Positions 1 to 64,000 of a stretch of 64,000 bases of DNA are shown here, one piece after another. A program made the position numbers and the translations under genes. Location: positions 20,946-84,945 of the forward strand of contig JAZDKK010000023.1 of NCBI GenBank assembly GCA_043803015.1. Direction: 5' to 3'. How positions within the stretch are numbered: position 1 is the first letter of the stretch; each line of letters begins with the position of its first letter. The notes under the pieces are model-generated. The model searched no databases and had not been told where the DNA came from. It saw only the letters and a list, made by a program, of their open reading frames with translations. The stretch comes from Verrucomicrobiota bacterium. Its GTDB lineage: Bacteria; Verrucomicrobiota; Kiritimatiellia; CAIQIC01; JAGNIJ01.

Positions 1-830
1 CTGTCGTGCTGGTCAGCACCTCGGCCTTGCCCTCGCGCGATACGGCGGCAGCCAGGCCCCAATCGATCAGGAGCACTTCCCCGTAGTCCCCCAGCATGAC
101 GTTCTCGGGTTTCACGTCCCGATGAATCACCCCCCGGCTGTGCGCAAACGACACGGCGTTCGCCACCGCCATGAAGATCTCCAGGTTCTCCCGAAGCCCC
201 TTCTGGCCGAGCGACTGCGACCAGGCCCTCCCCCGGATCCGCTTCATCGCGTAGAAGGGCAGGCCCTCCTGGTTCAGGCCCAGTTCGTAGACGGGGACGA
301 TATTCGGGTGCTCCAACGCGCCGGTGGCAACGACCTCGGACAGAAACTTCTTCCGCCGTGGCTCGTCGAAGCCCGGCTCCGGCTTCATCACTTTCAGGGC
401 AACCACCCGGTCCACCGATGTCTGCCGGGCTTCGTAGATCACGCCCATGCCGCCTTCTCCCAGCGGTCCCAGCAGTTCGTAGTGCGGATGCGCCCCCGCG
501 CTCTCGGCCTCGCTCAGGACTTTCTGCTGGCGCAGGGCCAGGCGCGCGGAGACGCCTTCGACTTGCTTGTCGACGGCCTCTGGGCGCCGCAACTTGACGG
601 TCACCTCCGGCCGCGCGTTGTCATCCGTGAGCCCCCGCCAGAGCGTGGCCACCTGCTCAACCGTCAGGGCGTCGGGTGATGGCAACGGCGAAACGGCGGG
701 GGATGCGTCGGCGGAGGCGTCGCCGGTGGAAACGAGGGAGCGGCCGCAGGCGGGGCATGCGCCCTTAAGAACGTCTGTCTCCTGAAGCTCCGTCTGGCAA
801 TGCGCGCACCTGCGCATCGTACCCCCCTCC
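1..830 (-). CDS. Ser/Thr protein kinase, N-terminal zinc-ribbon plus kinase domain; the 3' end of the gene lies beyond the window start
   Basis: Minus-strand translation from ATG at 828-830 reads MRRCAHCQTELQ..CPACG (CxxC..CxxC). Kinase motifs follow: GEGGMGVIYEARQ, VALKVMK, HRDVKPENVML, DWGLA. It is a close paralog of the N-terminus of the 28377..32468 kinase. It is not in the ORF track because it has no stop inside the window. Confidence 0.8.
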
Positions 831-948
831 CTGCGCGTATCCTACCCCGGGGGGCAAGGGGCGGAAAGCGAATTAGCAAGGACTCCGAGCCGCGAGCCCC
901 GACCCGCCGTCCTCGGAGGTCGAGCGCAACAGCCCGGCGGGAGCGGGG

Positions 949-2352
949 CTAGTAGCGGTAATGATCCGCCTTGAATGGACCGCTGGCGGGAATGCCGAGG
1001 TAGTCGGCCTGCCTCTTCGAAAGCTTCTCCAGCTTGACGCCCAACTTCTTGAGGTGCAGGCGGGCGACCATCTCGTCCAGCTTCTTCGGCAGGACGTAGA
1101 CGCCGACCGGGTACTTGCCGGGGTTCGTGTAGAGCTCGATCTGGGCGAGCGTCTGGTTCGTGAAGCTGTTCGACATCACGAAGCTCGGGTGGCCGGTCGC
1201 GCAGCCGAGGTTCACCAGCCGGCCCTCGGCCAGCAGGATGATGCTCCGGCCGCTGGGGAACGTGACCTTGTGCACCTGCGGCTTGATCTCCTCCCACCGG
1301 TACTTGTGGATCGGCTCCACCTGGATCTCGTGATCGAAGTGGCCGATGTTGCAGACGATGGCCAGGTCCTTCATCTGCCGCATGTGCCGCTCGGTGATCA
1401 CGTCGCAGCAGCCGGTGGCCGTGACGAAGAGGTCGCCGATTTTGCAGGCCTCGTCCATCGTCATCACCTCGTAGCCTTCCATGGCGGCCTGGAGGGCGCA
1501 GATTGGGTCGATCTCCGTGATGATCACGCGGGCGCACTGGCCCTTCAGCGACTGCGCGCTCCCCTTGCCCACGTCGCCGTAACCCGCTACCACAGCGACC
1601 TTTCCAGAGATCAGGACGTCCGTAGCGCGCATGATGCCGTCCACGAGCGAGTGGCGGCAGCCGTAGATGTTGTCGAACTTGGACTTGGTGACCGAGTCGT
1701 TCACGTTGAACGCCGGGAACAGCAGTTCGCCCTTCGCGTTCATCTGGTACAGCCGCTTGACGCCGGTGGTCGTCTCCTCGCTGACGCCGCGGATGTGCTT
1801 CACAATCCGGTGGAACCGCTTCGGGTCGCGCCGCAGGGACTTCTTGAGCTGTGCCAGGAGGACCTTCTCCTCGTGGCTCTCCGGCTTGCGGTTGAGGATC
1901 TTCGGGTTCTCCTCGGCCCTGTAGCCGAGATGAATGAAGAGCGTCGCGTCGCCGCCGTCGTCCACGATCATGTTCGGGCCCTGGCCCCCGCCCCAGTCCA
2001 GGATGCGGTCGGTGAAGACCCAGTACTGCTCGAGCGACTCGCCCTTGTAAGCGTAGACGGGCGTGCCCCGCGCGGCGATGGCCGACGCGGCATGGTCCTG
2101 GGTCGAGAAGATGTTGCAGCTCGCCCAGCGCACCCGCGCCCCGAGCATCTGCAGCGTCTCGATGAGCACCGCCGTCTGGATCGTCATGTGGAGGGACCCG
2201 GTGATCCGCGCGCCTTTCAGGGGCTTGGAGCGGCGGTACTTCTCCCGGATGGCCATCAGGCCCGGCATCTCCTGCTCGGCGAGCTCGATCTCCCGGCGCC
2301 CGAAATCGGCCAAGCGGATGTCCTTAACAACGAAGTCTTTGCTGCGTTTCAT
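949..2352 (-). CDS. ahcY: adenosylhomocysteinase (S-adenosyl-L-homocysteine hydrolase)
   Basis: ORF 949..2406 minus. Full-length similarity to AhcY, with an NAD-binding GxGxxG region ([10 protein letters not shown]). The start was chosen at MKRSKDF (ATG 2350-2352); the upstream TTG extension is unlikely. Confidence 0.95.
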
Positions 2353-2360
2353 GGTGTCAC

Positions 2361-2875
2361 CTCGCACAACGGATTCAACGTCCAACATCCAACTCTCAAC
2401 GTCCAACGTTCAACGGGACGCCAAACGTGCGCCCGAGAATAGCATTACTGCTTGGGTTTTCTAGCTGTTTTGATGGAAGAGACAAAGATTGCGATCAACT
2501 CATCTGTTTCCGTGAGGAGGCCGTCGAGTCTCGACACCGGCTTCAGCAGAGGCACCCGCTTACACAGCCGGAGCCACCGGTAGGACTCGCGCAACTCCTT
2601 GAGGCAGACTTTTATCTTGTGGATGAAGTCACTGCGCGACTCCGCCGCCTGGGCCTCGCCATGATTCGGCAGGGGCGAGGTGCCGGACCTCAGCAGCTGG
2701 TTGGCCACGTGATTCCCCGCCCGCGTCGAAGGCAATGCTTCAACCAGCCGGATGATCCTTGCGGCGTATTCGAGCAGGCGTTCCTCGAGGTCGAACTTCC
2801 GGACCGATTTCATGCTCCCCTCCTCGTTCGATGTTGGACGTTGGGCGTTGAGCGTTGGAAGTTCAATCCGTTCTA
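2361..2875. mobile_element. putative inverted-repeat-flanked mini-cassette carrying the four-helix-bundle gene
   Basis: An imperfect inverted repeat of ~50 bp sits at 2367-2417 and again in inverted orientation at 2820-2870. The left arm is AACGGATTCAACGTCCAACATCCAACTCTCAACGTCCAACG. Both arms are built from CAACG/TCCAAC 6-7-mers and exactly bracket the 369-bp gene. Confidence 0.4.
2445..2813 (-). CDS. four-helix-bundle protein (TIGR02436 family; formerly 23S rRNA intervening-sequence protein)
   Basis: 122-aa protein MKSVRKFDLEERLLEYAARIIRLVEALP..ANQLLRSGTS.. that matches the family signature; start is the ATG at 2811-2813. Confidence 0.8.
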   Translation of the reverse strand: MKSVRKFDLEERLLEYAARIIRLVEALPSTRAGNHVANQLLRSGTSPLPNHGEAQAAESRSDFIHKIKVCLKELRESYRWLRLCKRVPLLKPVSRLDGLLTETDELIAIFVSSIKTARKPKQ

Positions 2876-4033
2876 CAGCCGATGCGCCGCGTCCCGGATG
2901 AACCTCGATTCGGAGCCCTCGGACTCGCCGCCGACCTGGCGCGCGATGTTGACGAGGACGCCGATCATGGCGAGGGACATGACGAGGCTGGAACCGCCGA
3001 AGCTGATGAACGGGAGCGGCAGTCCCTTGGTCGGGAGGCTGCCGGTGACGACGCCGATGTTGATGGCCGCCTGGAGCGTGATCATGAGCGTGACCCCGAA
3101 GCCGAGCAGCTTGCCGAACTGGTCGGGGGCGCAGAAGCTGATGCGCACTCCGCAGAGGAAGAGGCCGAGGAACAGGAGCACCACCGAGAGCGAAGCGGTC
3201 AGGCCCAGCTCCTCGCCGATGATCGCGAAGATGAAATCCGTGTGCGCCTCGGGCAGGTAGAAGTGTTTCTGCAGGCTCTGGCCCAACCCGACGCCGGCGC
3301 CACCGCCGACCACGAAGGCGTAGATGGCGTTGAGGAGCTGAAACGCCTCGTCCTTCGCGTACCGCTCCGGGTTCAGGAACGCGGTGATGCGGCGCATGCG
3401 CTCGGCGTTCTACATGATGGCCAGGGTGAAGCCGGCGAGGCCGATCACGCCGGCGATCAGCAGGTAGCTCGGCCGCGCGCCCCCGACGAACATGATCGTC
3501 ATCCCGACCATCGCCACGAGCATCGTCGTCCCGAAATCCGGCTCGATGAAGATCAGACCCAGCAGGAGCCCCAGGCCGGCCAGCGGCAGCAGGAGCCCGC
3601 GCCCGAGCTCGCCGGCGTGGCGCTGGATGCGCGCCATCCACCACGCGAGGAAAACGACGGCGGCAAACTTCGCCAGTTCCGACGGCTCGAACGTGACCGG
3701 CCCGACGCGGATCCAGCGGCTGCTCCCCTTCACGTTCAGCCCGACGCCGGGGAGCAGCGCCATGATGAGCAGGGCCGCCGTGAAAAGCATGAGGGGGACG
3801 GCGAGCGGGCGCCAGTAGTGATAATCCGCATGCGACGTCGCCAACAAGGCGATGAACGCCACGACCAGCCAGGCGATCTGCCGCTTCAGAAAGTAGCCGG
3901 GATCGTCAAACTGCGACTTCCCCTGGACGCCGCTCGTGCTGGCCAGCATCACAATGCCCACGGTGACCAGGATGAGGACGATAGCGATCAGTATGCTGAT
4001 GGTCTTCCACATCGAACAACCGGACCCGCTCAA
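2873..4033 (-). pseudogene. ftsW: FtsW/RodA/SpoVE-family (SEDS) peptidoglycan polymerase interrupted by an in-frame TAG at 3410-3412
   Basis: Two minus-strand ORFs, 3410..4033 and 2873..3397, are in the same frame. The N-terminal part is transmembrane. The C-terminal part carries MRRITAFLNPE..YLPEAHTDFIFAIIGEELG..LPTKGLPLPFISFGGSS, the hallmark of FtsW. Only the TAG plus 4 codons (NAER) separate them. Confidence 0.75.
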
Positions 4034-4102
4034 AACAAACCGACCGCCCCGAAGTCGTCGGACGTCAGGACGGTCGGAGCTGTTCTATCGTTCACAGAAA
4101 GC

Positions 4103-4987
4103 TTACAGGGCCGTCGGCGGAATTCTCAGCTTCTGCCCCGGCTTGACACTCGCCGCATCCGAGATCCCGTTCAGCTTCATGAGATCGTCCTGACGCACCA
4201 GGAACAGCTTCGCAATGGACTCGAGCGAGTCGCCCGGCTGGACCGTGTAGTCGAGCGGCTGGTCCTGCGAAGAAACCTTGGGCTCCGCCGGGGCCGGCAT
4301 CGGCGGGGGCGCCATCTCGACTTTCGGCGCGGCGGCCGCCGGCATGCCTTCCAGCGACTCGGGGGCCAGCGGCCTGCTGGTGGGGATGATGAGCTTCTGC
4401 CCTACCATGATCTTGTCGCCCTTCAGCTGGTTGGCTTCGCGCAGGGCACCGAGCTTGATGCCGTGCCGGGAGGCGATCTTCGAGAGGTTGTCGCCCGCCT
4501 GGACCACGTAAGCGTTCCCGCCCTCGGGAACCGCGGCCGCAGGAGCCGCCTCGGGCTTGGCGGCCTTCTTCTTGTGCACGGGCGCCGCGCCGGGCGGCAC
4601 CGGCTTCGCGTACTCCGGCAAAACGATCTTCTGGCCGACGCGGATCTTGTTGGCATCCTTGATGCCGTTCAGCTCGGCGATCTCGCGCGAGCTCACGCCG
4701 AAGCGGCTCGCGATCTTCGAGAGCGAATCGCCGTTCTGCACCGCGTAGGTCCTGCTCTCGGCGGGCACCGCCATGGACGGCGCTGGCTCCACGGCCACCG
4801 GGGGCTGAATCGAGGGCTTGAGCACGGTCGGGGTGCCCGTTTCCGTCTTCGGCGGCATCACGGGCGTCGGCGGGGGTTCGACCTTGCCGGCACGCTTCGT
4901 CGTGCCGCACCCCTGGATACACACTACCGCGCTGACCGCCATGATATGTACAGCAACAACAGCAACCACTAGTATCGGGGCCCTCAT
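4103..4987 (-). CDS. LysM-repeat lipoprotein (three LysM domains separated by Pro/Ala-rich linkers)
   Basis: The start MRAPILVVAVVAVHIMAVSAVVCIQGCG is a signal peptide plus lipobox. It has three copies of the YxVQxGDSLSKIAxRxG..L..N LysM motif. An RBS GGAGACAC lies upstream of the ATG at 4985-4987. Confidence 0.8.
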   Translation of the reverse strand: MRAPILVVAVVAVHIMAVSAVVCIQGCGTTKRAGKVEPPPTPVMPPKTETGTPTVLKPSIQPPVAVEPAPSMAVPAESRTYAVQNGDSLSKIASRFGVSSREIAELNGIKDANKIRVGQKIVLPEYAKPVPPGAAPVHKKKAAKPEAAPAAAVPEGGNAYVVQAGDNLSKIASRHGIKLGALREANQLKGDKIMVGQKLIIPTSRPLAPESLEGMPAAAAPKVEMAPPPMPAPAEPKVSSQDQPLDYTVQPGDSLESIAKLFLVRQDDLMKLNGISDAASVKPGQKLRIPPTAL

Positions 4988-5043
4988 TCTGTGTCTCCTT
5001 TCTGAAACGGGTTGTAGCATATCGTTCCAAGTCATTCCGGAGT

Positions 5044-6387
5044 TCATGCGGCTTCCTCCTCGGCCAGGTCTTTGACGAGTTGCGCGAAACGCTGCCCACG
5101 CTCCTCGAAGTTCCGAAACTGGTCGAAACTCGCGGTCGCGGGCGACAACAAGACCGTTTCGCCGGCGCGTGCATCGGCCCTTGCTCTCCTGACGGCTACA
5201 TCGAGTGTGCCGCACCGAAAGCAAGGAACGACATCGGACCAGGCCGAGGCCATAGCCTCCGTTGCCAGCCCGATAAGGTAAACACCCAGCACCTTTTCCG
5301 CCAGCAATTCTTTAACAAAACCGAAATCTTTTTCCTTGACAAGTCCACCAGCGATGAGGCGCACCCTGCCGGGGGACATCCGAAGCGCCGCCGACATCGC
5401 CGACAGGTTCGTGGCTTTCGAATCGTTGATGAATCGGACGCCCGAAAACTCGGCCACCAACTCCGTGCGGTGCGGCAACGGCTCGAACGCCCGAGCCGCG
5501 CGGACCACGCAACCCGCATCCGCACCGCACGCCTCAATCCCCGCCACCACCGCCGCCGCGGTGACGCCCAGGATCTCGTTGCCGAAGTAGGTGCCGCCGA
5601 CGTCCGCCAGGACTTTCCCTTCGCGCGTGATGCGCCCGGCCTCGTACCGGTAGTCGGCCGCCGCGGTGCTCCCGAACGTCCGCCACACGCCGCGCCCGCC
5701 CGCCAGCGGGCGAACGGCCGCCGCGAGCGACTCGTGGACAATACAGACATCCTTCTCCGTCGTGCGGGAGAAAAGGCGGGCCTTCATGCGCGCGTAGGTC
5801 GGCAGGTCCCCGTGCCGGTCCAGGTGGTTCGGGTTGATGTTGAGCAGAATCCCAACTTCCGGCCGGAAGTCGCGCACCGTCTCCAGTTGGAACGAGCTCA
5901 CCTCGAGGACCAGCCAGTCCAGGTCCCGCCGTTCCCGCACGACTTTCGACACCGCCGGGCCGTAGTTCCCTACCGGCGCCGCCTTCAGCCCCGCCTGCTG
6001 GAGCGACTCCGCGAACCATTTGACCGCCGTGCTCTTGCCGTTGGAACCCGTGATCGCCACGGTTCTTCCCGTGCGCCGGCTCCAGCCGAGCTCCAGTTCC
6101 GACACCACGGGCACCGCGCGACGGCTCATGTCGGCGATCCAGGGAGACGCCACGGGAACGCCGGGGCTCACCACGCAAAGGTCGAACGCGCCGTCGGGGA
6201 CACCGGCCGCCCCGAGGAGCACGCGAGCGCCGAGACCTTGAAGCCGCTGCGCGCGGGCGCGAAGCTCCGGGCTGTCCGCCTTGTCGATCGCCGTCACCTG
6301 CATTCCCTCGGCCTGCAGGAGAGCCGCGGCGGCTTCGCCGCTGTCGCCCAAGCCGAGGACCAGCGCTTTGGAGCCGGACTGCATCAT
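5044..6387 (-). CDS. murD: UDP-N-acetylmuramoyl-L-alanine--D-glutamate ligase
   Basis: 447 aa. It has the Mur ligase central motif GSNGKST, and MurD-like N- and C-terminal domains. Confidence 0.95.
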   Translation of the reverse strand: MMQSGSKALVLGLGDSGEAAAALLQAEGMQVTAIDKADSPELRARAQRLQGLGARVLLGAAGVPDGAFDLCVVSPGVPVASPWIADMSRRAVPVVSELELGWSRRTGRTVAITGSNGKSTAVKWFAESLQQAGLKAAPVGNYGPAVSKVVRERRDLDWLVLEVSSFQLETVRDFRPEVGILLNINPNHLDRHGDLPTYARMKARLFSRTTEKDVCIVHESLAAAVRPLAGGRGVWRTFGSTAAADYRYEAGRITREGKVLADVGGTYFGNEILGVTAAAVVAGIEACGADAGCVVRAARAFEPLPHRTELVAEFSGVRFINDSKATNLSAMSAALRMSPGRVRLIAGGLVKEKDFGFVKELLAEKVLGVYLIGLATEAMASAWSDVVPCFRCGTLDVAVRRARADARAGETVLLSPATASFDQFRNFEERGQRFAQLVKDLAEEEAA

Positions 6388-6405
6388 GAACGATGGCTCA
6401 TGGCT

Positions 6406-6508
6406 AATGGTTGATGGTCAATGGTTGATGGTTGATGAGAAGTCAGCGGGCGAACAGCCGCAGCGTCCCTCTGCCCTCTCCTCCGTTAACCATGAACCAT
6501 CAACCATT
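6406..6508. repeat. intergenic hairpin-forming repeat (GGTTGATG units) between mraY and murD
   Basis: AATGGTTGATGGTCAATGGTTGATGGTTGATG at 6406-6437 is complementary to CATGAACCATCAACCATT at 6486-6508. A strong SD, TAGGAGGA, overlaps the mraY stop. It is followed by a possible 29-codon ORF on the minus strand. Confidence 0.4.
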
Positions 6509-6512
6509 CCTC

Positions 6513-7655
6513 CTACCTGATCTTCAGCGTCGCCACGCCGATCAGCGCGAAGATGATGGACAGAATCCAGAACCGCGTCGTGATCATCGTCTCCACGACC
6601 TCGACGTCGCGTCCTTCCCTCTCCGCGCGCTCTTTTTCGAGCACCTCAAAGTGGTGATGGATCGGCGAGCATTTGAGGATGCGGCGGCCGCCGGTCAGTT
6701 TGAAGTAGGCGACCTGGAGCAGCACGCTCAGCGCCTCGATGACGAACACGCCGCCGACGATGACCAGCGCCAGCTCCTGGCGGATCAGGATCGCCACCAT
6801 GGCGATCGCGCCGCCGAGGGCCAGGCTGCCGGTGTCGCCCATGAACACGCGCGCCGGGTGGCAGTTGAACCAGAGGAAGCCGAGGCCGGCCCCGAGCAGG
6901 CAGGCGCAGAACACGGCGAGTTCCCCGCTCCCGGCCACGTGCGGGACCTGCAGGTACTGCGAGAACTTGAGGTGGCCGGCGACGTAGGCCATCACCAGGT
7001 ACGCCACGGCCACGGAGTTGCTGCACCCGATGGCCAGCCCGTCCAGGCCGTCGGTCAGGTTGACGGCGTTCGTCGAGCCCACCATGACGAGCGCGAGGAA
7101 AAGGAACGTGAACAGGATCCCCATGTCGCGGATCACCGGCTCCTTGAAGAACGGGACCATGAGCTGGCGCACCGGCTCGCGGGTCTCCGGCCAGGCCAGC
7201 AGCACCAGGAAGATCACGAGGGCCCACGCGGTCTGGAGGACCAGTTTGCTGCGTGCCCCCAGCCCCTTCGACTGCTTGCGGGTCACCTTGAGGTAGTCGT
7301 CGCGGAAACCGACCCAGCCCATGTAGCAGAGCGTGGCCAGCGTCAGCAGGACGTACAGGTTCGTCGGCACGGCCCAGAGGAGCGTGGAGACGACGACCGA
7401 CGCGATGATCAGGAGCCCGCCCATGGTGGGCGTGCCCGCCTTCTTGCCGTGGAAGATGTACAGTGGCGGCACCTCGCCGTTTGAGCGGACCTGCTGGCCG
7501 ATCTTGAATTCGCGGAGCTTCCGGATCACCCACGGGCCGAGCAGGACGCTGATGAGAAAGGCCGTCGCCGCGCCCGCCAGCGCGCGCACGGTGATGTACT
7601 GGAAGATGCGCAGCGGCGAGAAGTACTGGGTCAGCAGATGCAGGTAGTAAAACAT
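6513..7655 (-). CDS. mraY: phospho-N-acetylmuramoyl-pentapeptide transferase
   Basis: 380-aa polytopic membrane protein carrying the MraY motifs NAVNLTDGLDGLA and DTGSLALGG. Confidence 0.95.
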   Translation of the reverse strand: MFYYLHLLTQYFSPLRIFQYITVRALAGAATAFLISVLLGPWVIRKLREFKIGQQVRSNGEVPPLYIFHGKKAGTPTMGGLLIIASVVVSTLLWAVPTNLYVLLTLATLCYMGWVGFRDDYLKVTRKQSKGLGARSKLVLQTAWALVIFLVLLAWPETREPVRQLMVPFFKEPVIRDMGILFTFLFLALVMVGSTNAVNLTDGLDGLAIGCSNSVAVAYLVMAYVAGHLKFSQYLQVPHVAGSGELAVFCACLLGAGLGFLWFNCHPARVFMGDTGSLALGGAIAMVAILIRQELALVIVGGVFVIEALSVLLQVAYFKLTGGRRILKCSPIHHHFEVLEKERAEREGRDVEVVETMITTRFWILSIIFALIGVATLKIR

Positions 7656-7656
7656 G

Positions 7657-9036
7657 TCACAGATCCTTTCTCCATGCTTCGAGCACCCGCTCGAGGCGCT
7701 CGGCCCGCGACGCCTTCAGCAGGACGGCGTCGCCGGCGGCCACGTGCTGCTCCAGGACCCGCGCAACCTCCGCCGGATCCGAACACCGGAAAATGCGCCC
7801 CACCTCCGAATCCCCTGTCTCCGCCCCGTCGGCGATGAGCGCGCCGAGCGGGCCCACGGCGACCAGCCCTGCCCACGTCCCCTTCGCGATCTCGCCGCCC
7901 AGCGCCAGGTGTTCCTGCTTCGAGCGGGCGCCCAGCTCGAGCATGCCGCCGAGGACCAGCCAGCGGCGGCCGCGCACCGGCGTATGGACGAAAGCTTCGA
8001 GCGCGGCCCGCATGCTCATCGGGTTCGCATTATACGCGTCGTCGATGATTTCGACACCATGAAGCGCCAGCCGGTTCCAGCGCATCGGCAGGGGCACGTA
8101 TTTCCTCAGGGCCGTGCGGATCGCGTCCCACGGCACCCCGTGCCCGCGCCCGACCGCGACGGCGAAGAGCGCGTCCCGGATGACGTGGTCGCCGGGCAGC
8201 GGGACCTCGAACTCCTCGCGCTCGCCCGTGGCCTTCTCCAGCACCGTGAACCGCGCGGCGTCGGACGGGAGAACGTGGGCCCGGTAGTCCGACTCCCGCG
8301 CCAGCGAGGTGGTGATGATCTTGCCGGGAGCCGCCGCCCGGAGCACGTTGAAGTACGGCTCGTCGCGGCTCGCGACGGCGACGCCGTCCTGGGGCAGGCT
8401 CTGGAAGACCACCGACTTCTCGTACGCGATGGCCTCGACGGAGTCGAAGAACTCGATGTGGACCGGGCCGACGTTGGTGATGACGGCCCACGAGGGCTTC
8501 AGCACGTCGCAGAGCGGCGCCAGTTCGCCGGGATGGTTCATGCCGAGCTCGAAGACCCCGTAGTGATCCGCCGCGTCCATGCCGAGGAGGCTCAGGGGCA
8601 GGCCGATCTCGTTGTTCCAGTTGCCGCGCGAGCGCGCGGCGTGGGCGCGCGTGCCGAGGACGTCGCCGATCATCTCCTTGACGGTGGTCTTGCCGACGCT
8701 GCCGGTGACCGCGATCATCTCGGCGCGCAGGCTGCGCCGGTAACCCGAGGCGATCCGTCCGAGCGCCCGGAGCGTGTCGTCGACGCAGAGCACGGGCCCG
8801 AGGGAGGGGTTGGCATCGGCGAACGCGCGGGTCACGACGGCGGCCGCGGCGTTCCGGGCGAAGGCCTGGGCGACGAAGTCGTGCCCGTCATGGGTCGGGC
8901 CGCGAAGGGCTACGTAGAGGTTGCCGGGCTGCAGCGTGCGGGTGTCGTTCGAGACGCCGATGATGTCCGAAGGCTCGGAGGGCCTCCAGGTTCCGCCACT
9001 CCAGGTGGCCAGATCTCTCGCGCTGTATGCCGGCAT
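7657..9036 (-). CDS. murF: UDP-N-acetylmuramoyl-tripeptide--D-alanyl-D-alanine ligase
   Basis: 459 aa. It has the Mur ligase motif VTGSVGKTT and MurF-like architecture. Its stop lies 1 nt from the mraY start. Confidence 0.9.
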   Translation of the reverse strand: MPAYSARDLATWSGGTWRPSEPSDIIGVSNDTRTLQPGNLYVALRGPTHDGHDFVAQAFARNAAAAVVTRAFADANPSLGPVLCVDDTLRALGRIASGYRRSLRAEMIAVTGSVGKTTVKEMIGDVLGTRAHAARSRGNWNNEIGLPLSLLGMDAADHYGVFELGMNHPGELAPLCDVLKPSWAVITNVGPVHIEFFDSVEAIAYEKSVVFQSLPQDGVAVASRDEPYFNVLRAAAPGKIITTSLARESDYRAHVLPSDAARFTVLEKATGEREEFEVPLPGDHVIRDALFAVAVGRGHGVPWDAIRTALRKYVPLPMRWNRLALHGVEIIDDAYNANPMSMRAALEAFVHTPVRGRRWLVLGGMLELGARSKQEHLALGGEIAKGTWAGLVAVGPLGALIADGAETGDSEVGRIFRCSDPAEVARVLEQHVAAGDAVLLKASRAERLERVLEAWRKDL

Positions 9037-9088
9037 AGGTCCGAAACCATATCACGCCCGTCAAGCAAGTCACGGGAACGCCCGAAGC

Positions 9089-9271
9089 TCATGGACCCGA
9101 AAACAGCTGGACGACCTCCAGGTCCGCGTGGACCTTGATCAGGCAGCCCGGGCAGTAGCTGTGCGAGTATCTCCGATGGGCCGGGTCCTTGCCTTCCTCG
9201 TACTCCCACCGACCGTCGGTCCTGACCCGATGGCATTTGCAGCATTTCACGATGATCTCTGCGCGTTCCAT
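9089..9271 (-). CDS. small zinc-ribbon protein (60 aa, two CxxC pairs) inserted between murE and murF
   Basis: MERAEIIVKCCKCHRVRTDGRWEYEEGKDPAHRRYSHSYCPGCLIKVHADLEVVQLFSGP. A strong SD, GGAAGGAGGCG, lies 5 nt upstream of the ATG at 9269-9271. Confidence 0.5.
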   Translation of the reverse strand: MERAEIIVKCCKCHRVRTDGRWEYEEGKDPAHRRYSHSYCPGCLIKVHADLEVVQLFSGP

Positions 9272-9321
9272 GGCGACGCCTCCTTCCGAACCGTACTGCC
9301 GCACCTCCTGCGGACGTGTTC

Positions 9322-10791
9322 TCACATGTTTCTCAGCAGCCGCTTGACCACCTCGCGGTCGTCGAACGGCACGATCGTATTGGCGAACTCCTGGTAGTTC
9401 TCGTGGCCCTTCCCGGCGATCAACAGCGCGTCCCCGGCCCGCGCCTTGAACAGCGCCTTCAGGATCGCCTTCTCGCGGTCCACTTCCGTCTCGAAGTTGT
9501 CCGCCTCGCCGAAGCCCGGCACGATCTCCGCGACGATCGCCGCCGGGTCCTCGTTCCGCGGGTTGTCGCTGGTGACGATCGTGTAGTCTGCGAGGGCCGC
9601 CGCGGCGGCGCCCATCATCGGCCGCTTCGCGCGGTCCCGGTTTCCGCCGCAGCCGAACACCGCGATCAGGCGCCCCGCGGTGACCTCGCGCAGGGTCCGA
9701 AGGACATTGGCGAGCGCGTCCGGCGTATGCGCGTAGTCCACGAAGATCAGGACGCCGCGCGGATTGGCGATCCGCTCCAGCCGGCCGGGCACCGCCGTCA
9801 TCCGCGAGAGGACCTCGGCCATCAGCTTCGGCTCGATGCCCAGCGGGCCGCAGGCGGAGACGGCGGACAGCGCGTTGCCGACGTTGAAGCGTCCCAGCAG
9901 GTTCAGGCGCACGCGCGCCTGGCCCCACGGGCTCACCACGTCGAACGCGGAGCCGAGCGGCGTCAGCTCGATCTCCTCCGCGCGCACGTCCGCGTTCGGA
10001 TGCGTGCCGAAGGTGACCACCTGCGCGCTGAAGCCGTTGATGTTGGCCAGCTCCATGCCGAAGGGATCGTCGATGTTGATCGCGGCGAACGCTTTCTTCT
10101 CGGCCTGCCCGAGCCCCCGGAAGAGAAGGGTCTTGGCGGCGAAGTACTGCTCCATCGTGTGGTGGTAGTCGAGATGGTCCTGCGTCAGGTTCGTGAACAC
10201 GCCGACATCGTAGTCGATGCCCCACACGCGCTTCTGGTCGAGGCCGTGCGACGAAACCTCCATGACCGCGCTCTGGCAGCCGGCCCGCACCATCTGGTCG
10301 AGCATGAACTGGAGGTCCGGCGCTTCCGGCGTCGTGCGGCTCGCGGGGATCACCCGCTCGCCGATCTCGTAGCGGATGGTCCCGATGAGGCCCGGCGACC
10401 GGCCGGCGGCTTTCAGGATGTCGCGCACCATGAAGGCCGTGGTGGACTTGCCGTTCGTCCCGGTGATGCCGATCATCTGGAGGTGCTCGGAGGGCTCGCC
10501 GTAGAACGCGCAGGCGATCTCGGCTAGCGCGCGCCGGGCGTCCTCGACGCGGATGTACGTGACGTCCCGCCGGCCCCGGCCGTTCGGGTCCTCCGACACC
10601 ACGGCCACGGCGCCGCGCTGGAGGGCGTCCTCGACGAACTGCGCGCCCTCCCGGTGCTGGCCGTGCAGGGCGACGAAGAGGTAGCCGGGGCGGACCTGGC
10701 GCGAATCGTAGGCGATGCCCTCGATCTCGGCGGTCTGCGGCCCGTGGATCGTCAGGGGCTGTATGATCTTCGATATGTATTCCAGCCTCAT
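9322..10791 (-). CDS. murE: UDP-N-acetylmuramoyl-L-alanyl-D-glutamate--2,6-diaminopimelate ligase
   Basis: It has the ITGTNGKSTT motif, and DNPR near the C-terminus (meso-DAP specificity). The start was chosen at MRLEYISK; an alternative ATG lies at 10821. Confidence 0.9.
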   Translation of the reverse strand: MRLEYISKIIQPLTIHGPQTAEIEGIAYDSRQVRPGYLFVALHGQHREGAQFVEDALQRGAVAVVSEDPNGRGRRDVTYIRVEDARRALAEIACAFYGEPSEHLQMIGITGTNGKSTTAFMVRDILKAAGRSPGLIGTIRYEIGERVIPASRTTPEAPDLQFMLDQMVRAGCQSAVMEVSSHGLDQKRVWGIDYDVGVFTNLTQDHLDYHHTMEQYFAAKTLLFRGLGQAEKKAFAAINIDDPFGMELANINGFSAQVVTFGTHPNADVRAEEIELTPLGSAFDVVSPWGQARVRLNLLGRFNVGNALSAVSACGPLGIEPKLMAEVLSRMTAVPGRLERIANPRGVLIFVDYAHTPDALANVLRTLREVTAGRLIAVFGCGGNRDRAKRPMMGAAAAALADYTIVTSDNPRNEDPAAIVAEIVPGFGEADNFETEVDREKAILKALFKARAGDALLIAGKGHENYQEFANTIVPFDDREVVKRLLRNM

Positions 10792-10832
10792 GGTCTCAGA
10801 ACAGAGCTGGCCCAAAATCACGGCGGCACTCC

Positions 10833-12575
10833 TTACATCTGGCCCGACGATGTCTCTTCTTCACGCGTCTGCGCACTCTCCGTTGAAGCCGGGGGGATAT
10901 CCAGGTACCGCGCCGCCTGCGCGGCGATCTCCTGGAAGACGGGCGCCGCCACAACGCCGCCCGTGTGCAGGGGCTGCGGCTCGTCCACCACGACGATGAT
11001 GCCGATCTCCGGGTTCTCGGCCGGCAGGAACCCCACGAAGGACGCCACGTTGTCCATGTCGGAGTATCCGCCCGGAATGGCCTTCTGCGCCGTCCCGGTC
11101 TTCCCGGCCACCGAGTAGCCCTCCACACGCGCCCGCGTCCCGGTCCCGCCTTCCTCGGTCACGCGCGCGAGGAGTTTTTGCATCAGCCTCGCCGTGTCCT
11201 CGCGGATCGGCTTCGATACCACCTCCGGTTGGAACTCCATGATGGTGCGGCCCTGCTTGTCCACGATGCGCTGGACGATGCTCGGCCGCATGAGGAAGCC
11301 GTTGTTGCCGATGCAGCACAACAGGTTCAGCATCTGCAGCGAGGTCACGCCGACCTCATGCCCCATCGGAATGCGCGAGATGGTCAGGCTGCTCCACTTC
11401 GTGCGGTCGCGCAGGATGCCGGCCTCTTCGCCCGGCAGATCGAGGCCGGTGGACTTGCCGAACCCGAACGCGCGAAGGTAGTTCTCGAGGTTCCGCTCGC
11501 CGAGCTTCAGGCCGACCTTCGCCGCGCCGATGTTGCTGGACTTCTTGATGATGTCGGCCACGGTGAGGCGCCCGTACGGATGGAAATCCCTCAGCCCGCG
11601 CCCCTGGTAGAACCACATCCCGTTCTCGCAGTCGAACACGTCGTCCGGCGAGACCACCCCCTCGTTCAGCGCCGCGGTAATGACGGCCGCCTTGAACGTT
11701 GAGCCCGGCTCGTACACGTAGCCGATGGCGCGGTTCAACATACAGTCTTCGGGCGCGACCCGGAAGTTGTTCGGGTCGTACGCCGGCCGGCAGGCCAGCG
11801 CCAGGATCTCGCCGGTGCGCACGCGCTCGATGATCGCCCACGCCCCCTTGGCGCGGTGCTCCTCCACCGCCGCGTCCAGCGCCTTCTCCACCATGTACTG
11901 CAGGTTCTGGTCCACCGTGAGGTACACGTCCGCGCCTTCCTGCGGCGCGATGTCGAGGCGCCGCCGGCTGTACACCTCGATGCGCCGGCCGTCCTTCTCG
12001 CTGATCCGCAGGCCCGTCCGCCCGCGGAGGTACGAGTCCATGCGCTGCTCCACCCCGGCACTGCCCACGCCCTCGAGGTTCGCGAACCCCACGACGTGGC
12101 AGAGCATCGGGCCCTGCGGGTAGTACCGCGCGGACACGTCCTCGAAGAACACGCCGGTCAGCTGGAGGCGCCGGATCTGCTGGACGGTGTCGTCCGGCAC
12201 CAGCTTCTTGATGTACTCGAACTGGCGGCCCGGCCGGTTCAGCCGGGCGAAGACCATGGCAGGGTCGAGCTGCAGGAGGCGGGAAAGCTGGGCCGCCACG
12301 AACCGGAGGTGCCCCCGCTCGAGGATCGTTTTCGGGTCGGCCACCACGTTCTTGACCGCGAGATCAAGGGCCAGGATGTTCCCGTGGCTGTCGAGGATGC
12401 GGCCGCGGCCGACGAGGATTTCCTCTTCCACCTTGCGGATCTGGTCCACGCGCGCGCGCAGGCCTTCGTTGGGCCCCAGATGCAGAACGGCCAACCGCGC
12501 TGCCAGCCCGCCCCAGCCGGCCAGCAGTACGACGACCGCCAGCACCATGCGCCACGTGTAGCCTCGGTCAGTCAT
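10833..12575 (-). CDS. ftsI: peptidoglycan D,D-transpeptidase FtsI (class B penicillin-binding protein 3)
   Basis: It has an N-terminal transmembrane helix, a PBP dimerisation domain, and the transpeptidase motifs STFK, SSN and KTGT. The start is MTDRGY (alternative ATG at 12599). Confidence 0.9.
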   Translation of the reverse strand: MTDRGYTWRMVLAVVVLLAGWGGLAARLAVLHLGPNEGLRARVDQIRKVEEEILVGRGRILDSHGNILALDLAVKNVVADPKTILERGHLRFVAAQLSRLLQLDPAMVFARLNRPGRQFEYIKKLVPDDTVQQIRRLQLTGVFFEDVSARYYPQGPMLCHVVGFANLEGVGSAGVEQRMDSYLRGRTGLRISEKDGRRIEVYSRRRLDIAPQEGADVYLTVDQNLQYMVEKALDAAVEEHRAKGAWAIIERVRTGEILALACRPAYDPNNFRVAPEDCMLNRAIGYVYEPGSTFKAAVITAALNEGVVSPDDVFDCENGMWFYQGRGLRDFHPYGRLTVADIIKKSSNIGAAKVGLKLGERNLENYLRAFGFGKSTGLDLPGEEAGILRDRTKWSSLTISRIPMGHEVGVTSLQMLNLLCCIGNNGFLMRPSIVQRIVDKQGRTIMEFQPEVVSKPIREDTARLMQKLLARVTEEGGTGTRARVEGYSVAGKTGTAQKAIPGGYSDMDNVASFVGFLPAENPEIGIIVVVDEPQPLHTGGVVAAPVFQEIAAQAARYLDIPPASTESAQTREEETSSGQM

Positions 12576-12963
12576 TAACGACAACCCCGGCGTGTCCAAC
12601 GTCCCGCCCCCGGTCCGCCAGGACCCGAACCGTCTCGGGCTCCTGCGTGCGGTACCGGAGACGGACCACCCGGTCGTGTTGAGGCCAAGTCATTGCCAGG
12701 TTGAAGCGCTGCAAAAGGTTTTCGATGTTGCGCGGCGATTTCAGGTTCGACCACTTGTACTCTTCGTTGATCACGTGCTTGTGGAGCTCGCCCTTCTTGG
12801 CCTCGAGCACCTTGATCTGGTTGCCCAGCGCTTCGCATCGGCCGTTGAACCACAGGTAGACCAGCGAGAACACGGCGAACAGCACCAGGATCGAGGCGAA
12901 GGGCGCGGGAACGATCAGGCCCTCGGGCTGTTTCTTCCGGTTCTTCTTGTGCCGTCGAATCAT
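12568..12963 (-). CDS. ftsL: cell division protein FtsL-like (small bitopic coiled-coil protein)
   Basis: 131 aa: MIRRHKKNRKKQPEG, one transmembrane helix, then a coiled-coil region. It sits in the conserved position between rsmH and ftsI. The assignment rests on position and topology, not on sequence identity. Confidence 0.55.
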   Translation of the reverse strand: MIRRHKKNRKKQPEGLIVPAPFASILVLFAVFSLVYLWFNGRCEALGNQIKVLEAKKGELHKHVINEEYKWSNLKSPRNIENLLQRFNLAMTWPQHDRVVRLRYRTQEPETVRVLADRGRDVGHAGVVVND

Positions 12964-12965
12964 GA

Positions 12966-13889
12966 TCAGCCGACCTTCTCCACCACGCGGAGCTTCGCCG
13001 ACCTCGCGCGCGGGTTGCTCTCGATCTCCTCCTGGGAGGCCGTCACCGGCTTGCGTGTCACCCACCGCATCGCCGGCTGCTCGCCGACCCATTCTTGACC
13101 GCCCGCCGGGAGCGACTCCCAGCGGCCGACGTGCCGGGCGAACGTCTGTTTCACCGTGCGATCTTCCAGGCTGTGGAAGGCGATGACGGCCACGCGCCCG
13201 CCCGTGGTCACCAGCTTCAGCGCGCCTTCGAGCCCCGCCGTGAGGCTCTCGAGTTCGTGGTTCACCGCCATGCGAAGAGCCTGGAACGTCTGGGTCGCGG
13301 GATGGATCTTGCCGCGCCGCCCGCCCTTGGCCTTCGTCACGATCTCCACCAGGTGCGTCGTCGTCTGGATCGGCTTGCGCCGGCGCTCGGCCACGATCAG
13401 CCGCGCGATGCGCCGCGCCGCGGGCTCCTCGCCCAGCTTGCGGAGGATCTCGGCCAGCGACTCCTCGTCCAGCGTGTTGACGACCGCCGCGGCGGTGATC
13501 TGCTGGCTCCGGTCCATCCGCATGTCGAGCGGGCCCTCGCGAAGGACGCTGAAGCCGCGTTCCGCCGAATCCACCTGCGCGGACGACATGCCCAGGTCCA
13601 TGAGCACGGCGTCGGCCCGATCCAGGTTATGACGCTTGGCGATGATGATCATGTCTGCATAGTCTCCGTGTTCGAATTCGCAGTTTGCTCCCCACACCGA
13701 CAACCGCTCGCGCGCCCGCGCCAACGCTTCGGCATCCCGATCGATCCCCAGCAGCTTCGCCTTCCCCCCCACTTCCCTGAGCACGGCTTCAGCATGCCCC
13801 CCCTCCCCCAGCGTCGCGTCCACATAAACTCCACCGGCCTTCACGCCCAACAGCCCGATCACCTCCCTGACCAGGACGGGTCTATGCAT
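12966..13889 (-). CDS. rsmH: 16S rRNA (cytosine1402-N4)-methyltransferase RsmH (MraW)
   Basis: The start is MHRPVLVREVIGLL..VYVDATLGEGGHAEAVL, a canonical RsmH N-terminus with SAM-binding motif. Confidence 0.95.
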   Translation of the reverse strand: MHRPVLVREVIGLLGVKAGGVYVDATLGEGGHAEAVLREVGGKAKLLGIDRDAEALARARERLSVWGANCEFEHGDYADMIIIAKRHNLDRADAVLMDLGMSSAQVDSAERGFSVLREGPLDMRMDRSQQITAAAVVNTLDEESLAEILRKLGEEPAARRIARLIVAERRRKPIQTTTHLVEIVTKAKGGRRGKIHPATQTFQALRMAVNHELESLTAGLEGALKLVTTGGRVAVIAFHSLEDRTVKQTFARHVGRWESLPAGGQEWVGEQPAMRWVTRKPVTASQEEIESNPRARSAKLRVVEKVG

Positions 13890-13954
13890 CAAGACCTTCC
13901 CCTCCCCCTGTCCCGGCGCACCGGGCGACGGCCCGGGAACGAAATCACCCGAAC

Positions 13955-14485
13955 TCACCAGCTTGCGTAAGTATTGGCGTTCTTGCCACTTACGCTCGAA
14001 TAGCTGCGGGGGCCCGTCCGCCGCTCCCGCGGGGAATCCTCGGAGGCGATCTCCTCCTTGATGAGCTGGTACCGGCAACGGCCCGACTCCCGGCCGGGCA
14101 GAGACAGCCAACGCCCCTGGTCGCTGCCGCCGTTGAGTGATCCGTTGACGTGGAGGAACTTCGCGATCTTGAACGTGCTCATACCGGTTCCTTTCCTAGA
14201 AATCGTCTCGTCCGCCACGACCTTCACCGCGGGCTGTCTCGGCCGATCGCTGATCGGCTCGACTCTGCTCGCCGCAGGCGCCTCGACCTTCCTCGCCGCA
14301 GGCGCCCCGACCTTCCTCGGCTCGATCTTCTTCGGAGCGGCCGGCGCCGCCTGAGACTCGCCCCAGAATTCAGTTTGTTCGAGAGCCTTCTTCCTCGTCC
14401 GCGGGCGGAGATCCTGTTCCTGGTGCCGTGCGATGCGTTCCGGATCGTCCCACCACGCGACCTCTCCCGTCTCTTCGGCGGGCAC
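13955..14485 (-). CDS. hypothetical protein with Pro/Ala-rich tandem repeat (RKVGAPAARKVEAPAASRVEP), inserted between mraZ and rsmH; start uncertain
   Basis: The minus-strand ORF 13955..14596 has high GC3 downstream of the mraZ stop. Candidate starts are GTG 14485, ATG 14581/14596 (overlapping mraZ), or ATG 14182 with RBS GGAAAGGAA (a 75-aa version, MSTFKIAKF..). Confidence 0.35.
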   Translation of the reverse strand: MPAEETGEVAWWDDPERIARHQEQDLRPRTRKKALEQTEFWGESQAAPAAPKKIEPRKVGAPAARKVEAPAASRVEPISDRPRQPAVKVVADETISRKGTGMSTFKIAKFLHVNGSLNGGSDQGRWLSLPGRESGRCRYQLIKEEIASEDSPRERRTGPRSYSSVSGKNANTYASW

Positions 14486-14511
14486 GCCGAGAAGCTGGAG
14501 ACCGACCTGCG

Positions 14512-14961
14512 CTAGAAGCCGACGTAGCGCGCCGCATCCCCGAGCTTGGGCTGATCCATAGAGCCAGTCTGTTCGTTCCATCGATCGGGATTCCATAGTT
14601 CGAAACCGTCAAACGTGCCGACCATGACCACCTGGTTCACGAGTCCGGCGTAGTCGAGAAGATCGTCCTTGATGCGAATGCGGCCCTGGGAATCCCAGGG
14701 CACCAGATCGGAGCGAGAGGCGAGCGTGCGAGCGAGTTGCCGACCCTTAGTGTCGGCGATGGAGAGGTTGCGGAGTCTCTCCAGGCGACGGGTCATTTCT
14801 CGAGCGGGGTAAACGCACAGGCATTTGTCGTTGACTCCAGGGAGGACGAACAACCGCTTGGGCACGCCCGCCAACTCGCGCCAATCTGAAGGGATGGTTA
14901 ACCGTTTCTTGGAATCCAGGGAGTGCACATAGATATTGACGAACACGCCCTGCGCGGCCAT
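14512..14961 (-). CDS. mraZ: division/cell wall cluster transcriptional regulator MraZ
   Basis: 149 aa: MAAQGVFVNIYVHSLDSKKRLTIPSDWRE.. It has the duplicated MraZ (SpoVT/AbrB-like) halves, each with the DxxxR motif. Confidence 0.9.
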   Translation of the reverse strand: MAAQGVFVNIYVHSLDSKKRLTIPSDWRELAGVPKRLFVLPGVNDKCLCVYPAREMTRRLERLRNLSIADTKGRQLARTLASRSDLVPWDSQGRIRIKDDLLDYAGLVNQVVMVGTFDGFELWNPDRWNEQTGSMDQPKLGDAARYVGF

Positions 14962-15330
14962 GTCGCCATTCTGAGTCTGTTCCCTGTCCTCCACTATAGT
15001 TACCTCCTGCGACACTTTAAAACACTTCGACCCACCTCTTGTCAACAGCTTTTGAACATTTTTTTCTTCCAAGATGCCGCCGGAAGGGGCACGTTTGCCC
15101 GGAAACGCGGGGAATATGGAGGAACTATTAACAGGGAGGTGCACGACCTGACGGATTGGCGTCCCGGACCCGCTGTCCCCCACCAGGCCCCACACGTATT
15201 TGACACTCTTTTCGTCCACCATGTCCGCCGCGGTCATCCGCCTTCGCCAAGAGGCTACGGCGGACAAGCCGTCCGCGGCTGCAACTCATCGACATCGACA
15301 ACCAATTCATTTCATCACGGAGTCACGACC
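14962..15330. promoter_or_regulatory. divergent promoter region (dcw cluster / SIMPL gene)
   Basis: This 369-bp gene-free interval lies between the mraZ start and the SIMPL gene start. It is AT-enriched around 15040-15070. It contains a copy of the mini-element CGCCTTCGCCAAGAGGCTACGGCGG (15238-15262). Confidence 0.35.
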
Positions 15331-16080
15331 ATGGAAGGAACACGCATTCTCAGAAATTCGCAGATCATCGTCCTCGGCCTTTGCATCAGTCTCGCCACCA
15401 TCGCTTCGAGCCTCATCCTCTCGCAGGGCTTCATGAAGATCATGAAGTTCACGCGCGAGGTGGTCGGCGTGACCGGCTCGGCGCAGCAGACCATCACCAG
15501 CGATCTCGCCGTGTGGCAGATCGAGTTCTCGCGGCGCGAGACGGACCCAGCCATCGCCTACCGCGAGCTCGAATCGGACCTGTCCCGCGTGAAGAAGTAC
15601 CTCTCGTCCAAGGGGGTTCTGGAGCAGGAAATAGCCATTTCCCAGGTGTTTACAGCAACCCTCTTCAAGAAGAACAACGAAGGCTACGACACGAACGAGG
15701 TCGAGGGTCACCGGCTCAGCCAGCGGATCACCGTGCGCTCGCGCGACGTTCAGCGCGTGACCGCCGTTGCGCGCGACATCACCGAGCTGATCAAGGAAGG
15801 CATCTACCTCGCGTCCTTCGCGCCCGAGTACTTCTACACGAAGCTCGACGACCTGAAAGTCGAGATGCTCGCGCGCGCGACGGAGAACGCGAAGCAGCGC
15901 GCGGAGAGCATGGCGGGGTCCACGGGCAACCGCATCGGCGTCATCCGCTCGGCGAAGATGGGCGTCTTCCAGATCACGCCGCCGACGTCGACCGAGGTCT
16001 CCGACTACGGCGAGAACGACACGTCGTCGCTCGAGAAGAAAGTCATGGCCGTCGTGTCGGTGACGTTCTCTATCGAGTAA
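15331..16080 (+). CDS. SIMPL domain-containing protein (DUF541)
   Basis: 249 aa with an N-terminal transmembrane/signal segment. The family assignment is by pattern recognition of the SIMPL fold sequence (..VTGSAQQTITSDLAVWQIEF.. through ..MAVVSVTFSIE). Confidence 0.75.
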   Translation: MEGTRILRNSQIIVLGLCISLATIASSLILSQGFMKIMKFTREVVGVTGSAQQTITSDLAVWQIEFSRRETDPAIAYRELESDLSRVKKYLSSKGVLEQEIAISQVFTATLFKKNNEGYDTNEVEGHRLSQRITVRSRDVQRVTAVARDITELIKEGIYLASFAPEYFYTKLDDLKVEMLARATENAKQRAESMAGSTGNRIGVIRSAKMGVFQITPPTSTEVSDYGENDTSSLEKKVMAVVSVTFSIE

Positions 16081-16107
16081 CCAACGCAAAGACGCAGAGA
16101 TAACAAC

Positions 16108-16152
16108 AAGGCGCAAAGGAGGGACCACTCTTCTTTGCGCCCTTCCGTTTCC
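16108..16152 (+). terminator. putative rho-independent terminator hairpin after the SIMPL gene
   Basis: GGCGCAAAG (16110-16118) pairs with CTTTGCGCC (16133-16141), followed by a T-containing tract. A second CGCAAAG/CTTTGCG pair flanks it. Confidence 0.4.
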
Positions 16153-16240
16153 TTGGCGCCTTTGCGTTACTAAGCACCACCGATTGGGTTTGAGTCCGAC
16201 TCGCACCACGATATATTGTGGTCTCAATCGGAGAGCGACC

Positions 16241-17326
16241 ATGAAAGACACTCGAGTTCAGAACCTGGCAAGGATCCTCGCGCACTACAGCGTTCGGGCG
16301 AGGAGCCGTGAGCTCATCGCCATCGACGGCACCACGGAGGCCGAGCCGCTGATCGTGGCCGTGTACGAGGAACTGCTCCGCGTGGGGGCCTACCCCGTCA
16401 TCCGCATGGCGCCCGCCGGCGTGGCCGAGGTCTTCTTCCGTCACGGCAAGCCGCATCACTTCGACACCATCTCCCCGTTCCAGCGCCTGCTCGTGGACCA
16501 CCTCGACGGATCCATCTTCATCGAGTCCAGCCCCAACACCCGCTCGCTCTCCGCGGTGGATCCGAAGAGGCAGGCCCGCGTGTCGAAGACCACGAAGCCC
16601 CTGCGCGAGAAGATGGTGAGGAAGAAGTGGTGCCTCACGCTCTTCCCGACGCAGGCCTACGCGCAGGATGCGGAGATGAGCCTTTCCGATTTCGAGGACT
16701 TCGTCTACGCGGCGACCTTCGCGGACCGGAAGGATCCGATCGCCGCCTGGAAGGCGCTCGAGCAGAAACAGCAGAAGATGATTCACAAGCTTCGCGGCGG
16801 GCGGACCATCCGCCTCGTCGGTCCGGAGACCGACCTCACGCTCTCCGTCAAGGGACGCGTGTTCATCAACTCCGCGGGCCGGCACAACATGCCGTGCGGC
16901 GAAGTGTTCACCGGTCCCGTCGAGAACTCCGCGGAAGGCCACATCCGGTTCGACTACCCCGTCTGCCACGCGGGCCGCGAAGTGGACGGCATCCGTCTCG
17001 TCTTCCGCAAGGGCAAAGTCGTCGAGGCGTCAGCGGAGAAGAACGAGAAGTTCCTGGTGACGATGCTCGACATGGACCCCGGCGCGCGGCGCCTCGGCGA
17101 GCTCGGCATCGGCACCAACTACGGCATCCAGAGGTTCACCAAGAACATCCTGTTCGACGAGAAGATTGGCGGCACGGTCCATCTCGCGGTCGGCGAGTCC
17201 TACACCGAAACCGGCGGCCGCAACAAGTCCGCCCTGCACTGGGACATGATCAAAGACCTCCGCCGCGGTGGTTGTATGTACTTGGACGGCAAGGTGTTCC
17301 AGAAGGACGGCCGGTTCAGGGCGTAA
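16241..17326 (+). CDS. aminopeptidase, M29 (AmpS/PepS, thermophilic metalloprotease) family
   Basis: 361 aa from MKDTRVQNLARIL. Similar to AmpS-type aminopeptidases, with HWD..GELGIGTN metal-binding regions. Confidence 0.85.
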   Translation: MKDTRVQNLARILAHYSVRARSRELIAIDGTTEAEPLIVAVYEELLRVGAYPVIRMAPAGVAEVFFRHGKPHHFDTISPFQRLLVDHLDGSIFIESSPNTRSLSAVDPKRQARVSKTTKPLREKMVRKKWCLTLFPTQAYAQDAEMSLSDFEDFVYAATFADRKDPIAAWKALEQKQQKMIHKLRGGRTIRLVGPETDLTLSVKGRVFINSAGRHNMPCGEVFTGPVENSAEGHIRFDYPVCHAGREVDGIRLVFRKGKVVEASAEKNEKFLVTMLDMDPGARRLGELGIGTNYGIQRFTKNILFDEKIGGTVHLAVGESYTETGGRNKSALHWDMIKDLRRGGCMYLDGKVFQKDGRFRA

Positions 17327-17332
17327 GTCCTG

Positions 17333-17370
17333 CTCGCTCTCGTTCTCGATCTCGTTCTCGATCTCGAGGA
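17333..17370. repeat. hexamer-periodic (CTCGNN)n repeat downstream of the aminopeptidase gene
   Basis: CTCGCTCTCGTTCTCGATCTCGTTCTCGATCTCGAG, the same family as 18402-18472, 24341-24375 and 33098-33160. Confidence 0.5.
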
Positions 17371-17483
17371 TCGCCGCAAAGAGGCTCAAGATGCACAAGG
17401 AGTGGACCTGCGGTCCGTCCGTTCACCCTCTTGTGACTCTTGCCTGCCCTGCGAAGCCTTGGCGAAGCAGGGCGCCTCTTTGT

Positions 17484-17541
17484 GGCCATCCTGGCCTTTC
17501 CGTTGCCCCTTGCGATCTCTGCGTTCTCTTGCGGCGATTCC
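17484..17541. repeat. intergenic repeat family X copy (TTGCGATCTCTGCGTTCTCTTGCGGCGATTCC core)
   Basis: Near-identical cores sit at 18551-18610 and 24216-24262, all in the same orientation. The 17395-17430 segment shares the GGAGTGGACC head. Confidence 0.5.
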
Positions 17542-17614
17542 TTTTCCGGCGAAGCCGGGCTCGTCATCATCGTTTCTGGTTTGCGCTCCGCGCGCGGACC
17601 GCTAGGATGGCGGC

Positions 17615-18400
17615 ATGATGCGCCGGTTCCTCGCGCTTCTCCTTCTGGCCTGGCCCTGCACCGTGCGGGCGCAGACCGCCACGAATCTGATCCAGCTCCA
17701 GCGTCAGGCCGCTGCGTTCTCGGTGAATCCCCCGCACGAACAGCGGGGCTACTTCGCCGCGGGCGCACAGCTGCAGGTCCTGGGTCCGGCGACCGGCGGC
17801 ACGGTGCGCGTGCGGTGCACCACGTCGGACGGCCGGATCATCGAGGCCCTCTGCCGCGCCGCGGACCTCGGCTCGGCCCCCCCCACCCCTTCCGCCTCCC
17901 CCTCACCGGTCGTCCCCCGGTCCGCCACGGTCCCGGTCGGCCGGACCGTCCCGGGAAGCATCTACGAGAACCCCGAGTGGCTGGAGGACAGTTTGGGGCA
18001 CAAGCTGGCGGTGGAGGCGCAAGCGAGATTCGATGTGAAGATGATTGTGTTCTTCTACGCGGACTGGAACGAGGAGTGCGAGCTGTTGTGGAAGGAGCTG
18101 CTCAGCGACCGCGAGTTCAGGCGGCAGACGAGGAATCTCATCAAGGTGCGGATCAACCCGGAGCACGGGAAGGCGGAGGGCCTGCTCGCGCGGTACTACC
18201 GTTTGCGGAAATATCCGACGACGTTCGTCGTTCGCCGGCCTCATGCCGAACCGAAGTACGTGGACCTCACGTACTACTCGTTCGGGAAGCTCAGGGTCTC
18301 CAAGCTCGACTACGCGATCGCCGATATCCTGGCCGCCGGCACCACGAACATGCCCGCTTGGCGCCATCCTTCGGTCACCAACCAACCGCCAACCCCCTGA
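17615..18400 (+). CDS. secreted thioredoxin-fold protein (degenerate CxxC: WNEEC)
   Basis: Signal peptide MMRRFLALLLLAWPCTVRAQ. The thioredoxin-like segment is KMIVFFYADWNEECELLWKEL..PTTFVV. Confidence 0.55.
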   Translation: MMRRFLALLLLAWPCTVRAQTATNLIQLQRQAAAFSVNPPHEQRGYFAAGAQLQVLGPATGGTVRVRCTTSDGRIIEALCRAADLGSAPPTPSASPSPVVPRSATVPVGRTVPGSIYENPEWLEDSLGHKLAVEAQARFDVKMIVFFYADWNEECELLWKELLSDREFRRQTRNLIKVRINPEHGKAEGLLARYYRLRKYPTTFVVRRPHAEPKYVDLTYYSFGKLRVSKLDYAIADILAAGTTNMPAWRHPSVTNQPPTP

Positions 18401-18401
18401 T

Positions 18402-18472
18402 CGGCCTCGGCCTCGGACTCGGCCTCGAAGCGCCCAGGAAATCGAGGCCGAGACCGAGTACGAGACCGAGGG
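18402..18472. repeat. hexamer-periodic (CCTCGG/CTCGNN)n hairpin after the thioredoxin-like gene
   Basis: The left arm CGGCCTCGGCCTCGGACTCGGCCTCG and the right arm CGAGGCCGAGACCGAGTACGAGACCGAGG form an imperfect ~27-bp stem with a 15-nt loop, right after the stop at 18398-18400. Confidence 0.5.
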
Positions 18473-18550
18473 AACAACTTCCCTGTCCCTCCCAACCTCC
18501 GAGGAAGACCAACCGCGGATTTCGCGGATTGCACGGATAGGTAATGCGGA

Positions 18551-18610
18551 GTGGACCTCTGGTCCTTCCGTTTGCCCTTTGCGCTCTCTGCGTTCTCTCG
18601 CGGCAATTCC
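18551..18610. repeat. intergenic repeat family X copy
   Basis: GTGGACCTCTGGTCCTTCCGTTTGCCCTTTGCGCTCTCTGCGTTCTCTCGCGGCAATTCC, compared with 17484-17541 and 24216-24262. Confidence 0.5.
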
Positions 18611-18679
18611 TCTTTCGGCGAAGGCGCGAAGGAATAAGGGAAGGCGAACCGCGGACTTGTCCGCGGTGGCGGATTTCCT

Positions 18680-18727
18680 CGAAGCAGATGCTTCGCATCG
18701 CTTCGGGGCACGGCACGGATTTCACGG
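18680..18727. repeat. left boundary inverted repeat of the low-GC island
   Basis: CGAAGCAGATGCTTCGCATCGCTTCGGGGCACGGCACGGATTTCACGG matches the reverse complement of 24143-24189 at ~45 of 50 positions. The related segment 18525-18560 matches the reverse complement of 24110-24155. Confidence 0.5.
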
Positions 18728-18800
18728 GCGCCTGCGATCTGCCCACCTCGCACGCCTAATTTGCAACTCAATCACCGGCCCCGTTTTGGAGACTGCTATT

Positions 18801-19688
18801 CTAATTCTCCTTCAAGCTCTTCTCGTACTGGATGAACTCGTCTGATTCGAGGATCTCCCGGAGGTAGGACGTCGGTACGACAAGGGAGATCTTCCCCCCG
18901 GTTGCGTCAGACAACCCACCGCTGAGGATGCCGACGAAATGAAGCTCTTCTCCGCCCTTCATCCGCTGTCCGGCGATACTAACGTTCGACATGATGTCTT
19001 CAGTGTAGAACACAGGAGCTCCGCTGTATCCCTGGGCGAGAGCCTGATCGAGAAGGATGAAGAGAAGTTCAGATGATACGTTCGGGTTATCTACCGATGT
19101 AAGCCTGCTTGCTATACGAGTTTCCTTTGCCAATGGGCTCAGGTTCTGTTGAACACCTTGTCCCAAGGGAAACCCCAAAACATATGCTGCTGTCAGTAGG
19201 GGAATCTCCTTCTTCTGCTGCGGGAAGAGGTCCTCGCCAATCACTATTTGTTCGGAATCCGTTGGGTAGCAGAGTGGGTGAATGGAGATGTCGGCTTTCG
19301 GGTGATGAAACCATCTTGCCCCTTTGATGATCTGTTGTTGCGAAATCCACTCAAACGTGAGGCTCGTGCTCTTGCCCCCAGAGAGATTCATAACGATCTC
19401 TGCTTTGGCTGAAAGGGCCTTGGCGACATGCTTTGCGGTGACGAGGTAGTCACTTCCATGATATCGGATTATGAGTCCTGATCCTGACATCACGTCCAGT
19501 TTCGGCTCCAGTTTCTCCGTTTCAGGATCGCGGTACCAGACTTCGACTTGCTTGCCACCTTTCATCTCGATCGACTGGGATCGCTGGCGCAAGAACACGA
19601 CGGTCTTGCTTAGGCTATCGATTGAAATCGCGTAGGCAGTCGCATGAAGTGAAAGACCTGCAAACAGATAGAGCAAGAGTCGTTTCAT
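18801..19688 (-). CDS. secreted trypsin-like (S1 family) serine peptidase
   Basis: The start is MKRLLLYLFAGLSLHATAYA (signal peptide). There is a His motif VTAKHVA and a Ser motif GYSGAPVF (GDSGGP-like). Local GC is ~50%. Confidence 0.7.
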   Translation of the reverse strand: MKRLLLYLFAGLSLHATAYAISIDSLSKTVVFLRQRSQSIEMKGGKQVEVWYRDPETEKLEPKLDVMSGSGLIIRYHGSDYLVTAKHVAKALSAKAEIVMNLSGGKSTSLTFEWISQQQIIKGARWFHHPKADISIHPLCYPTDSEQIVIGEDLFPQQKKEIPLLTAAYVLGFPLGQGVQQNLSPLAKETRIASRLTSVDNPNVSSELLFILLDQALAQGYSGAPVFYTEDIMSNVSIAGQRMKGGEELHFVGILSGGLSDATGGKISLVVPTSYLREILESDEFIQYEKSLKEN

Positions 19689-19790
19689 ATGGTACTTCCT
19701 TTGTGTATCGTGTTGTCTTCCCAACAATGCGGCTGAGTTTCGTTTCTTCCGCCGCGGAAAAAACACAGACTCCAGCCGCTGGTCGGAGGC

Positions 19791-20300
19791 TCAATTCTCC
19801 CCGCCAACAAGCGACACACTGCGTCCGCGAACAACCAAGGCTTTAGATCCCTTGTTTCTTGCGGCTAGTTCCGCCGCGTCTTTGCAGGCGTTCGTTTTAT
19901 CATCAAGGGGTTCGGGCACATCAGGCGCGAAATATTCAAGCGAGTATGCCGTGAGTGCCGGCTTGTCGATCTCATCCGTTTTCACTTCGATAATCCACTC
20001 GCATTCGCTTCGAGATTTGTAGCCGCTCTGCTGTTTGAATGTGTCCGTGCCGTAGTACTTCTGGCCAGCTGAATCTGTGACTTCAAAGGCGGACTTGAGG
20101 GTGCCAAAAAATTGGACGCCGTATTGAGTTGTTTTGACAGTGATCAGATACACCCTCTTACCCGCTGCATCTTTCCCGAGGTTTCGAGAAACCGATCCGA
20201 TATTGGCATGGGCCTTCGACGCGGCGATTGCGTCGCGGCAACACATGGTACCGACCAGGCAAACCACCAGACACGTAACGATAGTCGTCTTTGTCTCCAT
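19791..20300 (-). CDS. hypothetical lipoprotein
   Basis: METKTTIVTCLVVCLVGTMCC.. is a signal peptide with lipobox. RBS AGGAAAGGGG. The gene is low-GC. The longer ORF-track version, 19791..20489, runs into repeat A. Confidence 0.5.
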   Translation of the reverse strand: METKTTIVTCLVVCLVGTMCCRDAIAASKAHANIGSVSRNLGKDAAGKRVYLITVKTTQYGVQFFGTLKSAFEVTDSAGQKYYGTDTFKQQSGYKSRSECEWIIEVKTDEIDKPALTAYSLEYFAPDVPEPLDDKTNACKDAAELAARNKGSKALVVRGRSVSLVGGEN

Positions 20301-20353
20301 TTCGATCCCCTTTCCTGCAACGTCTGCCTTCAGCATCCGTAGTCTGGGGTAGT

Positions 20354-20632
20354 CCGGGGTCGAACCATAGCTTTCTCTAGAGCACCAACCACTTATGACT
20401 CCCAGAACCCACTTTTCACCCCTTACAGCTTCTTTTTCAGCCCGAAAATCGCTGCTAAGGCTCCCGTTCCTTGCGCAACACCCTCCCACCCGCGCCCTTG
20501 GGAGCTCAAGACGTGGCCGAAAAGAGCCTGTAAGCCCCCGTCTTAGCCCCTCTTGCCGTCGTAGGTCGTTGCCTGCCTAGACCGACCTGCTGCGCCTCGC
20601 CGAAGCCCCGGGCGAAGGCGGGTGGTCCAACC
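20354..20632. repeat. MITE-like repeat copy A (TIR CCGGGGTCG.ACC)
   Basis: Over 20375-20590 it shares ~85% identity with 22150-22365 (TCTAGAGCACCAACC..GCTCAAGACGTGGCCGAAAAGAGCCTGTAAGCCCCCGT..). It sits immediately 5' of the gene starting at 20300. Confidence 0.6.
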
Positions 20633-20649
20633 TCGCCATCCTGTCTTCT

Positions 20650-21339
20650 TCATCCTTCAATCCACCATCTCTGAGGTCCTGGCAGGGGAAGTGAGCTCGC
20701 GATCTGGTTGACAGCTTCAGCTGCGGACCGCACCAATCCTTTCATCCAGTCAAAATGAAAACAGATCTGTTTGTAGTGCTCTGTGGATGGCGAGGACTCG
20801 GTCACGTTTACATAGCTGACATTTGCCTTCCTGTCGGTCATGGGTCTGGAAGTGGCGAACTTGCCGAGCGAGTAGTTGTGGACAAGGCCGCAACGCGCTT
20901 CACGGTAGAGAAGGTGCGCGTAGCTGAATTGCCGCAATTGTTCCTTGGAGAGTTGGGGGCATTCTATGAGAAGGTCGTCTTCCATGCCGTCAGCGTCGTC
21001 ACCTGTAATAATCAACGCGTGATGCGGTGGTAGGTACTTCTGCCGGATTGAATCTGCGGCCTGTCGTTTGATGGGGTCTGTGTCGCGTGCGAATTCCTGA
21101 ACTAGCATCGCCGTGCTTATGAACTGCGTTTGGAGGGTTGGTTTGCAGTAGGTGACAAGGAGTTCAACGAAGCGCTTGCGATCGATTCTCTCGCCCGGCC
21201 AGACGAGCGAGGCGATTCCACTCAACACGGCAAGAAGTAGGATTACGGCCTCAGGGTAGCCTGCGTCGCAGGCTCCGTCGGCGAGTCTCTCTGCGATGCC
21301 GATGCGGTGCAGGGCGAATTTGTTGATCCAGTCATTCAT
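20650..21339 (-). CDS. hypothetical protein with a possible HEPN-like Rx4H motif (RCGLVH)
   Basis: 229 aa: MNDWINKFALHRIGIAERL.. It has no recognisable family. The HEPN suggestion rests only on the Rx4HxY pattern and the island context. Confidence 0.45.
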   Translation of the reverse strand: MNDWINKFALHRIGIAERLADGACDAGYPEAVILLLAVLSGIASLVWPGERIDRKRFVELLVTYCKPTLQTQFISTAMLVQEFARDTDPIKRQAADSIRQKYLPPHHALIITGDDADGMEDDLLIECPQLSKEQLRQFSYAHLLYREARCGLVHNYSLGKFATSRPMTDRKANVSYVNVTESSPSTEHYKQICFHFDWMKGLVRSAAEAVNQIASSLPLPGPQRWWIEG

Positions 21340-21349
21340 GTTTCCGCCT

Positions 21350-21456
21350 CCGGGGTCCTCCGGGGTCGGACCACAGGTTCCTCTAGAGCACCAACCAGTT
21401 ACAGTTCCCAGAACCCCGCTTAGCGTCCAAGTGGGGTTCGCCTTCTACGACCCCGG
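21350..21456. repeat. MITE-like repeat copy B (short form, ~107 bp)
   Basis: It starts CCGGGGTCCTCCGGGGTCGGACCACAGGTTCCTCTAGAGCACCAACCAG and ends CGACCCCGG. It sits immediately 5' of the gene starting at 21339. Confidence 0.55.
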
Positions 21457-21506
21457 CAGGAAACGCAGACTTCAGACACAAGATCGAGCCTTGGTCTGGC
21501 TAACGC

Positions 21507-21710
21507 CTAGGCGTGGAAGAACTCGATCAGTTCTTCCCAGCTCTTCCTCACGCCGTTTCCTCTACGCGTCCGGCCAGCGCACCACTCGATTGTGGCCCTG
21601 CCGATTCGGAGGTCACCTAGGTGTTTGTTCTGGCCGTCGTACACATCCAGTTCAATGCCGTTGTTCCCAATCTCCATACTAACCTGGAACTCCTTCACGC
21701 TAACCTTCAT
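21507..21710 (-). CDS. hypothetical small protein (67 aa)
   Basis: MKVSVKEFQVSMEIGNNGIELDVYDGQNKHLGDLRIGRATIEW.. It may be co-transcribed with 21808..22080. The start position is within +/-1 nt by my reading. Confidence 0.35.
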   Translation of the reverse strand: MKVSVKEFQVSMEIGNNGIELDVYDGQNKHLGDLRIGRATIEWCAGRTRRGNGVRKSWEELIEFFHA

Positions 21711-21807
21711 GTTATCCTCCCTGCTTCGTCGCTTGAACGTTACGGGCGGGCCGGCCGCAAGACCCGTTCGATGGCAGCCTTCACTCGCCCCGTGGCCCGC
21801 ACGTCAA

Positions 21808-22080
21808 CTATCTCTTCTTGGGGCGACCGGGGCGATTATGCGGGACGAGCCGCTTGACTTGGCTGAAGCCTTGGTCAAGTTGTTCGAACGCCTGCCGGGC
21901 GCCATCCTTCCTCCCTTGAATGTACACGGCTTGCATGATCTGGGCGAGTTTGACGCCTTCGTACAAACTGGCATTCCTGACAATGTCCTCTACGGCTTGC
22001 ACCAAACGCCTCCCGGCGTACAGCGTTAGCTCAGTGGTTGCCAATGCGACTTTGACGGTCTTGAAACCGCGTTTGCCCAT
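21808..22080 (-). CDS. hypothetical small protein (90 aa), possibly an RHH/antitoxin-like DNA-binding protein
   Basis: MGKRGFKTVKVALATTELTLYAGRRLVQAVEDIV.. RBS GGAAAGGAGAG. The antitoxin idea comes only from its size and position upstream of a second small ORF. Confidence 0.4.
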   Translation of the reverse strand: MGKRGFKTVKVALATTELTLYAGRRLVQAVEDIVRNASLYEGVKLAQIMQAVYIQGRKDGARQAFEQLDQGFSQVKRLVPHNRPGRPKKR

Positions 22081-22104
22081 GATAGCTCTCCTTTCTTCTC
22101 GCGT

Positions 22105-22384
22105 CCGGGGTCGGACCACCCGCCTTCGCCAGAGGCTACGGCGGGCACGACAGGTTGCTCTAGAGCACCAACCAGTTACAACTCCCAGAACCCCGCTTTT
22201 CACCCCTTACAGCCTCTTTTTCGGCCCGAGAACTGGCCGCAAGACTCCCGTTCCTCAGGCAGCACCGCCGCTCACGCCCTTAGAAGCTCAAGACGTGGCC
22301 GAAAAGAGCCTGTAAGCCCCCGTTTTGGCCCTTTTGCCGTCGTAAGTCGTTGGCTCCCTAGACAGACCTGTGGTCCGACCCCGG
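22105..22384. repeat. MITE-like repeat copy C (full form, with terminal inverted repeats)
   Basis: The left end is CCGGGGTCGGACCACC.. and the right end is ..CCTGTGGTCCGACCCCGG. A nested ~30-bp insert, CCGCCTTCGCCAGAGGCTACGGCGGGCACG, lies in the left TIR. It sits immediately 5' of the gene starting at 22080. Its right TIR encodes the last 8 codons of the 22358..23092 gene. Confidence 0.6.
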
Positions 22385-23092
22385 CAAAACACCTTGTTTC
22401 TCTGGCATGGCTTTCAAGTACTCGTCCGACTGAATCACGAGATCGATCCAGTTGACTGTCATGTTCACGAGTGCCTTGAGATCCCTGAGATCCTTCTCTT
22501 CCCATTTTCTCGTGTAGTGCGTTTCATCATTCCCTAACCATGCGGCACGCTTCGCGCAGTGCTTGATGCGATCTTCGTCAATGAACTGCTCGATGCATGT
22601 GGCAAGAAATGCCTTGGCCACCGCCGCAGCCTTTGATGCATCGCTTCTGAACTTATAGTGGATGATGAAGTCCTTAATCAGGAACTCTAGCGACTTGCGA
22701 TATCCCGGACCGGCAATCTGGTCCAGGCCGTTTTCCTCGGCCACGAGCGACTGGTTGTATGTCGTGCAGAAGACAGGGGAGAGCTTGGCAACCGCGTCGG
22801 GGAACGTCACGGCGTTCGCGGCGCGGAGTATCGTTGTTTCCACGAGATTGCACATAGCGTTCTGGACGGAGGTGCTGCGGGTATTGTAGGCGGCGATGAA
22901 CATCTCCTTGCAATCGTCAGCGGGACATATGAAGGAGACGCGGATCTTGTGATCTCCTTCGCTCAGGTAGTGCCCGATAATGGGTTGTGGCTTCACGGAT
23001 GTCTGGCATGCAGGGCACGTGTCGGGAAACTTGTTGATGCTGATGATGTGCTGCTGTCCCGTTTCATCCACGGCTGTGATTTGGTGCGGCAT
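22358..23092 (-). CDS. zinc-finger plus DUF4145-type (HEPN-superfamily) protein, candidate abortive-infection/defence component
   Basis: The N-terminus has CPAC..CPADDC. The C-terminus has ..DRIKHCAKRAAWLGNDETHY.. which fits the DUF4145 R..GN...H signature. Confidence 0.55.
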   Translation of the reverse strand: MPHQITAVDETGQQHIISINKFPDTCPACQTSVKPQPIIGHYLSEGDHKIRVSFICPADDCKEMFIAAYNTRSTSVQNAMCNLVETTILRAANAVTFPDAVAKLSPVFCTTYNQSLVAEENGLDQIAGPGYRKSLEFLIKDFIIHYKFRSDASKAAAVAKAFLATCIEQFIDEDRIKHCAKRAAWLGNDETHYTRKWEEKDLRDLKALVNMTVNWIDLVIQSDEYLKAMPEKQGVLPGSDHRSV

Positions 23093-23152
23093 GTTCTGGT
23101 TCTCCTGGAGCTAACGTCAAGAATCACCGTGCCCTGAACCTGCGCAGCAGGT

Positions 23153-23419
23153 TCAGGGCACCGTGGATTCTCTGGTTCGGCCGTGTTTGGTCTCGAAGGA
23201 TCTGAATCTTGACTTCCCCTCCTTGCGCAAGGACGCCAATTCCTTCTCAAGCCACGCGATCTGTGCGTCGAGTTCCTCGTAAGTCACACACTCGGCGCCG
23301 AGTAAGGTGTGGCGACCTTCCGTGAATCGGCATTTCAGACGAATGTGGGCGCGGGGTCGGCCGGGGAGATCGCCTTTACGTGGGGTTTGAAACAACAAGC
23401 CGAAGTATAGCGTCCTCAT
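23153..23419 (-). CDS. hypothetical small protein (88 aa)
   Basis: MRTLYFGLLFQTPRKGDLPGRPRAHIRLK.. Its start overlaps the upstream membrane-protein stop (ATGA at 23416-23419). Confidence 0.35.
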   Translation of the reverse strand: MRTLYFGLLFQTPRKGDLPGRPRAHIRLKCRFTEGRHTLLGAECVTYEELDAQIAWLEKELASLRKEGKSRFRSFETKHGRTRESTVP

Positions 23420-23847
23420 TCGTTCCTCCTTCTGATGGCGCTTCGCACAACTTCTGCGAGAAGCAGCAACAATCCCACTGACAAGGTGATCCAGCCTCTC
23501 CCCCATTCGGCACCTTGGTCGGCAATCTTCGCAAATGATGCGACAAACCGGTCACTGGCATTTGCCAATCCGAGCACTCGGTGGGCGGCTGCGTGGTAGC
23601 TGAAGATGGCCCACGCAAAACCCCCGAAGGCAAGAAGACAAAGTGGTCCGGCGATGCGTTCTCGGCCGGTAAACCAGAAGTAGAACGAGAGAACGCCCAC
23701 GGCTGAGAGGAAGAGCGCGCAGAAGGGATCTAATGTCCAGAGGACTGTCCCACCAAAAAGGGCATGCTCTTCTACCCTAATCCGCGGTGCGAGCGCGAGG
23801 ATGACCGATCCGATGAGCCCGAGACCATGCGTTTGTTCTTCTGGCAT
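23416..23847 (-). CDS. hypothetical membrane protein (3-4 transmembrane helices)
   Basis: 143 aa with hydrophobic segments IGSVILALA, LWTLDPFCALFLSAVGVLSFYFWF, LCLLAFGGFAWAIF and ITLSVGLLLLLA. Confidence 0.5.
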   Translation of the reverse strand: MPEEQTHGLGLIGSVILALAPRIRVEEHALFGGTVLWTLDPFCALFLSAVGVLSFYFWFTGRERIAGPLCLLAFGGFAWAIFSYHAAAHRVLGLANASDRFVASFAKIADQGAEWGRGWITLSVGLLLLLAEVVRSAIRRRNE

Positions 23848-24142
23848 CTTTGTTCTCCTGCAGAACAGTTTGCATTACTCAGTTAGGTTCACGCTTCCCT
23901 ATCCCTGCCGAATCCGGTGCCAGGCCAACCGTTGCCTATCCTGGCTGAGGTTGTCTTCCCCTCCTGCCGCGATCCGGATGCAGTCCGCCGTAGCGGGGGC
24001 GAGTATAGCGGGAGGGAGGGAAGCGCGCAATGCGCGCTTCAGGTTCAGAGTTCAAGGTTCAACCCGCCTACGGCGGGCAAGCATCGAACTAGGAAGCAGG
24101 CGCGTAGAAAGGAGGATCGGAGGTCCACCCCATGTTACCTAT

Positions 24143-24189
24143 CCGTGTAATCCGCGCTGTGCCCTGAAGCGATGCGAAGCATCTGCTTC
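24143..24189. repeat. right boundary inverted repeat of the low-GC island
   Basis: It is the reverse complement of 18680-18727 (CGAAGCAGATGCTTCGCATCGCTTC core plus CGGATT.CACGG tail). Confidence 0.5.
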
Positions 24190-24215
24190 GGGGTAATCCG
24201 CGGTTAGGCTTTTCC

Positions 24216-24262
24216 GGTCTGTCCGTTAACCTTGCGATCTTTGCGATCTTTTGCGGCAATCC
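24216..24262. repeat. intergenic repeat family X copy
   Basis: GGTCTGTCCGTTAACCTTGCGATCTTTGCGATCTTTTGCGGCAATCC. Confidence 0.45.
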
Positions 24263-24340
24263 GGGGCCGTCCGTTAGCGCAGGCAGGCTCTTCTTGTGGG
24301 TGATCTGAGTGTTCTGTGGGCTCTCTTCACTTGTCCTTTC

Positions 24341-24375
24341 GAGCACGAGGCCGAGAACGAGGCCGAGAACGAGCT
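24341..24375. repeat. hexamer-periodic repeat (reverse-complement orientation of the CTCGTT family)
   Basis: GAGCACGAGGCCGAGAACGAGGCCGAGAACGAGCT. Confidence 0.45.
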
Positions 24376-24434
24376 GAGCAATCTGCGTGTTCTGTGGGCC
24401 CCTCTTCGGCTGTCCGCGGCGGCCGGTTCGCGGT

Positions 24435-26441
24435 TTACTTCACCACGGCCCCGCTGGAGAGATCGCCGTCGAGCGTGATGAGGCGCATGGTCTCGCCTTT
24501 GGACGCGGCGAGGAGCATGCCCTGGGATTCCACGCCGCGGATGGTCGCGGGCTTGAGGTTGGCGACGACGACCACGGTCTTGCCCACGATCTGCTCGGGC
24601 TCGTAGTGCAGAGCGATCCCGGCGATGAGCTGGCGGCGCTCCTCGCCCATCAGGACCTCGAGCTTCAGAAGTTTCGTCGCGCCGGGGACGCGCTCCGCGG
24701 CCATGATCTTGGCCGTGCGGAGCTGGACCTTGGCGAAATCGGCGTGGTCGATCAGCTCCGGCGGCGGGGCAACTTCTTTCGCGGGCGGCGCGGACGGCTG
24801 GGCCTCGGCGGGCTTGTCTTTGGGGGTGGTCTCGTTCACGGGGGTAATGTCCTTCGGGTTGGCTTCCAGTTCAAGCTGTTCCGGCGCGGGCGCCGCGTCG
24901 GCGTCCGCCACGCGCGGGAAAAGCGCGCCGATCTCCTTCACCGCCGCGCCCGGTTTCAGATGGCCCCAGGTCCGGAGGTGGGCCAGGTCGGGCTCGGCCT
25001 TCTTGACCCCCAGCGCAGTCCGGAGCTCGGCCATCTTGCCGGGCATCACGGGGTAAAACAGCGCGGAGGCCACGCGGAGCGCTTCCGCCGCCGTGTAGAG
25101 CGTCGTGCGCAGCGGCGCCTTGTCCTTCTGCTTGGCCTGCGTCCAGGGCTGTTTCACTTCGAGGTAGCGGTTGATGGCGCGCACCGCGGCCAGGACGTGC
25201 CCGACGCCCTCGTTGACCTTCATCCCGCCGACGGCGACCTCCATCCCGGTCACCGCATTCTGCGCGGTCTCCCAGAGGGCCTGCTCGTCCTTTCCCTCCA
25301 TCGCGTGCGGCTCGCACTCCGGGATCTTCGCGCCGCAGTAGCGGGTGATCATGTTCAGGATCCGGCTCAGCAGGTTGCCGAGGTCGTTCGCGAGGTCGGC
25401 ATTGTACCGGCGGACAAAGGCGTCCTCCGTGAAACTCGCGTCCTGGCCCGGCGCCATCTCCGCGATCACGAAATAGCGGAACGCGTCCACGCCGCACTTC
25501 TCGATCATGTCCAGCGGGTTGACGACGTTGCCGCGCGACTTGCTCATCTTGCTCTCGCCCGAGAGCCACCAGCCGTGCGCGAAGACCGTTTCCGGCAGGG
25601 GCACGCCCATCGCCTTCAGCATCGTCGGCCAGTACACCGTGTGCGTCGTCAGGATGTCCTTGCCGATCAGGTGGTACGTCACCGGCCACCACTTGGCGAA
25701 CAGGGCCTCGTCGCTGAGGTAGCCGATGGCGCTGATGTAGTTCACGAGCGCGTCGAACCACACGTAGCAGACGTAGTCCTTGTCGAACGGCAGGTCGATG
25801 CCCCAGCTCATCCGGCTTTTCGGGCGCGAGATGCAGAGGTCGGTCAGCGGCTTGCGCAGGAAGCCCAGGGTCTCGTTCGCGCGGAAATCGGGCTGGATGA
25901 AGCCCGGGTGCTCCCGGATGTACCCGATGAGCCAGTCCTGGTGCTTGCTCATGCGGAAGAAGTAGTTGGCCTCCTTGATCCGCTCCACCGGGCGACGGCA
26001 TTCGGGGCAGTTGCCGTCCACCAGGTCCTTCCCCATGAAGAACCGCTCATCCGGCACGCAGTACCAGCCGTCATACTCGGCGCGGTAGATCTCGCCGCGG
26101 TCGTAGAGGTCCTGGAGGATCTTCTGGACGACGCTCTTGTGGCGCTCCTCGGTCGTGCGGATGAAGTCGTCGTTCGTGATCCGGAGTTTCTTCCAGAGCT
26201 CCTGGAACCGGAGGACCATCTCGTCCGCGTGCTCCCGCGGCGTGATGCCCCGGGCTTGGGCGGCCTTCTGCACCTTCTGGCCGTGCTCGTCGGTGCCGGT
26301 CAGGAAGTACGTCGGCGCCCCCAGGAGGCGGTAGGTGCGCGCCAGCACGTCGGCCAGGATCGTCGTGTACGCGTGGCCGATGTGCGGCTTGTCGTTTACG
26401 TAGTAGATCGGCGTGGTGACGTAGAACTTCGCTCTGTCCAT
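24435..26441 (-). CDS. metG: methionine--tRNA ligase with C-terminal tRNA-binding (EMAP/Trbp111-like) domain
   Basis: 668 aa with the HIGH motif PHIGHAYT, the KMSKS motif and a CPEC zinc knuckle. The C-terminal 110 aa form a tRNA-binding domain. Confidence 0.95.
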   Translation of the reverse strand: MDRAKFYVTTPIYYVNDKPHIGHAYTTILADVLARTYRLLGAPTYFLTGTDEHGQKVQKAAQARGITPREHADEMVLRFQELWKKLRITNDDFIRTTEERHKSVVQKILQDLYDRGEIYRAEYDGWYCVPDERFFMGKDLVDGNCPECRRPVERIKEANYFFRMSKHQDWLIGYIREHPGFIQPDFRANETLGFLRKPLTDLCISRPKSRMSWGIDLPFDKDYVCYVWFDALVNYISAIGYLSDEALFAKWWPVTYHLIGKDILTTHTVYWPTMLKAMGVPLPETVFAHGWWLSGESKMSKSRGNVVNPLDMIEKCGVDAFRYFVIAEMAPGQDASFTEDAFVRRYNADLANDLGNLLSRILNMITRYCGAKIPECEPHAMEGKDEQALWETAQNAVTGMEVAVGGMKVNEGVGHVLAAVRAINRYLEVKQPWTQAKQKDKAPLRTTLYTAAEALRVASALFYPVMPGKMAELRTALGVKKAEPDLAHLRTWGHLKPGAAVKEIGALFPRVADADAAPAPEQLELEANPKDITPVNETTPKDKPAEAQPSAPPAKEVAPPPELIDHADFAKVQLRTAKIMAAERVPGATKLLKLEVLMGEERRQLIAGIALHYEPEQIVGKTVVVVANLKPATIRGVESQGMLLAASKGETMRLITLDGDLSSGAVVK

Positions 26442-26505
26442 GGTGCGGTGATTATAGGCGGGCGGACCGCCAAGGGAAGCCTGAACCGGGGACGGTGTCT
26501 AGTGT

Positions 26506-28221
26506 TCAGGGGGCGGCGACGGGCAGGGAAACGACGAAGGTCGTGCCCTTGCCCGGCGTGCTTTCGGCGGAGATGGTGCCCCCGTGGTTCTGGACAATGC
26601 CGTAGGTCATGGCGAGGCCCAGGCCCGTGCCGCCCAGGCGGCCCCCTTCCTTCTTCGTCGTGAAGAAAGGCTCGAAGAGCTTCCTCTGGACGTCCTCGGT
26701 CATGCCGAGACCGTTGTCGCGGATGGCCACGATAACGAACTGTTTCCCGTCGGACCGTTGCAGGCTGGTGCTGATCTCGATGAACCCCGGCTCTTCCTTG
26801 CGGAAAGCTTCGATGTCGTTCAGGAGGATATTGATCAGAACCTGTTTCATCTCGCTGGCGTCGGCGAGCACCTCCGGGAGGTCCGGCGCAAGCTGGGTCT
26901 CGCAACGCCCGCCGGCCTTCATAATCTCATGACGAAGGAAGGAGACCGTCTCCTCGATGATCGCGTTGATCTGCAGCCGCGTCTTCTCCGGCTTCGACTG
27001 CCGCGCGAACTTGAGCAGCTTGTCGATCACTTCCTTGCAGTGCAGCACGCCGGTCTGGATCTCGCCCACGCACTCCCCGACGTCCAACGTTCCCGCCTTC
27101 TCGACCCCCGCTTTCTTGAGAGACTGGCCGAGCAGATCGGCGTAGCCCAGGATGACCGTCATCGGGTTCTTCACGTCGTGGACGATGCCGGCCGTCATAC
27201 GCCCCATCGCCGCGAGCTTCTCGCTTCGGACCAGCACCTCCTGGGCGGCCTGGAGCGCCCGATGGGCCTTGTCGAGCTCCGCCTTCTCGCCGGCCAGCTT
27301 CTCGTAGAGCAGCGCATTCTCCAGGGCCGCGCCGGCCTGCATGCCGATCGCCATCAGCAGACGCAGATCGTCCGGCTTCAGGCAGTCCGCCGCGGCGGTC
27401 GAACTCGCGTGCAGCACGCCGAGCAGGCGGTCCCGGCTTTTCAGCGGCGCGCACAGAGCCGAACGAATCCCCTGCGCGGCGATGCTGATCTGGTCGCCGA
27501 AACGCTTGTCGACGCCGGCGTCCCGCGAGAGCACCCCCCTCCCATCACGCAGCACGACCTGGGCGATGCTCCGGCTGAAGACCGGATTCTCGCTTCGGCT
27601 GTTTTCCGCGCGGCTCCAATGGCCGACACAGCGGAGCTCGCCGGTGACTTCATCAAGACAGTGCATGGAGCAGTGCTCGACGGACGACATCTCGTGGATG
27701 ACCATCTCCGGCACCCTGCTGTAAAGCTCGGCCGTGTGGATGACGGCGTTGATCGCCTGGCCGGAGCGGTAGAGGGAGGCCAGGTCCGCGCGCGCGCGCT
27801 GCACGGCCGCCGGATCGGACTCGTCGATGCGCCGCGTCGCCAGGTCGCCTTCCTGCGCCTCCAGCGTGACCGTGTCCCCTATCCTGCCCGAGACGTCCCA
27901 CGGCACCCCCGAAGGACCGGCCGTGCCGCGCGAAAAGCGCGCCACCGTCTTGCCGATCCCGATCCGATCGCCATCCGCGAGGGTGGCCCGGGGGGCCGGG
28001 TTTCCGTTGACGAGCGTGCCGTTGCGGCGGCCCGCGTCCTCGACGATGTAGTCGGAGCCTTCGCAGAAGACGCGCGCGTGCACCCGGGAGACTTCCTCGT
28101 CGGCCAGCGTGATGTCACAGCCCTTCCGCCCGAGGGTTATCTCGTTGGATGTGAGAAAGAGGAGCTCGCCTTTTCGCGGCCCCTCGAGGAACAGCAGGTA
28201 GCTGCCCGCCTGGGATTCCAT
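26506..28221 (-). CDS. FHA-GAF sensor histidine kinase
   Basis: The N-terminus is an FHA domain (ITLGRKGCDITLADEEVSRVHARV..GTLVNG). It is followed by GAF, an H-box HDVKNPMTVILGYADLL, and the N, G1 and G2 boxes (NGLGM, GTGLGLAM). Confidence 0.9.
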   Translation of the reverse strand: MESQAGSYLLFLEGPRKGELLFLTSNEITLGRKGCDITLADEEVSRVHARVFCEGSDYIVEDAGRRNGTLVNGNPAPRATLADGDRIGIGKTVARFSRGTAGPSGVPWDVSGRIGDTVTLEAQEGDLATRRIDESDPAAVQRARADLASLYRSGQAINAVIHTAELYSRVPEMVIHEMSSVEHCSMHCLDEVTGELRCVGHWSRAENSRSENPVFSRSIAQVVLRDGRGVLSRDAGVDKRFGDQISIAAQGIRSALCAPLKSRDRLLGVLHASSTAAADCLKPDDLRLLMAIGMQAGAALENALLYEKLAGEKAELDKAHRALQAAQEVLVRSEKLAAMGRMTAGIVHDVKNPMTVILGYADLLGQSLKKAGVEKAGTLDVGECVGEIQTGVLHCKEVIDKLLKFARQSKPEKTRLQINAIIEETVSFLRHEIMKAGGRCETQLAPDLPEVLADASEMKQVLINILLNDIEAFRKEEPGFIEISTSLQRSDGKQFVIVAIRDNGLGMTEDVQRKLFEPFFTTKKEGGRLGGTGLGLAMTYGIVQNHGGTISAESTPGKGTTFVVSLPVAAP

Positions 28222-28332
28222 GGCTGCCCCGTCAGCCTTGATCGTCGCCCCCTTTTTCTGCTAGAAGAGGGTACCCGCGCGCAGGTATCGAGTAAAGCAA
28301 TGAGCTTCGGCCACGGCGCGGAGAGGATGCTT

Positions 28333-28352
28333 CTCTGACGTCTGACGCAGAG
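28333..28352. promoter_or_regulatory. imperfect 20-bp palindrome in the divergent histidine-kinase / Ser-Thr-kinase promoter region
   Basis: CTCTGACGTCTGACGCAGAG contains a TGACGTC core and lies 25 bp upstream of the kinase ATG at 28377. Confidence 0.25.
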
Positions 28353-28376
28353 GGAAGTCCAGTCACGGCGTAGCAC

Positions 28377-31300
28377 ATGGACCCGGGGCGGAACTGCAAG
28401 GTATGCGGAGCAGCGCTTCTTGACGACGCGCGGGAGGGACTTTGTCCCGTGTGCCTGCTGATCGGCGGGTCGAAGGCGGCAGGCGACGAGGGCGAACCGG
28501 CTGCCGCCGACGCGAACCAGGAAACACTCTCCCTCGTCGACAACCTCTGGCACGAGACGGTCCAGGGCACGGCGACAGCCGAGACGACCCTGAAGTCCCC
28601 GCCGTCCACGGATACGGCGGCGCCGCCGGCCGAATCCAGCCGGCTTTGCCTTCGCGCCCAGGAGGTCTCCAACGCAAAAGCCCCCGTGGTTCCCCCCGCG
28701 CACTACGAAGTCGTCCGCACGATCGGCGAGGGCGGCATGGGGACCGTGTACGAGGCACGCCAGACGTCGGCAGACCGGGTGGTCGCCATCAAGGTGATGA
28801 AGACGGGTCCGACCCGCGGCACGGAGCGGCGGGAAAGATTCCTCAGCGAGGCCGCGGCCACGGCCGACCTGGAGCATCCCAACATCGTGCCGGTGTACGA
28901 GGTGGCTACGGACCGGCAGGGCGTGCCGTTCTACGTGATGAAGCGCGTGCGGGGGGTTCCCTGGAGCCAGGTCCTTCGGCTCAAGAGCCTGACAGACAAT
29001 CTTGAAGTCCTGCTGAGGGTGGCGGACGCGGTCTCCTTTGCGCACAGCCGCGACGTCATTCACCGCGACCTGAAACCCGGAAACGTGATGCTCGGGGATT
29101 ACGGCGAGGTACTGGTGCTGGACTGGGGGCTTGCCGGTTCCGTGAGCAGGCAGGGCAAGGCGGAGCAGTTGAAGCCCGGATCCGTGCGAGGCGGCACGCC
29201 GGCGTACATGGCGCCGGAACTGGCCAGGGGCGACATCAGGCACACAGGCAAGCACAGCGACATCTACCTCCTGGGGGCCATCCTGTTCGAGATCCTTGCA
29301 GGTTACCCACCCCACCGGGATCCCGACGTATGGAAGAGCCTCGCCCTGGCCGCCGACAACGTCATCCTGCCGACGCGGGCTTCCGGCGAGCTGCTCAGGA
29401 TCGCGCTGAAGGCCATGGCCGCGGACCCTGCGGCCAGGTACCCCACGGTGAAGGACTTCCAGGCCGCGATCCGGCTGTACCTGTCTCACGTGAACAGCGT
29501 GTCCATCGCGTCCCAGGCGCAGAAAGCCCTCGATCGCGCCACGGCCTCGGGCCAATACGACGATTTCGCCGCGGCCGTCTTCGGATACCGGGAGGCGTTG
29601 AGCCTGTGGGACGGCAACGAGGCGGCCGCCGAGGGGCTTTCCGAGGCATGCCGCGCCTACGCCGAGTGTGCGTTGCGGAAGGGGGATGTGGACCTGGCCG
29701 CGTCCCTCGTTTCCGGGGACCGAGCCGAGGACAAGGATCTCGCGGGGCGGATCGCCGGGGCGCGCCGGGAGCGGGATCGGAGGCGGCGGGTCATCCGCTC
29801 GCTGAAGGTCCTGGCGGTGAGCCTTACCGCGGTGGTGGTCATCGTGGTGACGGTGGCGTTCTTCTGGATCCGGGGCGAGCAGGCCCTGACGCTGGCGGCG
29901 AAGAACAGGGCGGAAGGCGCCCTTGCCGCGGAGGAGAAGATGAGGCGCGAGGCGGAAGGGGCCCGGGCTTCCGAGGAGCGATTGAGGATCAGTGCGGAAT
30001 ACGATGCCTACGTGGGCCAGGTGGGTCTGGCCGCAAGCTGCCTCGAGCATGGCGAGGTGCTGGAGGCCAGGCGGCTGCTGGCCGCCTGCGCCCCGAAGTA
30101 CCGGAATTGGGAGTGGGCTTACCTCGCGCGTCTCCCTTTCCTGGACGAGATGACCTACAAGGCCAGCCAGAGGTTTGTCACCCATCTGGCCGTTCTCCCG
30201 GATGGGCGGCGGTTCATCACCGCGGGAGCGAATGGATCGCTCAGGCTGTGGCAGATCGGCACACCCCAGTGCTTGCGCGAGACCCGCGCCCATGCCGGCT
30301 GGGTCGACGGCATGGCCGTCTCGCCGGATGGCAAGTACGTGGCGTCCGCCGCCGGCGACAACCGACTTACCGTGCATCGCGCGGACGATTTGAGTCTTGT
30401 GCGCGAGACGAAGCTACCTGAGAAACACTGCGCTTGCATCGCCTTCTCGCCGGACGGCCGCACCATCGGAGTCGGACAAGAGGGCCTCGTATCGCTGTAC
30501 GACGCAGAGAACGGTACTCTGAAGAAGAGCATTCCCCGAAAAGGTGATGATGTCACGCTCGCCTTCTCTCCCGACGGCAAGAGCCTGGCCACGGGGGGGG
30601 TGAACCCACCACTCGAGATCTACGACATGGAGCAAGGTACGGTCAGGGGGATTGACCGCAGCGATATCCCGTGGGTCCGCTCGGTCAACTTCAGTCCCGA
30701 TGGCAAGAAGTTGCTCATTGCGCCCGGGTTCGGAGGCGCCCTCGTTCTGGACCTTCCAAGCGGCGACGCCGTTCACCTGCGAGGGCATCGGGCGCCGCTG
30801 ACGCGCATCGAGATGCTCCCGGACCAGTCGCTGGTCGCTACGGCGTCCGAGGACACCTCCTGCATCCTCTCGGATCCGGCCACCGGCCAGCCGGTGCGCA
30901 CCTTGCTCGGCCACACCGCGAGGATCACCGCCCTGGGTGTTTGCCCCGACGGCAAGAGGCTGATCACGGCGGGAGCCGACGACGAGATCAAGGTCTGGAA
31001 CATCCGTGGTCCCGACCGGTTCTCCTCGTTCAACATGGGTAACACCGTGCCCCTTTCCCTCGCGTTCTCCCCGGGTTCATCCTTGCTGGCGGTGGGAACC
31101 GCCGGCGGGGGGATCCGAATGCTGGAGACGGCAACGGAGCGCGAGGCAAGCGTCCTGAGTCTTGGGGGATGGATCTTCTCGGTCAACTTCTCGCCGGACG
31201 GGAAGTACCTGCTGGCTGCAGGCGGGTTCGCCGGGTGGGGCAAGGCGTGGCTGTACGACGTTGCGGACCGCTCCAAAATCCGGGAGTATCAGGTATCCAA

Positions 31301-32468
31301 CCGCGACTTCGATTCGGCGGCCATCTCGCCGGACGGGAAGCATATCCTGATGGGCTCGCGCGACGCGGCGATCCGCCTCCTTTCACTTGAGGGTGGGAAC
31401 GTGGAGAAGGTGTTCACGGGCAGTTCCGAGGCGGTGTTGGATCTGGCTTTCTTCCCGGACGGGCAGCACTTTCTGAGCTGTGGCCGCGATGCGACGCGAT
31501 GCTGGGAGATCGGGACGGACCATGAAGTGTGGCGCGCTTTCGAGTTGGGCCAGCCCTTTGCCGTTGCGGTGTCACCGAAAGACAACGTCTTCTACGCGGA
31601 CGGAACTCTGTATCGTGGGGTGGAGCGCGCCAATCTTCACGCCCTGCGCGGGCAACGCGGAACGATTGTTGCGGCCGGCTTCTCCCCGGACGGCGAGCGG
31701 ATCGCGACGGGAAGCAGGGACGGATCCATCAAGATCTGGGATGTCCGCACGGGACGCTCGCTTCTGACCTTGCGGCAACACAGCGGAGAAGTGAAGGATG
31801 TCCGTTTCTCGCCCAGCGGCCTCCTGCTGGCAAGCGCTGGAGCGGACGGGCAGGTCGTTCTCTGGAGGGCCGCGGACCGTGGCTCCCTGGAGGCCAAGGG
31901 ACGCATCGGCGCCGCGCTCGTCGCCGAGACAGAGGCGCCGGCTCCGCTGGCGTCCAACCTGCTCCGCAACGCCGGCTTCGACATCGCCGGAACGCAGGAG
32001 AAGAAAGCGTACGCGTGGGAGGCCGGCAACCCCGATTCCCGCGGGGACGCCTGGGGGGCCGCCTCGAGGGAGTCCTGGCGAGGCCGGAGCGGCGGCTGGG
32101 AAGGGACGATCTGCGGCTCATGGTGCGGAAAGGACTCGGGCGGCTGGTGGCAGGAGGTCGCCGTCAAGCCCGGCCGGCAGTACCGCCTGACCGCCTGGTG
32201 CTACGCGGACTGCGGAATAGCAGGCGCGTGGACGTCCGCATGGCACGGAGCGACGCTCGAGTTCTTCTCGCACGAGGGAAAGGATCGCCGCCCGCTGGGC
32301 GCCGTTTCCAGCCACTTCGGAGTGTTGCAGGAGCAATGGAGCCCCAGGGAGTTGTCAGCCACGGCACCAGCCGGTGCCAGCTGGGCACGGCTGTCGATCC
32401 TCGCGGTAACTAACGGCAACGAAGGGGCACTCCAGTTCGACGATCTCTCCCTGGAAGAAGTTCCCTGA
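28377..32468 (+). CDS. Ser/Thr protein kinase: zinc-ribbon, kinase, transmembrane helix, 14 WD40 repeats (two propellers), C-terminal CBM_4_9-like carbohydrate-binding domain
   Basis: 1363 aa: CKVCG..CPVC, GEGGMGTVYEARQ, HRDLKPGNVML, DWGLA, APE. The transmembrane helix is LKVLAVSLTAVVVIVVTVAFFWI. There are 14 units of the form xFSPDGKxL..G..DG.i.lWd. The C-terminus has ..YRLTAWCY..ARLSILAV..ALQFDDLSL. Confidence 0.9.
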   Translation: MDPGRNCKVCGAALLDDAREGLCPVCLLIGGSKAAGDEGEPAAADANQETLSLVDNLWHETVQGTATAETTLKSPPSTDTAAPPAESSRLCLRAQEVSNAKAPVVPPAHYEVVRTIGEGGMGTVYEARQTSADRVVAIKVMKTGPTRGTERRERFLSEAAATADLEHPNIVPVYEVATDRQGVPFYVMKRVRGVPWSQVLRLKSLTDNLEVLLRVADAVSFAHSRDVIHRDLKPGNVMLGDYGEVLVLDWGLAGSVSRQGKAEQLKPGSVRGGTPAYMAPELARGDIRHTGKHSDIYLLGAILFEILAGYPPHRDPDVWKSLALAADNVILPTRASGELLRIALKAMAADPAARYPTVKDFQAAIRLYLSHVNSVSIASQAQKALDRATASGQYDDFAAAVFGYREALSLWDGNEAAAEGLSEACRAYAECALRKGDVDLAASLVSGDRAEDKDLAGRIAGARRERDRRRRVIRSLKVLAVSLTAVVVIVVTVAFFWIRGEQALTLAAKNRAEGALAAEEKMRREAEGARASEERLRISAEYDAYVGQVGLAASCLEHGEVLEARRLLAACAPKYRNWEWAYLARLPFLDEMTYKASQRFVTHLAVLPDGRRFITAGANGSLRLWQIGTPQCLRETRAHAGWVDGMAVSPDGKYVASAAGDNRLTVHRADDLSLVRETKLPEKHCACIAFSPDGRTIGVGQEGLVSLYDAENGTLKKSIPRKGDDVTLAFSPDGKSLATGGVNPPLEIYDMEQGTVRGIDRSDIPWVRSVNFSPDGKKLLIAPGFGGALVLDLPSGDAVHLRGHRAPLTRIEMLPDQSLVATASEDTSCILSDPATGQPVRTLLGHTARITALGVCPDGKRLITAGADDEIKVWNIRGPDRFSSFNMGNTVPLSLAFSPGSSLLAVGTAGGGIRMLETATEREASVLSLGGWIFSVNFSPDGKYLLAAGGFAGWGKAWLYDVADRSKIREYQVSNRDFDSAAISPDGKHILMGSRDAAIRLLSLEGGNVEKVFTGSSEAVLDLAFFPDGQHFLSCGRDATRCWEIGTDHEVWRAFELGQPFAVAVSPKDNVFYADGTLYRGVERANLHALRGQRGTIVAAGFSPDGERIATGSRDGSIKIWDVRTGRSLLTLRQHSGEVKDVRFSPSGLLLASAGADGQVVLWRAADRGSLEAKGRIGAALVAETEAPAPLASNLLRNAGFDIAGTQEKKAYAWEAGNPDSRGDAWGAASRESWRGRSGGWEGTICGSWCGKDSGGWWQEVAVKPGRQYRLTAWCYADCGIAGAWTSAWHGATLEFFSHEGKDRRPLGAVSSHFGVLQEQWSPRELSATAPAGASWARLSILAVTNGNEGALQFDDLSLEEVP

Positions 32469-32523
32469 GGAACACCCGGCGGCCGGCCTTCCGTCCCGCG
32501 GTCCACCCCTTCTTCCTGTGGCC

Positions 32524-32546
32524 TTGCGGGGGCGCCGTGCTATAAT
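32524..32546 (+). promoter_or_regulatory. possible promoter (-10 TATAAT at 32541-32546) for the PEBP gene
   Basis: A perfect TATAAT lies ~43 nt upstream of the ATG at 32589. The -35 is poor (TTGCGG with short spacing). Confidence 0.25.
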
Positions 32547-32588
32547 CCGGGGCGGTTCAGCACGGCTTCGTTGAACCGGGAGGTGCCT

Positions 32589-33053
32589 ATGCTGGAACTG
32601 ACAGTATTGAGCACGGCGTTCGTCATGGGGGCGGTCATCCCGCCGAAGTTCACCTGCAAGGGCGAGAACGTTTCGCCGCCGCTGATGTGGGGCCAGGTGC
32701 CCGACAAGACCCAGAGCATCGTGGTCATGTGCGACGACCCGGATTCGCCGGGCGGAGACTGGGTTCACTGGCTGTTGTTCAACCTTCCGCCCGAGACCCA
32801 GAAACTGGACGAGAACGTCCCTCGGACTCCGCAGCTCGTCAGCGGCGCGATCCAGGGACTGAACGATTACGACAAGAACGGCTACATGGGGCCCTGCCCG
32901 CCGCCGGGCAGGCCGCACCGGTACTACTACAAGGTCTACGCGCTCGACATCAAGTTGAGCCTGACCATCTCGGCCCGCAAGCCCGACGTCCTGGAAGCGA
33001 TGGAGGGCCACGTCCTGGGGCAAGGCCAGTTGATGGGGACGTTTAAGAGGTAA
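32589..33053 (+). CDS. YbhB/YbcL family Raf-kinase-inhibitor-like (PEBP) protein
   Basis: It has the PEBP signature DPDSPGGDWVHW and ..YGPCPPPG.HRYYF-like (here YMGPCPPPGRPHRYYYKVYALD). RBS GGGAGG. Confidence 0.85.
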   Translation: MLELTVLSTAFVMGAVIPPKFTCKGENVSPPLMWGQVPDKTQSIVVMCDDPDSPGGDWVHWLLFNLPPETQKLDENVPRTPQLVSGAIQGLNDYDKNGYMGPCPPPGRPHRYYYKVYALDIKLSLTISARKPDVLEAMEGHVLGQGQLMGTFKR

Positions 33054-33097
33054 GTAATCGTTCTCGCTTGCCCGCCGCAGCCTTGGCGGAGGCGGGT

Positions 33098-33160
33098 TCT
33101 CGATCTCGTGCTCGTTCTCGGGTGCTGCGATTACGAGAACGACAACGAGAGCGAGAACGA
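33098..33160. repeat. hexamer-periodic hairpin between the convergent PEBP and fmdB genes (probable bidirectional terminator)
   Basis: The left arm is CTCGATCTCGTGCTCGTTCTCG and the right arm is CGAGAACGACAACGAGAGCGAGAACG. Confidence 0.5.
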
Positions 33161-33164
33161 TTGT

Positions 33165-33626
33165 TTACCCTTCATACAGCGTGTCGTCTCTCCCTGCCCC
33201 GCCGGGACCACCTTCGCCCTCGTCACCCATCAGGTTGCCCATGTCCTGCTCGATCTTCTCCGGGTCCTCGCCCGATTCGAGGCGGCGGCACATTTCATCC
33301 ATTTCCGGCGGCATCGCCTCGCCGGATTCCGCTGCGATCTTCCGCATCGCGCGGCCCAGCGAGCGGGGGTCGTTCTCATCCAGCCCCTCGAGCGCGGAAA
33401 GGTCCGACATGTCGCCAGGCGGCATCCCACCCTTGGGCCCCGAATCGGCCGGCGCCTCGGCGCCGGACTTCGCCCTGGCGGAAGGCGCCGCAAACCGCGA
33501 GAAGAGACGGCTCGTGTTCGGATGCCCGCACTTCGGACACGCGGGCGCCTTGTGCTTCGTGACATCGCGGACCAGGAAGTTCGAAACCTTCCGGCACTTC
33601 TCGCACTGGTATTCGTAGATCGGCAT
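33165..33626 (-). CDS. FmdB-family zinc-ribbon protein with acidic C-terminal tail
   Basis: The N-terminus MPIYEYQCEKCRKV..CPKCG is diagnostic for the FmdB/CxxC_CxxC_SSSS family. Confidence 0.7.
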   Translation of the reverse strand: MPIYEYQCEKCRKVSNFLVRDVTKHKAPACPKCGHPNTSRLFSRFAAPSARAKSGAEAPADSGPKGGMPPGDMSDLSALEGLDENDPRSLGRAMRKIAAESGEAMPPEMDEMCRRLESGEDPEKIEQDMGNLMGDEGEGGPGGAGRDDTLYEG

Positions 33627-33693
33627 GGCCAATCGCTAATTAGCACGAATTCGCGCGAACTGTCCACGCATCACGCGGGCGCTCGCTCGCGGT

Positions 33694-35913
33694 TCACAGC
33701 AGCGATAACGCGTCCACGTCCACGGCGCACGTCACGTCGTCGGGCCACTTGAAATCCTTCAGCACCTTCTTCAGCGGGGCCGTGATGGAGTTCGTCCTGG
33801 GTGCCCGGAGCATGATCTGGTAGCGGTACTGTCCCTTCGCCCGCGCCAGGGGCGCCGGCGCCGGCCCGGCGAGGAGAACGTCCTTGGACAGCGCCGGCGC
33901 AAGGACCTTCGCGAACGCGTTCCCGGCGAACGCGACCCGCTCCTCCACGGGGCCCCGGAGATTCACGCACACGAGGTGGGCGAACGGCGGGTACGTCAGC
34001 TCGCGCCGGAACTCGATTTCCTGGTCAAAGAACCCGTCGTAATCCAGCCGCCGGGCGGCCTGCACCGCGGGATGGTGCGGCGTGTAGGTCTGGACGATGA
34101 CCTCGCCGGTCACCTCGCCCCGGCCGGCGCGGCCGGCGACCTGGGTCAGGAGCTGGAACGTGCGCTCGGCCGCGCGGAAATCCGGCATGTGCAGGCTCAG
34201 GTCGGCGAACACCACGCCCACGAGCGTGACGTTGGGAAAATGCAGGCCCTTCGCGATCATCTGCGTTCCCACCAGGATGTCGATTTTGCCGGTGCGAAAA
34301 TCGCCGAGGATCAGGCGGTGCGAGTCCTTGGCCGTGGTGGTGTCGGAATCCATCCGCCGGATCCGCGCCTTCGGGAAGATGCGGCCCATCACGCTCTCGA
34401 CGCGCTGGGTGCCGAAGCCGGCGAAGCGGAAGGCGGGGTCGCGGCACTCGGCGTTCGGGCACCGCGCCGGCACCTTGCGCCGGGCGCCGCAGATGTGGCA
34501 GACCAGGTCGTCGCCCTGCTTGTGGTACGTCATGGACACGCTGCACTGGTCGCACTCCGCCACGTAGCCGCACTTGGGGCAGATCAGCGACGTGGCGAAG
34601 CCGCGGCGGTTGAGGAAGAGCATCGTCTGCTCGGAGCGCTCCAGCCTCGCCTGGATCGCCTGGACGAGCTCGCGCGAGAAGACGTTCACGTGCCCTTCGC
34701 GCTCGGCCTCGACGCGCATGTCCACCACGCGGATCACCGGCATCTTCCGGTGGTCCACGCGGTGCGGCAGGCGGATCAGCCCGTACTTCCCGCGGTCGGC
34801 ATTATAGAGCGACTCCAGCGAAGGCGTCGCCGAGCCGAGGACGACGGCGCAGTGTTCCATGCGCCCGCGCATCACGGCCACGTCGCGCGCGTTGTAGCGC
34901 GGGGCCTCCTCCTGCTTGTAGCTGGGCTCGTGCTCCTCGTCCACGACGATGAGCCCGAGGTTCTTGACCGGCGCAAAGAGCGCCGAGCGGGCGCCGATCA
35001 CGATTTGCGCCTTGCCCTCGTGAATGCGGTGCCACTCGTCGTGCCGCTCCCCCTCCCCGAGGCTGCTGTGCAGGACGGCGATGCCCTCGCCGAACCGGCC
35101 CCGGAACCGTTCCAGCGTTTGCGGCGTCAGGGAGATCTCCGGCACGAGCACGATGGCGCCCTTGCCCTGGCCGAGCGCGTACTGGATGGCCTGGAGATAA
35201 ACCTCCGTCTTGCCGCTGCCGGTGACGCCGAAGAGCAGGACGACGGGCGGCTGGAGGGTGTCGACGGATTTCCTCACCAGCGTCAGGGCCTCGGCCTGCT
35301 GGGGCATCAGCTCGAGCGGCAGGGTGCGCAGCAGGCTTTGGCTGGCCATCGGGTCGCGGCGGACCGCGCCCCGCCCGATCTGCACGAGGCCTTTCTCCTC
35401 CAGCGAGCGGATCGTCCCGCTGGTTGTGCCGGCCGCGCGGGCGAGATGGTGCAGGAACATCTGCTTCCCGCCCAGGAGGACGTCGAGCGCCGCGGCCTGC
35501 TTCGGCGCCCGCTTGCGGAGCTGCTCGACCGCCATCTCATCGGTCGCCCTCTCGGTCGGGATGACGAGCAGGCGCTCCTTGAAGCCGGCGCCCTTGCGGC
35601 GCACGGCTCCCGGCAGGACCGTGCGCACTGCCCGCTCCACGGGGGCGCAGTAGTAGTCGGCCATCCACTTCGCGAGATCCAGGATGTTCTGCTCCACGAG
35701 CGTCTTCTTGCCGACGCGGTCGCGGATCTCCTTCAGGTCCTTCCGGTCGGAGGATTCCGCCAGGGCCACCACGTAGCCGCGTGCCTCGGAGCGGCCGAAC
35801 GGCACGACGACCTGGCTCCCCACGTTGATCTCGCCCTGCAGCCGTTCGGGAATCAGGTAGTCGAACTCGCGGTCCACCGCGATCTCCACGACCACTCTGG
35901 CAATGCGTGCCAT
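33694..35913 (-). CDS. priA: primosomal protein N' (replication restart helicase PriA)
   Basis: It has the Walker A GVTGSGKTE, DEEH, a Cys-rich zinc-binding insert (CPKCG..CDQC..CHICG) and a C-terminal domain. The start is probably MARIARVV (alternative ATG at 35931). Confidence 0.9.
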   Translation of the reverse strand: MARIARVVVEIAVDREFDYLIPERLQGEINVGSQVVVPFGRSEARGYVVALAESSDRKDLKEIRDRVGKKTLVEQNILDLAKWMADYYCAPVERAVRTVLPGAVRRKGAGFKERLLVIPTERATDEMAVEQLRKRAPKQAAALDVLLGGKQMFLHHLARAAGTTSGTIRSLEEKGLVQIGRGAVRRDPMASQSLLRTLPLELMPQQAEALTLVRKSVDTLQPPVVLLFGVTGSGKTEVYLQAIQYALGQGKGAIVLVPEISLTPQTLERFRGRFGEGIAVLHSSLGEGERHDEWHRIHEGKAQIVIGARSALFAPVKNLGLIVVDEEHEPSYKQEEAPRYNARDVAVMRGRMEHCAVVLGSATPSLESLYNADRGKYGLIRLPHRVDHRKMPVIRVVDMRVEAEREGHVNVFSRELVQAIQARLERSEQTMLFLNRRGFATSLICPKCGYVAECDQCSVSMTYHKQGDDLVCHICGARRKVPARCPNAECRDPAFRFAGFGTQRVESVMGRIFPKARIRRMDSDTTTAKDSHRLILGDFRTGKIDILVGTQMIAKGLHFPNVTLVGVVFADLSLHMPDFRAAERTFQLLTQVAGRAGRGEVTGEVIVQTYTPHHPAVQAARRLDYDGFFDQEIEFRRELTYPPFAHLVCVNLRGPVEERVAFAGNAFAKVLAPALSKDVLLAGPAPAPLARAKGQYRYQIMLRAPRTNSITAPLKKVLKDFKWPDDVTCAVDVDALSLL

Positions 35914-36001
35914 GCCGGCCCCATTGTTCACTTGCGGGGGCGGGTTTCAAGCACCGAGAGGCGCAAGAAGGCGGTGTCGGGCCGGGCTCAGGGACCGGAG
36001 C

Positions 36002-36373
36002 TTAGCCGCCGCCTATGATGTGTTCGGTAGGAACCATCTTGCACACAGGGTCCGTGGCGAGGTCACCGATTTCGTAGGAACTGGCGAATGTCTTCAGGGG
36101 ATTCGCGGGGCAAAAACAGCGGGCGGGGTCACCTTTCAAATAGGGCTCGAGTCCGTTCTGGGGCGGCGTGGCGTCGGGCGGCTGTAGATACTCTAGGCCC
36201 CACTGTTCCTTGGCGGCGTCGATGAGCCGCAAGTTATTGATGCAACCCTGCTTCTGGGCGGCTCTGCGTGAGCGGACATAGGAGGGTATCGCGATCATCG
36301 ACAGCATGCCGATGATAGCGACGACGATCATGATCTCTACAAGAGTAAAAGCCCTTTTCCGGCCCGCTTTCAT
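36002..36373 (-). CDS. prepilin-type N-terminal cleavage/methylation domain protein (type II secretion / type IV pilin-like)
   Basis: MKAGRKRAFTLVEIMIVVAIIGMLSMIAIPS has the G/(A)FTLVE signature with a hydrophobic helix. Confidence 0.75.
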   Translation of the reverse strand: MKAGRKRAFTLVEIMIVVAIIGMLSMIAIPSYVRSRRAAQKQGCINNLRLIDAAKEQWGLEYLQPPDATPPQNGLEPYLKGDPARCFCPANPLKTFASSYEIGDLATDPVCKMVPTEHIIGGG

Positions 36374-36528
36374 AGCGGCTGCAGTCCTTTCCGGTCTGGC
36401 TCAGGGCAATTACCCGCTCTCTGCAAAACAGGATACACCACAAAGGACCTTTCTGTGTAGGGCACCTCCTACAGACTGAAGCCGTGTACATATAACAGCC
36501 TGGGCGGGAGATAGTTACGCTGCCGAGA

Positions 36529-39500
36529 CTACGGCTGGGTGCGCACCCGGTAGAACCTGGCGGCCGCGCCCGACGTCGCGTCGGTGTAGACGTTCTCGGG
36601 GGCCGTGGCCGGGATGCCCAGTTGGAGCTGCTGGAACCCTCCCTCCGTGTCCACGAGGTCGGTCGAGCGGAACAACCCGTACTGCCTGCCCGACACGCTG
36701 TGCCAGCGCACCACGAACCCGGTGCTGCCGCTGGAGAGCGGCGAGTACAGGCGGAAGTACGAAACGGCGTCCTTGGGGTTCGTGCCCGCGTAGCTCTCGT
36801 CGCGGTCCTGCGAGTGATCTGTGTCCCAGTCGGAAACGGCCGAGGCGATGGCCAGGCTGGCGAAATACTGCATCTCCCAGCCGTCGGAGATCCCGTCCCC
36901 GTCCGAATCGGCCAGCGCCATGCCGACCTCGATCGGGTTGAGATCCACCATGCTGAACCCGTAGTTGCCGCTGGACGTGGGCGAAGCGGACCGGGCGAGG
37001 TAGTTGCCCGAGATGTACCGGTCCTGGTTGTTCGTGCTCGTGTTGACGACCAGCCCGGCCAGCACGCAGTTCGTGATGACGCCGATCCCGTTGGTCGAGC
37101 ACCCGAGGCTGGCCAGCGGAATGCCGCACTCCCAGCGGAGCATCAGCCGGCTGCCGTCCATGTCCGTCGCCGTCACGGCCAACGTGCCGGTCCCGTCGAA
37201 CTGCGAAAGCCGCGCGCCGGCCACCGGGTCGAACCGGCCGTACCGGGACAGGTAGAACACGCCCTGGCCGAAGTCGTAGCCGTCCCCCAGGTTGAAGTTG
37301 GTGAAGGTCCCGTCGCCGTACTCGTCGCCGATCACGATGGCGATGTCTACCGGCTTGGCGAAGGTGACGTTGTGCAGGAAGTCCAGCCCGCTGGGGAAAC
37401 CGGTGATGCCCCAGAGATTCGGCTGGTCATCGGGCAGGGTGTTGAAGCCCAGGAAGATGATCATCGCGTTGTTGCTGCCGGCCATGTCGCAGCCGATGCC
37501 GCCGATGTAGAAGTTGTTCGGGTCATAGTTGACGTAGACCCGGCCGAAACTGCCGAACCCGGCCTGGTTGGACGTCTGCGCGTACCCGCCGCCCTTGTTC
37601 AGGTCGAAGTTGTCGCCGATGTTGTTCTGCTCGCCGGCGTCATCCGTGACCGTGGGCGAGCCCTCGATCAGCCGGATGCCCGCCTGGGCTACCGCGCCCG
37701 TGCAGCCGACCACCACGACCGACCAGTCCTGGGCGCCGTTGTTGTCCCAGGTGTTCGAGCCGTCCTGGAAACAGCAGTTGATCTGCTCCGTGGCTTCGGG
37801 CGGCGAGTACGTGTAGGTCCATGTGCTGCCCACCTTCCCCATCGCCACGTCCGTTACGTCCTGCCAGTTGTTCCGGCCGACATGGATGTATACCTGCGCC
37901 GCGGTCTTCAGCGGGCCCTGGTTCGGGTGATACGTGATGCCGACGTTCCCGCAGCCGACCGGGCTGGCCGGACTGAACGCGACCGAGGACGGCCCGCCCG
38001 TGCTGCAGGACGAGACGGCCACGGACCAGTACTGGCCCGTACCGCCATCCACGATCGTCGGGCTCGCGTTCGAGTTGGCGAAGAAGACCCTCATCTCGGC
38101 CGTGCCGCTCGCCACGCCGTTCGAGAACACCCACGCGCTGTTGGTCCACGCCATCTGGAACACCTCCCACCCCAAACCCCGGTGGAGGCTGACGTACACC
38201 GGCGAGGCGTTGGAGAGCGGCCGCCCGGCGGGGGTGTACGTGGTGGTGATGAAATCCGTGTCGCAGTCGCGCGGAGCGGCGGGCGAGAAGACCACGGGCG
38301 AGTTCGTGCCGGCGCAGTTCGTGACGGACACCCCGTAGTCCGAGCCGCTGTTGTTGTCCCAGGTGCCCGCACCGTTGTTGAAGCAGCAGTTGATCTGGTA
38401 CGTGCCCGGCGGCGGAGAATACGTATGCTTCCACACGACGCCCGTCTTCGTCATGGCCGGGTCCGGGCTCAGCACGCCCTGCCAGCCGTTGTAGCCGATG
38501 TGGATCCGGACCTCGGCCGCGTTGGAGAGCACGCCGTCGTTCGGCGCGTACGTGATCTCGACGGGATCGCACCCGCTCGGCGCCGGCGGGCTGAACGTGG
38601 CCGCCGCGGCCACCTGGCAGTGGGAGATCGCCACCGACCAGTTGTCGCCGTTGTTGTTGTCCACCGTCCCGCTCTCGTCCGCCGTGTTCCGGAAATACAC
38701 GATCGCGTTCGTGGAGCCGGATGGAATGGCGTTCGTGCGGATCCACGAGGCGGTCCCGGCGGAGCTCATGACGTAGTTCGAGGCGGCCGTGGCGAAGTTG
38801 TCGAACGCGATCTTGAGGTAGACCGGCGAGGCATTGCTCAGCGGCCGGCCCGAGGCGGCGTAGCGCGTCACGAGGTTGCCGCAGTCCTGCGGCTGGGCCG
38901 GCGTGAAGTCCACGGCGGTCGTCACGTTGCTGAGGCCCACGAACACGTGCAGGATGTCGCTCCGGTTCGTGTTGCCTTTGCCGTCCACGGCCTCGACGAA
39001 GTAGTCGATGAGCACGTTGTTCTGGCCCGCGATGGGCGCGCGGTACTCCTCGGCGCGGTACGTCGCTTCCGGCACGATGTTGTCGGGGCCCTTCACCTTG
39101 GGATCCCACTGGTTCGTCATGGTCTGGGTGTTCCACGCGTTGACCTCACCCCCGCCGAAGTAGGTCTCGTTCTGGATCGAGGAGATGGGGTTGCGTCCGT
39201 CCTTGTCCGTGCGCCAGTAGAGCCGCGCCACCGCCACCGTGTTGACGTCGTACACGTACGTCCAGACCTCGAAGTCCGACGACGCCGGCGTGGCCTCGTT
39301 CCACATGTAGCCGCCGGGGTTGTAGGAGTTCCGCTGCGGCGGGAAGAGGCTGGGCCCGTTGGTGTCGACGCCCGGATGCCGGCCGATCACCTGGTCCGCA
39401 TACCACACGGCCGTGTTGCAGGCGCGCGTCGCATTGCCGTCCCAGGGGTTGCCGCGGTCCAGGTCCCAGTACCAGTAGCAGGACGTCTCGCCGTTGAGGT

Positions 39501-40854
39501 AGAAGTGCCAGGCCTTGGCCGTGTCCGAACCGATGCCCCACTCCACGTCGTTCATAGAGTAGCTGTTCTCCAGGCTGTCGGCCAGGATCACGCGGTTCTG
39601 CGCGGCGACGAGCACCGACCACGACCAGTGGTCCGGGTTCTCCCCGTTCACGTACGTCGAGGAGAGCCATTTTTCGAAGTACGGAGTCCCGCCGTCGATG
39701 CCCACCCATGAACCCGGCTCCACGTGGATGACGACGCCGGGGTCGGGCGGATACATCTGGAGGTAGTCCTGCACCGTGGTGTTCTCGAAATCGTTGTTGT
39801 TCTGGCACATGTCGAGGAAGTACCCGTGCTGGGCGTGCCAGGCGTCGGAGTTCTTCAGGCCGTAGTTGTCGCCGTCGCTGTGGCAGAGCAGGAGCATGGG
39901 ATGCTGGGCGTTGTTGTTGACGGCGGACACGTGGGCGCCCCACACGTTCTCCGGCTTGAACGCGCCGTACCCGCCGCGCCCGTTCTCGTTGCCCTCGTAC
40001 CGGCCGGCCGGCACCGCGACGATCTTCTGGATGGTCCCGTTCCACGGGTTGACGTGCTGAACGTAGTGCGGCTGGTACGCCCAGGGCGCGAGCACTTTCG
40101 TGGGCGCCCAGACGTTCTGGAGCTGGACCCACTGGCTGCCCAGAGCCTCCGCGCTCGGGTTCAGCACGTCCGCCGGGTTGGGCCGGCAGGAACTCCCGCT
40201 GTTCCAGGGGAACCCCTCGACGGCGCGGAACAGGTGCCCGTTGTCCACGATCACCCATTCCATCCCCTCCTCGACCAGCGCGGGGATGATCGATTCGGCA
40301 AAGGCGCACTCGGGCGGCCAGAATCCCTTGGAGTAGTCGCCGCCCGTGTTCCACAGGTCCTTGTACTGCTCCTTGTGCAGGCGGATCTGCATCTTCATGG
40401 CTTCCTTGCACGTCAGCGGCATGAGGCTGTGGTGGTACGGGATGCCGACCATGTCCAGGCGCGGGTTGTTCCGGCTCGTCCTCAGGCCGTTCCGGGCCCA
40501 CCGGTAATCGCCCGGCCACGAACCGCCCCACATGTTGTTCAGGTTCTCGCCCAGCGACCCGGAGAAGCTGCACTGCGCGCCGGCGTGCGCCATGCTGCGG
40601 TCTGCCCCCTGCTGGACCGCGTCTTTCGGCCACGACGTGTAGTTCGGCGTTCGGTCGTTGATCACGCCCTGCACGCTGAAATTGAACCGCCCGTTGGCGT
40701 CGATCGTCTGCGGCGACTCATACGGGAAGTAGATCGGCTGGTGCATGTGCCACAGGTAGGTCACATGGATGGGTTCGGAGGCCCGGGCGGCGACGACGGC
40801 CGACGCCGCCAGCGCCACCAGGCCCAGCTTGAGGGCAGCGCGAGTCTGCTTCAT
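36529..40854 (-). CDS. secreted GH57-family glycoside hydrolase with four tandem CBM25/26-like starch-binding modules and a C-terminal DxDxDG calcium-binding-like tail
   Basis: Signal peptide present. GH57 motifs are HMHQPIY, GFWPPECAF (nucleophile Glu), EWVIVDNGHLF and LLCHSDGDNYG (acid/base Asp). A ~95-aa module carrying ..WDNN.G.D(W/Y)SV.. recurs four times. Then DSDGDGISDGWE follows. Confidence 0.85.
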   Translation of the reverse strand: MKQTRAALKLGLVALAASAVVAARASEPIHVTYLWHMHQPIYFPYESPQTIDANGRFNFSVQGVINDRTPNYTSWPKDAVQQGADRSMAHAGAQCSFSGSLGENLNNMWGGSWPGDYRWARNGLRTSRNNPRLDMVGIPYHHSLMPLTCKEAMKMQIRLHKEQYKDLWNTGGDYSKGFWPPECAFAESIIPALVEEGMEWVIVDNGHLFRAVEGFPWNSGSSCRPNPADVLNPSAEALGSQWVQLQNVWAPTKVLAPWAYQPHYVQHVNPWNGTIQKIVAVPAGRYEGNENGRGGYGAFKPENVWGAHVSAVNNNAQHPMLLLCHSDGDNYGLKNSDAWHAQHGYFLDMCQNNNDFENTTVQDYLQMYPPDPGVVIHVEPGSWVGIDGGTPYFEKWLSSTYVNGENPDHWSWSVLVAAQNRVILADSLENSYSMNDVEWGIGSDTAKAWHFYLNGETSCYWYWDLDRGNPWDGNATRACNTAVWYADQVIGRHPGVDTNGPSLFPPQRNSYNPGGYMWNEATPASSDFEVWTYVYDVNTVAVARLYWRTDKDGRNPISSIQNETYFGGGEVNAWNTQTMTNQWDPKVKGPDNIVPEATYRAEEYRAPIAGQNNVLIDYFVEAVDGKGNTNRSDILHVFVGLSNVTTAVDFTPAQPQDCGNLVTRYAASGRPLSNASPVYLKIAFDNFATAASNYVMSSAGTASWIRTNAIPSGSTNAIVYFRNTADESGTVDNNNGDNWSVAISHCQVAAAATFSPPAPSGCDPVEITYAPNDGVLSNAAEVRIHIGYNGWQGVLSPDPAMTKTGVVWKHTYSPPPGTYQINCCFNNGAGTWDNNSGSDYGVSVTNCAGTNSPVVFSPAAPRDCDTDFITTTYTPAGRPLSNASPVYVSLHRGLGWEVFQMAWTNSAWVFSNGVASGTAEMRVFFANSNASPTIVDGGTGQYWSVAVSSCSTGGPSSVAFSPASPVGCGNVGITYHPNQGPLKTAAQVYIHVGRNNWQDVTDVAMGKVGSTWTYTYSPPEATEQINCCFQDGSNTWDNNGAQDWSVVVVGCTGAVAQAGIRLIEGSPTVTDDAGEQNNIGDNFDLNKGGGYAQTSNQAGFGSFGRVYVNYDPNNFYIGGIGCDMAGSNNAMIIFLGFNTLPDDQPNLWGITGFPSGLDFLHNVTFAKPVDIAIVIGDEYGDGTFTNFNLGDGYDFGQGVFYLSRYGRFDPVAGARLSQFDGTGTLAVTATDMDGSRLMLRWECGIPLASLGCSTNGIGVITNCVLAGLVVNTSTNNQDRYISGNYLARSASPTSSGNYGFSMVDLNPIEVGMALADSDGDGISDGWEMQYFASLAIASAVSDWDTDHSQDRDESYAGTNPKDAVSYFRLYSPLSSGSTGFVVRWHSVSGRQYGLFRSTDLVDTEGGFQQLQLGIPATAPENVYTDATSGAAARFYRVRTQP

Positions 40855-40934
40855 AAGGAAGAGAATACCCCAATCCGCCCCGCCGTAGAGCCCCCTTTAC
40901 GCGGGCTACCCTAGCCCGGATAAACCGGGCTCTA

Positions 40935-42065
40935 CTAGTCGAGCCGCTTGTGGAATTTCATGACGGCCAGGCTGAGAATGCCCACGCCCCAGACCAGCAG
41001 GATCGCGGCGTCCGGCCAGAGCTCCGCCCACCCGGTCCCCTTGAGGAAGATCCCGCGGACGATGATCAGGTAGTACTTCAGCGGGATCATGTGGGCGATC
41101 CAGCGGATGGGCACCGGCATGTTCTCCACCGGGAAAATGAACCCGGAGAGGAGCACGAACGGCATCATGACGAAGAACGCCGCCAGCATCATGGCCTGCT
41201 GCTGCGTCTTCACCAGCGTGGAGACAAAGGTGCCCAGTCCGAGCGTAGTGAGCAGGAAGAGGCCCGAGCAGAGGTACAGCAGGAGCAGGCTTCCCCTCAG
41301 GGGCACGCGGAAAACCAGGAAGATCACGGCGAGCGCCAGCGTGACCTCGATGAAGCCGATGACCACGAACGGGAGCAGCTTGCCGGCGATCACCTCGCTG
41401 GACCGCAGGGGGGTCACGAGGACCTGCTCCATCGTGCCCTCCTCGCGCTCCTTGACCAGCGCCATGCTGGACACCACCATCGTGGTGACCATCAACAGCA
41501 GGCCCATGAGCGCGGGCACCGTGAAGAAACGGGAGAGCAGCTCCGGGTTGTACCACGCCCGGGTTTCCGAGACCACGGCCGGCAGGCGCACGCCCCGCCG
41601 CGCGAGCTCATCCGCCACCACCTGCACGAGCCGCTGGGAATAGAGCCGCGTCGCCTTCTGGAGGTAGTTCAGCCCCTGCACCGCAAAGTTGCTGTCTGCA
41701 CCATCCACCAGGACCTGGACCTGCGAGGGACGCCCGCCGACGAGCTTCTGGCCGAATCCTCTCGGGATGACCAGCAGCAGGCCCGCACGGCCCTCGACCA
41801 GCAGGTCCCCGTCGCCGCCTTCGGCGCCCGTCAGCATGGTGGTCTGGAAGTAGCCCGACGACGCCACGGTTCGGACGTACTCGCGGCTCTGGTACGAGCG
41901 GTCCTGGTCGCGGACCGCCAGCGAGATCTGCCGGAGGTCGGTCGTCACCGCGAAGCCCATGATCGTCAGTTGAATGAGCGGCGCGATGATCAGGATTCCG
42001 AACAGGGTCCTGTCCCGCCGGATCTGCTTAAGTTCCTTGATGACAAGTACTTTGATGCGTTTCAT
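40935..42065 (-). CDS. ABC-2 type transporter permease
   Basis: The start is MKRIKVLVIKELKQIRRDRTLF. It has a large periplasmic loop and a 6-TM ABC-2 domain. Confidence 0.85.
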   Translation of the reverse strand: MKRIKVLVIKELKQIRRDRTLFGILIIAPLIQLTIMGFAVTTDLRQISLAVRDQDRSYQSREYVRTVASSGYFQTTMLTGAEGGDGDLLVEGRAGLLLVIPRGFGQKLVGGRPSQVQVLVDGADSNFAVQGLNYLQKATRLYSQRLVQVVADELARRGVRLPAVVSETRAWYNPELLSRFFTVPALMGLLLMVTTMVVSSMALVKEREEGTMEQVLVTPLRSSEVIAGKLLPFVVIGFIEVTLALAVIFLVFRVPLRGSLLLLYLCSGLFLLTTLGLGTFVSTLVKTQQQAMMLAAFFVMMPFVLLSGFIFPVENMPVPIRWIAHMIPLKYYLIIVRGIFLKGTGWAELWPDAAILLVWGVGILSLAVMKFHKRLD

Positions 42066-42066
42066 G

Positions 42067-43191
42067 TCAAATCGACTTCCGCGTGTTGTGCGCCGCCAAG
42101 ATGTTGAACAGGATGCCGAGGGCAAGCATCCCCCCGAGCTGCGGCCAGAGATCGTGGAGCGCCGCGCCCTTCAGGATGATCTCGCGCAGGGCGGCCACGA
42201 AGTACCGCGGGATCACCACCACGGTCAGCGCCTGGATCGGGACCGGCATGTTCTTGATCGGGAAGATGAGCCCGGAAAGGATGACCGACGGCAGGAGCGA
42301 CGTGATGATGGCGATCTCGAAGGCCACGCGCTGCGACTTCGTCACCGACGAGATCAGCACGCCCATCCCCAGCGCGGCGAAGAGGAACAGCAGGGTGGCC
42401 AGGCCGAGGAGGAAGAACGAGCCGCGGACCACCACGCCGAACAGGACGTAGCCCAGGATCAGGATGATCGTCATGGTGACCAGGCAGATGAACACATACG
42501 GCAGGAGCTTGCCCAGGATCAGCTCCTCCGGCCGGAGCGGCGACACCATCATCTGCTCCATGGTCTCCCGTTCCTTCTCGCGCACGATGGACATCGAGGT
42601 CGCCACCACCGCCGAGAGCATCAGCAGCATGCCGATGAGGCCCGGCACCAGGAACCGCGCGCTGATCAGCTCCGGGTTGAACCAGATGCGCGGCTCCGGG
42701 ACCACGAAGGGAAGCGCCGCCGGCACGCCGGCTTTTCCCAGCGCGTCCGCGCGGAGTTTTCGCGTGGCGCGATCGGTCAGCGCATCCATGTAGCCCACCG
42801 CCGTCAGGGCCGCGTTCGCATCGGATCCATCCACGAGGAACTGCACCTTGACCGTTTCGCCGCGCGAGAGCCCACGGGCGTATCCCCGGGGGACGGCCAG
42901 CACGGCCCGCACGCGCCCGCGGTTGAGCAGGTCGTCCGCTTCCTGGATCCTCGAGAGCGTGCGGACGCGGTCGAAGTAGGGATTCTGAAACAGGCTGTCG
43001 AGGAAGGCCCGGCTCTCCTGCGTCCGGTCGAGGTCGAGCACGCCCACGCGGATATGCTTCACGTCGAACGACAGGGCATAGCCGTAGATCACCAGCAGGA
43101 AGGCCGGCACGAGGATGAGGACGCCGAGCGACAGCGGGTCGCGGCCAATCTGCCGGAACTCCTTCTTGAAGACCGCCCAGAAGCGCCTCAT
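42067..43191 (-). CDS. ABC-2 type transporter permease (paralog)
   Basis: MRRFWAVFKKEFRQIGRDPLSL.. It has the same architecture as the downstream permease. Confidence 0.85.
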   Translation of the reverse strand: MRRFWAVFKKEFRQIGRDPLSLGVLILVPAFLLVIYGYALSFDVKHIRVGVLDLDRTQESRAFLDSLFQNPYFDRVRTLSRIQEADDLLNRGRVRAVLAVPRGYARGLSRGETVKVQFLVDGSDANAALTAVGYMDALTDRATRKLRADALGKAGVPAALPFVVPEPRIWFNPELISARFLVPGLIGMLLMLSAVVATSMSIVREKERETMEQMMVSPLRPEELILGKLLPYVFICLVTMTIILILGYVLFGVVVRGSFFLLGLATLLFLFAALGMGVLISSVTKSQRVAFEIAIITSLLPSVILSGLIFPIKNMPVPIQALTVVVIPRYFVAALREIILKGAALHDLWPQLGGMLALGILFNILAAHNTRKSI

Positions 43192-44147
43192 GATTTCTGC
43201 CTTTCAGCCTGCCGCTGCACCAGCCGCACGAACGCATCCTCCAGGGACACCGCCACGGCCTCCACGGCGCGCACGTCAAGCCCGCGCCCGCGGATCGCCT
43301 GTTCCAGCGTCCCCGGCGTGTACGCCCCGCGCCGGCAGAACACGTGCAGGTGCTGGCCGAAGTACGTGGCCGCCGCCACTCCGGCCAGTCCCTCCATCTC
43401 GTCGAGGGCGCCGCGAAAACGGAGCAGCGTCACCTCGAACAGGTCCTCGTCCACCGCCGTCCCCTTGATGGCCCTGGGCGTGTCGAGGGCCACCAGTTGT
43501 CCCCCGCTGATGAAGCCGAGCCGTCCGCAGTATTCCGCTTCGTCCATGAAGTGCGTGGTGATCAGTATGGTTACGCCGCGAGCCGACATGTCCTGGATCA
43601 GGTCCCAGAACAGGCGCCGCGACACCGGATCGACGCCGCTCGTGGGTTCGTCGAGGAACAGGATGGGCGGCTCGTGCAGAATGGCGCATCCAAGCGCCAG
43701 CCTTTGCTGGAGCGCGCCCGAGAGGGTTCCGGTCAGATGGCTCTCAAACCCTTTGAGCCCCGCCATCCCGATGACTGATGCCTCCCGGTCGCGGAGCCGG
43801 CGGCCTTCGAGCCCGTACACCCCGCCGAAGAACGCGATGTTCTCCTCCACGGTCAGGTCCTTGTAGAGACTGAACTTCTGGGACATGTAGCCGATGTTCT
43901 GGCGCACCTTCTCCGGGTCCCGGTTGATGTCGAACCCGCCGACGGTGGCGGTGCCGACTGTCGACGACAGCAGCCCGCAGAGCATCCGGATCGTGGTGGA
44001 CTTGCCGGCGCCGTTGGGCCCAAGGAAGCCGAAGATCTCGCCCCGGGTTACGCTGAAGCTGAGCCGGTCCACGGCGGTGAACTTGCCGAAGACCTTGGTC
44101 AGGTCCCGCACTTCGATCACCGGTGCGCTGTTATCGCCTAGGTCCAC
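43188..44147 (-). CDS. ABC transporter ATP-binding protein
   Basis: It has the Walker A GPNGAGKST, the signature LSGALQQRL and the Walker B ILFLDEP. It overlaps the permease start by 4 nt. Confidence 0.9.
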   Translation of the reverse strand: MDLGDNSAPVIEVRDLTKVFGKFTAVDRLSFSVTRGEIFGFLGPNGAGKSTTIRMLCGLLSSTVGTATVGGFDINRDPEKVRQNIGYMSQKFSLYKDLTVEENIAFFGGVYGLEGRRLRDREASVIGMAGLKGFESHLTGTLSGALQQRLALGCAILHEPPILFLDEPTSGVDPVSRRLFWDLIQDMSARGVTILITTHFMDEAEYCGRLGFISGGQLVALDTPRAIKGTAVDEDLFEVTLLRFRGALDEMEGLAGVAAATYFGQHLHVFCRRGAYTPGTLEQAIRGRGLDVRAVEAVAVSLEDAFVRLVQRQAERQKS

Positions 44148-44165
44148 GGCTTCGATTCCTTTCGC

Positions 44166-45530
44166 TCATGGCTTCCCGGCCCGAAGCAGGCCCATGGCGT
44201 GGTCCAGCCCAGCCCGGGCCAGGGCCACGTCCGCCCGGGCCGCGATGACTTGGTTCTGTGCCTCGGTGAGCTGGGCATGCGCATCGAGCACGTCGGAATG
44301 ACGGGCCAGGCCGTTCTTCCAGAGGTCCGTTGCCGCGGCGAGGTTGCGCGTGGCGCTCAACTCCGCGCGCTCGGCGACGGTCACCCGCTCCAGGGCATCC
44401 TTCAGGTTGATGCCCGCTTCCTTGACCTCGAGCGTGATCTGTTCGTTCTTGTGCTGGAGCCGCAGGTGGGCCTGGGTGGCGCGGGCGGCGGCCTCCGAGG
44501 CTCGCGCGCGGGTGAGTCCCCAGTCCAGCAGGTTCCATGTCACGGCCACGCCCACGTACGTGTCGTCCTGCCACTCGTCCGCCGGCGGGATGTTGAGGAT
44601 GTTCGGATTTGCCTGTTCGTAGTGCGCGGTCAGGAAAAGCTGGGGCCGTAGGCCCGCTCGGCTTGCCTTCGCTGCGGCTTCGGAGGATTTCGCCTCCAGT
44701 TCGCCCGCGGCCCGGTCCGGCCGGTTGGAGGCCGCCGCGCCCAGCGACTCCACTTCGGGCGGCACGGTCTGGCCGGGCGGCACGGCGGCCTGCTGGGGAA
44801 CCGCGTTGCCGGGGAGCTCGCGGCAGGTGAGGAAGGTGATCCGGGCGCGGGATACCTCCGTGCGGCGCCGCGCTTCTTCAAGGCGAAGGCGGGTCTGGTC
44901 GAGCAGCACGTCGGTGGCCAGCGCGTCGTTGTCGGTGGCGAGGCCTGCCGCGTGGAGGTTGTGCATGTCCGTGGCGTGGGCCGCCATCCGGTCCGTCGCC
45001 GCTTTCAGCGCCTCGAGCGAGTAGTAGGCTTTGGACCAGTTCCAGTAGGCTGTCAGCGCTTGCAGGGCGAGATCCGACTCGGTGCTGCGGCGCGTCTCGC
45101 GGACCGCTTGACGCTGGTAGTTCGCTCCCTTCTTCTCGTTCCCGATCCGGCCACCGGTGTAGACCGGCTGGGAGAGCCGCACGGCGGCGCCGTAGCGGTC
45201 CGGGATGGCCGGGATCACCATGCCGGGGCCCAAGGCCGAATCCGTCAGGCCCTCGTAGTGTCCGGCGTGGGCGTCAAGGCTGAGCGAGGGAAACGCCTGG
45301 GCATCGGCCTGTGTCTTCTGCGCCTGGGCGACAGCCACCTCCTGATCCGAGAGCTTGAGCACAGGGCTGTACGCCAGCGCGTCAGCCACCACCCGCTCGG
45401 GACTGACGGTGGGGTTGTTCTCCTCGGCTCGCACCAGCGCAGGCAAGCCGACCAGAAGCAGAGTCAACCCGCCCAACAGGACCCGACATTCGGCATTCGG
45501 CCATCGGCCATCGGCCATGGTGCGTTTCAT
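44166..45530 (-). CDS. TolC-family outer membrane efflux protein
   Basis: The start is MKRTMADGRW.., followed by a signal peptide. It has the duplicated TolC coiled-coil/beta-barrel repeat architecture. The ORF-track 711-aa version over-extends upstream. Confidence 0.85.
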   Translation of the reverse strand: MKRTMADGRWPNAECRVLLGGLTLLLVGLPALVRAEENNPTVSPERVVADALAYSPVLKLSDQEVAVAQAQKTQADAQAFPSLSLDAHAGHYEGLTDSALGPGMVIPAIPDRYGAAVRLSQPVYTGGRIGNEKKGANYQRQAVRETRRSTESDLALQALTAYWNWSKAYYSLEALKAATDRMAAHATDMHNLHAAGLATDNDALATDVLLDQTRLRLEEARRRTEVSRARITFLTCRELPGNAVPQQAAVPPGQTVPPEVESLGAAASNRPDRAAGELEAKSSEAAAKASRAGLRPQLFLTAHYEQANPNILNIPPADEWQDDTYVGVAVTWNLLDWGLTRARASEAAARATQAHLRLQHKNEQITLEVKEAGINLKDALERVTVAERAELSATRNLAAATDLWKNGLARHSDVLDAHAQLTEAQNQVIAARADVALARAGLDHAMGLLRAGKP

Positions 45531-46474
45531 GTCTTGTCTCCTTGTCCCAAAAGCGCCACGAACACATCCTCCAGCGACGGCGGCACTTCCCTGAACGTGG
45601 CCGGCCCCAAGCCCTGCTCGCCGAGCCACCGTTCCGATGCTCGCGCGTCCTGCTCGCCTTCCCGGGTCCAGTAGTGCACGCGGTCTCCGTACAGCACGAC
45701 GCTGGCCGTGGTCCGCTTCGCGCGGAGCGCCTTGTACACGGCCGCCGGTGCGTCCGTCTCCACGCTGTACACCTTGCCCGGCATGGCAGCCTTCACCTCG
45801 TCCGGCGTCCCCGTCATGAACATCCGGCCGTGGTGGATCAGTCCGATGCGGTGGCAGCGCTCGGCCTCGTCCAGGTACGGGGTTGTCATCACGATTGTCA
45901 CGCCCCGCTCGAGGATCCCGCTCAGGATGTTCCAAAACTCGCCGCGGGAGACGGGATCCACGCCCGTGGACGGCTCGTCCAGGAAGAGGAGGTCGGGCGT
46001 GTGGACCAGCGTGCACGCGAGGGCCAGCTTCTTCTTCATGCCGCCGGAGAGCGCCTGGGCGAGCCGGCGACGAAACGGCGTCAGCCGGGTGAACTCCAGC
46101 AGCTCGTCCCTGCGCGCCTGGAAGCCGCTGACCCCATGAAGCTCCGCGAGGAACTCGATGTTCTCGTCCACCGTGAGATCGCCGTACAGCGTGAAGTTCT
46201 GCGAGAGGTAGCCGATGCGCTTCTTGATCTGTTCGGCTTCGCGGCGAAGGTCGAACCCCAGGACCTGCCCCTGGCCGCCGGTGGGTTTCAGGATGCCGCA
46301 CAGGAGCCGGATAGCCGTGCTCTTGCCGGCGCCGTCCGGTCCGACCAGTCCGAACATCTCCCCCCGCCGTACATCAAGGTCCAGGCTCGCCACGGCGGCC
46401 ACGTCCCCAAACAGCCGCGCGAGACCTTGGGTCGTCACTGCTGGAACATCTTCTGTAGTAATCTGTTGCATCAC
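45527..46474 (-). CDS. ABC transporter ATP-binding protein (second ATPase)
   Basis: It has the Walker A GPDGAGKST, the signature LSGGMKKKL and the Walker B LLFLDEP. Confidence 0.9.
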   Translation of the reverse strand: MMQQITTEDVPAVTTQGLARLFGDVAAVASLDLDVRRGEMFGLVGPDGAGKSTAIRLLCGILKPTGGQGQVLGFDLRREAEQIKKRIGYLSQNFTLYGDLTVDENIEFLAELHGVSGFQARRDELLEFTRLTPFRRRLAQALSGGMKKKLALACTLVHTPDLLFLDEPSTGVDPVSRGEFWNILSGILERGVTIVMTTPYLDEAERCHRIGLIHHGRMFMTGTPDEVKAAMPGKVYSVETDAPAAVYKALRAKRTTASVVLYGDRVHYWTREGEQDARASERWLGEQGLGPATFREVPPSLEDVFVALLGQGDKT

Positions 46475-47235
46475 TTCGCCGATTCAATGTATCCGTCCGC
46501 CGGCATTCCGGGCTTGAAGACACCTTCGGGGTTCTCGAGCGTGATCTTGACGCGATAGACGAGCTTCGCCCTCTCGTCCGGCGTCTGCACGTTGCGCGGC
46601 GTGAACTCCGCCTCCGGCGAAACGAAGGTTACTTTGCCGAGGTACATCTTGTGGTCGCCGTCGATCTTCACGTTCGCCGGCTGGCCCAGTTTCACCCGGC
46701 CCAGGCGGTCCTCCGGGACGTAGATCGAAAGCCACACCTCGTCGAGCCGCGACAATGTCACGAGCGGCGCACCGATGGCAACCATCTCCCCTTCTTCTCG
46801 GCTCCGCACGGTAACCACCCCGTCCATGGGGGCCCTCACCGTGCAGTCGGCAACGGCCTTCTCCGCCAGCGCCAGCCGGGCGCGGGCCAGGTCCAGCGCG
46901 GCCTGTGCATCATCCAACTGCTTCTGCGTCGCGCTCTTCCGCTCGAAGACCTGCTGGATGCGTCTCAGGTCGGCCTCCGCGGCGCGGGCGGCCGCGGCAG
47001 ACTCATCGCGCCGGAACTGGTAGTCGGTCGGGTCGATCTGGGCCACGAGGTCGCCCTTCTTCAGCGCATCGCCCTCCTGGGGCGGAAGGCTCTGGAGCCG
47101 TCCCGCGACCTGCGGCGCCACCTCGACCTGCGTGCACTCGATCGTTCCGGATCTGTCGGGCTTGCCGTTACCCAGCCCGCAGCCTGACGCCAGCAGGGCC
47201 AGCGCTGCAGCAGCCATGAGCCATCTTGCGTTCAT
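46471..47235 (-). CDS. HlyD-family efflux periplasmic adaptor (membrane fusion protein), lipoprotein
   Basis: The lipobox is LLASGCG. It has a coiled-coil hairpin and a beta-barrel domain. Confidence 0.85.
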   Translation of the reverse strand: MNARWLMAAAALALLASGCGLGNGKPDRSGTIECTQVEVAPQVAGRLQSLPPQEGDALKKGDLVAQIDPTDYQFRRDESAAAARAAEADLRRIQQVFERKSATQKQLDDAQAALDLARARLALAEKAVADCTVRAPMDGVVTVRSREEGEMVAIGAPLVTLSRLDEVWLSIYVPEDRLGRVKLGQPANVKIDGDHKMYLGKVTFVSPEAEFTPRNVQTPDERAKLVYRVKITLENPEGVFKPGMPADGYIESAK

Positions 47236-47256
47236 CGGTGTGGTCTCCTTGTTCGG

Positions 47257-47883
47257 TCAGTGCTCGACACTCGAAGGCAGCGCCCAGCCGTGCACCAGCA
47301 GGTCCACGATCTGGGCCCTTCTTTCTTCCGGGTCAAAGGGCGGAATCGGCGCTGATTTCAGGGTCATGTACGGGATGATGTCTTTCACCTGCAGGTTGAA
47401 GAGGCATATGCCCATGATGCTCCACCAGGCGTGGACAGGGTGTATTTCCCTCAGCTCCCCGGCTTGCATCCCCTCCCTTAGGATTTCGAGCGGCGTGAGC
47501 ACTCTGCTCTTGAGGAAGCCAGCCAGCGTCTGTCCCAGGAGATCGCCATGCACGCTGAACGCGAGCAGCATCAGGCGCATGCGATGCGGGTACGCGGTGT
47601 AGTAGTCAAACACACCGTTGACCAAGCAGGCGAGACGCTCGCGCGCGCCGCGGAAGGCGCGCTTCTGCTGGCGCAGGTGTTCGAGAAATCCGGCGAGCAC
47701 CATCCGGATGCACTCCATGAACAGGGTATGCTTGTTCTCGAAGTAGTAGTAGATCAGCGCGCTGTTCACGCCCGCCGCCCGTCCGACCCGGCGGATCGTC
47801 GCGCCCTTCCATCCCTCCTTCGCGAATATGTCCACGGCTGAATGGAGGATCTTCTTGCGCTGTTCCGACTCGTATCTTCCCAT
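47257..47883 (-). CDS. TetR/AcrR family transcriptional regulator
   Basis: N-terminal HTH ILHSAVDIFAKEGWKGATIRRVGRAAGVNSALIYYYFENK. Confidence 0.85.
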   Translation of the reverse strand: MGRYESEQRKKILHSAVDIFAKEGWKGATIRRVGRAAGVNSALIYYYFENKHTLFMECIRMVLAGFLEHLRQQKRAFRGARERLACLVNGVFDYYTAYPHRMRLMLLAFSVHGDLLGQTLAGFLKSRVLTPLEILREGMQAGELREIHPVHAWWSIMGICLFNLQVKDIIPYMTLKSAPIPPFDPEERRAQIVDLLVHGWALPSSVEH

Positions 47884-48471
47884 GGATCCATCTCCTTGCC
47901 ATTCGGCCGCCGGCTCCCGCGGCGGCAGTCTGACGTCTCAGTCCTCGCCTCGTCCCTCGCCCATGCCGGCCTCTTTCACGAACCGCTCCCACAGCAGGCT
48001 CCCATGGCAACCCCGAGAACATGCGCCAGCGCGATGCTGCCGGCAAGAAGGCCAGCCAGCGTCCTTGTGATTCGGCCAGAGAACACTGCTACGCACCTGT
48101 TCATCCCTTCTATCCGTGTGATGTAATCGTCTGATTAAATTATGTCATCAGCATGCTTTTGTCAATGGCGTCCCGGCGCTTAGTTCCGGCCCAGCCTGAT
48201 GGCTCCCACCCACCGTCTCCAGCCTGTCCCCCCCACCGTCCGCACGCCCCACTCAATGTGTCCCCACTCAGCGTGCCCCCAGCCCGTCGGCGTGTGGTCC
48301 GCAGGCACGCAGCTATTGGGCCGGAAGTCCCTGCCCCTTGACCCCGTCCGCGCCCGCGAGACCCCCCCTGCCTGCTCGGTGGAACTGGGACAGACCATCT
48401 CTGATGGAACGCGTCCGCCTGCAGAGAGCGAAATACGCTGTGCGCGTCCGCCAGGGCGGGAAGCTTGTCCC

Positions 48472-48888
48472 CTATTCCCCGATCACTTTGACCAGGACCC
48501 GCTTCCGCCGTCGGCCATCGAATTCCCCGTAGAAGATCTGCTCCCAGGGGCCGAAGTCCAACTCGCCATCCGTCACGGCGACCACCACCTCGCGGCCCAT
48601 GACCGTCCGCTTGAGGTGAGCATCCGCGTTGTCCTCGCCGTTGTTGTGCGCGTACTGCGAGTACGGCTTCTCCGGCGCCAGCTTCTCCAGCCATTTCTCG
48701 AAGTCGGCATGAAGCCCGCTTTCGTTGTCGTTGATGAACACGCTGGCGGTGATGTGCATGGCGTTCACCAGGACGAACCCCTCGCGGACGCCGCTCTCGC
48801 GCACGCACTCCTCGACCTGCGGCGTGATGTTCACGAACGCCCGCCGCGTCGGCGTGTTGAACCAAAGCTCCTTCCGAAACGATTTCAT
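48472..48888 (-). CDS. YjbQ/UPF0047 family protein (secondary thiamine-phosphate synthase-like)
   Basis: 138 aa: [33 protein letters not shown]..; ATG at 48886-48888 with RBS GGGGGAGGGA. Confidence 0.8.
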
Positions 48889-49020
48889 ATCCCTCCCCCG
48901 CTGCTGACAACCCATCCTATCAGAGCCCCGGGGGCGCGGGCAATCCGGACACAAGCCGGGGTGAGGGTGGGGTGCTTTGGAACGTGGACAAGACAGAGCC
49001 GTCAATTGTAGACTCCGGCC

Positions 49021-49575
49021 ATGCGGACCGTCTCCCGTTCGACAGCGCTCAAGATCATCTACTGGAACGTCGCGCTGGCCGTGACCATCGTGTGCATGGC
49101 CGGCGTGTCGTTCATCCGCCGCATCCACCGGTACGACGACCTGATCGTGAGGATCAGCCGTGAGCGCGGCCTGGATCCGCGCCTCGTCTCCTCGCTCATC
49201 TGGCGCGAGAGCCGGTTCGAGGCCGACCGCGTCGGCACGCACAAGGAGGTCGGGCTTATGCAGGTCACGGAGACCGCCGGCCAAGAGTGGGCCAAGGCCA
49301 GCGGCGTCATCGGCTTCTCGCGCGACACGCTCTTCAACCCAGCCACGAATATCCAGGCCGGCACCTGGTACTTGGCGCGGGCGATCCGGCGCTGGTCCGA
49401 CCGCCCCGATCCCCTCCCCTTCGCCCTGGCCGAGTACAACGCCGGCCGCTCCAACGCCCAGCGCTGGTCCGCCGCCAGCGGGCCCAACAGCCGCAGGTTC
49501 TGGGAAACCATCGACTACCCCACCACGAAGCGGTACATCCGGGACATCCTCAGGCGGTACCGCGGAGGCGTGTAG
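49021..49575 (+). CDS. lytic transglycosylase (SLT domain) protein, membrane-anchored
   Basis: It has an N-terminal transmembrane helix. The SLT motifs are [20 protein letters not shown] and AEYNAG. Confidence 0.75.
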
Positions 49576-49579
49576 CCTT

Positions 49580-50236
49580 ATGCTCCGGGCAGTCCTTTTC
49601 GACAGCGATGGCGTGCTGGTGGACACCGAGCGGCCGTTCTACGAAACGACCCGAACGGTGTTCGCCGCAGACGGGGCCACGCTGACGGAGCCGCAGTGGG
49701 CGCGCTGGTACCTGGCGGAGGGAAGGCGATCCAGGGACATCGCCGGCCTGGCCGGCATTCCAGCCGGCCGTGTGGACCGCGTGATCGAGGACCGCGACAA
49801 GGCTTTCTGGGGGCGGATTGCGCAAGGCGTTCGCGTGCTGCCCGGCGTGCGCCGCACCCTCCGCGCTCTTGCCGAACGCTTCCGCCTGGCGGTCGTCACC
49901 GGCGCCTCGCGGGCGCATTTCGAACGGGTGCATTCCTCCACCGGCCTCCTGCCCTACTTCGAACTCGTAGTGACCAGCGACGACTGCGGCGAAGCCAAGC
50001 CCAGCCCACAGGCCTACCTGACCGCCCTCCGCGGCCTCGGCCTGCCCGGCCGCGAATGCCTGGCCGTGGAGGATTCCCCGCGCGGCGCCGCGTCGGCGCT
50101 TGCCGCCGGGATCCGCTGTCTGGTCGTGCCGCACCGTCTTACGGCCATCGAGCTCTGCCCCCGCGGGTCTGAGATCGTGGACCGCGTCGACCGCGTGATC
50201 GAGGCAACCACCCAGCCATCAGGGGGTATCGCATGA
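49580..50236 (+). CDS. HAD-family hydrolase
   Basis: The start is [17 protein letters not shown] (motif I DxDG). Other motifs are ..VVTGASRA.. and ..LAVEDSPRG.. (motif IV). Confidence 0.8.
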
Positions 50237-50883
50237 AATCCTTGTCGCACCTCTTCGAGAACAACCGCGCGTGGGCCGCGCACATGACCGGGTCGGACCC
50301 GGCGTTCTTCTCCAGGCTCTCTCACCAGCAGTCGCCGGAGTACCTGTGGATCGGATGCTCCGACAGCCGGGTTCCCGCGAACGAGATCGTCGGCCTGCTC
50401 CCGGGCGAGCTCTTCGTCCACCGCAACGTGGCCAACCTGGTCCACCACACCGACATGAACTGTCTCTCCGTGCTGCAGTATGCGGTGCAGACCCTGCGGG
50501 TCCGGCACGTGATCGTGTGCGGACACTACGGGTGCGGAGGGGTTCGGGCAGCCCTCGAACCCCACGCCCACGGGCTGATCGACAACTGGCTTCGCTCCAT
50601 ACGGGACGTCCACCGGGGACATGCGGCCGACCTGGCAGGCGTGGCCGACCGCGAGCGGATGCTGGATCGTCTCTGCGAGCTGAACGTGGTCCAGCAGGTC
50701 CTGAACGTCGCCCATACCACCATCATCCGCGAGGCGTGGGAGGGAGGCCAAGCCGTGGCCATCCACGGCTGGATCTACAGCATCACGAACGGGCTGTTGA
50801 AGGATCTCGGCGTGTCGTGCTCCTCGACCCGGGAACTGGAAGAGCTGGAGCGGCGCAACCCGGCGGTCAGTCCAGGTCCTTGA
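50233..50883 (+). CDS. beta-class carbonic anhydrase
   Basis: It has the zinc ligands in CSDSRV and HYGCGG. Its start overlaps the HAD-hydrolase stop (ATGA). Confidence 0.85.
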   Translation: MKSLSHLFENNRAWAAHMTGSDPAFFSRLSHQQSPEYLWIGCSDSRVPANEIVGLLPGELFVHRNVANLVHHTDMNCLSVLQYAVQTLRVRHVIVCGHYGCGGVRAALEPHAHGLIDNWLRSIRDVHRGHAADLAGVADRERMLDRLCELNVVQQVLNVAHTTIIREAWEGGQAVAIHGWIYSITNGLLKDLGVSCSSTRELEELERRNPAVSPGP

Positions 50884-52630
50884 ACTGCAGATCGTACAGG
50901 TACTTGTAAACGCCGCCGCGCTCGAGCAGTTCCCTGTGCGTGCCTTCTTCGACGATCACTCCCTTGTCGAGCACGACGATCCGGTGGGCGTGCATGATCG
51001 TGGACAGCCGGTGGGCGATCGCGAACACGGTGCGGCCGGCCATCAGCTCGTCGAGCGCGGCCTGGACCTGCCGCTCGGACTCTGTGTCCAGGGCGCTCGT
51101 GGCCTCGTCCAGGATCAGGATCGGCGGATTGCGCAGGATCGCCCGCGCGATGGCGAGCCGCTGGCACTGACCGCCCGACAGCCGCACGCCCCGCTCGCCG
51201 ACCACGGTGTCGTAGCCCTCGGGCATCTCCAAGATGAAGTCGTGCGCGTGAGCGCGCCTCGCCGCCTGCACGATGGCGTCGCGGGATGCCTCCGTGTGCC
51301 CGTAGGCGATGTTGCTGGACACCGTGTCGTTGAACAGAAAGGTCTCCTGCGTGACGATGCCGATCTGCCCGCGCAGGGACTTGAGCGTGAAGCCGCGGAT
51401 ATCCTGCCCGTTGATCAGGATCCGGCCCGACGTCACGTCGTAGAAGCGCGGGAGCAGGCTCACCAGCGTGGACTTGCCCGCGCCCGAGCTGCCGACCAGC
51501 GCCACGAGCTGGCCGGCGTCGACCGACAGGCTGATCCGGCTCAGGACCGGCGCGGCGTCGTACGTGAATGTAACATCCTCCAGCTGAACGTGTTGCACGG
51601 GCCCGGCGAACTCGCTGGCGCCCTGCTGGTCCTTGACCGTGATCTCGGCGTCCATGACTTCGAAGATGCGTTCCGCCGCAGCGGAGCTCTGCTGGATGCT
51701 CATCTGGACCTTGCTGAGCTTTTTGACCGGATCGTAGAGCGCGACCAGCGCGGCGCCGAAGGCAAAGAACTTGTCCACCGTCATGTGCGCCCACCGCGCG
51801 TAGACCAAGACCAGCGACAGGCCGACCACGGAGATGAAAACGATGATCGGCTCGACGGAAGCGCGGGCCCGCGTGACGCGCATGGTGCGGCTGAACACGG
51901 AGCGCGCGCCCGTGTTGAACCGTTTGCGCTCGTAGTCCTCCATGCCGAACGCCTTGACGATGCGGACGCCGGTCAGCGTTTCCTGGAGAATGGACACCAG
52001 GTCGGCGAGCTTCTGCTGGCCTTCCTTCGTGAACTGCCGGACGCGGCGCCCGAACAGGGCCACGGGGATAATGCAGACAGGAAAGAGGACAAAGCTGATG
52101 AGGGCCAGGCGCGGGTCGAGCCAGAAGGCGAACCCGACCATGGCGATCAGCGTGAACGGCTCGCGGATGAGGTCGCTCAGCACCGTCGAGACCGCGCGCT
52201 CCACCATGCTCGTGTCGTTGGTGGTCCGCGAGATCAGTTCCCCGGTCCGGCTGCCGGTGAAGTACATGACCGACAGCTCCTGCAGGTGGTCGAACGTCTG
52301 CACGCGGAGGTCCATCACCACGCGGTTGCCCACCCACTCGATGAAGTACGTGCTGAGGAAGTACCCGATGCCGCGGATGGTCGCGAACAGCGGGAGGAGC
52401 GCGGCCACCGCCAGCGTCGCCTTGAGCGACATCGTGCCCGGGTCGAAGATCCGGGCGATGGTGCCCTTGAGCGCGGCCAGCATGCCCGTGGTCGAGCCGG
52501 CGAAGAGGAGGCCGAAGACCGCGCCGAGCAGGAGCCGCGGGAAATAAGGGTACACGTAGCGGAAGAGCCTGCGGTAGGTCTCCCACTCGCTCCCGCGTAT
52601 GCCCAGGATGGATCGTCCCGAGTCGCTCAT
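50867..52630 (-). CDS. ABC transporter permease/ATP-binding protein (MsbA-like exporter)
   Basis: 587 aa from [10 protein letters not shown]. It has a 6-TM domain, the Walker [10 protein letters not shown], the signature LSGGQCQRL and the Walker [12 protein letters not shown]. Confidence 0.9.
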
Positions 52631-53550
52631 GAAGGATGCGCCTCCAGGTAGCGATGGACTTCCAGCGCCGCCATGCAGCCGGTGCCTGCCGCCGTGATGG
52701 CTTGGCGATAGACGGGGTCCTGCACGTCGCCCGCCGCGAAAACGCCGGGCACGCTGGTCCGCGTGTCCTCCGCCTTGATGTAGCCCACCGCGTCCATCTC
52801 CAGCTGGCCCCGGAACGGGTCCGTGTTCGGCTGGTGGCCGATGGCCGAGAAGTAGCCCTTGACCTCCAGGTGCGAGGTCGCGCCCGTCTTCACGTTCTTC
52901 AGCCGGAGGCCCGTGACCTCGTTCCTCGCCACGTCCAGCACGTCCTCCACCACGGTGTTCCAGATCACCTTGATCTTGGGATGCTTCAGCGCGCGCTCGG
53001 CCATGATCTCCGACGCACGGAACTGGTCGCGGCGATGGATCAGGTACACCGCGGAGGCAAAATGGGTCAGGAAGAGGGCTTCCTCCATGGCCGTGTCGCC
53101 GCCGCCCACGACCGCCACGGGCACATTCCGGAAGAAGGCCCCGTCGCACGTGGCGCAGGCGGACACGCCGCGCCCGATCAGCTTCTGCTCCGAGGCCAGC
53201 CCCAGGTACTTCGCCGACGCCCCGGTGGCGATGATGACGGTCAGCGCCTCGTACGGGCCGGCGCCCTCGACGCTGACCTTGAACGGCTTGCCCTTCAGGT
53301 TCACGGAGGCCACGTTGCCGGACACGAAACGGGCACCGAACCGCTCGGCCTGCTTGCGCATCTTGTCCATAAGCTCGGGCCCCATGATCCCCTGCGGGAA
53401 GCCGGGGTAATTCTCAACCTCCGTCGTGGTGGTGAGCTGTCCCCCCGGCTGGAGCCCCTCGACCACCAGCGGGCTGAAGCTGGCCCGCGCCGTGTAGATG
53501 GCCGCGGTCAGTCCCGCCGCGCCGGTACCCAAGATGATTACTTTCTCCAT
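52627..53550 (-). CDS. trxB: thioredoxin-disulfide reductase
   Basis: It has the FAD motif ILGTGAAG, the redox-active site CATCDG and the NADPH site GGGDTA. Confidence 0.95.
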
Positions 53551-53689
53551 CCTGCCGTTTTCTCCTGAAAGACGTCCTTTCTCCTATAGCAGAAAAACGC
53601 GGCGCGTTCATAGCCTAATTGACGCCCCGCGGACCAGCGTCTATCCTGCCTTATCATTTCCTAGGAACACACGGAACGGGAGCGACACC

Positions 53690-54070
53690 ATGACACAGCG
53701 AGACATGCTCGAGCACATTTTCGACATGCAGGCCCAGCTGAACCGGCGGATCGGCGTGGACACCACGAGCCTGCCGGAGGACCAGCAGAAGGTGTGGCTG
53801 CTGAACTACTGCCGCGCGATGACCCAGGAGATTGCGGAACTGACCGACAGCGTGCCCTGGAAGTGGTGGGCGAAGTACCAGAAGTACGACCGGCAGAACG
53901 CGCGCGTGGAGATCGTGGACGTCCTCCACTTCCTGGTTTCGGCGGCGCAGGTGGTCGGGCTCACGGCCCAGGACATCTACGAGGCCTACCTCGAAAAGAA
54001 CAACGTCAACTTCCAGCGGCAGGATTCGGGCTACGCCACGAAGGACGAGAACGACAGCAAGCACATCTGA
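53690..54070 (+). CDS. dimeric all-alpha dUTPase family (dUTPase_2) nucleotide pyrophosphohydrolase
   Basis: MTQRDMLEHIFDMQAQLNRRI..EIAELTDSVPWKWWAKYQKYD..VDVLHFLVSAA; RBS GGGAG. Confidence 0.65.
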   Translation: MTQRDMLEHIFDMQAQLNRRIGVDTTSLPEDQQKVWLLNYCRAMTQEIAELTDSVPWKWWAKYQKYDRQNARVEIVDVLHFLVSAAQVVGLTAQDIYEAYLEKNNVNFQRQDSGYATKDENDSKHI

Positions 54071-54225
54071 CCCGGCAGCGCGACGGCAAGAGTATCCGCC
54101 CCCTGATTCCGCCCCGAGATTCCTCGTCGCTCCGAGCAGCTCGTCGCTCCTCGGAATGACAAACATGCCGGTTGAGGGGTTGTGTCATCCCGAGTCGCGC
54201 GCCGCGCGTGACGAGGGATCTCACG

Positions 54226-54350
54226 ATTCACCCACGGGCACGTCCGCGCTGGGAGCAGCACCCGAAATAGGCACGGCAGGGATGCCGGGCCTCCCTGCCG
54301 TGACCGTCACTCCCACGTCTCGGAGGGTCATGGGAGGTTGTGTGATCGCG
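54226..54350 (-). repeat. conserved structured 3' element downstream of PEP-CTERM gene 1
   Basis: It shares ~80% identity with 55116-55225. Its hairpins are GGCAGGGA.TCCCTGCC and CTCCCATG..CGTGGGAG. It lies directly after the stop at 54351-54353. Confidence 0.5.
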
Positions 54351-54941
54351 CTATTTCTTCCTCGACCTGCGGATCGCGACCGCCGCCAGCCCCGCGCCGA
54401 CCAGCATGGCCAGGGTCGTCGGCTCCGGGATGGTCGAGACGATGTCCATTTCCGCCAGCTCCATCTGCTGGTTGCCGAGGCCCGTGCTGATGGTGACCTT
54501 GGGCTTGACCAGCTTGGTGTTGGCATCCCAGGAGAACCCTTGAAGCGCATGATTCGTGTTGCCCACGAAGGTTCCGTCGGGATGAATCGTCAGCGCGGAC
54601 AGGTAGTTCGAGCTGGCGTCGAACTGATCGAAGCCGACCTGGTAGCTCATCGAGCCGGAGATGTTGCTGACCGCGAATGAGAGGGTGGCCGCGCTCCACG
54701 TGTTGCTGTCGAAGGCCAGGTACTCGACGGGCGAGTACGCGATCGCCGCGCTGTTCGACAGCACGGAGAACATCCCGTTCGAGCCGTCCGAGAACCAGAA
54801 CGGCCCGGCATCGGGCTGCGACTGCCAGACGTAGGTCCAGCCGCTGACGCTTGAAAGGTCGTCGTGGTACAAGATGACGTCCGCCGAGGCCGCCCGGCCC
54901 CACATCAAGGCGCTCCCTACAACCAGCCATATCTTTCTCAT
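54351..54941 (-). CDS. PEP-CTERM sorting domain-containing protein
   Basis: Signal peptide MRKIWLVVGSALMWGRAASA. The C-terminus IPEPTTLAMLVGAGLAAVAIRRSRKK is the PEP motif plus a transmembrane helix plus a basic tail. Confidence 0.8.
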   Translation of the reverse strand: MRKIWLVVGSALMWGRAASADVILYHDDLSSVSGWTYVWQSQPDAGPFWFSDGSNGMFSVLSNSAAIAYSPVEYLAFDSNTWSAATLSFAVSNISGSMSYQVGFDQFDASSNYLSALTIHPDGTFVGNTNHALQGFSWDANTKLVKPKVTISTGLGNQQMELAEMDIVSTIPEPTTLAMLVGAGLAAVAIRRSRKK

Positions 54942-55037
54942 CGCGTGCTTGCTCCTCTGATGGTGTTTCCTAGTTCCCGGGAACCACTCCCGTAAGAGTT
55001 ACGGCGTTCTCACTCCCGCCGCGCCCGGGCCAGAGTG

Positions 55038-55063
55038 TGATAAACTTTATCAACCGTGTCAAC
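55038..55063. promoter_or_regulatory. palindromic motif TGATAAACTTTATCAA next to TTGACA, upstream of PEP-CTERM gene 1
   Basis: GATAAA-C-TTTATC is a perfect palindrome. On the minus strand it reads GTTGACACGGTTGATAAAGTTTATCAC, ~100 nt upstream of the start at 54941. Confidence 0.35.
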
Positions 55064-55115
55064 CACAAAAAGGGCATCCGCTCCTCGCCGAGCGAATGAG
55101 GCGGCAGAATCTCCC

Positions 55116-55225
55116 GATTCACCCAGGGCCGCAGGACCCCAAAAGAGGCATGGCAGGGATGTCGGAGCATCCCTGCCATGACCGTCACTCCCATCTCTCG
55201 GAGGTAATGGGAGGTTGTGTGATTG
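55116..55225 (-). repeat. conserved structured 3' element downstream of PEP-CTERM gene 2
   Basis: Homologous to 54226-54350. Its stem is CTCCCAT..ATGGGAG, whereas copy 1 has CTCCCATG..CGTGGGAG (a U-G pair versus a U-A pair). Confidence 0.5.
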
Positions 55226-55233
55226 TCGTTGTT

Positions 55234-55920
55234 CTATTTGCTTCGACGACGGCGCAGAACCGTCAACCCGGCGACCGCGAGTCCCAGCATACCCAGCGTT
55301 GCCGGCTCAGGCACGGCCTGCGCGAAGGGGTTATCGTCCCTGAACTGGACACGGCGCACCATGAACCCTTCCGTGCTGAGCTCTGAGTTGCCTTCGCCCA
55401 CCAGGATGAATTGGGTGTTGGTGTAGGCACCGCCGACCCCTGGCTGCCAGATCGAGAGATCATAAACGTAGGCTCCGGGGTTGTAGATCACCGTGCCATT
55501 TCCCTGGTCGCCACCAGAAGTCCCGAAGCAGTTCGTCTGCATCTGGATCTCCATGTAGCCTGCGCTCGACTCCCCCGACACGCCGATCTTGACGTCGCCC
55601 CTCACGTCCCACAGATCAATGTACAGATATTTGTACGTCTGCAGGTTCGCCGCGTCCACGCCCGTGCCGTACCAGATGCTTCCGTAACCCGGCCCGTTCG
55701 TGATTGTCGCATTCCCGGCATACTCGCCGTTCGTGTAGTACGGCACAAAGGCTGTTGGCTCCAACAGCTTGTCTCGGCCCCACTCATCGATATTCCCATC
55801 CGCCGGGTTCACGTCGTTCGTCCACGTCTCGTACCCCCAGATGATGGTGGCCGGAGCCGTCACTGCTCCGCACAGCACCAGCCCTGCCACCATACCCATC
55901 AACAACAACTTCTTCATCAC
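55234..55920 (-). CDS. PEP-CTERM sorting domain-containing protein
   Basis: The start is GTG-ATG MMKKLLLMGMVAGLVLCGAVTA, with RBS GGAGGA. The C-terminus is VPEPATLGMLGLAVAGLTVLRRRRSK. Confidence 0.8.
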   Translation of the reverse strand: MMKKLLLMGMVAGLVLCGAVTAPATIIWGYETWTNDVNPADGNIDEWGRDKLLEPTAFVPYYTNGEYAGNATITNGPGYGSIWYGTGVDAANLQTYKYLYIDLWDVRGDVKIGVSGESSAGYMEIQMQTNCFGTSGGDQGNGTVIYNPGAYVYDLSIWQPGVGGAYTNTQFILVGEGNSELSTEGFMVRRVQFRDDNPFAQAVPEPATLGMLGLAVAGLTVLRRRRSK

Positions 55921-55988
55921 TCGTCCTCCGTCTGAGTACGGATTCCCAACAGCGGGAATCTCAACTCTGCCGTAAACCTTACAGCAGA

Positions 55989-56007
55989 TTGATAAACGAT
56001 GTCAATA
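55989..56007. promoter_or_regulatory. TTGATAAACGATGTCAA motif upstream of PEP-CTERM gene 2
   Basis: On the minus strand it reads TATTGACATCGTTTATCAATC, ~65 nt upstream of the start. It shares the TTGACA..GTT.AT.AA pattern with 55038-55063. Confidence 0.3.
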
Positions 56008-56111
56008 CAGTTTTCACATGTTTTGCCGCCTGCCCCTGCCCTTCCCCGTCTAACCCATGCTAGTCAGTAATATCGGGCGTATTCCTCGTATTTCGCCAAG
56101 CTATTTCCTTG

Positions 56112-56140
56112 TTGACATATTGACAGTATTTATCAATAAT
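56112..56140 (+). promoter_or_regulatory. near-consensus sigma70-type promoter for the giant downstream gene
   Basis: TTGACA (56112-56117), a 17-nt spacer, then AATAAT (56135-56140). It lies ~80 nt upstream of the ATG at 56222 in an AT-rich divergent region. Confidence 0.45.
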
Positions 56141-56221
56141 CGCTACCGCTGCGGCCGGGCGAGAGGGAAACCGTGAGGTTTACGCCCGCTCGGGCAGACC
56201 ACAGGCAGGTGTAGGCAGTTC

Positions 56222-59200
56222 ATGAGGCACGGAAGGCGGCTGGAACGGGCGGGAGGAGCGGCGCTTGGAGGCGCCGGCACGGTCGCGGGACTGTTGTCGG
56301 TCTTGTTTCTCTGCCGTGCGGCAGGCGCGGGCGGGCCGGCGGCGTCCTGGTCGTGGTCCTTCAACCGCCCTCTGCAGGCCACGGAGGTGATGTGGACAAA
56401 CGTGACGTGGTCGCTGAACGTTGACGGTAACACGGCCCTTTCTTCGACCTCCGGTGCGGCAGGTTATGTCATGTTCACGAACATCGCCGTGAACCTCGAC
56501 ACCCACCCTATCCTGGAACTCGATGCCCCTGGGGCCCAGGGCCACTGGACGCTGGAGGCCGGCCTGCACGGCTCCTCCCTCTCCAACGTGCACGCGAGCG
56601 TGAAGCCGGGCGCCGTGTCGGTGAACCTGAGCGAGCGGTTCGGCTGGACCGGGGCGCAGAGCCTTGACCTCCGCGTGTCATGCTCGAACCGGGTCGAACT
56701 GCGGGAGTTGAGCCTTTCCGTGAAACCCGGCTGGGTGCTCGTGGACGGCTTCGACACGCATCACTGGGAGGGCGAGTTCCAAAGCCTCTTCTTCGGCATC
56801 AATCCGCACGTGACTAACAACGGCGGCTGGATCCATCCCTGTACCGGGACCTACTCCACGGCGCATCCCGTGGAGGGAGAAACTGCCCTGCGCGTTTCCG
56901 CCCCCATCGTCCCGGGCGACGCGGCCAATTTCGCCTACCTCAAGGCGGTGCTGCCGGAGCCGGAGGACTGGTCGAATCACCGGTTCCTGACCTTCGACGG
57001 CTACGTCGAGCAGGCTCCGCTAATCATGCCCTCCGGCGGCTTGGTCCTGAGGAACGATCGAGGCGAGGAGAACCACGTGACGCTGATCCTCGGCTGGCAG
57101 ATGTTCGAGTGGGAGAACCGCCAGACCACGTTCCCGCTCCAAGGCAACATGATGAAGGGTGTCCAGAACAACTACACGAACTGGGAAATACGGCCGATAC
57201 CCGGGAGCCTACTGACCAACGTGACCGAGGTCACCGTGGGATTCGAGTACTACTCCGACCCCGAGCTCCAAACCAACTTCGTGCACCTGGACAACATGCG
57301 CCTGGATTCGGTCCGCATGTGGGACGCGTTCGAGGGGCCTGAGTACGGGTGGCACGGCACGAACCCCGCCGTCCGAACGGGGATCAGCGGCAACCGGACG
57401 TTGAGCGGCAGCGCGGGGGCGCTCTGCATCAGGTGGACCAACTCCTCCGGCCGGATATCGGCGGACACGCGCGGGGCGGCCCGGGAGGACAACTGGAGCT
57501 CCTACGCCTACGTGAAAGCCCACGCGTGGGCCGATCAGACCAACACGCGCGTCCGTCTCGTCGTCAACGGAACGCACACGACCACCGTCGCCGCCGTCGG
57601 CACGACGGGGACGTGGAACGCCATCGCCTGGAACAGGCCCGCCGGCGTGACCTCCGTGTCCAACCTGGCGTTCGAAATCGTGGACCCGCCGGCCGAGGGG
57701 CGGGTCTACATCGACCAGCTCATGGTGGGCGCCTACCCGAGCCGGATCGAGTCCGTCCAGGCCCTGGCCCTCCGGGACCGCAACCGGCTGACGTGGTCGC
57801 TCTCCGACACCGCCGGCGTGAAGAGGGTTCGCGTGGTCTGCAATACGAACGCCCTGCCGACCGGCCCCTCGGACGGCACGGTCGTGCTGGACCAGCCGCC
57901 GGGGAGCAGCGGAGATTTCTCCTTCGACCACGAGGGCGTTTCGGCAGGCGTCGTATACCACTACGCCGTCTTCACGCAGTACGACGACGACAGCTTCTCG
58001 CCGGTGACGGCGGACGCCGCGGCCGAAGTGTCCCGGGATTTCCTGGCGTTGGACGGCGGCGGCTACGAGGCGGCGTTCAGCAAGGTCAACGGTGCCCTGT
58101 TGTATCTCTACGACCGCGGCACGGGCCGCACCCTCTCCTACGGCAACGAGGCGCTGAGCCTGTGGCGCGTGGTCTTCGTCCACGAGTCCATCCCGGCGAT
58201 CGAATCCGGCTGGTTCAGCCCGGAGGAGGACACGCTGAAGTTCTCCTACACGCAGAGCCCCCTGACGCTCCGCTACAGCTACCTCAACGGCACGCAGTCG
58301 CTGGACGTCGCGGTGACGGTGGACACGTGGTCGACCAACCGGCTGGTCCTGCGGGTCGGCGTCAGCAACCACACGGCCGAGGCGATCCGGCGCGTCGGCG
58401 CGCCCCGGCAGCTCCTCTTCGCGATCACCAACATCAACGGCGTCGTATTCCCCGTGCAGGAAGGCGTGAGGCTGACGAGGGAGTACTTCGAGAAGGGCCA
58501 CTACATGTTCGAGCCGCGGCCGTGGCTGTTCGCGGACTTCATCGGCCTGGACTCAAGCGACGGCCTGTTGAGCTTCTACGCCATCCAGGACAGCACGTAC
58601 GAGGCCGAGCTGTTTCCGAGGCACGACCCGGCGCGCCCGATGTTCCAGCCCTGCGTGCTGGGCGTCGGCGCGGCCATGAACACCCGGGGCATGGCGATCA
58701 TGGACTACGACGCCGTCACCTACATCCCGCCCGGCGGCCACTGGACCAGCCCTGCCCTGGTCCTGGAGACCGGCGGCGGGTCGACCCGGGACGCCGTGGC
58801 CAGCTACAAGCAGCTCAACAGCTTCAACGACACGAATCTCTTCCCGACGCTGCAGCAGAAGCTCGACGCGTTCGGATGGTTCGACCGGATCGCCCGGGCC
58901 CCCGTCCTGACCATCGAGTGCGAGCTCTCCGTGGACTGGCAGAAGGCGCCGCAGGGCCGGCTCTGGCAGACGATCGAGAACGAGTGGGTTAACGTGCTGC
59001 CTCGGGACAGCATCCTGCATTTCACCCACTGGCAGGAGGGAACGCTCGAGGACCGGCACCCCGACAGCCAGCCGATCGTGGAGTCGAAGTTCGGGTCCAC
59101 CAACGACCTCATCCACATGCTGGCCGCGCTCCACCAGACCAACGACTGGCTGGTGATGCCCTTCTGCGATTGGCTGGTCTGGAACAAGCCCGAGGACCTG

Positions 59201-62200
59201 GTCTACCAGGACGGGAAGCTGGTCCCCCGCCCGGAATCCTGCACCAAGGTGCGCAGCCCCGACACGCCGCTCCTCGACTACCGCGGCTACATGGTCAAGC
59301 CCTGGCACACCAACGTCTGGCAGGCCAACACCAACCTCATGGGGTTCTACACGACGAACCAGCCGGTCGACCTGATGTTCATGGACATGACCTGCGAGCG
59401 GAGCTGGCGCTACACGCGCGTCGACCAGGACGCGAACGGGGTCGACGACCGGATCGTCGTGGGCTACACGCAGGGCGTCATCGACGAGAACCACGAGCTC
59501 AAGCGGCTCAAGCCCATCTTCACCGAGGGCCTGTTCGACCGGATGATGGGCGAGGTGTCAGGCTACTGCGGCTCCCTGCGGCAGAAACGACTCCTGGACT
59601 GGCTGGCCCACATGGGGAACGAGTTCGAGGACTGGGTGGTTTACCCGCTGGCCGCCGACGTTGCCCACCTGCACGTGGGCTTCTACCAGCACAACCTCAA
59701 CACGCCGGTGTTCCCGGACAGGAAGCTGCTGCTCACGCATTACACCTTGATGGGCTACGGCTACCTCGTGGATGTGGCCCACTGGTACAAAGAGAACAAC
59801 GAGCGCGGCGAGAACTGGATGTATATCTGCGACGCCTTCCAGAAGGCCGTGGCGGCCAAGTACTTCGGCAAGCCGCTCAGCGCGTACGTGCCGGCCGCCG
59901 GCGGCGACCCGCGCGTGATCCAGATGTCCTACGGAAGCGGCCCCGACGAGATCACGATCCTGGCCAACTTCCACAGCAACGAGACGTACAGCACCGGCGG
60001 TTACGTCCTATCCCCGGAAGGGTTCCTGGCCACCACGCCGGATAACCGCGTGATGGCCGACATCTTCACCAATCTCTTCCACGGCGCCGCGCTCACGCCC
60101 GGCGAGCACTTCATCGCGATCGACCGCACGTCCGCGACCGAGATCACCGTCCGGCACCCGCACGGGCCCGACACGCCGCTGCGCCTGCCGCGGCCGGCCG
60201 CCTGGACCAACAAGGTGTTCGCTCGCTGCGTGCTGGAGGACGGCTCGGAACTGCTCGCACCGGATTGGGTGTCGACGTCCGGCTCCGACCTGGTGCTGGA
60301 CTGCCGCCAGCGCACGCCCGGCGGGAGCAAGATCTCGAAGTTCATCCTGTTCGATGCACCGCTCAGCGCCAACCTGCCGCTCTACTTCCTCTCGGAGCCC
60401 CTTTTCGAGCTCGAGAACGAGACGCAGACGTGGGTCCGCGTGCGCGCCAGTAAGCCGGTCACGGCGGTCGTCCAGTACGGCGTGAACGGCGGTTCGAGCT
60501 GGGCCGTGACAAACCATGTCTTCTCCTATTCGCAAATGAGCTTGGTCGACCTTCCAATCCTTGGAACCGACTACTGGTTCCGGGTCACGATCACGGACGC
60601 GCAGGCGAACTCGGTCTCGAGCGGCACGGCGACCTACACCGCGCTTCGGAGCTTCTGGGGAGATGATTTCCTGACACCGAAGATCCACGTGAGCTTCGAC
60701 CTGGGTCCGTACGTCGAGAAGGATATCGTGTACAACGAGGGCGATGCCGCCAACGACGTGTTCGGCGACCGGCCGGGTGATGTCCACGGCTTCTGCGAAG
60801 ACGGCTGGTCCAACGGCGCCACGCGGGCAGCCGGCCTGCCGGCCAACCGGATCGTGCGGAGCACGGCGCAGGGCCTCGAGTACCGCCTCCTCCCCTACAG
60901 CACCGCCAACGTCATCGAGCTGTGCACATGGAGCAATGCCCCGGCCGAATCCTATGTGCTCGATGCGCCGGTCACGGCGCGCTACGCCCGCATCGGCATC
61001 CTGGCGGCCTCGGTGGGAGGCGATGCGACCTTCACGATCCTGTTGCGCTACGCCGACGGCACCGTCGCGACCAGCACGTGGGAGGCGGCCGACTGGCGTC
61101 AGCCGGCGGCGACCAACGTCGCGTTCGTCTTCACCAACCTGAATCACGTGGTGGCCGCGGACGGCACGATCCAGGGCGCCGCTGAACACCGGCTGTGCGA
61201 GTACGTGCTCGACAGCAACCGGGGCCTCGACAGCACGAGAGATCTGGCCGGTGTCACGATCGCCAATCGTCCGCTCTACGGTCCCGCCGCGACCAATGCC
61301 TACGCCGCGATCTTCGCTGTCAGCGGCTACGAGATCACCAGCGGCTGGCGCGACGACTACAACCACGACGGCCCGTGGCCGTGGAATGCGCGGCTCTACA
61401 CCAGCAACGGCTGGGGCGTCGTGACGGCGGACGCCGCGCTGTGGCAAAGCACGAACTACGGCAAGGTGCTTTCCGGCATCCTGCAGGCCGACCTGGTCCA
61501 GTTCCCGATCCTGGAAGTCTTTGTGCCGAAGACCGAGATGTGGGGCCGGAGCTGGTGGGTCCTCTCCCTGCAGGACCAGGACCCGCCCTACTCCAGGGTC
61601 CAGCTCTTCGAGGACCGCCAGCTCGGCACGGGCCGGCTGATCCTGAACATCCCGGAGATGACCGGCTGGTCCGGCCACAAGAAGTTCGCCGTTGAATTCG
61701 GGATCTACAACACCGAGATGGCGGAGCAGCACCTCTTCATCGACTACGTGCATCTCCGGCGGGACACGAGCGTGGGATGGGGGGACGGGTTTGCGCCGCC
61801 GCTCGATTCCTGGATCACGGAGGGCAATTCGCCCGGCACCCATGCGTGGCTGATCGACAACCACAACGGCACCGCCACGCTGGCCCAGGACGGCCATGCG
61901 CAGGGCTGGGGTGCCGCGTATTCCGAGCGTGTGGTCATGGACCTCGGGGACTACCCATGGCTCAACGTGCGCGTGGCCGGCATCACGAATCCGGCCGAGG
62001 GCGCCCATTTCAAAGTCAACGTCAACGACCAGCTCGGCCCGGCCTACCAGCAGGTCATCCCGGCCCGGTACGCGCCGTTTGAGGATTCGGGCCGCGTCGA
62101 CAAGTTCGGGACGAACGCGCTCGACCAGTTCCGCGTGGCGATGGTCATCGGGGGCTCCAACCAGCTGGCCGTGGTCGACTACGTGGAGTTCGGCAAGCGC

Positions 62201-64000
62201 GGCCCGACGGCAGGACGGCTGGTGTGGGACTCGGAGACGGCGTCCCTCAAGGCCGGGCTGGGCGAGGCGATCTGGCTGGCACTGACCGCGACGGATGCGG
62301 ACGGGAATCCCATCCACTACAGCCATCGCGGCCTGCCCCCGGCGGCCACCTACGACGGCATTCTCAGGTGGACCGCGCCCACGGCCGCCGGCACATACCG
62401 CTTCGACGTATTGGCAAGCAGCGACGGCCGGATCGTGACGAGCCGCGTTTCCGTCACGGTCGTCGACAGCACCATCCAGCATGAAGCCCCGGCCTGGGAA
62501 GCCCCCTGGAAGGCTGTGGCCACGGGCGCGGTCACCCTGGCCGGAACGTACGTGCCCGAAACCACCAACCTTCTGGTCGAAGTGAGCGTCAACGGCGACC
62601 CGTACAGCACCGCCGGCGTGACACAATCGCTCGACAGCTTCACCTGGTCGGGCACGGTCTCGAGCAGCCCGGTGACGCTCGACGCGCGTGTGCGCGACAC
62701 CGACACGTCGAAGCTCAGCTCGGCCGACCGGTGCACGCTCTACTCCACGATCCTCGGTCCCGGGTTCCGCCACGCACCCGCGGTCATGATGAGGGATGCG
62801 ACGTCGGCCTGGGTCCTCGTGAAGTCGCCGACGCAGGTCGCGGCGGAAGTCCGGTACGGGATCGGCGCCATGTACCTCGCCGCAACCAGCGCGGCCCTCT
62901 CGCTGACCCATGCCCTGCCGCTCCCGGACCTGTCCCCGGCCGATCCGTATTCCTACCAGGTCATCATCACGGACGGGGCCGGGGACGCCAGGATCAGCGG
63001 CGTGCAGGCCCTCCCCGCCGCCGGCGCGCACTGGGTTGAGGAGTTCGACGGCGAACCGGCGGGCTGGGGGGAATACCTCGGCGCCTCCATCACGGCCAGC
63101 AACGGCCAGGGCATCATGGTTTTCGAAGCGACGACCTCCACGTGGGCGAAGGTTCTCTCCCCCGCGCTCGACGTGGACGTGGACCAGTTCCCGGTTCTCG
63201 AGATATCGATCGCCGAGCCCTCCCTGTGGCCGGGCGCCTACGAGATCGGCCTGCAGGAAATGGAGGGTGACTGGACCTATGTCTCCCTCGCCAACAACCA
63301 CCTGCCCGGTACGATCATCGCCAATATCCCGCGCCTATCCGGCTGGGGCGGCCGGAAGAAGTTCGCCGTAGAGATCCGGATCTACAAGGACCTTCTGGAC
63401 ACCAAGCGGCTTTTCATCAACTACGTCGAGCTGCGCAGCGCCGCGAACGTGGCCTGGTCGGAGGAGTTCAACCCGCCGCGCACCACCTGGGGCTACGCGT
63501 ACAACGCGCTCCTCACGAACATCGGGGGCGGCACGGCGACGCTCCGGCAGTCCGGCGGCAGCGAGGGCTGGGGCTGGCTGTTCTCCGAGTTGATCGTCGC
63601 CGACAGCCGGGAATACCCGTGGATGAGGGCCGGCGTGACCGCCATGGACATGGGGGCCAACTTCAAGGGCGTCATCAAGGATGAATGGCGCACCAACTAT
63701 GTGACGGCCATTGACCGATGGGACACCTCGTTTACCGCCTCGGGCCGTTTCGGCATCCCCCGGGCCGGCGTGAGCAGGCTCGACGTCCTCCGCGCGGGGC
63801 TCGCGATCGCCGGCGCGGGCGCTGATGCCGTGGTGGATTCGGTCGAACTCGTAAAACTGGCGCCGGGCGCGACGCTGGCCTGGGACCCCGTCTCCGCCTC
63901 GTACAAGTCCGGCCCGAGCGCTGCGCTTTCCCTCCCGCTTACGGCGACGGAATATGGCGGCAGCCCCATCCAATACTCGGCACAGCACCTGCCGCAAGGC
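56222..64000 (+). CDS. giant secreted multi-domain protein (>2590 aa, continues past the window end) with repeated CBM-like beta-sandwich modules, FN3-like and cadherin-like Ig domains and a possible glycoside-hydrolase-like core
   Basis: Frame 2 stays open from the ATG at 56222 to the window end. No ORF-track entry in this frame starts after 56222, which fits there being no stop. It has a signal-like N-terminus MRHGRRLERAGG..LLSVLFLC. The module ..DQFP(I/V)LE(I/V)..W..GW(S/G)G(H/R)KKFAVE..IY..LFI(D/N)YV.LR recurs at ~61.5 kb and ~63.2 kb. A second module type lies at ~61.9 kb and ~63.6 kb. All antisense ORFs here have mirror-image high-GC composition. Confidence 0.7.
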   Translation, partial: MRHGRRLERAGGAALGGAGTVAGLLSVLFLCRAAGAGGPAASWSWSFNRPLQATEVMWTNVTWSLNVDGNTALSSTSGAAGYVMFTNIAVNLDTHPILELDAPGAQGHWTLEAGLHGSSLSNVHASVKPGAVSVNLSERFGWTGAQSLDLRVSCSNRVELRELSLSVKPGWVLVDGFDTHHWEGEFQSLFFGINPHVTNNGGWIHPCTGTYSTAHPVEGETALRVSAPIVPGDAANFAYLKAVLPEPEDWSNHRFLTFDGYVEQAPLIMPSGGLVLRNDRGEENHVTLILGWQMFEWENRQTTFPLQGNMMKGVQNNYTNWEIRPIPGSLLTNVTEVTVGFEYYSDPELQTNFVHLDNMRLDSVRMWDAFEGPEYGWHGTNPAVRTGISGNRTLSGSAGALCIRWTNSSGRISADTRGAAREDNWSSYAYVKAHAWADQTNTRVRLVVNGTHTTTVAAVGTTGTWNAIAWNRPAGVTSVSNLAFEIVDPPAEGRVYIDQLMVGAYPSRIESVQALALRDRNRLTWSLSDTAGVKRVRVVCNTNALPTGPSDGTVVLDQPPGSSGDFSFDHEGVSAGVVYHYAVFTQYDDDSFSPVTADAAAEVSRDFLALDGGGYEAAFSKVNGALLYLYDRGTGRTLSYGNEALSLWRVVFVHESIPAIESGWFSPEEDTLKFSYTQSPLTLRYSYLNGTQSLDVAVTVDTWSTNRLVLRVGVSNHTAEAIRRVGAPRQLLFAITNINGVVFPVQEGVRLTREYFEKGHYMFEPRPWLFADFIGLDSSDGLLSFYAIQDSTYEAELFPRHDPARPMFQPCVLGVGAAMNTRGMAIMDYDAVTYIPPGGHWTSPALVLETGGGSTRDAVASYKQLNSFNDTNLFPTLQQKLDAFGWFDRIARAPVLTIECELSVDWQKAPQGRLWQTIENEWVNVLPRDSILHFTHWQEGTLEDRHPDSQPIVESKFGSTNDLIHMLAALHQTNDWLVMPFCDWLVWNKPEDLVYQDGKLVPRPESCTKVRSPDTPLLDYRGYMVKPWHTNVWQANTNLMGFYTTNQPVDLMFMDMTCERSWRYTRVDQDANGVDDRIVVGYTQGVIDENHELKRLKPIFTEGLFDRMMGEVSGYCGSLRQKRLLDWLAHMGNEFEDWVVYPLAADVAHLHVGFYQHNLNTPVFPDRKLLLTHYTLMGYGYLVDVAHWYKENNERGENWMYICDAFQKAVAAKYFGKPLSAYVPAAGGDPRVIQMSYGSGPDEITILANFHSNETYSTGGYVLSPEGFLATTPDNRVMADIFTNLFHGAALTPGEHFIAIDRTSATEITVRHPHGPDTPLRLPRPAAWTNKVFARCVLEDGSELLAPDWVSTSGSDLVLDCRQRTPGGSKISKFILFDAPLSANLPLYFLSEPLFELENETQTWVRVRASKPVTAVVQYGVNGGSSWAVTNHVFSYSQMSLVDLPILGTDYWFRVTITDAQANSVSSGTATYTALRSFWGDDFLTPKIHVSFDLGPYVEKDIVYNEGDAANDVFGDRPGDVHGFCEDGWSNGATRAAGLPANRIVRSTAQGLEYRLLPYSTANVIELCTWSNAPAESYVLDAPVTARYARIGILAASVGGDATFTILLRYADGTVATSTWEAADWRQPAATNVAFVFTNLNHVVAADGTIQGAAEHRLCEYVLDSNRGLDSTRDLAGVTIANRPLYGPAATNAYAAIFAVSGYEITSGWRDDYNHDGPWPWNARLYTSNGWGVVTADAALWQSTNYGKVLSGILQADLVQFPILEVFVPKTEMWGRSWWVLSLQDQDPPYSRVQLFEDRQLGTGRLILNIPEMTGWSGHKKFAVEFGIYNTEMAEQHLFIDYVHLRRDTSVGWGDGFAPPLDSWITEGNSPGTHAWLIDNHNGTATLAQDGHAQGWGAAYSERVVMDLGDYPWLNVRVAGITNPAEGAHFKVNVNDQLGPAYQQVIPARYAPFEDSGRVDKFGTNALDQFRVAMVIGGSNQLAVVDYVEFGKRGPTAGRLVWDSETASLKAGLGEAIWLALTATDADGNPIHYSHRGLPPAATYDGILRWTAPTAAGTYRFDVLASSDGRIVTSRVSVTVVDSTIQHEAPAWEAPWKAVATGAVTLAGTYVPETTNLLVEVSVNGDPYSTAGVTQSLDSFTWSGTVSSSPVTLDARVRDTDTSKLSSADRCTLYSTILGPGFRHAPAVMMRDATSAWVLVKSPTQVAAEVRYGIGAMYLAATSAALSLTHALPLPDLSPADPYSYQVIITDGAGDARISGVQALPAAGAHWVEEFDGEPAGWGEYLGASITASNGQGIMVFEATTSTWAKVLSPALDVDVDQFPVLEISIAEPSLWPGAYEIGLQEMEGDWTYVSLANNHLPGTIIANIPRLSGWGGRKKFAVEIRIYKDLLDTKRLFINYVELRSAANVAWSEEFNPPRTTWGYAYNALLTNIGGGTATLRQSGGSEGWGWLFSELIVADSREYPWMRAGVTAMDMGANFKGVIKDEWRTNYVTAIDRWDTSFTASGRFGIPRAGVSRLDVLRAGLAIAGAGADAVVDSVELVKLAPGATLAWDPVSASYKSGPSAALSLPLTATEYGGSPIQYSAQHLPQG

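Follow-up and report, generated by a model that had tools for sequence, protein, structure and literature searches.

Two divergent genes in a 64-kb stretch of DNA from a Verrucomicrobiota bacterium (the window) raise the question of whether a membrane Ser/Thr kinase with a predicted periplasmic sensor could pass its signal to a histidine kinase through phosphothreonine. Such a relay had been proposed in a sequence-only reading, and the two open reading frames on which it was built were recovered, divergently oriented and separated by the 155 bp it had given:

26506-28221, minus strand: soluble FHA-GAF-HisKA-HATPase_c histidine kinase, 571 aa (open reading frame, Pfam, no hydrophobic segment)
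28222-28376, no strand: divergent intergenic region, 155 bp
28377-32468, plus strand: membrane Hanks-type Ser/Thr kinase with a predicted periplasmic sensor, 1363 aa (open reading frame, Pfam, topology)

The histidine kinase is 100% identical to an NCBI protein of a Verrucomicrobiota MAG. Its reported fusion of FHA, GAF and histidine kinase domains was borne out by Pfam, with FHA (58.3 bits), GAF (41.8), HisKA (39.1) and HATPase_c (83.9) all above their gathering scores:

27931-28191, minus strand: FHA domain, residues 11-97 (PF00498, 58.3 bits; PF16697, 55.4 bits)
27316-27708, minus strand: GAF domain, residues ~172-302 (PF01590, 41.8 bits; PF13185, 40.4 bits)
26515-27207, minus strand: histidine kinase core, HisKA 339-408 and HATPase_c 454-569 with N, G1, F and G2 boxes

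FHA and GAF are the sole input domains that Pfam detected in the 571-aa protein, where it found no receiver domain; a hydropathy scan of the whole protein found no transmembrane segment. The phosphothreonine site of the FHA domain comprises G31, R32, S45, R46, H48 and N67. Both S45 and N67 are invariant in 21/21 aligned relatives, R46 does not vary among the 15 close orthologues and is conserved at ≥90% across the 21 relatives, and G31, R32 and H48 are likewise conserved at ≥90%. Because these family-wide conserved residues are the ones through which FHA domains canonically contact phosphothreonine (G-R, S-x-x-H, N-G), they argue for a functional phosphopeptide pocket. The GAF domain is probably a small-ligand or regulatory module. 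Within the core, the histidine of the HDVKNP motif in HisKA (H348) is invariant in 21 relatives, as are N464, N468, D502, G504, G506, F516, F519, G531, G533 and G535. The core is closest to AtoS/ZraS/NtrB-type models, with scores below their cut-offs, and its HDxxN motif suggests a bifunctional autokinase/phosphatase.

The FHA protein and the kinase might also be coupled in some other way. The FHA domain could be an autoinhibitory or dimerization module, the GAF or DHp region of the histidine kinase could be a substrate, or the FHA protein could inhibit or scaffold the kinase. The sequence is compatible with signaling in either direction, FHA proteins can regulate their own kinases, and Grundner and colleagues are said to have found in 2005 that mycobacterial kinases phosphorylate FHA domains (listed among the references of PMC6213207). 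Nevertheless, the conserved FHA residues are exactly those that contact phosphothreonine, and we consider these couplings improbable.

The divergent gene encodes the candidate sensor:

28395-28454, plus strand: N-terminal 4-Cys knuckle, C7, C10, C23 and C26 (motif read from sequence)
28455-28700, plus strand: Thr-rich linker, residues 27-108, between the Cys knuckle and the catalytic domain
28704-29456, plus strand: kinase catalytic domain, residues ~110-360 (PF00069, 129.6 bits)
29802-29870, plus strand: single transmembrane helix, predicted N-in/C-out, residues 476-498 (KD 2.87)
Residues 499-595, plus strand: coiled-coil-like linker with an NWEWAYL motif, preceding the WD40 blades
30162-31886, plus strand: 14 WD40 blades forming two 7-bladed propellers, predicted periplasmic (WD40, 222 bits)
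31941-32465, plus strand: C-terminal jelly-roll of ~175 aa, CBM_4_9 superfamily, CBM16-like (fold and profile)

Its motifs (GEGGMG117, VAIK, HRD229, DWG249 in place of DFG, and APE279) mark the 1363-aa protein as a catalytically intact Hanks kinase; the only Thr in its activation loop is that of the conserved GT. The Cys knuckle gave a weak rubredoxin-like Pfam match (E = 0.089), and it occupies the same place as Pfam Zn_Ribbon_1 in kinases adjoining other FHA-GAF proteins. One strongly hydrophobic segment follows the catalytic domain, in agreement with the helix called earlier. There are 8 K/R in the 15 residues before this segment and 2 after it, which by the positive-inside rule gives an N-in/C-out orientation. 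With this as the one helix, the C-terminal ~865 residues (coiled-coil linker, two propellers and jelly-roll) are predicted to be periplasmic. Placement of the WD40/CBM part outside the cytoplasm is thus consistent with topology, but the term extracellular is not, as the compartment in a diderm would be the periplasm. The count of 14 blades was reproduced from SPDG-type motifs with a ~42-residue period; many beta-propeller families also match.

The second kinase of the same N-terminal type that had been noted at positions 1-830 is a full-length paralogue that runs off the window:

2-817, minus strand: N-terminus of the paralogous kinase (Pkinase match; remainder beyond the window)

The translation of that open reading frame matches the first 120 residues of this paralogue, P0128 (1363 aa), exactly. 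It has the same length and full architecture as the WD40 kinase, Cys knuckle included, with 44% identity end to end and 63% between kinase domains. The 64-kb window therefore holds at least two Ser/Thr kinases. It contains no phosphatase gene, and Pfam scans of its likely genes found no response regulator, in line with the earlier remark that no cognate regulator lies adjacent.

The C-terminal ~175 aa have no Pfam match of their own. An AF2 model built with an alignment (pLDDT 95.8) matched CBM16 in Foldseek (E = 6e-9, TM 0.65/0.75), and a profile search against the PDB returned CBM16 2zex (E = 0.002). With CBM16, CBM4, CBM22 and CBM61 as the best PDB structural matches, the label CBM_4_9-like was right at the level of fold. 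An exhaustive search recovered 205 representative clusters, and the jelly-roll belongs to a secreted-domain family that is as yet un-modelled: a weak CBM_4_9 match occurs in 4/30 members, a signal-peptide-like hydrophobic N-terminus in 86/128 full-length members and a PEP-CTERM-like tail in 7 of the 128. In the members that were read, the jelly-roll directly follows the signal peptide, which lends independent support to export of the kinase C-terminus. Among 149 family representatives, fusion to a kinase is confined to the 1363-aa kinase and its paralogue.

A carbohydrate-binding sensor had been put forward; its CBM-like fold stands, and glycan binding is what that fold suggests. The periplasmic part could instead be a protein-protein scaffold or an envelope anchor, with any ligand being proteinaceous. 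WD40 propellers usually serve as platforms for protein interaction, the jelly-roll is 16-20% identical to real CBMs and lacks its own Pfam CBM match, and phage tail-fibre and toxin domains are also among its structural neighbors. Yet carbohydrate-binding modules account for all of its top profile and fold matches, and its family includes giant secreted proteins as well as proteins that carry PEP-CTERM-like tails, a sorting signal associated with exopolysaccharide producers. On balance, we find a scaffold or anchor somewhat doubtful.

Do the two genes belong together? The sequence-only reading had turned on co-occurrence in other genomes, and the outcome was favorable. Across 14 informative orthologue loci of the FHA-GAF histidine kinase, source window included, a membrane Hanks kinase gene sits beside it in 6. 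The two are direct neighbors in the window and in loci L002, L003, L007 and L009, whereas a PP2C phosphatase gene separates them in L005. Since the other 8 loci (L001, L006, L090, L091, L092, L095, L097 and L099) lack an adjacent kinase, the pairing is facultative. Kinases fill 5/24 adjacent slots versus 3/135 among other genes (Fisher p = 0.002; p = 0.00015 with L005 counted). Adjacency is therefore ~10 times more frequent than expected from kinase density in the same loci, a background of about 2% drawn from a small sample of 135 genes. A hydrophobic, TM-like stretch follows the catalytic domain in 5/5 partner kinases for which the N-terminal half was read. Their ectodomains are unrelated (WD40, FGE-sulfatase, HEAT and C-type lectin), and their catalytic domains are mutually 27-40% identical; the pair is therefore not a cassette inherited as a unit, and adjacency may have evolved several times or often been lost. 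In four loci, more distant FHA-GAF proteins whose output is a cyclase or a sigma-54 activator lie beside Zn-ribbon kinases, the sigma-54 activators in L119 and L124, and precomputed Pfam annotation also records FHA-GAF fused to SpoIIE. Because the pairing recurs in relatives, the functional link between the two proteins is probably real.

An argument can be made that the adjacency is incidental. The FHA-GAF histidine kinase would then be a general phosphothreonine reader or serve one distant kinase, while the WD40 kinase would signal to other substrates. The histidine kinase would be transcribed with metG, which lies 64 bp downstream on the same strand and could form one transcription unit with it. 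The 8/14 loci without a neighboring kinase and the partner kinases that are not mutual orthologues fit this account, as does the abundance of Ser/Thr kinases in PVC genomes (PMC11032199); the window alone holds at least two, and the FHA domain could read any kinase, including the paralogue. We nevertheless regard it as unlikely, given the ~10-fold excess of kinase neighbors and the occurrence of the pair in divergent as well as co-directional, operon-like arrangements, one of them with the PP2C phosphatase.

The gap between the genes holds less than had been read into it. We rejected CTCTGACGTCTGACGCAGAG as a true palindrome; around GACGTC there is no more than a 10/12 palindrome, TCTGACGTCTGA, equivalently two tandem units of the 7-nt TCTGACG (28334-28347). 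Searched with ≤2 mismatches, the 14-mer has 2 matches in the window and likewise in 15/100 shuffles, indicating no enrichment, and the element carries no weight. The shared divergent promoter was an assumption, as the 155-bp gap gave no match to a sigma-70-like promoter.

With a probability of roughly 0.55, we favor the reading that the two genes form a module through which Ser/Thr phosphorylation feeds a two-component pathway. Binding of a ligand in the periplasm would alter the oligomeric state of the kinase; plausible ligands are a glycan, from the envelope or exogenous, on the CBM-like module and/or a partner on the propellers. The kinase would then autophosphorylate on Thr, with the Thr-rich linker as the likeliest site because the activation loop offers no Thr beyond the conserved GT. 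By docking on this phosphothreonine, the FHA domain would bring the histidine kinase to its membrane-bound partner, perhaps allowing the histidine kinase itself to be phosphorylated, and this would shift the autokinase/phosphatase balance of the HisKA core at H348. The GAF domain would provide a second, cytoplasmic input, and output would pass to an unlinked response regulator. Adjacency enrichment, the conserved FHA pocket and topology thus lend the proposed relay support rather than proof.

The architecture had been described as outside known signaling systems, a claim that does not survive comparison with the Myxococcus Esp cluster, PVC WD40 kinases and STPK/FHA pairs. In M. xanthus, EspA has an N-terminal FHA domain and PAS domains, and PktA5 and PktB8 are membrane-associated. 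The pktA5-espA-espB-pktB8 cluster combines Ser/Thr kinases with the histidine kinase EspA (PMC4320627; bioRxiv 10.64898/2026.08.28.747804), with pktA5, espB and pktB8 being MXAN_0930, 0932 and 0933 (bioRxiv 10.64898/2026.08.28.747804). PktA5 and PktB8 are proposed to act via a complex that may interact with EspA, which like EspC is a hybrid kinase carrying a receiver domain (PMC4320627). In both systems, STPK genes cluster with an FHA-histidine kinase. However, our protein lacks a receiver and has GAF where EspA has PAS; it comes from another phylum, its partner carries a WD40/CBM-like periplasmic sensor, and there is no EspB-like gene. Its core matches EspA at 157 bits and EspC at 140 bits, a resemblance only, and orthology with EspA was rejected (cut-off 1400).

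A Planctomycetota survey documents PVC Ser/Thr kinases with periplasmic WD40, TPR or FGE-sulfatase regions beyond a TM helix, the FGE-sulfatase ectodomain being the third most common type (PMC11032199). These share with our kinase a cytoplasmic Pkinase domain, one TM helix and extended WD40 arrays predicted in the periplasm, and FGE-sulfatase ectodomains recur on partner kinases of FHA-GAF histidine kinase orthologues; the survey is not known to link these kinases to FHA-histidine kinases (PMC11032199). The 1363-aa kinase differs in its extra C-terminal CBM-like module. Similarly, M. tuberculosis PknD joins a kinase through one TM helix to an extracytoplasmic beta-propeller, but that propeller is a six-bladed NHL rather than WD40, and PknD has no CBM-like module. 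The 1363-aa kinase was rejected as a PknD (NCBIfam model 162.7 bits, cut-off 839).

STPK/FHA gene pairs are classic, kinase and FHA partner often being encoded side by side. In PknB or PknG/GarA, PknH/EmbR, PknF/Rv1747 and P. aeruginosa PpkA-PppA-Fha1, Thr autophosphorylation of a membrane Hanks kinase recruits the FHA effector (references in PMC6213207, PMC12189002). PknG has a Cys-rich metal-binding domain, and autophosphorylation of its N-terminal domain recruits GarA (PMC12189002); our kinase resembles it by layout only. The PpkA/PppA/Fha1 triad of kinase, PP2C and FHA protein is like that of L005. Outputs of the mycobacterial and Pseudomonas pairs are metabolic enzymes, a transcription factor, an ABC transporter and a secretion system, whereas here the output is a histidine kinase. 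[quoted passage not shown] 2005, cited in PMC4320627), in which FHA likewise provides the input for a classical bacterial output module, although that module activates transcription rather than performing His-Asp phosphotransfer.

From Myxococcus, the principle of wiring an STPK to an FHA-histidine kinase is already known. What our analysis adds is an uncharacterised PVC family of FHA-GAF histidine kinases, a modular FHA-GAF receiver that occurs joined to cyclase and sigma-54 activator outputs as well, and a rare kinase-CBM-like fusion.

The window has a G+C content of 65%, and codon-position G+C picked out two long genes in the interval of interest. They are divergent, with start codons 155 bp apart. 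Open reading frames and Pfam scores above gathering thresholds confirm the sequence-only reading of this pair as an FHA-GAF-histidine kinase and a Ser/Thr kinase. The two genes and those that flank them are arranged as follows.

24435-26441, minus strand: metG, on the same strand as the histidine kinase gene and 64 bp downstream of it
26506-28221, minus strand: histidine kinase, 571 aa
28377-32468, plus strand: Ser/Thr kinase, 1363 aa
32571-33053, plus strand: PEBP/RKIP-family gene, on the same strand as the Ser/Thr kinase gene and 102 bp downstream of it

The histidine kinase matches an NCBI protein of a Verrucomicrobiota MAG with 100% identity. The neighbors of the pair, which also include a Zn_ribbon_8 protein, priA, and a giant GH57/CBM53 protein, are housekeeping or unrelated genes; PEBP1 of eukaryotes is a kinase inhibitor. 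When the likely genes of the window were scanned with Pfam, no cognate response regulator or other receiver-domain protein, no PP2C phosphatase, and no further FHA protein came up, which bears out the earlier remark that no response regulator lies adjacent. Likewise, in those orthologue loci that have precomputed Pfam assignments, none of the called genes carries an annotated Response_reg domain. The histidine kinase is an orphan, and its response-regulator partner is presumably unlinked.

Four domains account for the architecture of the histidine kinase.

FHA, residues 28-90 (11-97 by the related YscD model): PF00498, 58.3 bits against a cut-off of 20.7
GAF, residues ~172-302: Pfam, 41.8 bits, above the gathering score
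HisKA, residues 339-408: Pfam, 39.1 bits against 26.9
HATPase_c, residues 454-569: Pfam, 83.9 bits against 26.4

The protein is without a hydrophobic segment (best 19-residue KD value, 1.25) and is therefore taken to be soluble. Among 21 aligned proteins of the same architecture (29-63% identity), the canonical phosphothreonine-pocket residues of the FHA domain, a predicted phosphothreonine reader, were invariant or at least 90% conserved (G31-R32, S45-R46-x-H48, and N67-G68). Also invariant among relatives were H348 (HDVKNP), N464/N468, DxGxG at 502-506, F516/F519, and GxGxG at 531-535, which identify a HisKA-class sensor histidine kinase with its phospho-acceptor His and the N, G1, F, and G2 boxes of HATPase_c. 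The kinase core scored best against AtoS/ZraS/NtrB-type and EspA/EspC models, all far below their cut-offs, and hence it has no orthologue among the named kinases. In particular, EspA (NF052573; 157 bits against 1400) and EspC (NF052574; 140 bits against 1200) were rejected as identities, the receiver domain being absent.

The second gene encodes a Hanks-type Ser/Thr protein kinase. Its Pkinase domain (PF00069, residues 110-360) scored 129.6 bits against a gathering score of 31.7, and the motifs GEGGMG117, VAIK, HRD229, and APE279 are intact, while DFG is replaced by DWG249 with the metal-binding Asp kept. At the N terminus is a CxxC-x12-CxxC knuckle (C7, C10, C23, and C26) that had no significant Pfam match; it is kept in a paralogue and lies at the position that Pfam Zn_Ribbon_1 occupies in kinases beside other FHA-GAF proteins. 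A Thr-rich linker (residues 27-108) follows. The paralogue, P0128, is the second kinase of the same N-terminal type that had been noticed in the window (2-817, minus strand), and its 1363 aa are 44% identical to the Ser/Thr kinase end to end and 63% identical in the catalytic domain.

Topology supports the earlier proposal that the WD40 and carbohydrate-binding-module (CBM)-like part of the kinase lies outside the cytoplasm. There is exactly one transmembrane helix (residues 476-498; KD value, 2.87), and no N-terminal signal peptide. The helix is preceded by RRERDRRRRVIRS; eight K/R fall within the 15 residues ahead of it, and two follow it. Since the kinase domain needs cytoplasmic ATP, these features together argue that residues 499-1363 are periplasmic. 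The WD40 match in this region reached 222 bits against 27, and the 14 blades counted previously correspond to 14 SPDG-type motifs spaced by ~42 residues between residues 596 and 1170. These WD40 beta-propeller units fit two putative seven-bladed propellers. With a cytoplasmic Pkinase domain, a single transmembrane helix, and a WD40 array at the C terminus for which a periplasmic location is predicted, the protein has an architecture documented in PVC bacteria (PMC11032199); its source is labeled Verrucomicrobiota. Identification as a PASTA kinase (PknB/Stk1, NF033483) failed at 203.6 bits against 450, the match being confined to the kinase and juxtamembrane region, and Pfam found no PASTA domain in the protein.

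The C-terminal domain had been described as CBM_4_9-like, a description that holds for the fold and not for the sequence. The domain had no Pfam match, PF02018 (CBM_4_9) included, even at E <= 10, and CBM_4_9 was matched weakly by only 4/30 members of its family (best E = 0.0027). A single-sequence AlphaFold model was unusable (pLDDT 49), and we relied on an AlphaFold (AF2) model built with a 30-sequence alignment (pLDDT 95.8). With that model, Foldseek ranked the CBM16 structure 2zex first (E = 6e-9; TM 0.65/0.75), followed by CBM4-2, CBM22, and CBM61; the family profile searched against PDB sequences also found 2zex (E = 0.002). The predicted structure is thus a beta-jelly-roll of the CBM4/16/22 type, and the domain belongs to a distinct family, without a Pfam model of its own, that resembles CBM_4_9 at the level of fold. 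A word-index search for homologues gave one fragment only, while an exhaustive search of 1.84 billion representatives gave 205 clusters, 119 of them at E <= 1e-10. The domain is often repeated in giant proteins, which reach 7,648 aa, and, in the members read, directly follows an N-terminal signal peptide. Signal-peptide-like N termini (86/128 full-length representatives) and PEP-CTERM-like C-terminal motifs (7/128, some in short members) independently mark the domain as exported. Among family representatives, only the Ser/Thr kinase and P0128 combine it with a kinase domain.

Several other features of the window deserve mention. A 1441-aa protein (36529-40854, minus strand) with GH57, CBM53, CBM25, and a bacterial TSP3 repeat is a starch- or glycogen-active enzyme of unusual size. 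An ORF of more than 2592 codons (56222-64000, plus strand) with a hydrophobic, signal-peptide-like N terminus and strong coding G+C3 (0.91) leaves the window at its end and was without any Pfam match. Just upstream of it, two small proteins (54351-54941 and 55234-55920, both minus strand) bear C-terminal PEP-CTERM motifs. Neither this ORF, the PEP-CTERM proteins, nor the rest of the window was found to contain further copies of the CBM-like domain. From ~18000 to 24000, G+C falls to 0.556-0.567 against ~0.65 in the rest of the window; the four ORFs scanned there (18801-19766, 19791-20489, 20650-21339, and 22358-23092) had no Pfam match, and the island is possibly horizontally acquired DNA. A dcw cluster (mraW, ftsI, murE, murF, mraY, murD, and ftsW) is intact except for ftsW (2873-4033, minus strand), which one in-frame TAG at 3410-3412 (…LAIM* NAERM…) divides into two ORFs; possible explanations are a MAG assembly error, a pseudogene, and read-through. 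Between ftsW and murD lies a gene with three LysM domains (4103-5224, minus strand), whose longest ORF overlaps the murD 3' end by ~180 nt, so that its true start is probably further downstream.

A 20-mer in the gap between the two kinase genes, proposed as a promoter palindrome, is not self-complementary. The element present is TCTGACGTCTGA (10/12, centered on GACGTC), equivalently two tandem TCTGACG units, and it is no commoner than shuffles allow: a relaxed search gave two matches in the window, and 15/100 shuffles did as well. No sigma-70-like promoter was found in the gap. The element carries no weight as evidence, and it is the one part of the sequence-only observation that did not hold up.

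Co-occurrence across genomes, which the sequence-only reading had named among the tests that could refute its proposal, supports a link between the two kinases. We compiled the genomic context of FHA-GAF-HisKA-HATPase_c proteins that are 36-49% identical to the histidine kinase.

Hanks-type kinases near FHA-GAF-histidine kinase genes (L numbers denote retrieved loci)
Window: kinase-WD40-CBM-like, divergent
L002: kinase-FGE-sulfatase, upstream on the same strand, 32-bp gap
L003: kinase-HEAT, divergent
L007/L008: kinase-C-type lectin, upstream on the same strand
L009: kinase-FGE-sulfatase, divergent
L005: 1495-aa kinase with two tandem kinase domains, one gene away, in a co-directional histidine kinase-PP2C-kinase row (2623-9680)
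L001, L006, L090, L091, L092, L095, L097, and L099: no Hanks kinase nearby

A Hanks kinase thus lies nearby in 6/14 informative loci with L005 counted. Of the 135 remaining genes in these loci and in the window, only three encode kinases (Fisher's exact test: p = 0.002 for immediate neighbors, p = 0.00015 with L005 counted). The enrichment is real, and the pairing is facultative. The L005 row, with its FHA-GAF-histidine kinase, PP2C, and double kinase, is a complete writer, eraser, and reader set. Because the partner kinases share only 27-40% identity in their catalytic domains, the pair is not a vertically co-inherited cassette, and the same divergence rules out a single orthologous clade of partners. 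A profile search of genome contigs with a 15-sequence alignment added no orthologue context; it matched generic histidine kinase motifs in 80 unrelated kinases without the FHA region.

Scanning metagenomes with the FHA-GAF module alone gave 80 loci, most without the histidine kinase core. Only three close and three distant histidine kinase members were among them, adding two or three loci to the co-occurrence count. In five non-histidine kinase proteins that we scanned, the module was fused to an adenylate/guanylate cyclase (L100, L104, and L162) or a sigma-54 activator (L119 and L124), and precomputed Pfam assignments add SpoIIE outputs. Four of these five loci have an adjacent kinase.

Kinases beside FHA-GAF proteins with other outputs
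L119, 3730-8490: FHA-GAF-sigma-54 activator beside a Zn-ribbon-kinase-TPR
L124, 4255-9824: FHA-GAF-sigma-54 activator beside a Zn-ribbon-kinase-TPR
L162, 2485-6191: FHA-GAF-cyclase beside a Zn-ribbon kinase without a further Pfam domain
L100, 7965-12120: FHA-GAF-cyclase beside a kinase-TPR-FGE-sulfatase

An N-terminal Zn ribbon occurs in 5/10 kinases that adjoin FHA-GAF genes; the L100 kinase also has a small stand-alone FHA gene ahead of it. With such varied outputs, the module behaves as a portable input. Tentatively, and with a probability of about 0.3, FHA-GAF may be a portable receiver of phosphothreonine and a small ligand, the dedicated cytoplasmic partner of single-pass, often zinc-ribbon, sensor Ser/Thr kinases in PVC and other environmental bacteria, wiring them to its fusion partner, be it a histidine kinase, a nucleotide cyclase, a sigma-54 activator, or a SpoIIE phosphatase. 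The pair described here would then be a glycan-sensing example, passing a periplasmic WD40/CBM signal to His-Asp phosphotransfer.

How such a relay might operate can be sketched. A periplasmic ligand would act on the propeller and CBM-like ectodomain, and the Ser/Thr kinase would autophosphorylate on Thr. The likeliest site is the Thr-rich N-terminal linker, since the activation loop is without Thr except for the conserved GT; this would be analogous to PknG, whose N-terminal autophosphorylation recruits the FHA protein GarA (PMC12189002). The FHA domain of the histidine kinase would dock on the phosphothreonine, modulating histidine kinase activity with GAF as a second input, and the signal would pass to an unlinked response regulator. 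Functional coupling is plausible, and the genome comparisons now lend it support.

The sequence-only reading had regarded this as an undescribed kind of signaling system, a claim that is not supported. According to Stein et al. 2006, EspA reportedly bears an N-terminal FHA domain, and Ser/Thr kinases are said to interact with it. In Myxococcus, the proposed target of Ser/Thr kinases together with EspB is the histidine kinase EspA (PMC4320627). Our histidine kinase differs from EspA in having a GAF domain, in lacking a receiver domain, and in scoring far below the NCBIfam equivalog cut-off. Kinase/FHA partnerships are textbook cases (PknB or PknG-GarA, PknH-EmbR, PknF-Rv1747, and PpkA-PppA-Fha1) (PMC6213207, PMC12189002), and kinases with a transmembrane helix and periplasmic WD40, TPR, or FGE-sulfatase domains are described as the dominant Ser/Thr kinase architectures of PVC bacteria (PMC11032199). 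The principle of coupling a Ser/Thr kinase to an FHA-histidine kinase is therefore not new. The novelty is confined to an uncharacterized PVC family of FHA-GAF-histidine kinases, a modular FHA-GAF receiver, and the fusion of a kinase to a CBM16-like domain, which is rare; our searches of the literature gave nothing specific on FHA-GAF or FHA-histidine kinases.

Cross-talk of Hanks-type Ser/Thr kinases with two-component systems is known mostly through kinases that phosphorylate response regulators. To our knowledge, direct gating of a histidine kinase through FHA is represented by essentially one, genetically complicated, Myxococcus system. Periplasmic WD40 arrays are abundant and unexplained in PVC bacteria. 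For the present, our findings offer a family definition and a hypothesis that is well defined and can be tested, rather than a new principle. A compact pair of a membrane kinase and a soluble FHA-GAF-histidine kinase, recurring in PVC bacteria with swappable sensors, would be a simpler model for phosphothreonine-dependent control of His autophosphorylation, and it could be used to ask what periplasmic WD40 arrays sense and whether the CBM16-like family binds glycans. If the portable-receiver reading is true, the arrangement would be a conserved module of genetically linked parts in which eukaryote-style receptor-kinase and adaptor logic feeds a two-component system.

Follow-up and report, generated by a model that had tools for sequence, protein, structure and literature searches.

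Stem-loops at the 3' ends of genes for highly expressed secreted or surface proteins are familiar from the 'positive retroregulator' of the Bacillus thuringiensis cry genes and from the REP sequences in enterobacterial 3' UTRs; such stem-loops can be moved between genes and guard the upstream mRNA from 3' exonucleases, and REPs occur as hundreds of dispersed copies. A different use of the 3' UTR is seen in the enterobacterial small RNAs CpxQ, DapZ and SroC, which are derived from 3' UTRs, have their terminator in common with the parent mRNA, and combine an upstream stem-loop or seed with a terminator hairpin. To our knowledge nothing is known about termination signals in the Verrucomicrobiota lineage considered here, and a literature search found no paper tying PEP-CTERM genes to a structured RNA or UTR element.

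The window (by which is meant the whole 64,000-nucleotide stretch of DNA that was analysed) carries two genes with PEP-CTERM-like C-termini, and only these two; both lie on the minus strand, as do all the features of this island for which coordinates are given below. Gene 1 (54351-54941; NCBI MFH0953087.1) is an open reading frame for 196 aa that matches PF07589/TIGR02595 and whose product is 100% identical to P0001, and gene 2 (55234-55920), also matching PF07589/TIGR02595, encodes 228 aa when read from its GTG (the corresponding NCBI entry, MFH0953088.1, starts at the next ATG instead and has 227 aa). The only common part of the two proteins found by BLASTP is the 26-aa PEP-CTERM tail, the proteins being otherwise unrelated, and the 53% identity of the coding sequences is that of the shuffled baseline (about 52%). 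A separate promoter-like motif, of the operator-like form TTGACA-N3-TTTATCA, is found for each of the two genes: TTGACACGGTTGATAAAGTTTATCAC upstream of gene 1 (55037-55062), which is conserved in the related locus L003 (at 6028-6052 there), and TTGACATCGTTTATCA upstream of gene 2 (55990-56005), which matches the gene 1 motif and is part of an inverted repeat. Judging by its absence from relatives whose dUTPase is 81-94% identical, the island holding these genes appears to be a recent insertion; in those relatives feoA-feoB come next after the dUTPase gene, and both the island and the element described below are missing (the one contig in this range that stops directly after dUTPase, L025, is uninformative as to the island).

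Directly following each of the two genes is an element of about 85 nt, consisting of a first hairpin (P2; 8 bp, with a loop of 10-11 nt), a 7-nt linker, a second, GC-rich hairpin (P3; 13-15 bp) and a UUU tail. The core of copy 1 (54264-54346; covariance model score 108.6 bits) begins with the leader AUCACACAAC (54337-54346), after which comes P2 (54310-54336; -10.5 kcal/mol), in which CUCCCAUG (54329-54336) pairs with CGUGGGAG (54310-54317) around the 11-nt loop ACCCUCCGAGA; beyond the linker, P3 (54272-54302; -23.4 kcal/mol) is a terminator-like inverted repeat with 14 stem positions, including one G.A mismatch, and a CCG loop, and is followed by CCUAUUUC (54264-54271) with the U tail. Copy 2 (core 55140-55223; 101.5 bits) is built in the same way, with the leader AUCACACAAC at 55214-55223, P2 at 55188-55213 (CUCCCAUU pairing with GAUGGGAG around the 10-nt loop ACCUCCGAGA; -9.7 kcal/mol), and, after the linker, a terminator-like P3 at 55149-55180 (a 13-bp stem with a 6-nt loop; -24.1 kcal/mol) that leads into CCUCUUUUG (55140-55148) with the U tail. 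In the window copies P3 begins 49-54 nt past the stop codon, on the sense strand of the gene.

That similar segments lie after the stop codons of both PEP-CTERM genes, as the original prediction had it, is borne out by a repeat search and alignment, which place the direct repeat copies at 54218-54346 and 55109-55223; over the core, from stop codon to U tract, the two copies are 85.9% identical (79 matches, 10 mismatches and 3 gaps), and the window has exactly two occurrences of the 17-mer ATCACACAACCTCCCAT, as against 0.06 expected. Neither the leader AUCACACAAC nor the linker UGACGGU differs between them. The further claim, that the element is conserved and structured and lies in the 3' UTR on the sense strand, is supported as well. 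Both hairpins exist, and each window copy folds on its own (z = -3.5 for copy 1 and -6.3 for copy 2). Its details needed correcting, however, in that the hairpin given as 8 bp, GGCAGGGA/TCCCTGCC, is actually a stem of 13-14 bp (CACGGCAGGGAGGC / GCAUCCCUGCCGUG), while the compensatory change for which the prediction was titled, U-G versus U-A at pair 7 of P2, is a one-sided wobble change rather than a double one. The plus-strand open reading frames that share a VMGGCVI peptide are present and are, as had been proposed, spurious; they are non-coding artefacts, since the loops of P2 and P3 both contain 1-nt indels, by which every reading frame is shifted between the copies, and L003 has no ATG at that place.

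Two further copies were found, both in related uncultured genomes and each directly 3' of an intact PEP-CTERM gene: an ortholog in locus L016 and a paralog in L003, where the PEP-CTERM proteins are 48-49% identical to those of the window. Across the window and the related loci the element thus follows four of four intact PEP-CTERM genes (from three related genomes, two of the genes being orthologs of one another), and all of them sit in the one island next to dUTPase. In every copy the stop codon is followed after 5-10 nt by the module; each copy folded singly takes up the same two-hairpin shape (z = -3.5 to -6.3), RNAalifold recovers P2 and P3 unguided, and the stability of P3 ranges from -23.4 to -31.0 kcal/mol over the four. 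A UUU located 3-5 nt beyond the P3 stem is invariant in all four copies, the tract itself being only 3-4 U long and present on the gene-sense strand only. A four-way junction, formed in the minimum free energy folds of both window copies by a closing stem P1 together with a hairpin P4, was rejected as part of the conserved unit, the P1/P4 part being missing in L016 and L003.

Searches for other copies gave little beyond this. Neither the covariance model nor blastn found any elsewhere in the roughly 290 kb of window and related loci, a motif search allowing up to 3 mismatches, the covariance model and blastn-short found no more in the window, and loci L004-L015 and L017-L025 carry none. With the pattern CAACCTCCCAN{9,18}GGGAGTGACGG, GTDB genomes and JGI metagenomes yielded one match each (Prevotella, L001, and soil, L002), both of them chance matches without further similarity; this pattern is too strict, in that it would miss L016 and L003, and the collections scanned evidently lack the source contig of the window. 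A refined pattern fitting all four copies matched nothing in viral contigs, and blastn against plasmids and phages likewise returned nothing. Rfam 15 gives no matches at gathering thresholds over the whole window, the best sub-threshold scores being those of Ref66 (28.8 bits against a threshold of 92), traJ_5 (27.9 against 50) and FinP (27.2 against 45). The copies after PEP-CTERM genes outside the window are those of L016 and L003, which lie in the island next to dUTPase as well, and none came from the strict-pattern scans of genomes and metagenomes; an extension to exosortase substrates in general would go beyond the sample, which comprises four genes and three genomes that are closely related.

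This distribution bears on the possibility that the repeat acts at the level of DNA, as a mobile palindrome of the REP or MITE kind, or as an attC-like junction between exchangeable PEP-CTERM cassettes. Near-identical imperfect palindromes of about 100 nt after unrelated open reading frames, in a variable island, would fit such a picture, as would the short terminal complementarity CGAUCAC / GUGAAUCG of the window copies; however, this pairing is missing in L016 and L003, the window's 64 kb contain just two copies, both of them after PEP-CTERM genes, and there are none in related loci that lack such genes. Inspection of the sequence revealed no GTTRRRY core site after either copy and no target-site duplication or duplicated flank, no integrase or transposase domain was found among the 33 genes scanned of the approximately 36 predicted in the window, the orientation of the element relative to its gene is constant, and the genes have a promoter-like motif apiece, unlike integron cassettes. 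We regard a DNA-level role as very improbable.

A second possibility is that most of the similarity arose when a downstream segment of about 150 nt was recently duplicated or gene-converted within this island, the hairpins being generic and having no specific link to PEP-CTERM biology. Beyond the putative terminator, copy 1 has a further segment (54200-54263) made up of P4, here a variable GC hairpin, and block E (GGGUGAAUCGUGAGAU), and copy 2 has a homologous one (P4 and block E; 55086-55139), which are missing in the L016 ortholog and in L003. From the U tract through block E the two window copies align locally with a score of 34, against a mean of 17.4 for shuffled sequences (1 of 500 shuffles reaches 34). 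This shared stretch of about 60 nt has no counterpart in L016, so that selection does not account for all of the similarity between the window copies, part of which reflects a recent duplication or conversion. (Downstream of copy 1, ATGACA...TTTGTCAT was considered as the remnant of a promoter and is not supported, the similarity beyond block E being reached by 122 of 500 shuffles; between element copy 2 and the gene 1 promoter there is also a second terminator-like hairpin, at 55075-55098, of 9 bp and -13.3 kcal/mol, followed by CCCUUUUUGU.) Other observations point the same way: the identity between the window paralogs (86-89%) is about that between copy 1 and its L016 ortholog (89-91%), the linker has U in both window copies but C in L016 and L003, which suggests concerted evolution inside the window genome, and the island has itself been inserted recently.

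Against this, the element is older than the window genome, being present in L003 beside proteins of only 48-49% identity, and similarity begins at the stop codon in every copy, whereas a tract converted at random would have no such fixed 5' edge. In the comparison with L003, identity is 88.6% for P3 and linker (44 nt) and 88% for the promoter motif (25 nt), as against 59.5% for the intergenic part from the U tract to the downstream start (which contains the promoter motif) and 62-65% for the coding sequences, so that the element appears as an island of conservation within an otherwise diverged intergenic region; L003 has also kept P3 intact, and longer still than in the window. Duplication as the main explanation is judged unlikely. 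It should be added that the identity of the element between copy 1 and L016 (89%) is no higher than that of dUTPase third codon positions (90.6%), so purifying selection on its primary sequence is not demonstrated.

The pairing has been kept. Over the four copies it holds in 96.6% of cells, compared with 39-51% when the partners are slid by 1-3 columns, and indels are confined to loops. Double-sided changes occur at three pairs, namely pairs 6 and 8 of P2 and pair 3 of P3: at P2 pair 6, L003 has a compensatory change from A-U to G-C, and the other two distinguish the window copies themselves (P2 pair 8, G-C versus U-G; P3 pair 3, C-G versus U-A). All three substitutions in P2 between copy 1 and L016 keep pairing, and the internal G-U wobbles (P2 pair 7 in copy 1 and P3 pair 11 in L016) become A-C mismatches if the opposite strand is read. 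The covariation set consists of just these four sequences, and the observed values are reached by 20-21 of 500 shuffles. Recurrence in two other genomes, together with these few covarying pairs, thus runs counter to the outcome named in advance as refuting the element, namely no further copies and no covariation.

The explanation that we consider best, and judge to be probable, is that in one Verrucomicrobiota lineage the transcripts of PEP-CTERM genes end in this element, a module made up of a terminator, P3, and an accessory hairpin, P2. P3 with its UUU tail would act as a Rho-independent terminator; P2, lying 7 nt upstream of it, would be an auxiliary stem-loop of the 3' UTR, its most likely function being to aid termination or to shield the 3' end of the mRNA. 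The module as a whole would insulate tandem, separately promoted PEP-CTERM units from one another, and would have been duplicated or converted among these units and its foldability then kept by selection, which would also account for the presence of a common module after unrelated PEP-CTERM genes. The anatomy, position and strand of the element, its recurrence, its kept pairing and the end of conservation at the U tract are shown, and the end of transcription at the UUU and the contribution of P2 are inferred. Copy 1 and its L016 ortholog align almost perfectly from the coding sequence up to and including CCUxUUU, beyond which the alignment breaks down, so that similarity stops exactly at the UUU. 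P3 is, moreover, comparable to the other two long hairpins that lie just past gene ends in the window, at 16110-16141 (-22.5 kcal/mol) and 23161-23129 (-29.5 kcal/mol), so that a long stem with a weak U tail looks like the terminator style of this genome. On the other side of the argument, the U tract is short, copy 1 fails a simple terminator consensus scan that copy 2 passes, and terminator-like sites in this genome are not enriched over shuffles, so that intrinsic termination is not established for the organism; furthermore, a plain terminator leaves the identical leader and linker of the window copies unexplained. Among the options of cis-regulator, terminator or small RNA left open by the original prediction, it is nonetheless the terminator that is favoured, by the stability of P3, the invariant UUU and the ending of ortholog similarity at that point.

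In a more specialised reading the element would be a dedicated riboregulator of exosortase substrates: either a trans-acting small RNA of about 75 nt, made from the 3' UTR and comprising P2 and the terminator (and acting for example through the anti-Shine-Dalgarno-like CCUCC of its loop), or a site bound by an RNA-binding protein, through which the expression of PEP-CTERM proteins would be coupled to their sorting. The architecture is indeed that of many small RNAs, in which a stem-loop at the 5' end is joined by a short single-stranded linker to a terminator hairpin; the P2 loop, ACC(C)UCCGAGA, and the leader are unchanged among copy 1, copy 2 and L016 (the L016 linker having one change) although the adjoining coding sequences of the window copies are unrelated; and one may add the consistent association with PEP-CTERM genes and the weak, sub-threshold likeness to the two-hairpin FinP and traJ RNAs. 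However, the L003 loop is CUACACGCUGAA, which lacks CCUCC, and its leader differs at 4 of 10 positions, so that the three genomes have no conserved seed in common and the anti-Shine-Dalgarno loop had to be dropped as a candidate for one; no extended complementarity was found in the window or loci, no Rfam family reaches threshold, and the single-strand identity of the window copies is equally explained by the recent duplication discussed above. A dedicated regulator is unlikely, and its fullest form, a PEP-CTERM-specific riboregulator in Verrucomicrobiota (a small RNA of about 75 nt, or protein-bound) that coordinates the synthesis of exosortase substrates and has the TTGACA-N3-TTTATCA operator as the transcriptional half of the same regulon, we think slightly more so.

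If the module is a terminator only, an uncultured, high-GC lineage of Verrucomicrobiota would still have yielded a clean, portable terminator and 3' end module, which would portray the PEP-CTERM genes there as separately promoted and terminated units whose flanking control sequences are held in common and whose coding parts are swapped or diverging. Were the riboregulator real, exosortase/PEP-CTERM substrates would have their first element of control at the RNA level, and there would be a handle on the regulation of these poorly understood surface proteins. As matters stand, the most likely role of the module is that of a terminator of transcription, specific to the lineage, which also stabilises 3' ends; a special regulator is a less likely reading.

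Set against the known systems, the element resembles integron attC sites and the Vibrio cholerae repeats in its near-identical palindromes after unrelated open reading frames in a variable array, but it has no R'' (RYYYAAC) or R' (GTTRRRY) cores, the scanned window genes include no integrase domain, its terminal pairing is not conserved, and its genes carry promoter motifs of their own. With FinP and the traJ 5' UTR (RF00107 and RF00243) it shares two stem-loops, a short spacer and a second, terminator-type hairpin with GCAGGGA...UCCCUGC; the scores (27.2 and 27.9 bits against gathering thresholds of 45 and 50) are, however, obtained for copy 1 only, and there is no plasmid transfer context. 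It differs from the 3'UTR-derived small RNAs in being without a cross-genome seed, a detected target, or an identified processing site or internal promoter. To the cry retroregulator and the REPs it is similar in its stem-loop structure at the 3' end of a gene, where by analogy it may have a putative stabilising effect, though it has no sequence relationship with them and is seen only after PEP-CTERM genes. Finally, it differs from Rho-independent terminators in having only 3-4 U, an attached P2, a conserved leader and linker, and reuse after unrelated genes, but is like them in its GC-rich hairpin soon after the stop codon and in the ending of conservation at the U tract; its short stretch of U, on the sense strand only, would answer to their U-rich tract.

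A repeat search and an alignment of the two window copies place a common segment directly 3′ of the stop codons of both PEP-CTERM genes, which lie on the minus strand at 54351–54941 (196 aa; followed by copy 1) and 55234–55920 (228 aa; followed by copy 2) and each encode a PEP-CTERM sorting domain. From stop codon to U tract the copies are 85.9% identical, and the 17-mer ATCACACAACCTCCCAT occurs exactly twice in the window against 0.06 expected, so that the shared segment described in the original prediction is confirmed. The two proteins have only a 26-residue sorting tail in common, the identity between their coding sequences (53%) is equal to that of shuffled controls, and there are no other PEP-CTERM C-termini in the window (G+C 64.9%; proteins MFH0953086-88, from a metagenome-assembled genome that NCBI labels Verrucomicrobiota bacterium).

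Read in gene sense (minus strand), the element comprises a single-stranded leader, AUCACACAAC; hairpin P2, of 8 bp (CUCCCAUG/CGUGGGAG in copy 1, CUCCCAUU/GAUGGGAG in copy 2), with a loop of 10–11 nt, ACC(C)UCCGAGA, in both window copies; a linker of 7 nt, UGACGGU; hairpin P3; and a tail (CCUAUUUC in copy 1, CCUCUUUUG in copy 2). Both hairpins proposed earlier exist; P3, put at 8 bp, in fact has 13–14 stem positions (one of the 14 in copy 1 being a G.A mismatch). The element is non-coding, since every frame is shifted by single-base indels in the P2 and P3 loops, and one related genome lacks the start of the plus-strand 'MGGCVI' frame; the open reading frames sharing ..VMGGCVI.. are, as had been supposed, spurious.

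Among 5.8 billion proteins the 196-aa protein has just two homologs (48–49% identity), encoded as a tandem pair on a single Logan contig, L003. The PEP-CTERM tail of the first L003 gene is intact, and behind this gene comes the element, with P2 as CUCCCG/CGGGAG (pair 6 changed from A-U to G-C, and a different loop), linker CGACGGC, a 15-bp version of P3 and tail UGCUUUAA. The second paralog (6143–6784, plus strand) has IPEP and then an atypical extended tail, reading into the antisense of the 3′ end of a convergent dUTPase gene, and is without the element; it looks as if a deletion took the stop codon together with any 3′ element. A similarly tight gap, of 32 nt, is seen on JGI contig P0010. 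The dUTPase neighbour was used as an anchor for finding orthologous loci. In a 98%-identical relative, L016, an ortholog of the 196-aa gene (94% nucleotide identity) has the element behind it. Relatives with an 81–94% identical dUTPase have feoA-feoB directly after it, with neither PEP-CTERM genes nor the element (a further contig of the same range, L025, stops just behind dUTPase and so tells nothing either way). The PEP-CTERM genes therefore make up a small and variable island of recent insertion. This lies between dUTPase and feoA-feoB (window 54071–64000, compared with L004–L015 and L017–L024), and in L003 its content differs, comprising a 308-aa protein, a GH99 enzyme and the two PEP-CTERM paralogs.

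Over some 290 kb (window plus related loci) the element follows all four intact PEP-CTERM genes and occurs nowhere else; motif, covariance-model and blastn searches found no third copy in the window, and none was found in viral contigs, plasmids or phages. A two-block pattern gave one match each in GTDB species genomes and JGI metagenomes, both by chance; these scans rule out near-identical copies only, because the pattern is too strict for diverged relatives such as L016 and L003. The window itself was returned by neither scan, so that its source contig is evidently absent from both collections.

Folded alone, each window copy adopts the leader/P2/linker/P3 shape (z = −3.5 and −6.3), and P3 of copy 2 is flagged as terminator-like by a simple scan. 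Given the four copies, RNAalifold recovers P2 and P3 unaided, and 96.6% of cells are paired in this structure as against 39–51% when partners are slid by 1–3 columns. Three pairs show double-sided changes, those between the window copies being P2 pair 8 (G-C vs U-G) and P3 pair 3 (C-G vs U-A); the change at P2 pair 7 (U-G vs U-A), originally called compensatory, is a one-sided wobble change. All three P2 substitutions between copy 1 and L016 keep pairing, and indels among the copies are confined to loops. The covariation is suggestive rather than conclusive, because there are four sequences and 20–21 of 500 shuffles equal or exceed what was observed. Internal G-U wobbles and a UUU present only in the sense strand point to gene sense as the functional strand. 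A multibranch fold with a closing stem, available to both window copies, was dropped because it is not conserved.

Copy 1 and L016 align almost perfectly from the coding sequence as far as CCUxUUU, after which the alignment collapses completely, as expected if the transcript ends there. As a caution, element identity between the two (89%) is not above that of dUTPase third positions (90.6%). Two segments stand out when the window is compared with L003: P3 with the linker (88.6% identity over 44 nt) and a promoter motif (88% over 25 nt); the figure is 59.5% from the U tract to the downstream start codon (promoter motif included) and 62–65% for coding sequence. The window copies stay similar for about 60 nt past the U tract, a stretch that takes in block E (GGGUGAAUCG.GAGAU) and is missing from L016 and L003, and they have in common a linker variant found in neither; part of their similarity thus reflects recent duplication or gene conversion in the window genome, not selection. 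That the element is largely a fortuitous product of recent duplication is nonetheless improbable, given the older L003 copy with its compensatory change and a similarity edge coinciding with the stop codon. A repeat acting at the DNA level, or a cassette junction, is less probable still, the defining features of either having been looked for and not found.

A promoter- or operator-like motif, TTGACA-N3-TTTATCA(AT), one variant of which (TGATAAAGTTTATCA) is palindromic, is confined to the PEP-CTERM island (6 matches vs 0.11 expected). In the window it precedes both PEP-CTERM genes and a giant plus-strand ORF (55037–55062 and 55990–56005, minus; 56120–56135, plus), and its conservation extends to L003, where it stands upstream of the two PEP-CTERM genes (5127–5144 and 6028–6052); this suggests a single regulator common to these units. 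This ORF (56222–64000, >2,592 codons) runs off the window end, its C-terminus lying beyond, and the part inside has no Pfam match. Elsewhere, a lower-GC island at ~18500–24400 (50–58% vs 65% overall), whose ORFs have no Pfam match except a weak one to a trypsin-like peptidase (18801–19766, minus), was probably horizontally acquired.

P3, at −23 to −31 kcal/mol, resembles two other long hairpins in the window, at 16110–16141 (plus; −22.5 kcal/mol) and 23129–23161 (minus; −29.5 kcal/mol), both perfect, with stems of 14–15 bp, right after a gene end and with a weak T-rich tail. These suggest that terminators of this genome generally have long stems with poor U tracts. Two points call for caution over the terminator reading: the element's own U tract is short, and terminator-like sites are not enriched overall in the genome. 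A second terminator-like hairpin (55075–55098, minus; 9 bp, then CCCUUUUUGU) lies between copy 2 and the next gene's promoter, and with P3 of copy 2 would make a tandem-terminator arrangement. On balance we favour reading the element as a two-hairpin 3′ end module, in which P3 with UUU would act as an intrinsic terminator, P2 as an accessory stem-loop that may aid termination or protect the 3′ end, and the two together would serve to insulate PEP-CTERM expression units that stand in tandem and have a promoter each. A dedicated riboregulator or 3′ UTR-derived sRNA is unlikely, as no seed is conserved in L003 and no targets were detected in the window or the related loci.

At gathering thresholds no Rfam family matches the element, and under relaxed settings the only matches are similar-looking hairpins that stay below threshold (Ref66, traJ 5′ UTR, FinP). 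This 3′ element is real and structured, is restricted to one lineage, and has its place among terminator and 3′ UTR stem-loops.

Follow-up and report, generated by a model that had tools for sequence, protein, structure and literature searches.

The 64,000-nucleotide stretch of DNA analyzed here (the window) ends inside a very long open reading frame, which raises the question of whether this frame is a real gene and what kind of protein it encodes. A preliminary description had proposed a giant, secreted, adhesin- or CAZyme-like protein. The evidence assembled below is best explained by a real gene whose product is probably a secreted glycosidase of multi-modular build, regulated by sugar and belonging to an uncharacterized family, a reading held with a little more than even confidence.

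Coding strand and extent of the gene

The + frame at 56222-64000 comprises 2,593 codons with zero stops, and frame 2 was still open over this interval on re-translation. From base composition, ~59 stops were predicted for the frame, with a probability of ~8e-27 of finding none. The closest in-frame stop on the 5' side is at 56174, and a direct reading of the sequence found no alternative start codon between this stop and the ATG at 56222. In translation, the frame agrees at every position with residues 1-2593 of a 3,273-aa database protein (P0001), entered as a "hypothetical protein" of a Verrucomicrobiota MAG, and the projected gene end is therefore at ~66043, ~2 kb past the window. As had been proposed, the giant gene runs off the window, and the open frame (56222..64000, + strand, as are all features of the giant below) covers the first 79% of a real gene of 9.8 kb.

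A genome of 65% GC often contains long spurious ORFs, and a 1,097-aa ORF does exist antisense to the giant (60008..63301, - strand), so the long frame could be read as an artefact or a pseudogene and the antisense ORF as the true gene. The GC contents at codon positions 1, 2, and 3 were 0.61, 0.48, and 0.91 in the + frame (56222-64000) and 0.89, 0.50, and 0.63 in the antisense ORF, and the GC3 comparison favors the + frame. Because the antisense GC1 mirrors the GC3 of the + frame, and because the antisense product has an aberrant composition dominated by Arg, Gly, Val, and Ala with Trp, Tyr, and Asn nearly absent, the ORF is regarded as a non-gene mirroring a GC3-rich coding frame. The antisense ORFs had likewise been dismissed as composition artefacts in the preliminary description. 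Additionally, the + frame has colinear homologues, with 44% identity over 3,200 residues and frame-preserving substitutions, and its translation folds confidently in AF2. Codon-position GC, homologues, and the predicted fold thus rule out the antisense gene, to which we assign a negligible probability.

Secretion-signal-like N-terminus and C-terminal domain

The N-terminus of the giant consists of an Arg-rich start (MRHGRRLER), a hydrophobic core at aa 14-35, and AGA/GG, in agreement with the secretion signal claimed earlier. The stretch at aa 14-35 is the only strongly hydrophobic one and has the highest Kyte-Doolittle score found anywhere in the protein; besides it, the giant is without a membrane-like hydrophobic segment. 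The basic n-region, h-region, and small-x-small site of a Sec signal peptide are all recognizable in the sequence pattern, and aa 1-37 (56222..56332) were annotated as a signal-peptide-like N-terminus from hydrophobicity and this pattern. An equivalent N-terminus was found in all four giants described below.

At its other end, the giant carries a ~75-aa C-terminal domain in common with another giant and with the GH57/CBM53 protein encoded in the same window (E 2e-14), so the GH57/CBM protein and the giant probably use one and the same route of export or anchoring. No PEP-CTERM/exosortase signal was identified in the giant, which ends in ...YYQIRQVWTW and gave no PEP-CTERM match. Similarly, no Pfam match to the T9SS sorting domains Por_Secre_tail or CHU_C was found in the giant; Por_Secre_tail was present in eight of 49 relatives of its core. 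The C-terminal domain appears to differ from T9SS domains and to be undescribed.

Predicted fold of the core

A GH129/GH101-like three-domain unit, hereafter the core, was delimited at aa ~600-1345 (58040..60256) by AF2, Foldseek, and a family search. The AF2 model (pLDDT 90.9, pTM 0.92) comprises a beta-sandwich (aa ~600-854), a (beta/alpha)8 barrel (~855-1214), and a second beta-sandwich (~1219-1314), substantiating the TIM-barrel segment noticed in the preliminary description. The best Foldseek matches were the GH129 structures 5opq (E 2e-27) and 5wzp (E 3.5e-21), followed by GH101, GH36, and GH31; the top matches 5opq, 8rzk, and 5wzp had a probability of 1.00 and TM-scores of 0.60-0.73. 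The core thus has the three-domain fold of GH129 in both AF2 and Foldseek, and the predicted fold matches those of the GH129, GH101, and GH36 retaining alpha-glycosidases.

Candidate catalytic residues were assigned by conservation, strand order, and approximate colinearity. Five acidic residues of the core (D1050, D1055, D1068, E1102, and D1106) do not vary among the giants, recur in at least 90% of 49 family members, and are at or near the barrel strand ends in the AF2 model. Among these, Asp1055 (MFMD; 59384..59386), just past barrel strand 4, is the candidate nucleophile, and Glu1102 (IFTE; 59525..59527), at the end of strand 5 in the model, is the candidate acid/base. Each is 94% conserved in the 49 members. 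Asp1055 is roughly colinear with NagBb D435 and DagB D486, and Glu1102 with NagBb E478. Of the NagBb D435/E478 pair, DagB keeps only the catalytic Asp (PMC5698469).

Family membership of the core

Neither the whole giant nor ten separate modules of it gave a match in sequence searches of Pfam, NCBIfam, and the PDB sequences. No GH model scored against the giant, and a phmmer search against the PDB returned no GH129 match. An exhaustive search with the core (aa 600-1345), in contrast to these null results for the giant, collected 380 representative clusters at E<=1e-3, many of which are standalone proteins of ~770 aa that align end to end. Since 39 of 49 aligned relatives matched the Pfam family DUF6259 (PF19773; E<=0.01) and 10 matched DUF5696 (PF18952), the core belongs to a widespread uncharacterized superfamily of predicted glycosidases that includes the DUF6259 and DUF5696 proteins. 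The giant itself did not match DUF6259 even at E<=0.1 and stayed below the gathering threshold of 28.7 bits, and together with its closest giant relatives it gave nothing against the DUF6259 and DUF5696 models. The core is kin to DUF6259 at the superfamily level, yet is not a member by the Pfam model. It also differs from the family consensus in places: FEDQIGAR is replaced by MFMDMTCER, and the DK before FYQH is replaced by LH.

A profile of the core family (49 sequences) reached 5opq with an E-value of 1e-7 in its C-terminal part, and 5wzn with an E-value of 3e-3 over 45 residues that include a conserved HxxxW...HPD motif. CAZy families are defined by sequence, and the giant falls outside GH129 on sequence similarity, with an identity of ~11% in the structural alignment. 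Searches of one literature library found no mention of DUF6259 or DUF5696, and nothing on a new family near GH129/GH101. The earlier wording "CAZyme-like and poorly described" hence suits a protein that is annotated as hypothetical, has a GH129/GH101-like core, and belongs near an uncharacterized DUF6259-related family.

Accessory modules and the super-repeat

The core is flanked by ~20 beta-sandwich modules: seven of a new type, Y, three FN3-like modules of type X, Ig-like modules, one INS module, and two CBM-like modules in the N-terminal part. On the N-terminal side, module N1 (aa 38-168; 56333..56725) is homologous to the Y1 module (hhalign probability 96.8%, E 2e-10), and is followed by N2 (aa 169-372) and N3 (aa 373-516), both predicted CBM-like beta-sandwiches (56726..57769). 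An FN3-like module at aa 517-606 (57770..58039), labeled so from its sequence pattern only, precedes the core and is conserved in the giants, P0017, and P0061. The N2, N3, and FN3-like modules had no match in Pfam. Module HMMs found N2 and/or N3 ahead of the core in proteins from other phyla (P0006-P0012, P0014, P0050, and P0061); more generally, both Y and N modules accompany the core in proteins from other phyla.

On the C-terminal side, self-comparison of the giant in chunks revealed a ~555-aa super-repeat, present three times, in which each unit has five module types (X, Y1, Y2, Ig1, and Ig2). Homology also links Y1 with Y2 (hhalign probability 97.7%). Copy A begins with an FN3-like X module (aa 1390-1483; 60389..60670; self-comparison and module HMMs), which is separated from the rest of the unit by INS (aa 1490-1709; 60689..61348), an inserted beta-sandwich modeled with mixed confidence. 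INS is also encoded by standalone small proteins beside the giants of loci L003 and L009 (E 1e-66 to 1e-70). The remainder of copy A, at 61361..62770, consists of Y1 (aa 1714-1862), Y2 (1863-2020), Ig1 (2021-2100), and Ig2 (2101-2183). Copy B, at 62771..64000, consists of X (aa 2184-2275), Y1 (2283-2421), Y2 (2422-2572), and the start of Ig1, within which the window stops; copy C and the C-terminal domain are encoded further on.

The AF2 model of the super-repeat contained only all-beta modules, with pLDDT mostly about 80-95, and the AF2 runs on core and super-repeat thus supported both the TIM barrel and the all-beta modules. A Foldseek search with the 840-aa repeat model returned only generic beta-sandwich chains at a TM-score of ~0.1, including SraP, reelin, and A2ML1. 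The query modules gave no match to Pfam He_PIG, fn3, or Pur_ac_phosph_N at E<=5, and equivalent modules in relatives gave sub-threshold matches to He_PIG (1e-3), Pur_ac_phosph_N (0.04), and fn3 (0.03); for relatives of the X module, these were to Pur_ac_phosph_N, PhoD_N, and fn3. Only noise or sub-threshold matches were obtained with the super-repeat profile against the PDB sequences and with its members against Pfam, and no database match for a binding function was found for the Y, INS, N2, and N3 modules. Of what had been claimed for this region, the repetition is real, and the quoted pair of segments are copies A and B of one super-repeat module, but there are five module types instead of two ~100-aa families. 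The FN3, cadherin, and Ig labels agree with the beta-sandwich fold in AF2 and are weakly backed by the sub-threshold sequence matches in relatives.

Promoter and putative operator

A sigma-70-like promoter, TTGACA-17-AATAAT, was located upstream of the giant gene at 56112..56140 by a scan and agrees with the consensus at 11 of 12 positions, confirming the near-consensus promoter described earlier. Its spacer and -10 box are spanned by a 17-bp palindrome-like putative operator, motif 1 (TTGACAGTATTTATCAA; 56120..56136), with the consensus TTGATAA-N3-TTATCAA. Only three sites with at most one mismatch to TTGAYAANNTTTATCAA were found in the window (55037, 55989, and 56120), against 0.00 expected; they correspond to four matches, as one palindromic site scores on both strands. 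Motif 1 also precedes the other three giant genes that are complete, overlapping the promoter of each complete giant, and in other genomes it precedes small-protein and LacI genes and a GH130 gene. Altogether, 10 promoters in four loci carry an operator-like palindrome. The possibility that motif 1 is a plain promoter was rejected because its halves are only 3-5 nt apart; a separate TTGACA lies just upstream in three cases.

A second motif (CGTGAGGTTTACG; consensus CGTAAA-N-TTTACG) lies in the 5' leader at 56172..56184 with two mismatches, and recurs upstream of conserved genes in the window, L003, and L009; it is weaker than motif 1. An Rfam scan of the leader and the intergenic region gave only a chance match far below threshold. 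In L001 and L003, LacI genes adjoin the giants, and one of these LacI genes has motif 1 in its own upstream region; none was found within the 64-kb window. They form a LacI subfamily (IYDVA...GVSIGTVSRVFNNK) whose DNA-reading head is almost identical between two loci.

Neighboring genes and orthologous loci

The divergent neighbor of the giant encodes a 228-aa protein with a signal peptide and a PEP-CTERM signal (55234..55920, - strand; PEP-CTERM E 2e-6), and the next gene encodes a 196-aa PEP-CTERM small protein (54351..54941, - strand; E 1.5e-5). The former has a motif 1 site upstream at 55989-56005, and the latter at 55037-55053. Homologues of the 196-aa protein are encoded beside P0003 (E 2e-22) and P0005 (E 3e-11). 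These two adjacent PEP-CTERM genes, with their common operator motif, are the likely partners of the giant. The conserved small PEP-CTERM neighbors were also considered as standalone Y modules, which was rejected at an hhalign probability of 7.9%.

Four colinear or related giants were found in Verrucomicrobiota and Kiritimatiellia MAGs. A narrow-alignment scan of the genome collection returned seven MAG loci only. GH99, GH130, a GH5, and LacI genes are located in the orthologous giant loci, and the GH99 and GH130 neighbors hint at a mannose-containing glycan as the substrate. Unlike this hint, the fold relatives of the core act on alpha-galacto-configured sugars. No sulfatase or GH127 was seen near the giant in the window, and neither glycosyltransferases nor polysaccharide-export genes were identified in the sequence seen around the giants (four loci). 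The shorter relatives P0160 (Bacteroidota) and P0006 (Anaerolineales) have GT2, GT4, mannosyltransferase-like, and PIG-L deacetylase genes around them, a setting that suggests that some family members act on glycans made by the cell itself.

Interpretation

For the secreted glycosidase favored here, the core would hydrolyze an alpha-linked glycan by double displacement, with Asp1055 after strand 4 as the nucleophile and Glu1102 at the end of strand 5 as the acid/base. The module array may provide multivalent binding to a polymer and/or hold the catalytic head off the cell, the C-terminal domain may direct export or surface attachment, and a repressor of the LacI subfamily would occlude the promoter until a sugar inducer arrives. 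We infer the activity, stereochemistry, and substrate class of the giant for a core family that has no characterized member.

An adhesin or matrix protein on the cell surface, in which a GH129-like core has turned into a lectin and the modules serve attachment or envelope architecture, would suit the ~75% of the giant made up of beta-sandwich modules, the presence of adhesins and alpha2-macroglobulin-like chains (SraP, reelin, and A2ML1) among the best structure matches of the repeat region, the PEP-CTERM surface proteins next door, and the departure of the core from the consensus of its family at several otherwise conserved positions. A TM-score of ~0.1 to adhesins, however, reflects generic beta-sandwich similarity only, and neither D1055 and E1102 nor the HPD motif vary among five giant-family cores and P0006, their conservation in the family as a whole being at least 88%. 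Since many relatives also have the normal enzyme format of standalone proteins of ~770 aa, and GH99, GH130, and LacI sugar regulators are under the same putative operator in orthologous loci, a non-catalytic giant is considered unlikely. We give the same low weight to a giant that is catalytic and trims or remodels the exopolysaccharide or surface glycan of its own cell, as PslG, PelA, and Sph3 do, instead of acquiring nutrients. The glycosyltransferase surroundings of P0160 and P0006 point in this direction, as do the PEP-CTERM neighbors with a common motif 1, such proteins being associated with EPS-producing systems. The giants themselves, in contrast, are without glycosyltransferase or polysaccharide-export genes in the sequence seen at their four loci, which carry genes of a catabolic type instead (GH99, GH130, a GH5, and LacI repressors).

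The preliminary description had further named a "CBM-bearing kinase" as the functional partner of the giant, a link that the domain searches do not support: the Ser/Thr kinase (28377-32468) has Pkinase and WD40 domains, none of the 25 Pfam matches listed for it (of 48) is a CBM, and the CBMs are on a separate 1,441-aa GH57+CBM53+CBM25 protein (36529-40854). If either were a partner, the shared ~75-aa C-terminal domain of the GH57 protein would be the evidence for it, and this domain is the sole link between the giant and the CBM protein. Both genes are more than 15 kb away, and the intervening 15-28 kb hold genes of unrelated housekeeping and efflux functions: PriA, an efflux operon, genes for an SLT-domain protein and a carbonic anhydrase, an ABC exporter, and dUTPase. 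They are also without a motif 1 site, as the three sites of the window are all elsewhere, and the sequence seen next to the other giants, which for L009 includes short flanks only, yielded no kinase or GH57 gene. A partnership with either protein is thus very improbable.

Verrucomicrobiota and Kiritimatiellia are known to specialize in breaking down complex polysaccharides, and many of the enzymes that they encode still cannot be recognized by sequence. In this context, a bolder joint reading is possible, which we hold only tentatively and at somewhat less than even confidence: the core would be a new GH family, sister to GH129/GH101 and with an undescribed specificity, Y and INS would be new CBM families, and the giant would be the centerpiece of a regulon. 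As part of this joint reading, the regulon in Verrucomicrobiota and Kiritimatiellia, possibly for a mannose-containing glycan, would comprise the palindrome, the LacI subfamily, small secreted or PEP-CTERM proteins, standalone INS, GH99, and GH130.

The locus thus offers a 3,273-residue protein in which no domain is recognized by any curated sequence model and whose core is placed near GH129/GH101 by structure prediction. A single characterized member would annotate the whole DUF6259-related family with its hundreds of relatives, and would probably add a new GH family along with one or two new families of binding modules. The common putative operator is a handle for identifying the inducer and the regulator, along with the genes under joint control. 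The giant is hence a good lead for enzyme discovery and brings no new biological principle.

Comparison with known systems

The closest known system is ZgGH129/DagB, the exo-alpha-1,3-(3,6-anhydro)-D-galactosidase of Zobellia galactanivorans (PDB 5OPQ and 8RZG-8RZK), which has the same three-domain layout as the core of the giant. In DagB, this layout consists of an N-terminal beta-sandwich, a TIM barrel, and a C-terminal Ig-like domain (PMC5698469). DagB is both the best structural match of the core (Foldseek E 2e-27, TMq 0.60, TMt 0.67) and the best sequence-profile match of the core family (E 1e-7), but it shares only ~11% identity with the core and gives no pairwise sequence match. It is also a single-unit enzyme of ~690 aa from a carrageenan locus with sulfatases, whereas the giant has 3,273 aa and ~20 extra modules.

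The second-best fold match is NagBb, the GH129 alpha-N-acetylgalactosaminidase of Bifidobacterium bifidum (PDB 5WZN; E 3.5e-21, TMt 0.73), followed by the GH101 endo-alpha-N-acetylgalactosaminidases EngBF and SpGH101 (E ~2e-19). NagBb and GH101 have the motif HxxxW...HPDxxP in common with the core, and the conserved Asp after strand 4 and Glu after strand 5 of the core are roughly colinear with NagBb D435 and E478. In contrast, neither shows significant pairwise similarity to the giant, and both act on mucin-type O-glycans in gut bacteria, a substrate to which nothing ties the giant.

Giant multi-modular CAZymes secreted by PVC bacteria are a further comparison. Within the window, the GH57+CBM53+CBM25 protein is an example of these and resembles the giant in its overall plan of a signal peptide, a catalytic unit, module arrays, and the ~75-aa C-terminal domain. 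Unlike this protein, the giant contains no module known to Pfam or NCBIfam, is more than twice as long, and has its modules arranged in an ordered five-module super-repeat.

Coding frame and full length

The forward frame of the giant gene, 2,593 codons between the ATG at 56222 and the window end at 64000, contained no stop, against about 59 expected from base composition (P of none ~8e-27). The closest in-frame stop 5' of this ATG was at 56174, with no alternative start codon in between on direct reading, and the promoter TTGACA-17-AATAAT proposed in the preliminary description was found at 56112-56140, matching 11 of 12 consensus positions. GC contents at the three codon positions were 0.61, 0.48, and 0.91 in a genome of 65% GC, which is the signature of a coding frame. 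The antisense ORF at 60008-63301 (-) instead had values of 0.89, 0.50, and 0.63 and an aberrant composition dominated by Arg, Gly, Val, and Ala, and is therefore a mirror of the real forward frame. The preliminary description had claimed both the open frame and the artefactual nature of antisense ORFs; the former was reproduced and the latter holds for 60008-63301. The two checks it proposed, for a stop in the frame and for better coding potential on the antisense strand, both favored the forward frame, leaving a negligible probability that an antisense gene or artefact lies here in place of the giant. In addition, the translation was identical to residues 1-2,593 of P0001, a 3,273-aa protein on record that is encoded on a 97.7-kb contig; the projected end of the gene is at about 66043 in window coordinates, beyond the window.

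Relatives and fold of the core

Neither the whole giant nor its ten separately searched modules matched Pfam, NCBIfam, or PDB sequences. An exhaustive phmmer search of 1.84 billion representatives with residues 600-1345, however, retrieved 380 clusters at E<=1e-3, 60 of which also passed E<=1e-30. Many of the clusters were standalone proteins of ~770 aa that aligned end to end. The giant is thus unrecognised by sequence models, yet it is no orphan. Four matches were giant-type relatives: P0005 (3,268 aa; Kiritimatiellia MAG), colinear over the full length at 44% identity; P0003 (4,789 aa; JGI metagenome), with 43% identity over ~3,200 aligned residues and two more super-repeat copies than the giant; P0004 (4,147 aa; Spartobacteria MAG), with additional INS modules and an identity of ~48% in the N-terminal modules and core and ~33% in the repeats; and P0002, a 1,168-aa fragment (Kiritimatiellia MAG) with 56% identity over 1,163 residues. 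All relatives bearing a source name were annotated as hypothetical. Among 49 aligned core-family members, 39 matched DUF6259 and 10 matched DUF5696, while the giant itself matched neither, and no mention of either family was found in the literature searched. In one MAG, two 1,661-aa paralogues with the N2-N3-core-Y1 layout (P0008 family) are encoded in tandem (L004 4897-9882 and 10001-14986).

The AlphaFold2 model of the core, built with the 49-sequence alignment (mean pLDDT 90.9, pTM 0.92), comprised an alpha/beta barrel (residues ~855-1214) flanked by two beta-sandwiches (~600-854 and ~1219-1314). Foldseek ranked the GH129-like ZgGH129/DagB first among PDB structures (5opq, 8rzk; E 2e-27, TM 0.60/0.67), followed by the GH129 enzyme NagBb (5wzp; E 3.5e-21, TMt 0.73), the GH101 enzyme EngBF (E ~2e-19, TM ~0.41/0.26), GH36 alpha-galactosidases and a galactosaminidase (E ~1e-18 to 1e-13, TM ~0.4-0.55), and GH31 sulfoquinovosidases and others (E ~1e-13 to 1e-11, TM ~0.45-0.5). 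Searched against PDB sequences, the core-family profile also reached 5opq (E 1e-7) and 5wzn (E 3e-3), in the case of 5wzn across a common HxxxW...HPDxxP motif. The predicted fold of the core is that of a GH129/GH101-like glycosidase, and DagB has the same three-part architecture (PMC5698469). By the sequence criterion the giant falls outside GH129. The authors of the DagB study had already made the case that DagB belongs to a different family from NagBb (PMC5698469).

Six acidic residues (D948, D1050, D1055, D1068, E1102, and D1106) were conserved in at least 88% of the 49 members, and all except D948 were invariant in a six-sequence core alignment. In the model and alignment, D1055 (MFMD) lies just after barrel strand 4 and E1102 (IFTE) at the end of strand 5, roughly colinear with D435 and E478 of NagBb, making them the candidate nucleophile and acid/base, respectively. 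Despite its sequence distance from GH129, the core most likely acts in the manner of GH129 or GH101 enzymes.

Modules and the shared C-terminal domain

Module HMMs gave the order signal peptide, N1, N2, N3, FN3-like, core, X, and INS, followed by two rounds of Y1, Y2, Ig1, Ig2, and X, and then Y1, Y2, Ig1, and a C-terminal domain. Self-comparison identified three copies of a ~555-aa super-repeat with 30-48% identity. Copy A of the giant resembles its P0005 counterpart more closely than it does copy B of the giant, so the triplication is older than the split of these lineages. Profile comparison by hhalign related Y1 to Y2 (probability 97.7%) and N1 to Y1 (96.8%), so that one module type is present seven times in the giant. 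Residues 1346-2185 were modeled as all-beta (pLDDT 77 overall, 80-95 for most of Y1, Y2, Ig1, and Ig2) and matched only generic beta-sandwich chains (TM ~0.1). Modules of the relatives gave sub-threshold matches to He_PIG for Ig1 and FN3/Pur_ac_phosph_N for X, and none at all for Y and INS. The Y/N1, N2, and N3 modules also accompany the core in shorter proteins, some from Bacteroidota, Chloroflexota (Anaerolineales), and other MAGs, a co-occurrence that fits a putative role in substrate binding.

The only membrane-like hydrophobic segment of the giant is N-terminal, and neither a PEP-CTERM nor a T9SS tail was found. Its last ~75 residues (3192-3271) form a domain with the pattern W..G..Y.V/L....L...FYRV/I, undescribed and absent from Pfam. 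The same domain closes the GH57+CBM53+CBM25+TSP3 protein at 36529-40854 (-) (residues 1356-1439; E 2e-14), a second giant of 4,503 aa beside P0003 (L003 3-2951; E 1.5e-20), and the further protein P0060. It may serve in sorting, export, or anchoring of large secreted proteins in these phyla. The second giant lies 7 kb upstream of P0003, and its visible last 982 aa (L003 1-2951) carry X-Y1-Y2-Ig1 modules ahead of this domain.

Gene neighborhoods and a putative regulon

The giant gene is alone on its strand in the window. Upstream and divergent are two genes with a signal peptide and PEP-CTERM, at 55234-55920 (228 aa) and 54351-54941 (196 aa), and beyond them, in order, genes for a dUTPase, an ABC exporter, a carbonic anhydrase, and an SLT-domain protein. 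Homologues of the 196-aa protein adjoin P0003 and P0005, and P0003 also adjoins a dUTPase and an ABC exporter, a partial synteny with the window. Farther away, an efflux-type operon at 40935-47883 (-) encodes a TetR regulator, an HlyD-like adaptor, two ABC ATPases, an OEP outer-membrane factor, and two ABC-2 permeases; its 711-aa ORF (44166-46301) overlaps the ATPase ORF at 45527-46474 and is therefore probably over-extended at its 5' end.

In the other loci, LacI-family regulators accompany the giants (one in L001, four in L003; mutual identity 47-62%, with a near-identical DNA-reading head), as do a GH99-like gene (L003, E 5e-27; L009, E 8e-25) and a GH130 gene (L009, E 1.6e-54). Standalone secreted INS proteins, one of them N1+INS, adjoin giants at L003 6697-7428 and L009 1133-2182 and 14818-15537 (E 1e-66 to 1e-70); none were found in the 64-kb window.

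A 17-bp palindrome, TTGATAA-N3-TTATCAA (motif 1), occurs three times in the window against 0.00 expected: at 56120-56136, inside the spacer and -10 box of the giant's promoter, and at 55989-56005 and 55037-55053, upstream of the PEP-CTERM genes. Two terminator-like hairpins with T-runs (55149-55180 and 55075-55098, -) lie 3' of the 228-aa gene, so the two PEP-CTERM genes are probably transcribed separately, each having a motif-1 site to itself. An Rfam match to Ref66 at these hairpins was dismissed as chance (28.8 bits, threshold 92). Elsewhere, motif 1 lies upstream of the remaining three complete giant genes, of two genes for small proteins, and of one LacI and the GH130 gene (L001 9864-9880, 20450-20466; L003 5202-5218, 8518-8534, 9657-9673; L009 68-84, 2246-2262). 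All ten sites, spread over four loci of Verrucomicrobiota and Kiritimatiellia, have the same orientation with respect to the gene that follows, and nine are 20-120 nt from the start codon. Loci encoding the shorter relatives lacked the motif.

A weaker companion, CGTAAA-N-TTTACG with up to two mismatches (motif 2), was recognized by recurrence rather than by a statistic at several of these promoters and also precedes another LacI gene in L003 (window 54991-55003, 55971-55983, 56172-56184; L003 4447, 5224, 9874, 9978, 30650; L009 2225). On its simplest reading, motif 1 is probably the repressor operator of a sugar-responsive regulon, and we infer that the LacI subfamily encoded beside the giants would bind it.

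Functional interpretation

We consider it reasonably probable that the giant is a retaining glycosidase of multi-modular build, exported and under sugar control, with an array of modules that would bind or space the enzyme on a polymeric substrate. Hints to that substrate diverge: the fold relatives point to alpha-galacto-configured sugars, and the GH99 and GH130 neighbors to mannose-containing glycans. A non-catalytic adhesin appears unlikely, given that the acidic residues are conserved, that many relatives are standalone proteins of enzyme size, and that neighboring genes are of catabolic type. An enzyme remodeling the cell's own glycan has a similarly low probability. The PEP-CTERM neighbors of the giant argue for it, as do shorter relatives such as P0160 (Bacteroidota, L002 1262-8352) and P0006 (Anaerolineales, L005 5556-14062), encoded amid GT2, GT4, mannosyltransferase-like, and PIG-L deacetylase genes, so that part of the core family may act on self-made glycans; the visible surroundings of the giants themselves, however, give no support.

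The preliminary description also suggested partnership with a "CBM-bearing kinase", which was not borne out and seems very improbable. That gene lies ~24 kb from the giant with no shared motif, and its 1,363-aa Ser/Thr kinase (28377-32468, +) has a long WD40 propeller region, with only Pkinase and WD40 and no CBM among the matches listed. It adjoins a divergent FHA-GAF-histidine kinase gene (26506-28221, -), a signalling pair unrelated to the giant.

Giant multi-modular secreted CAZymes are already known in PVC bacteria. What is new in the putative glycosidase described here is a catalytic unit that lies far from GH129, in an uncharacterised family related to DUF6259, together with undescribed accessory modules, an ordered five-module super-repeat, and a place in a conserved, previously unnoticed putative regulon.
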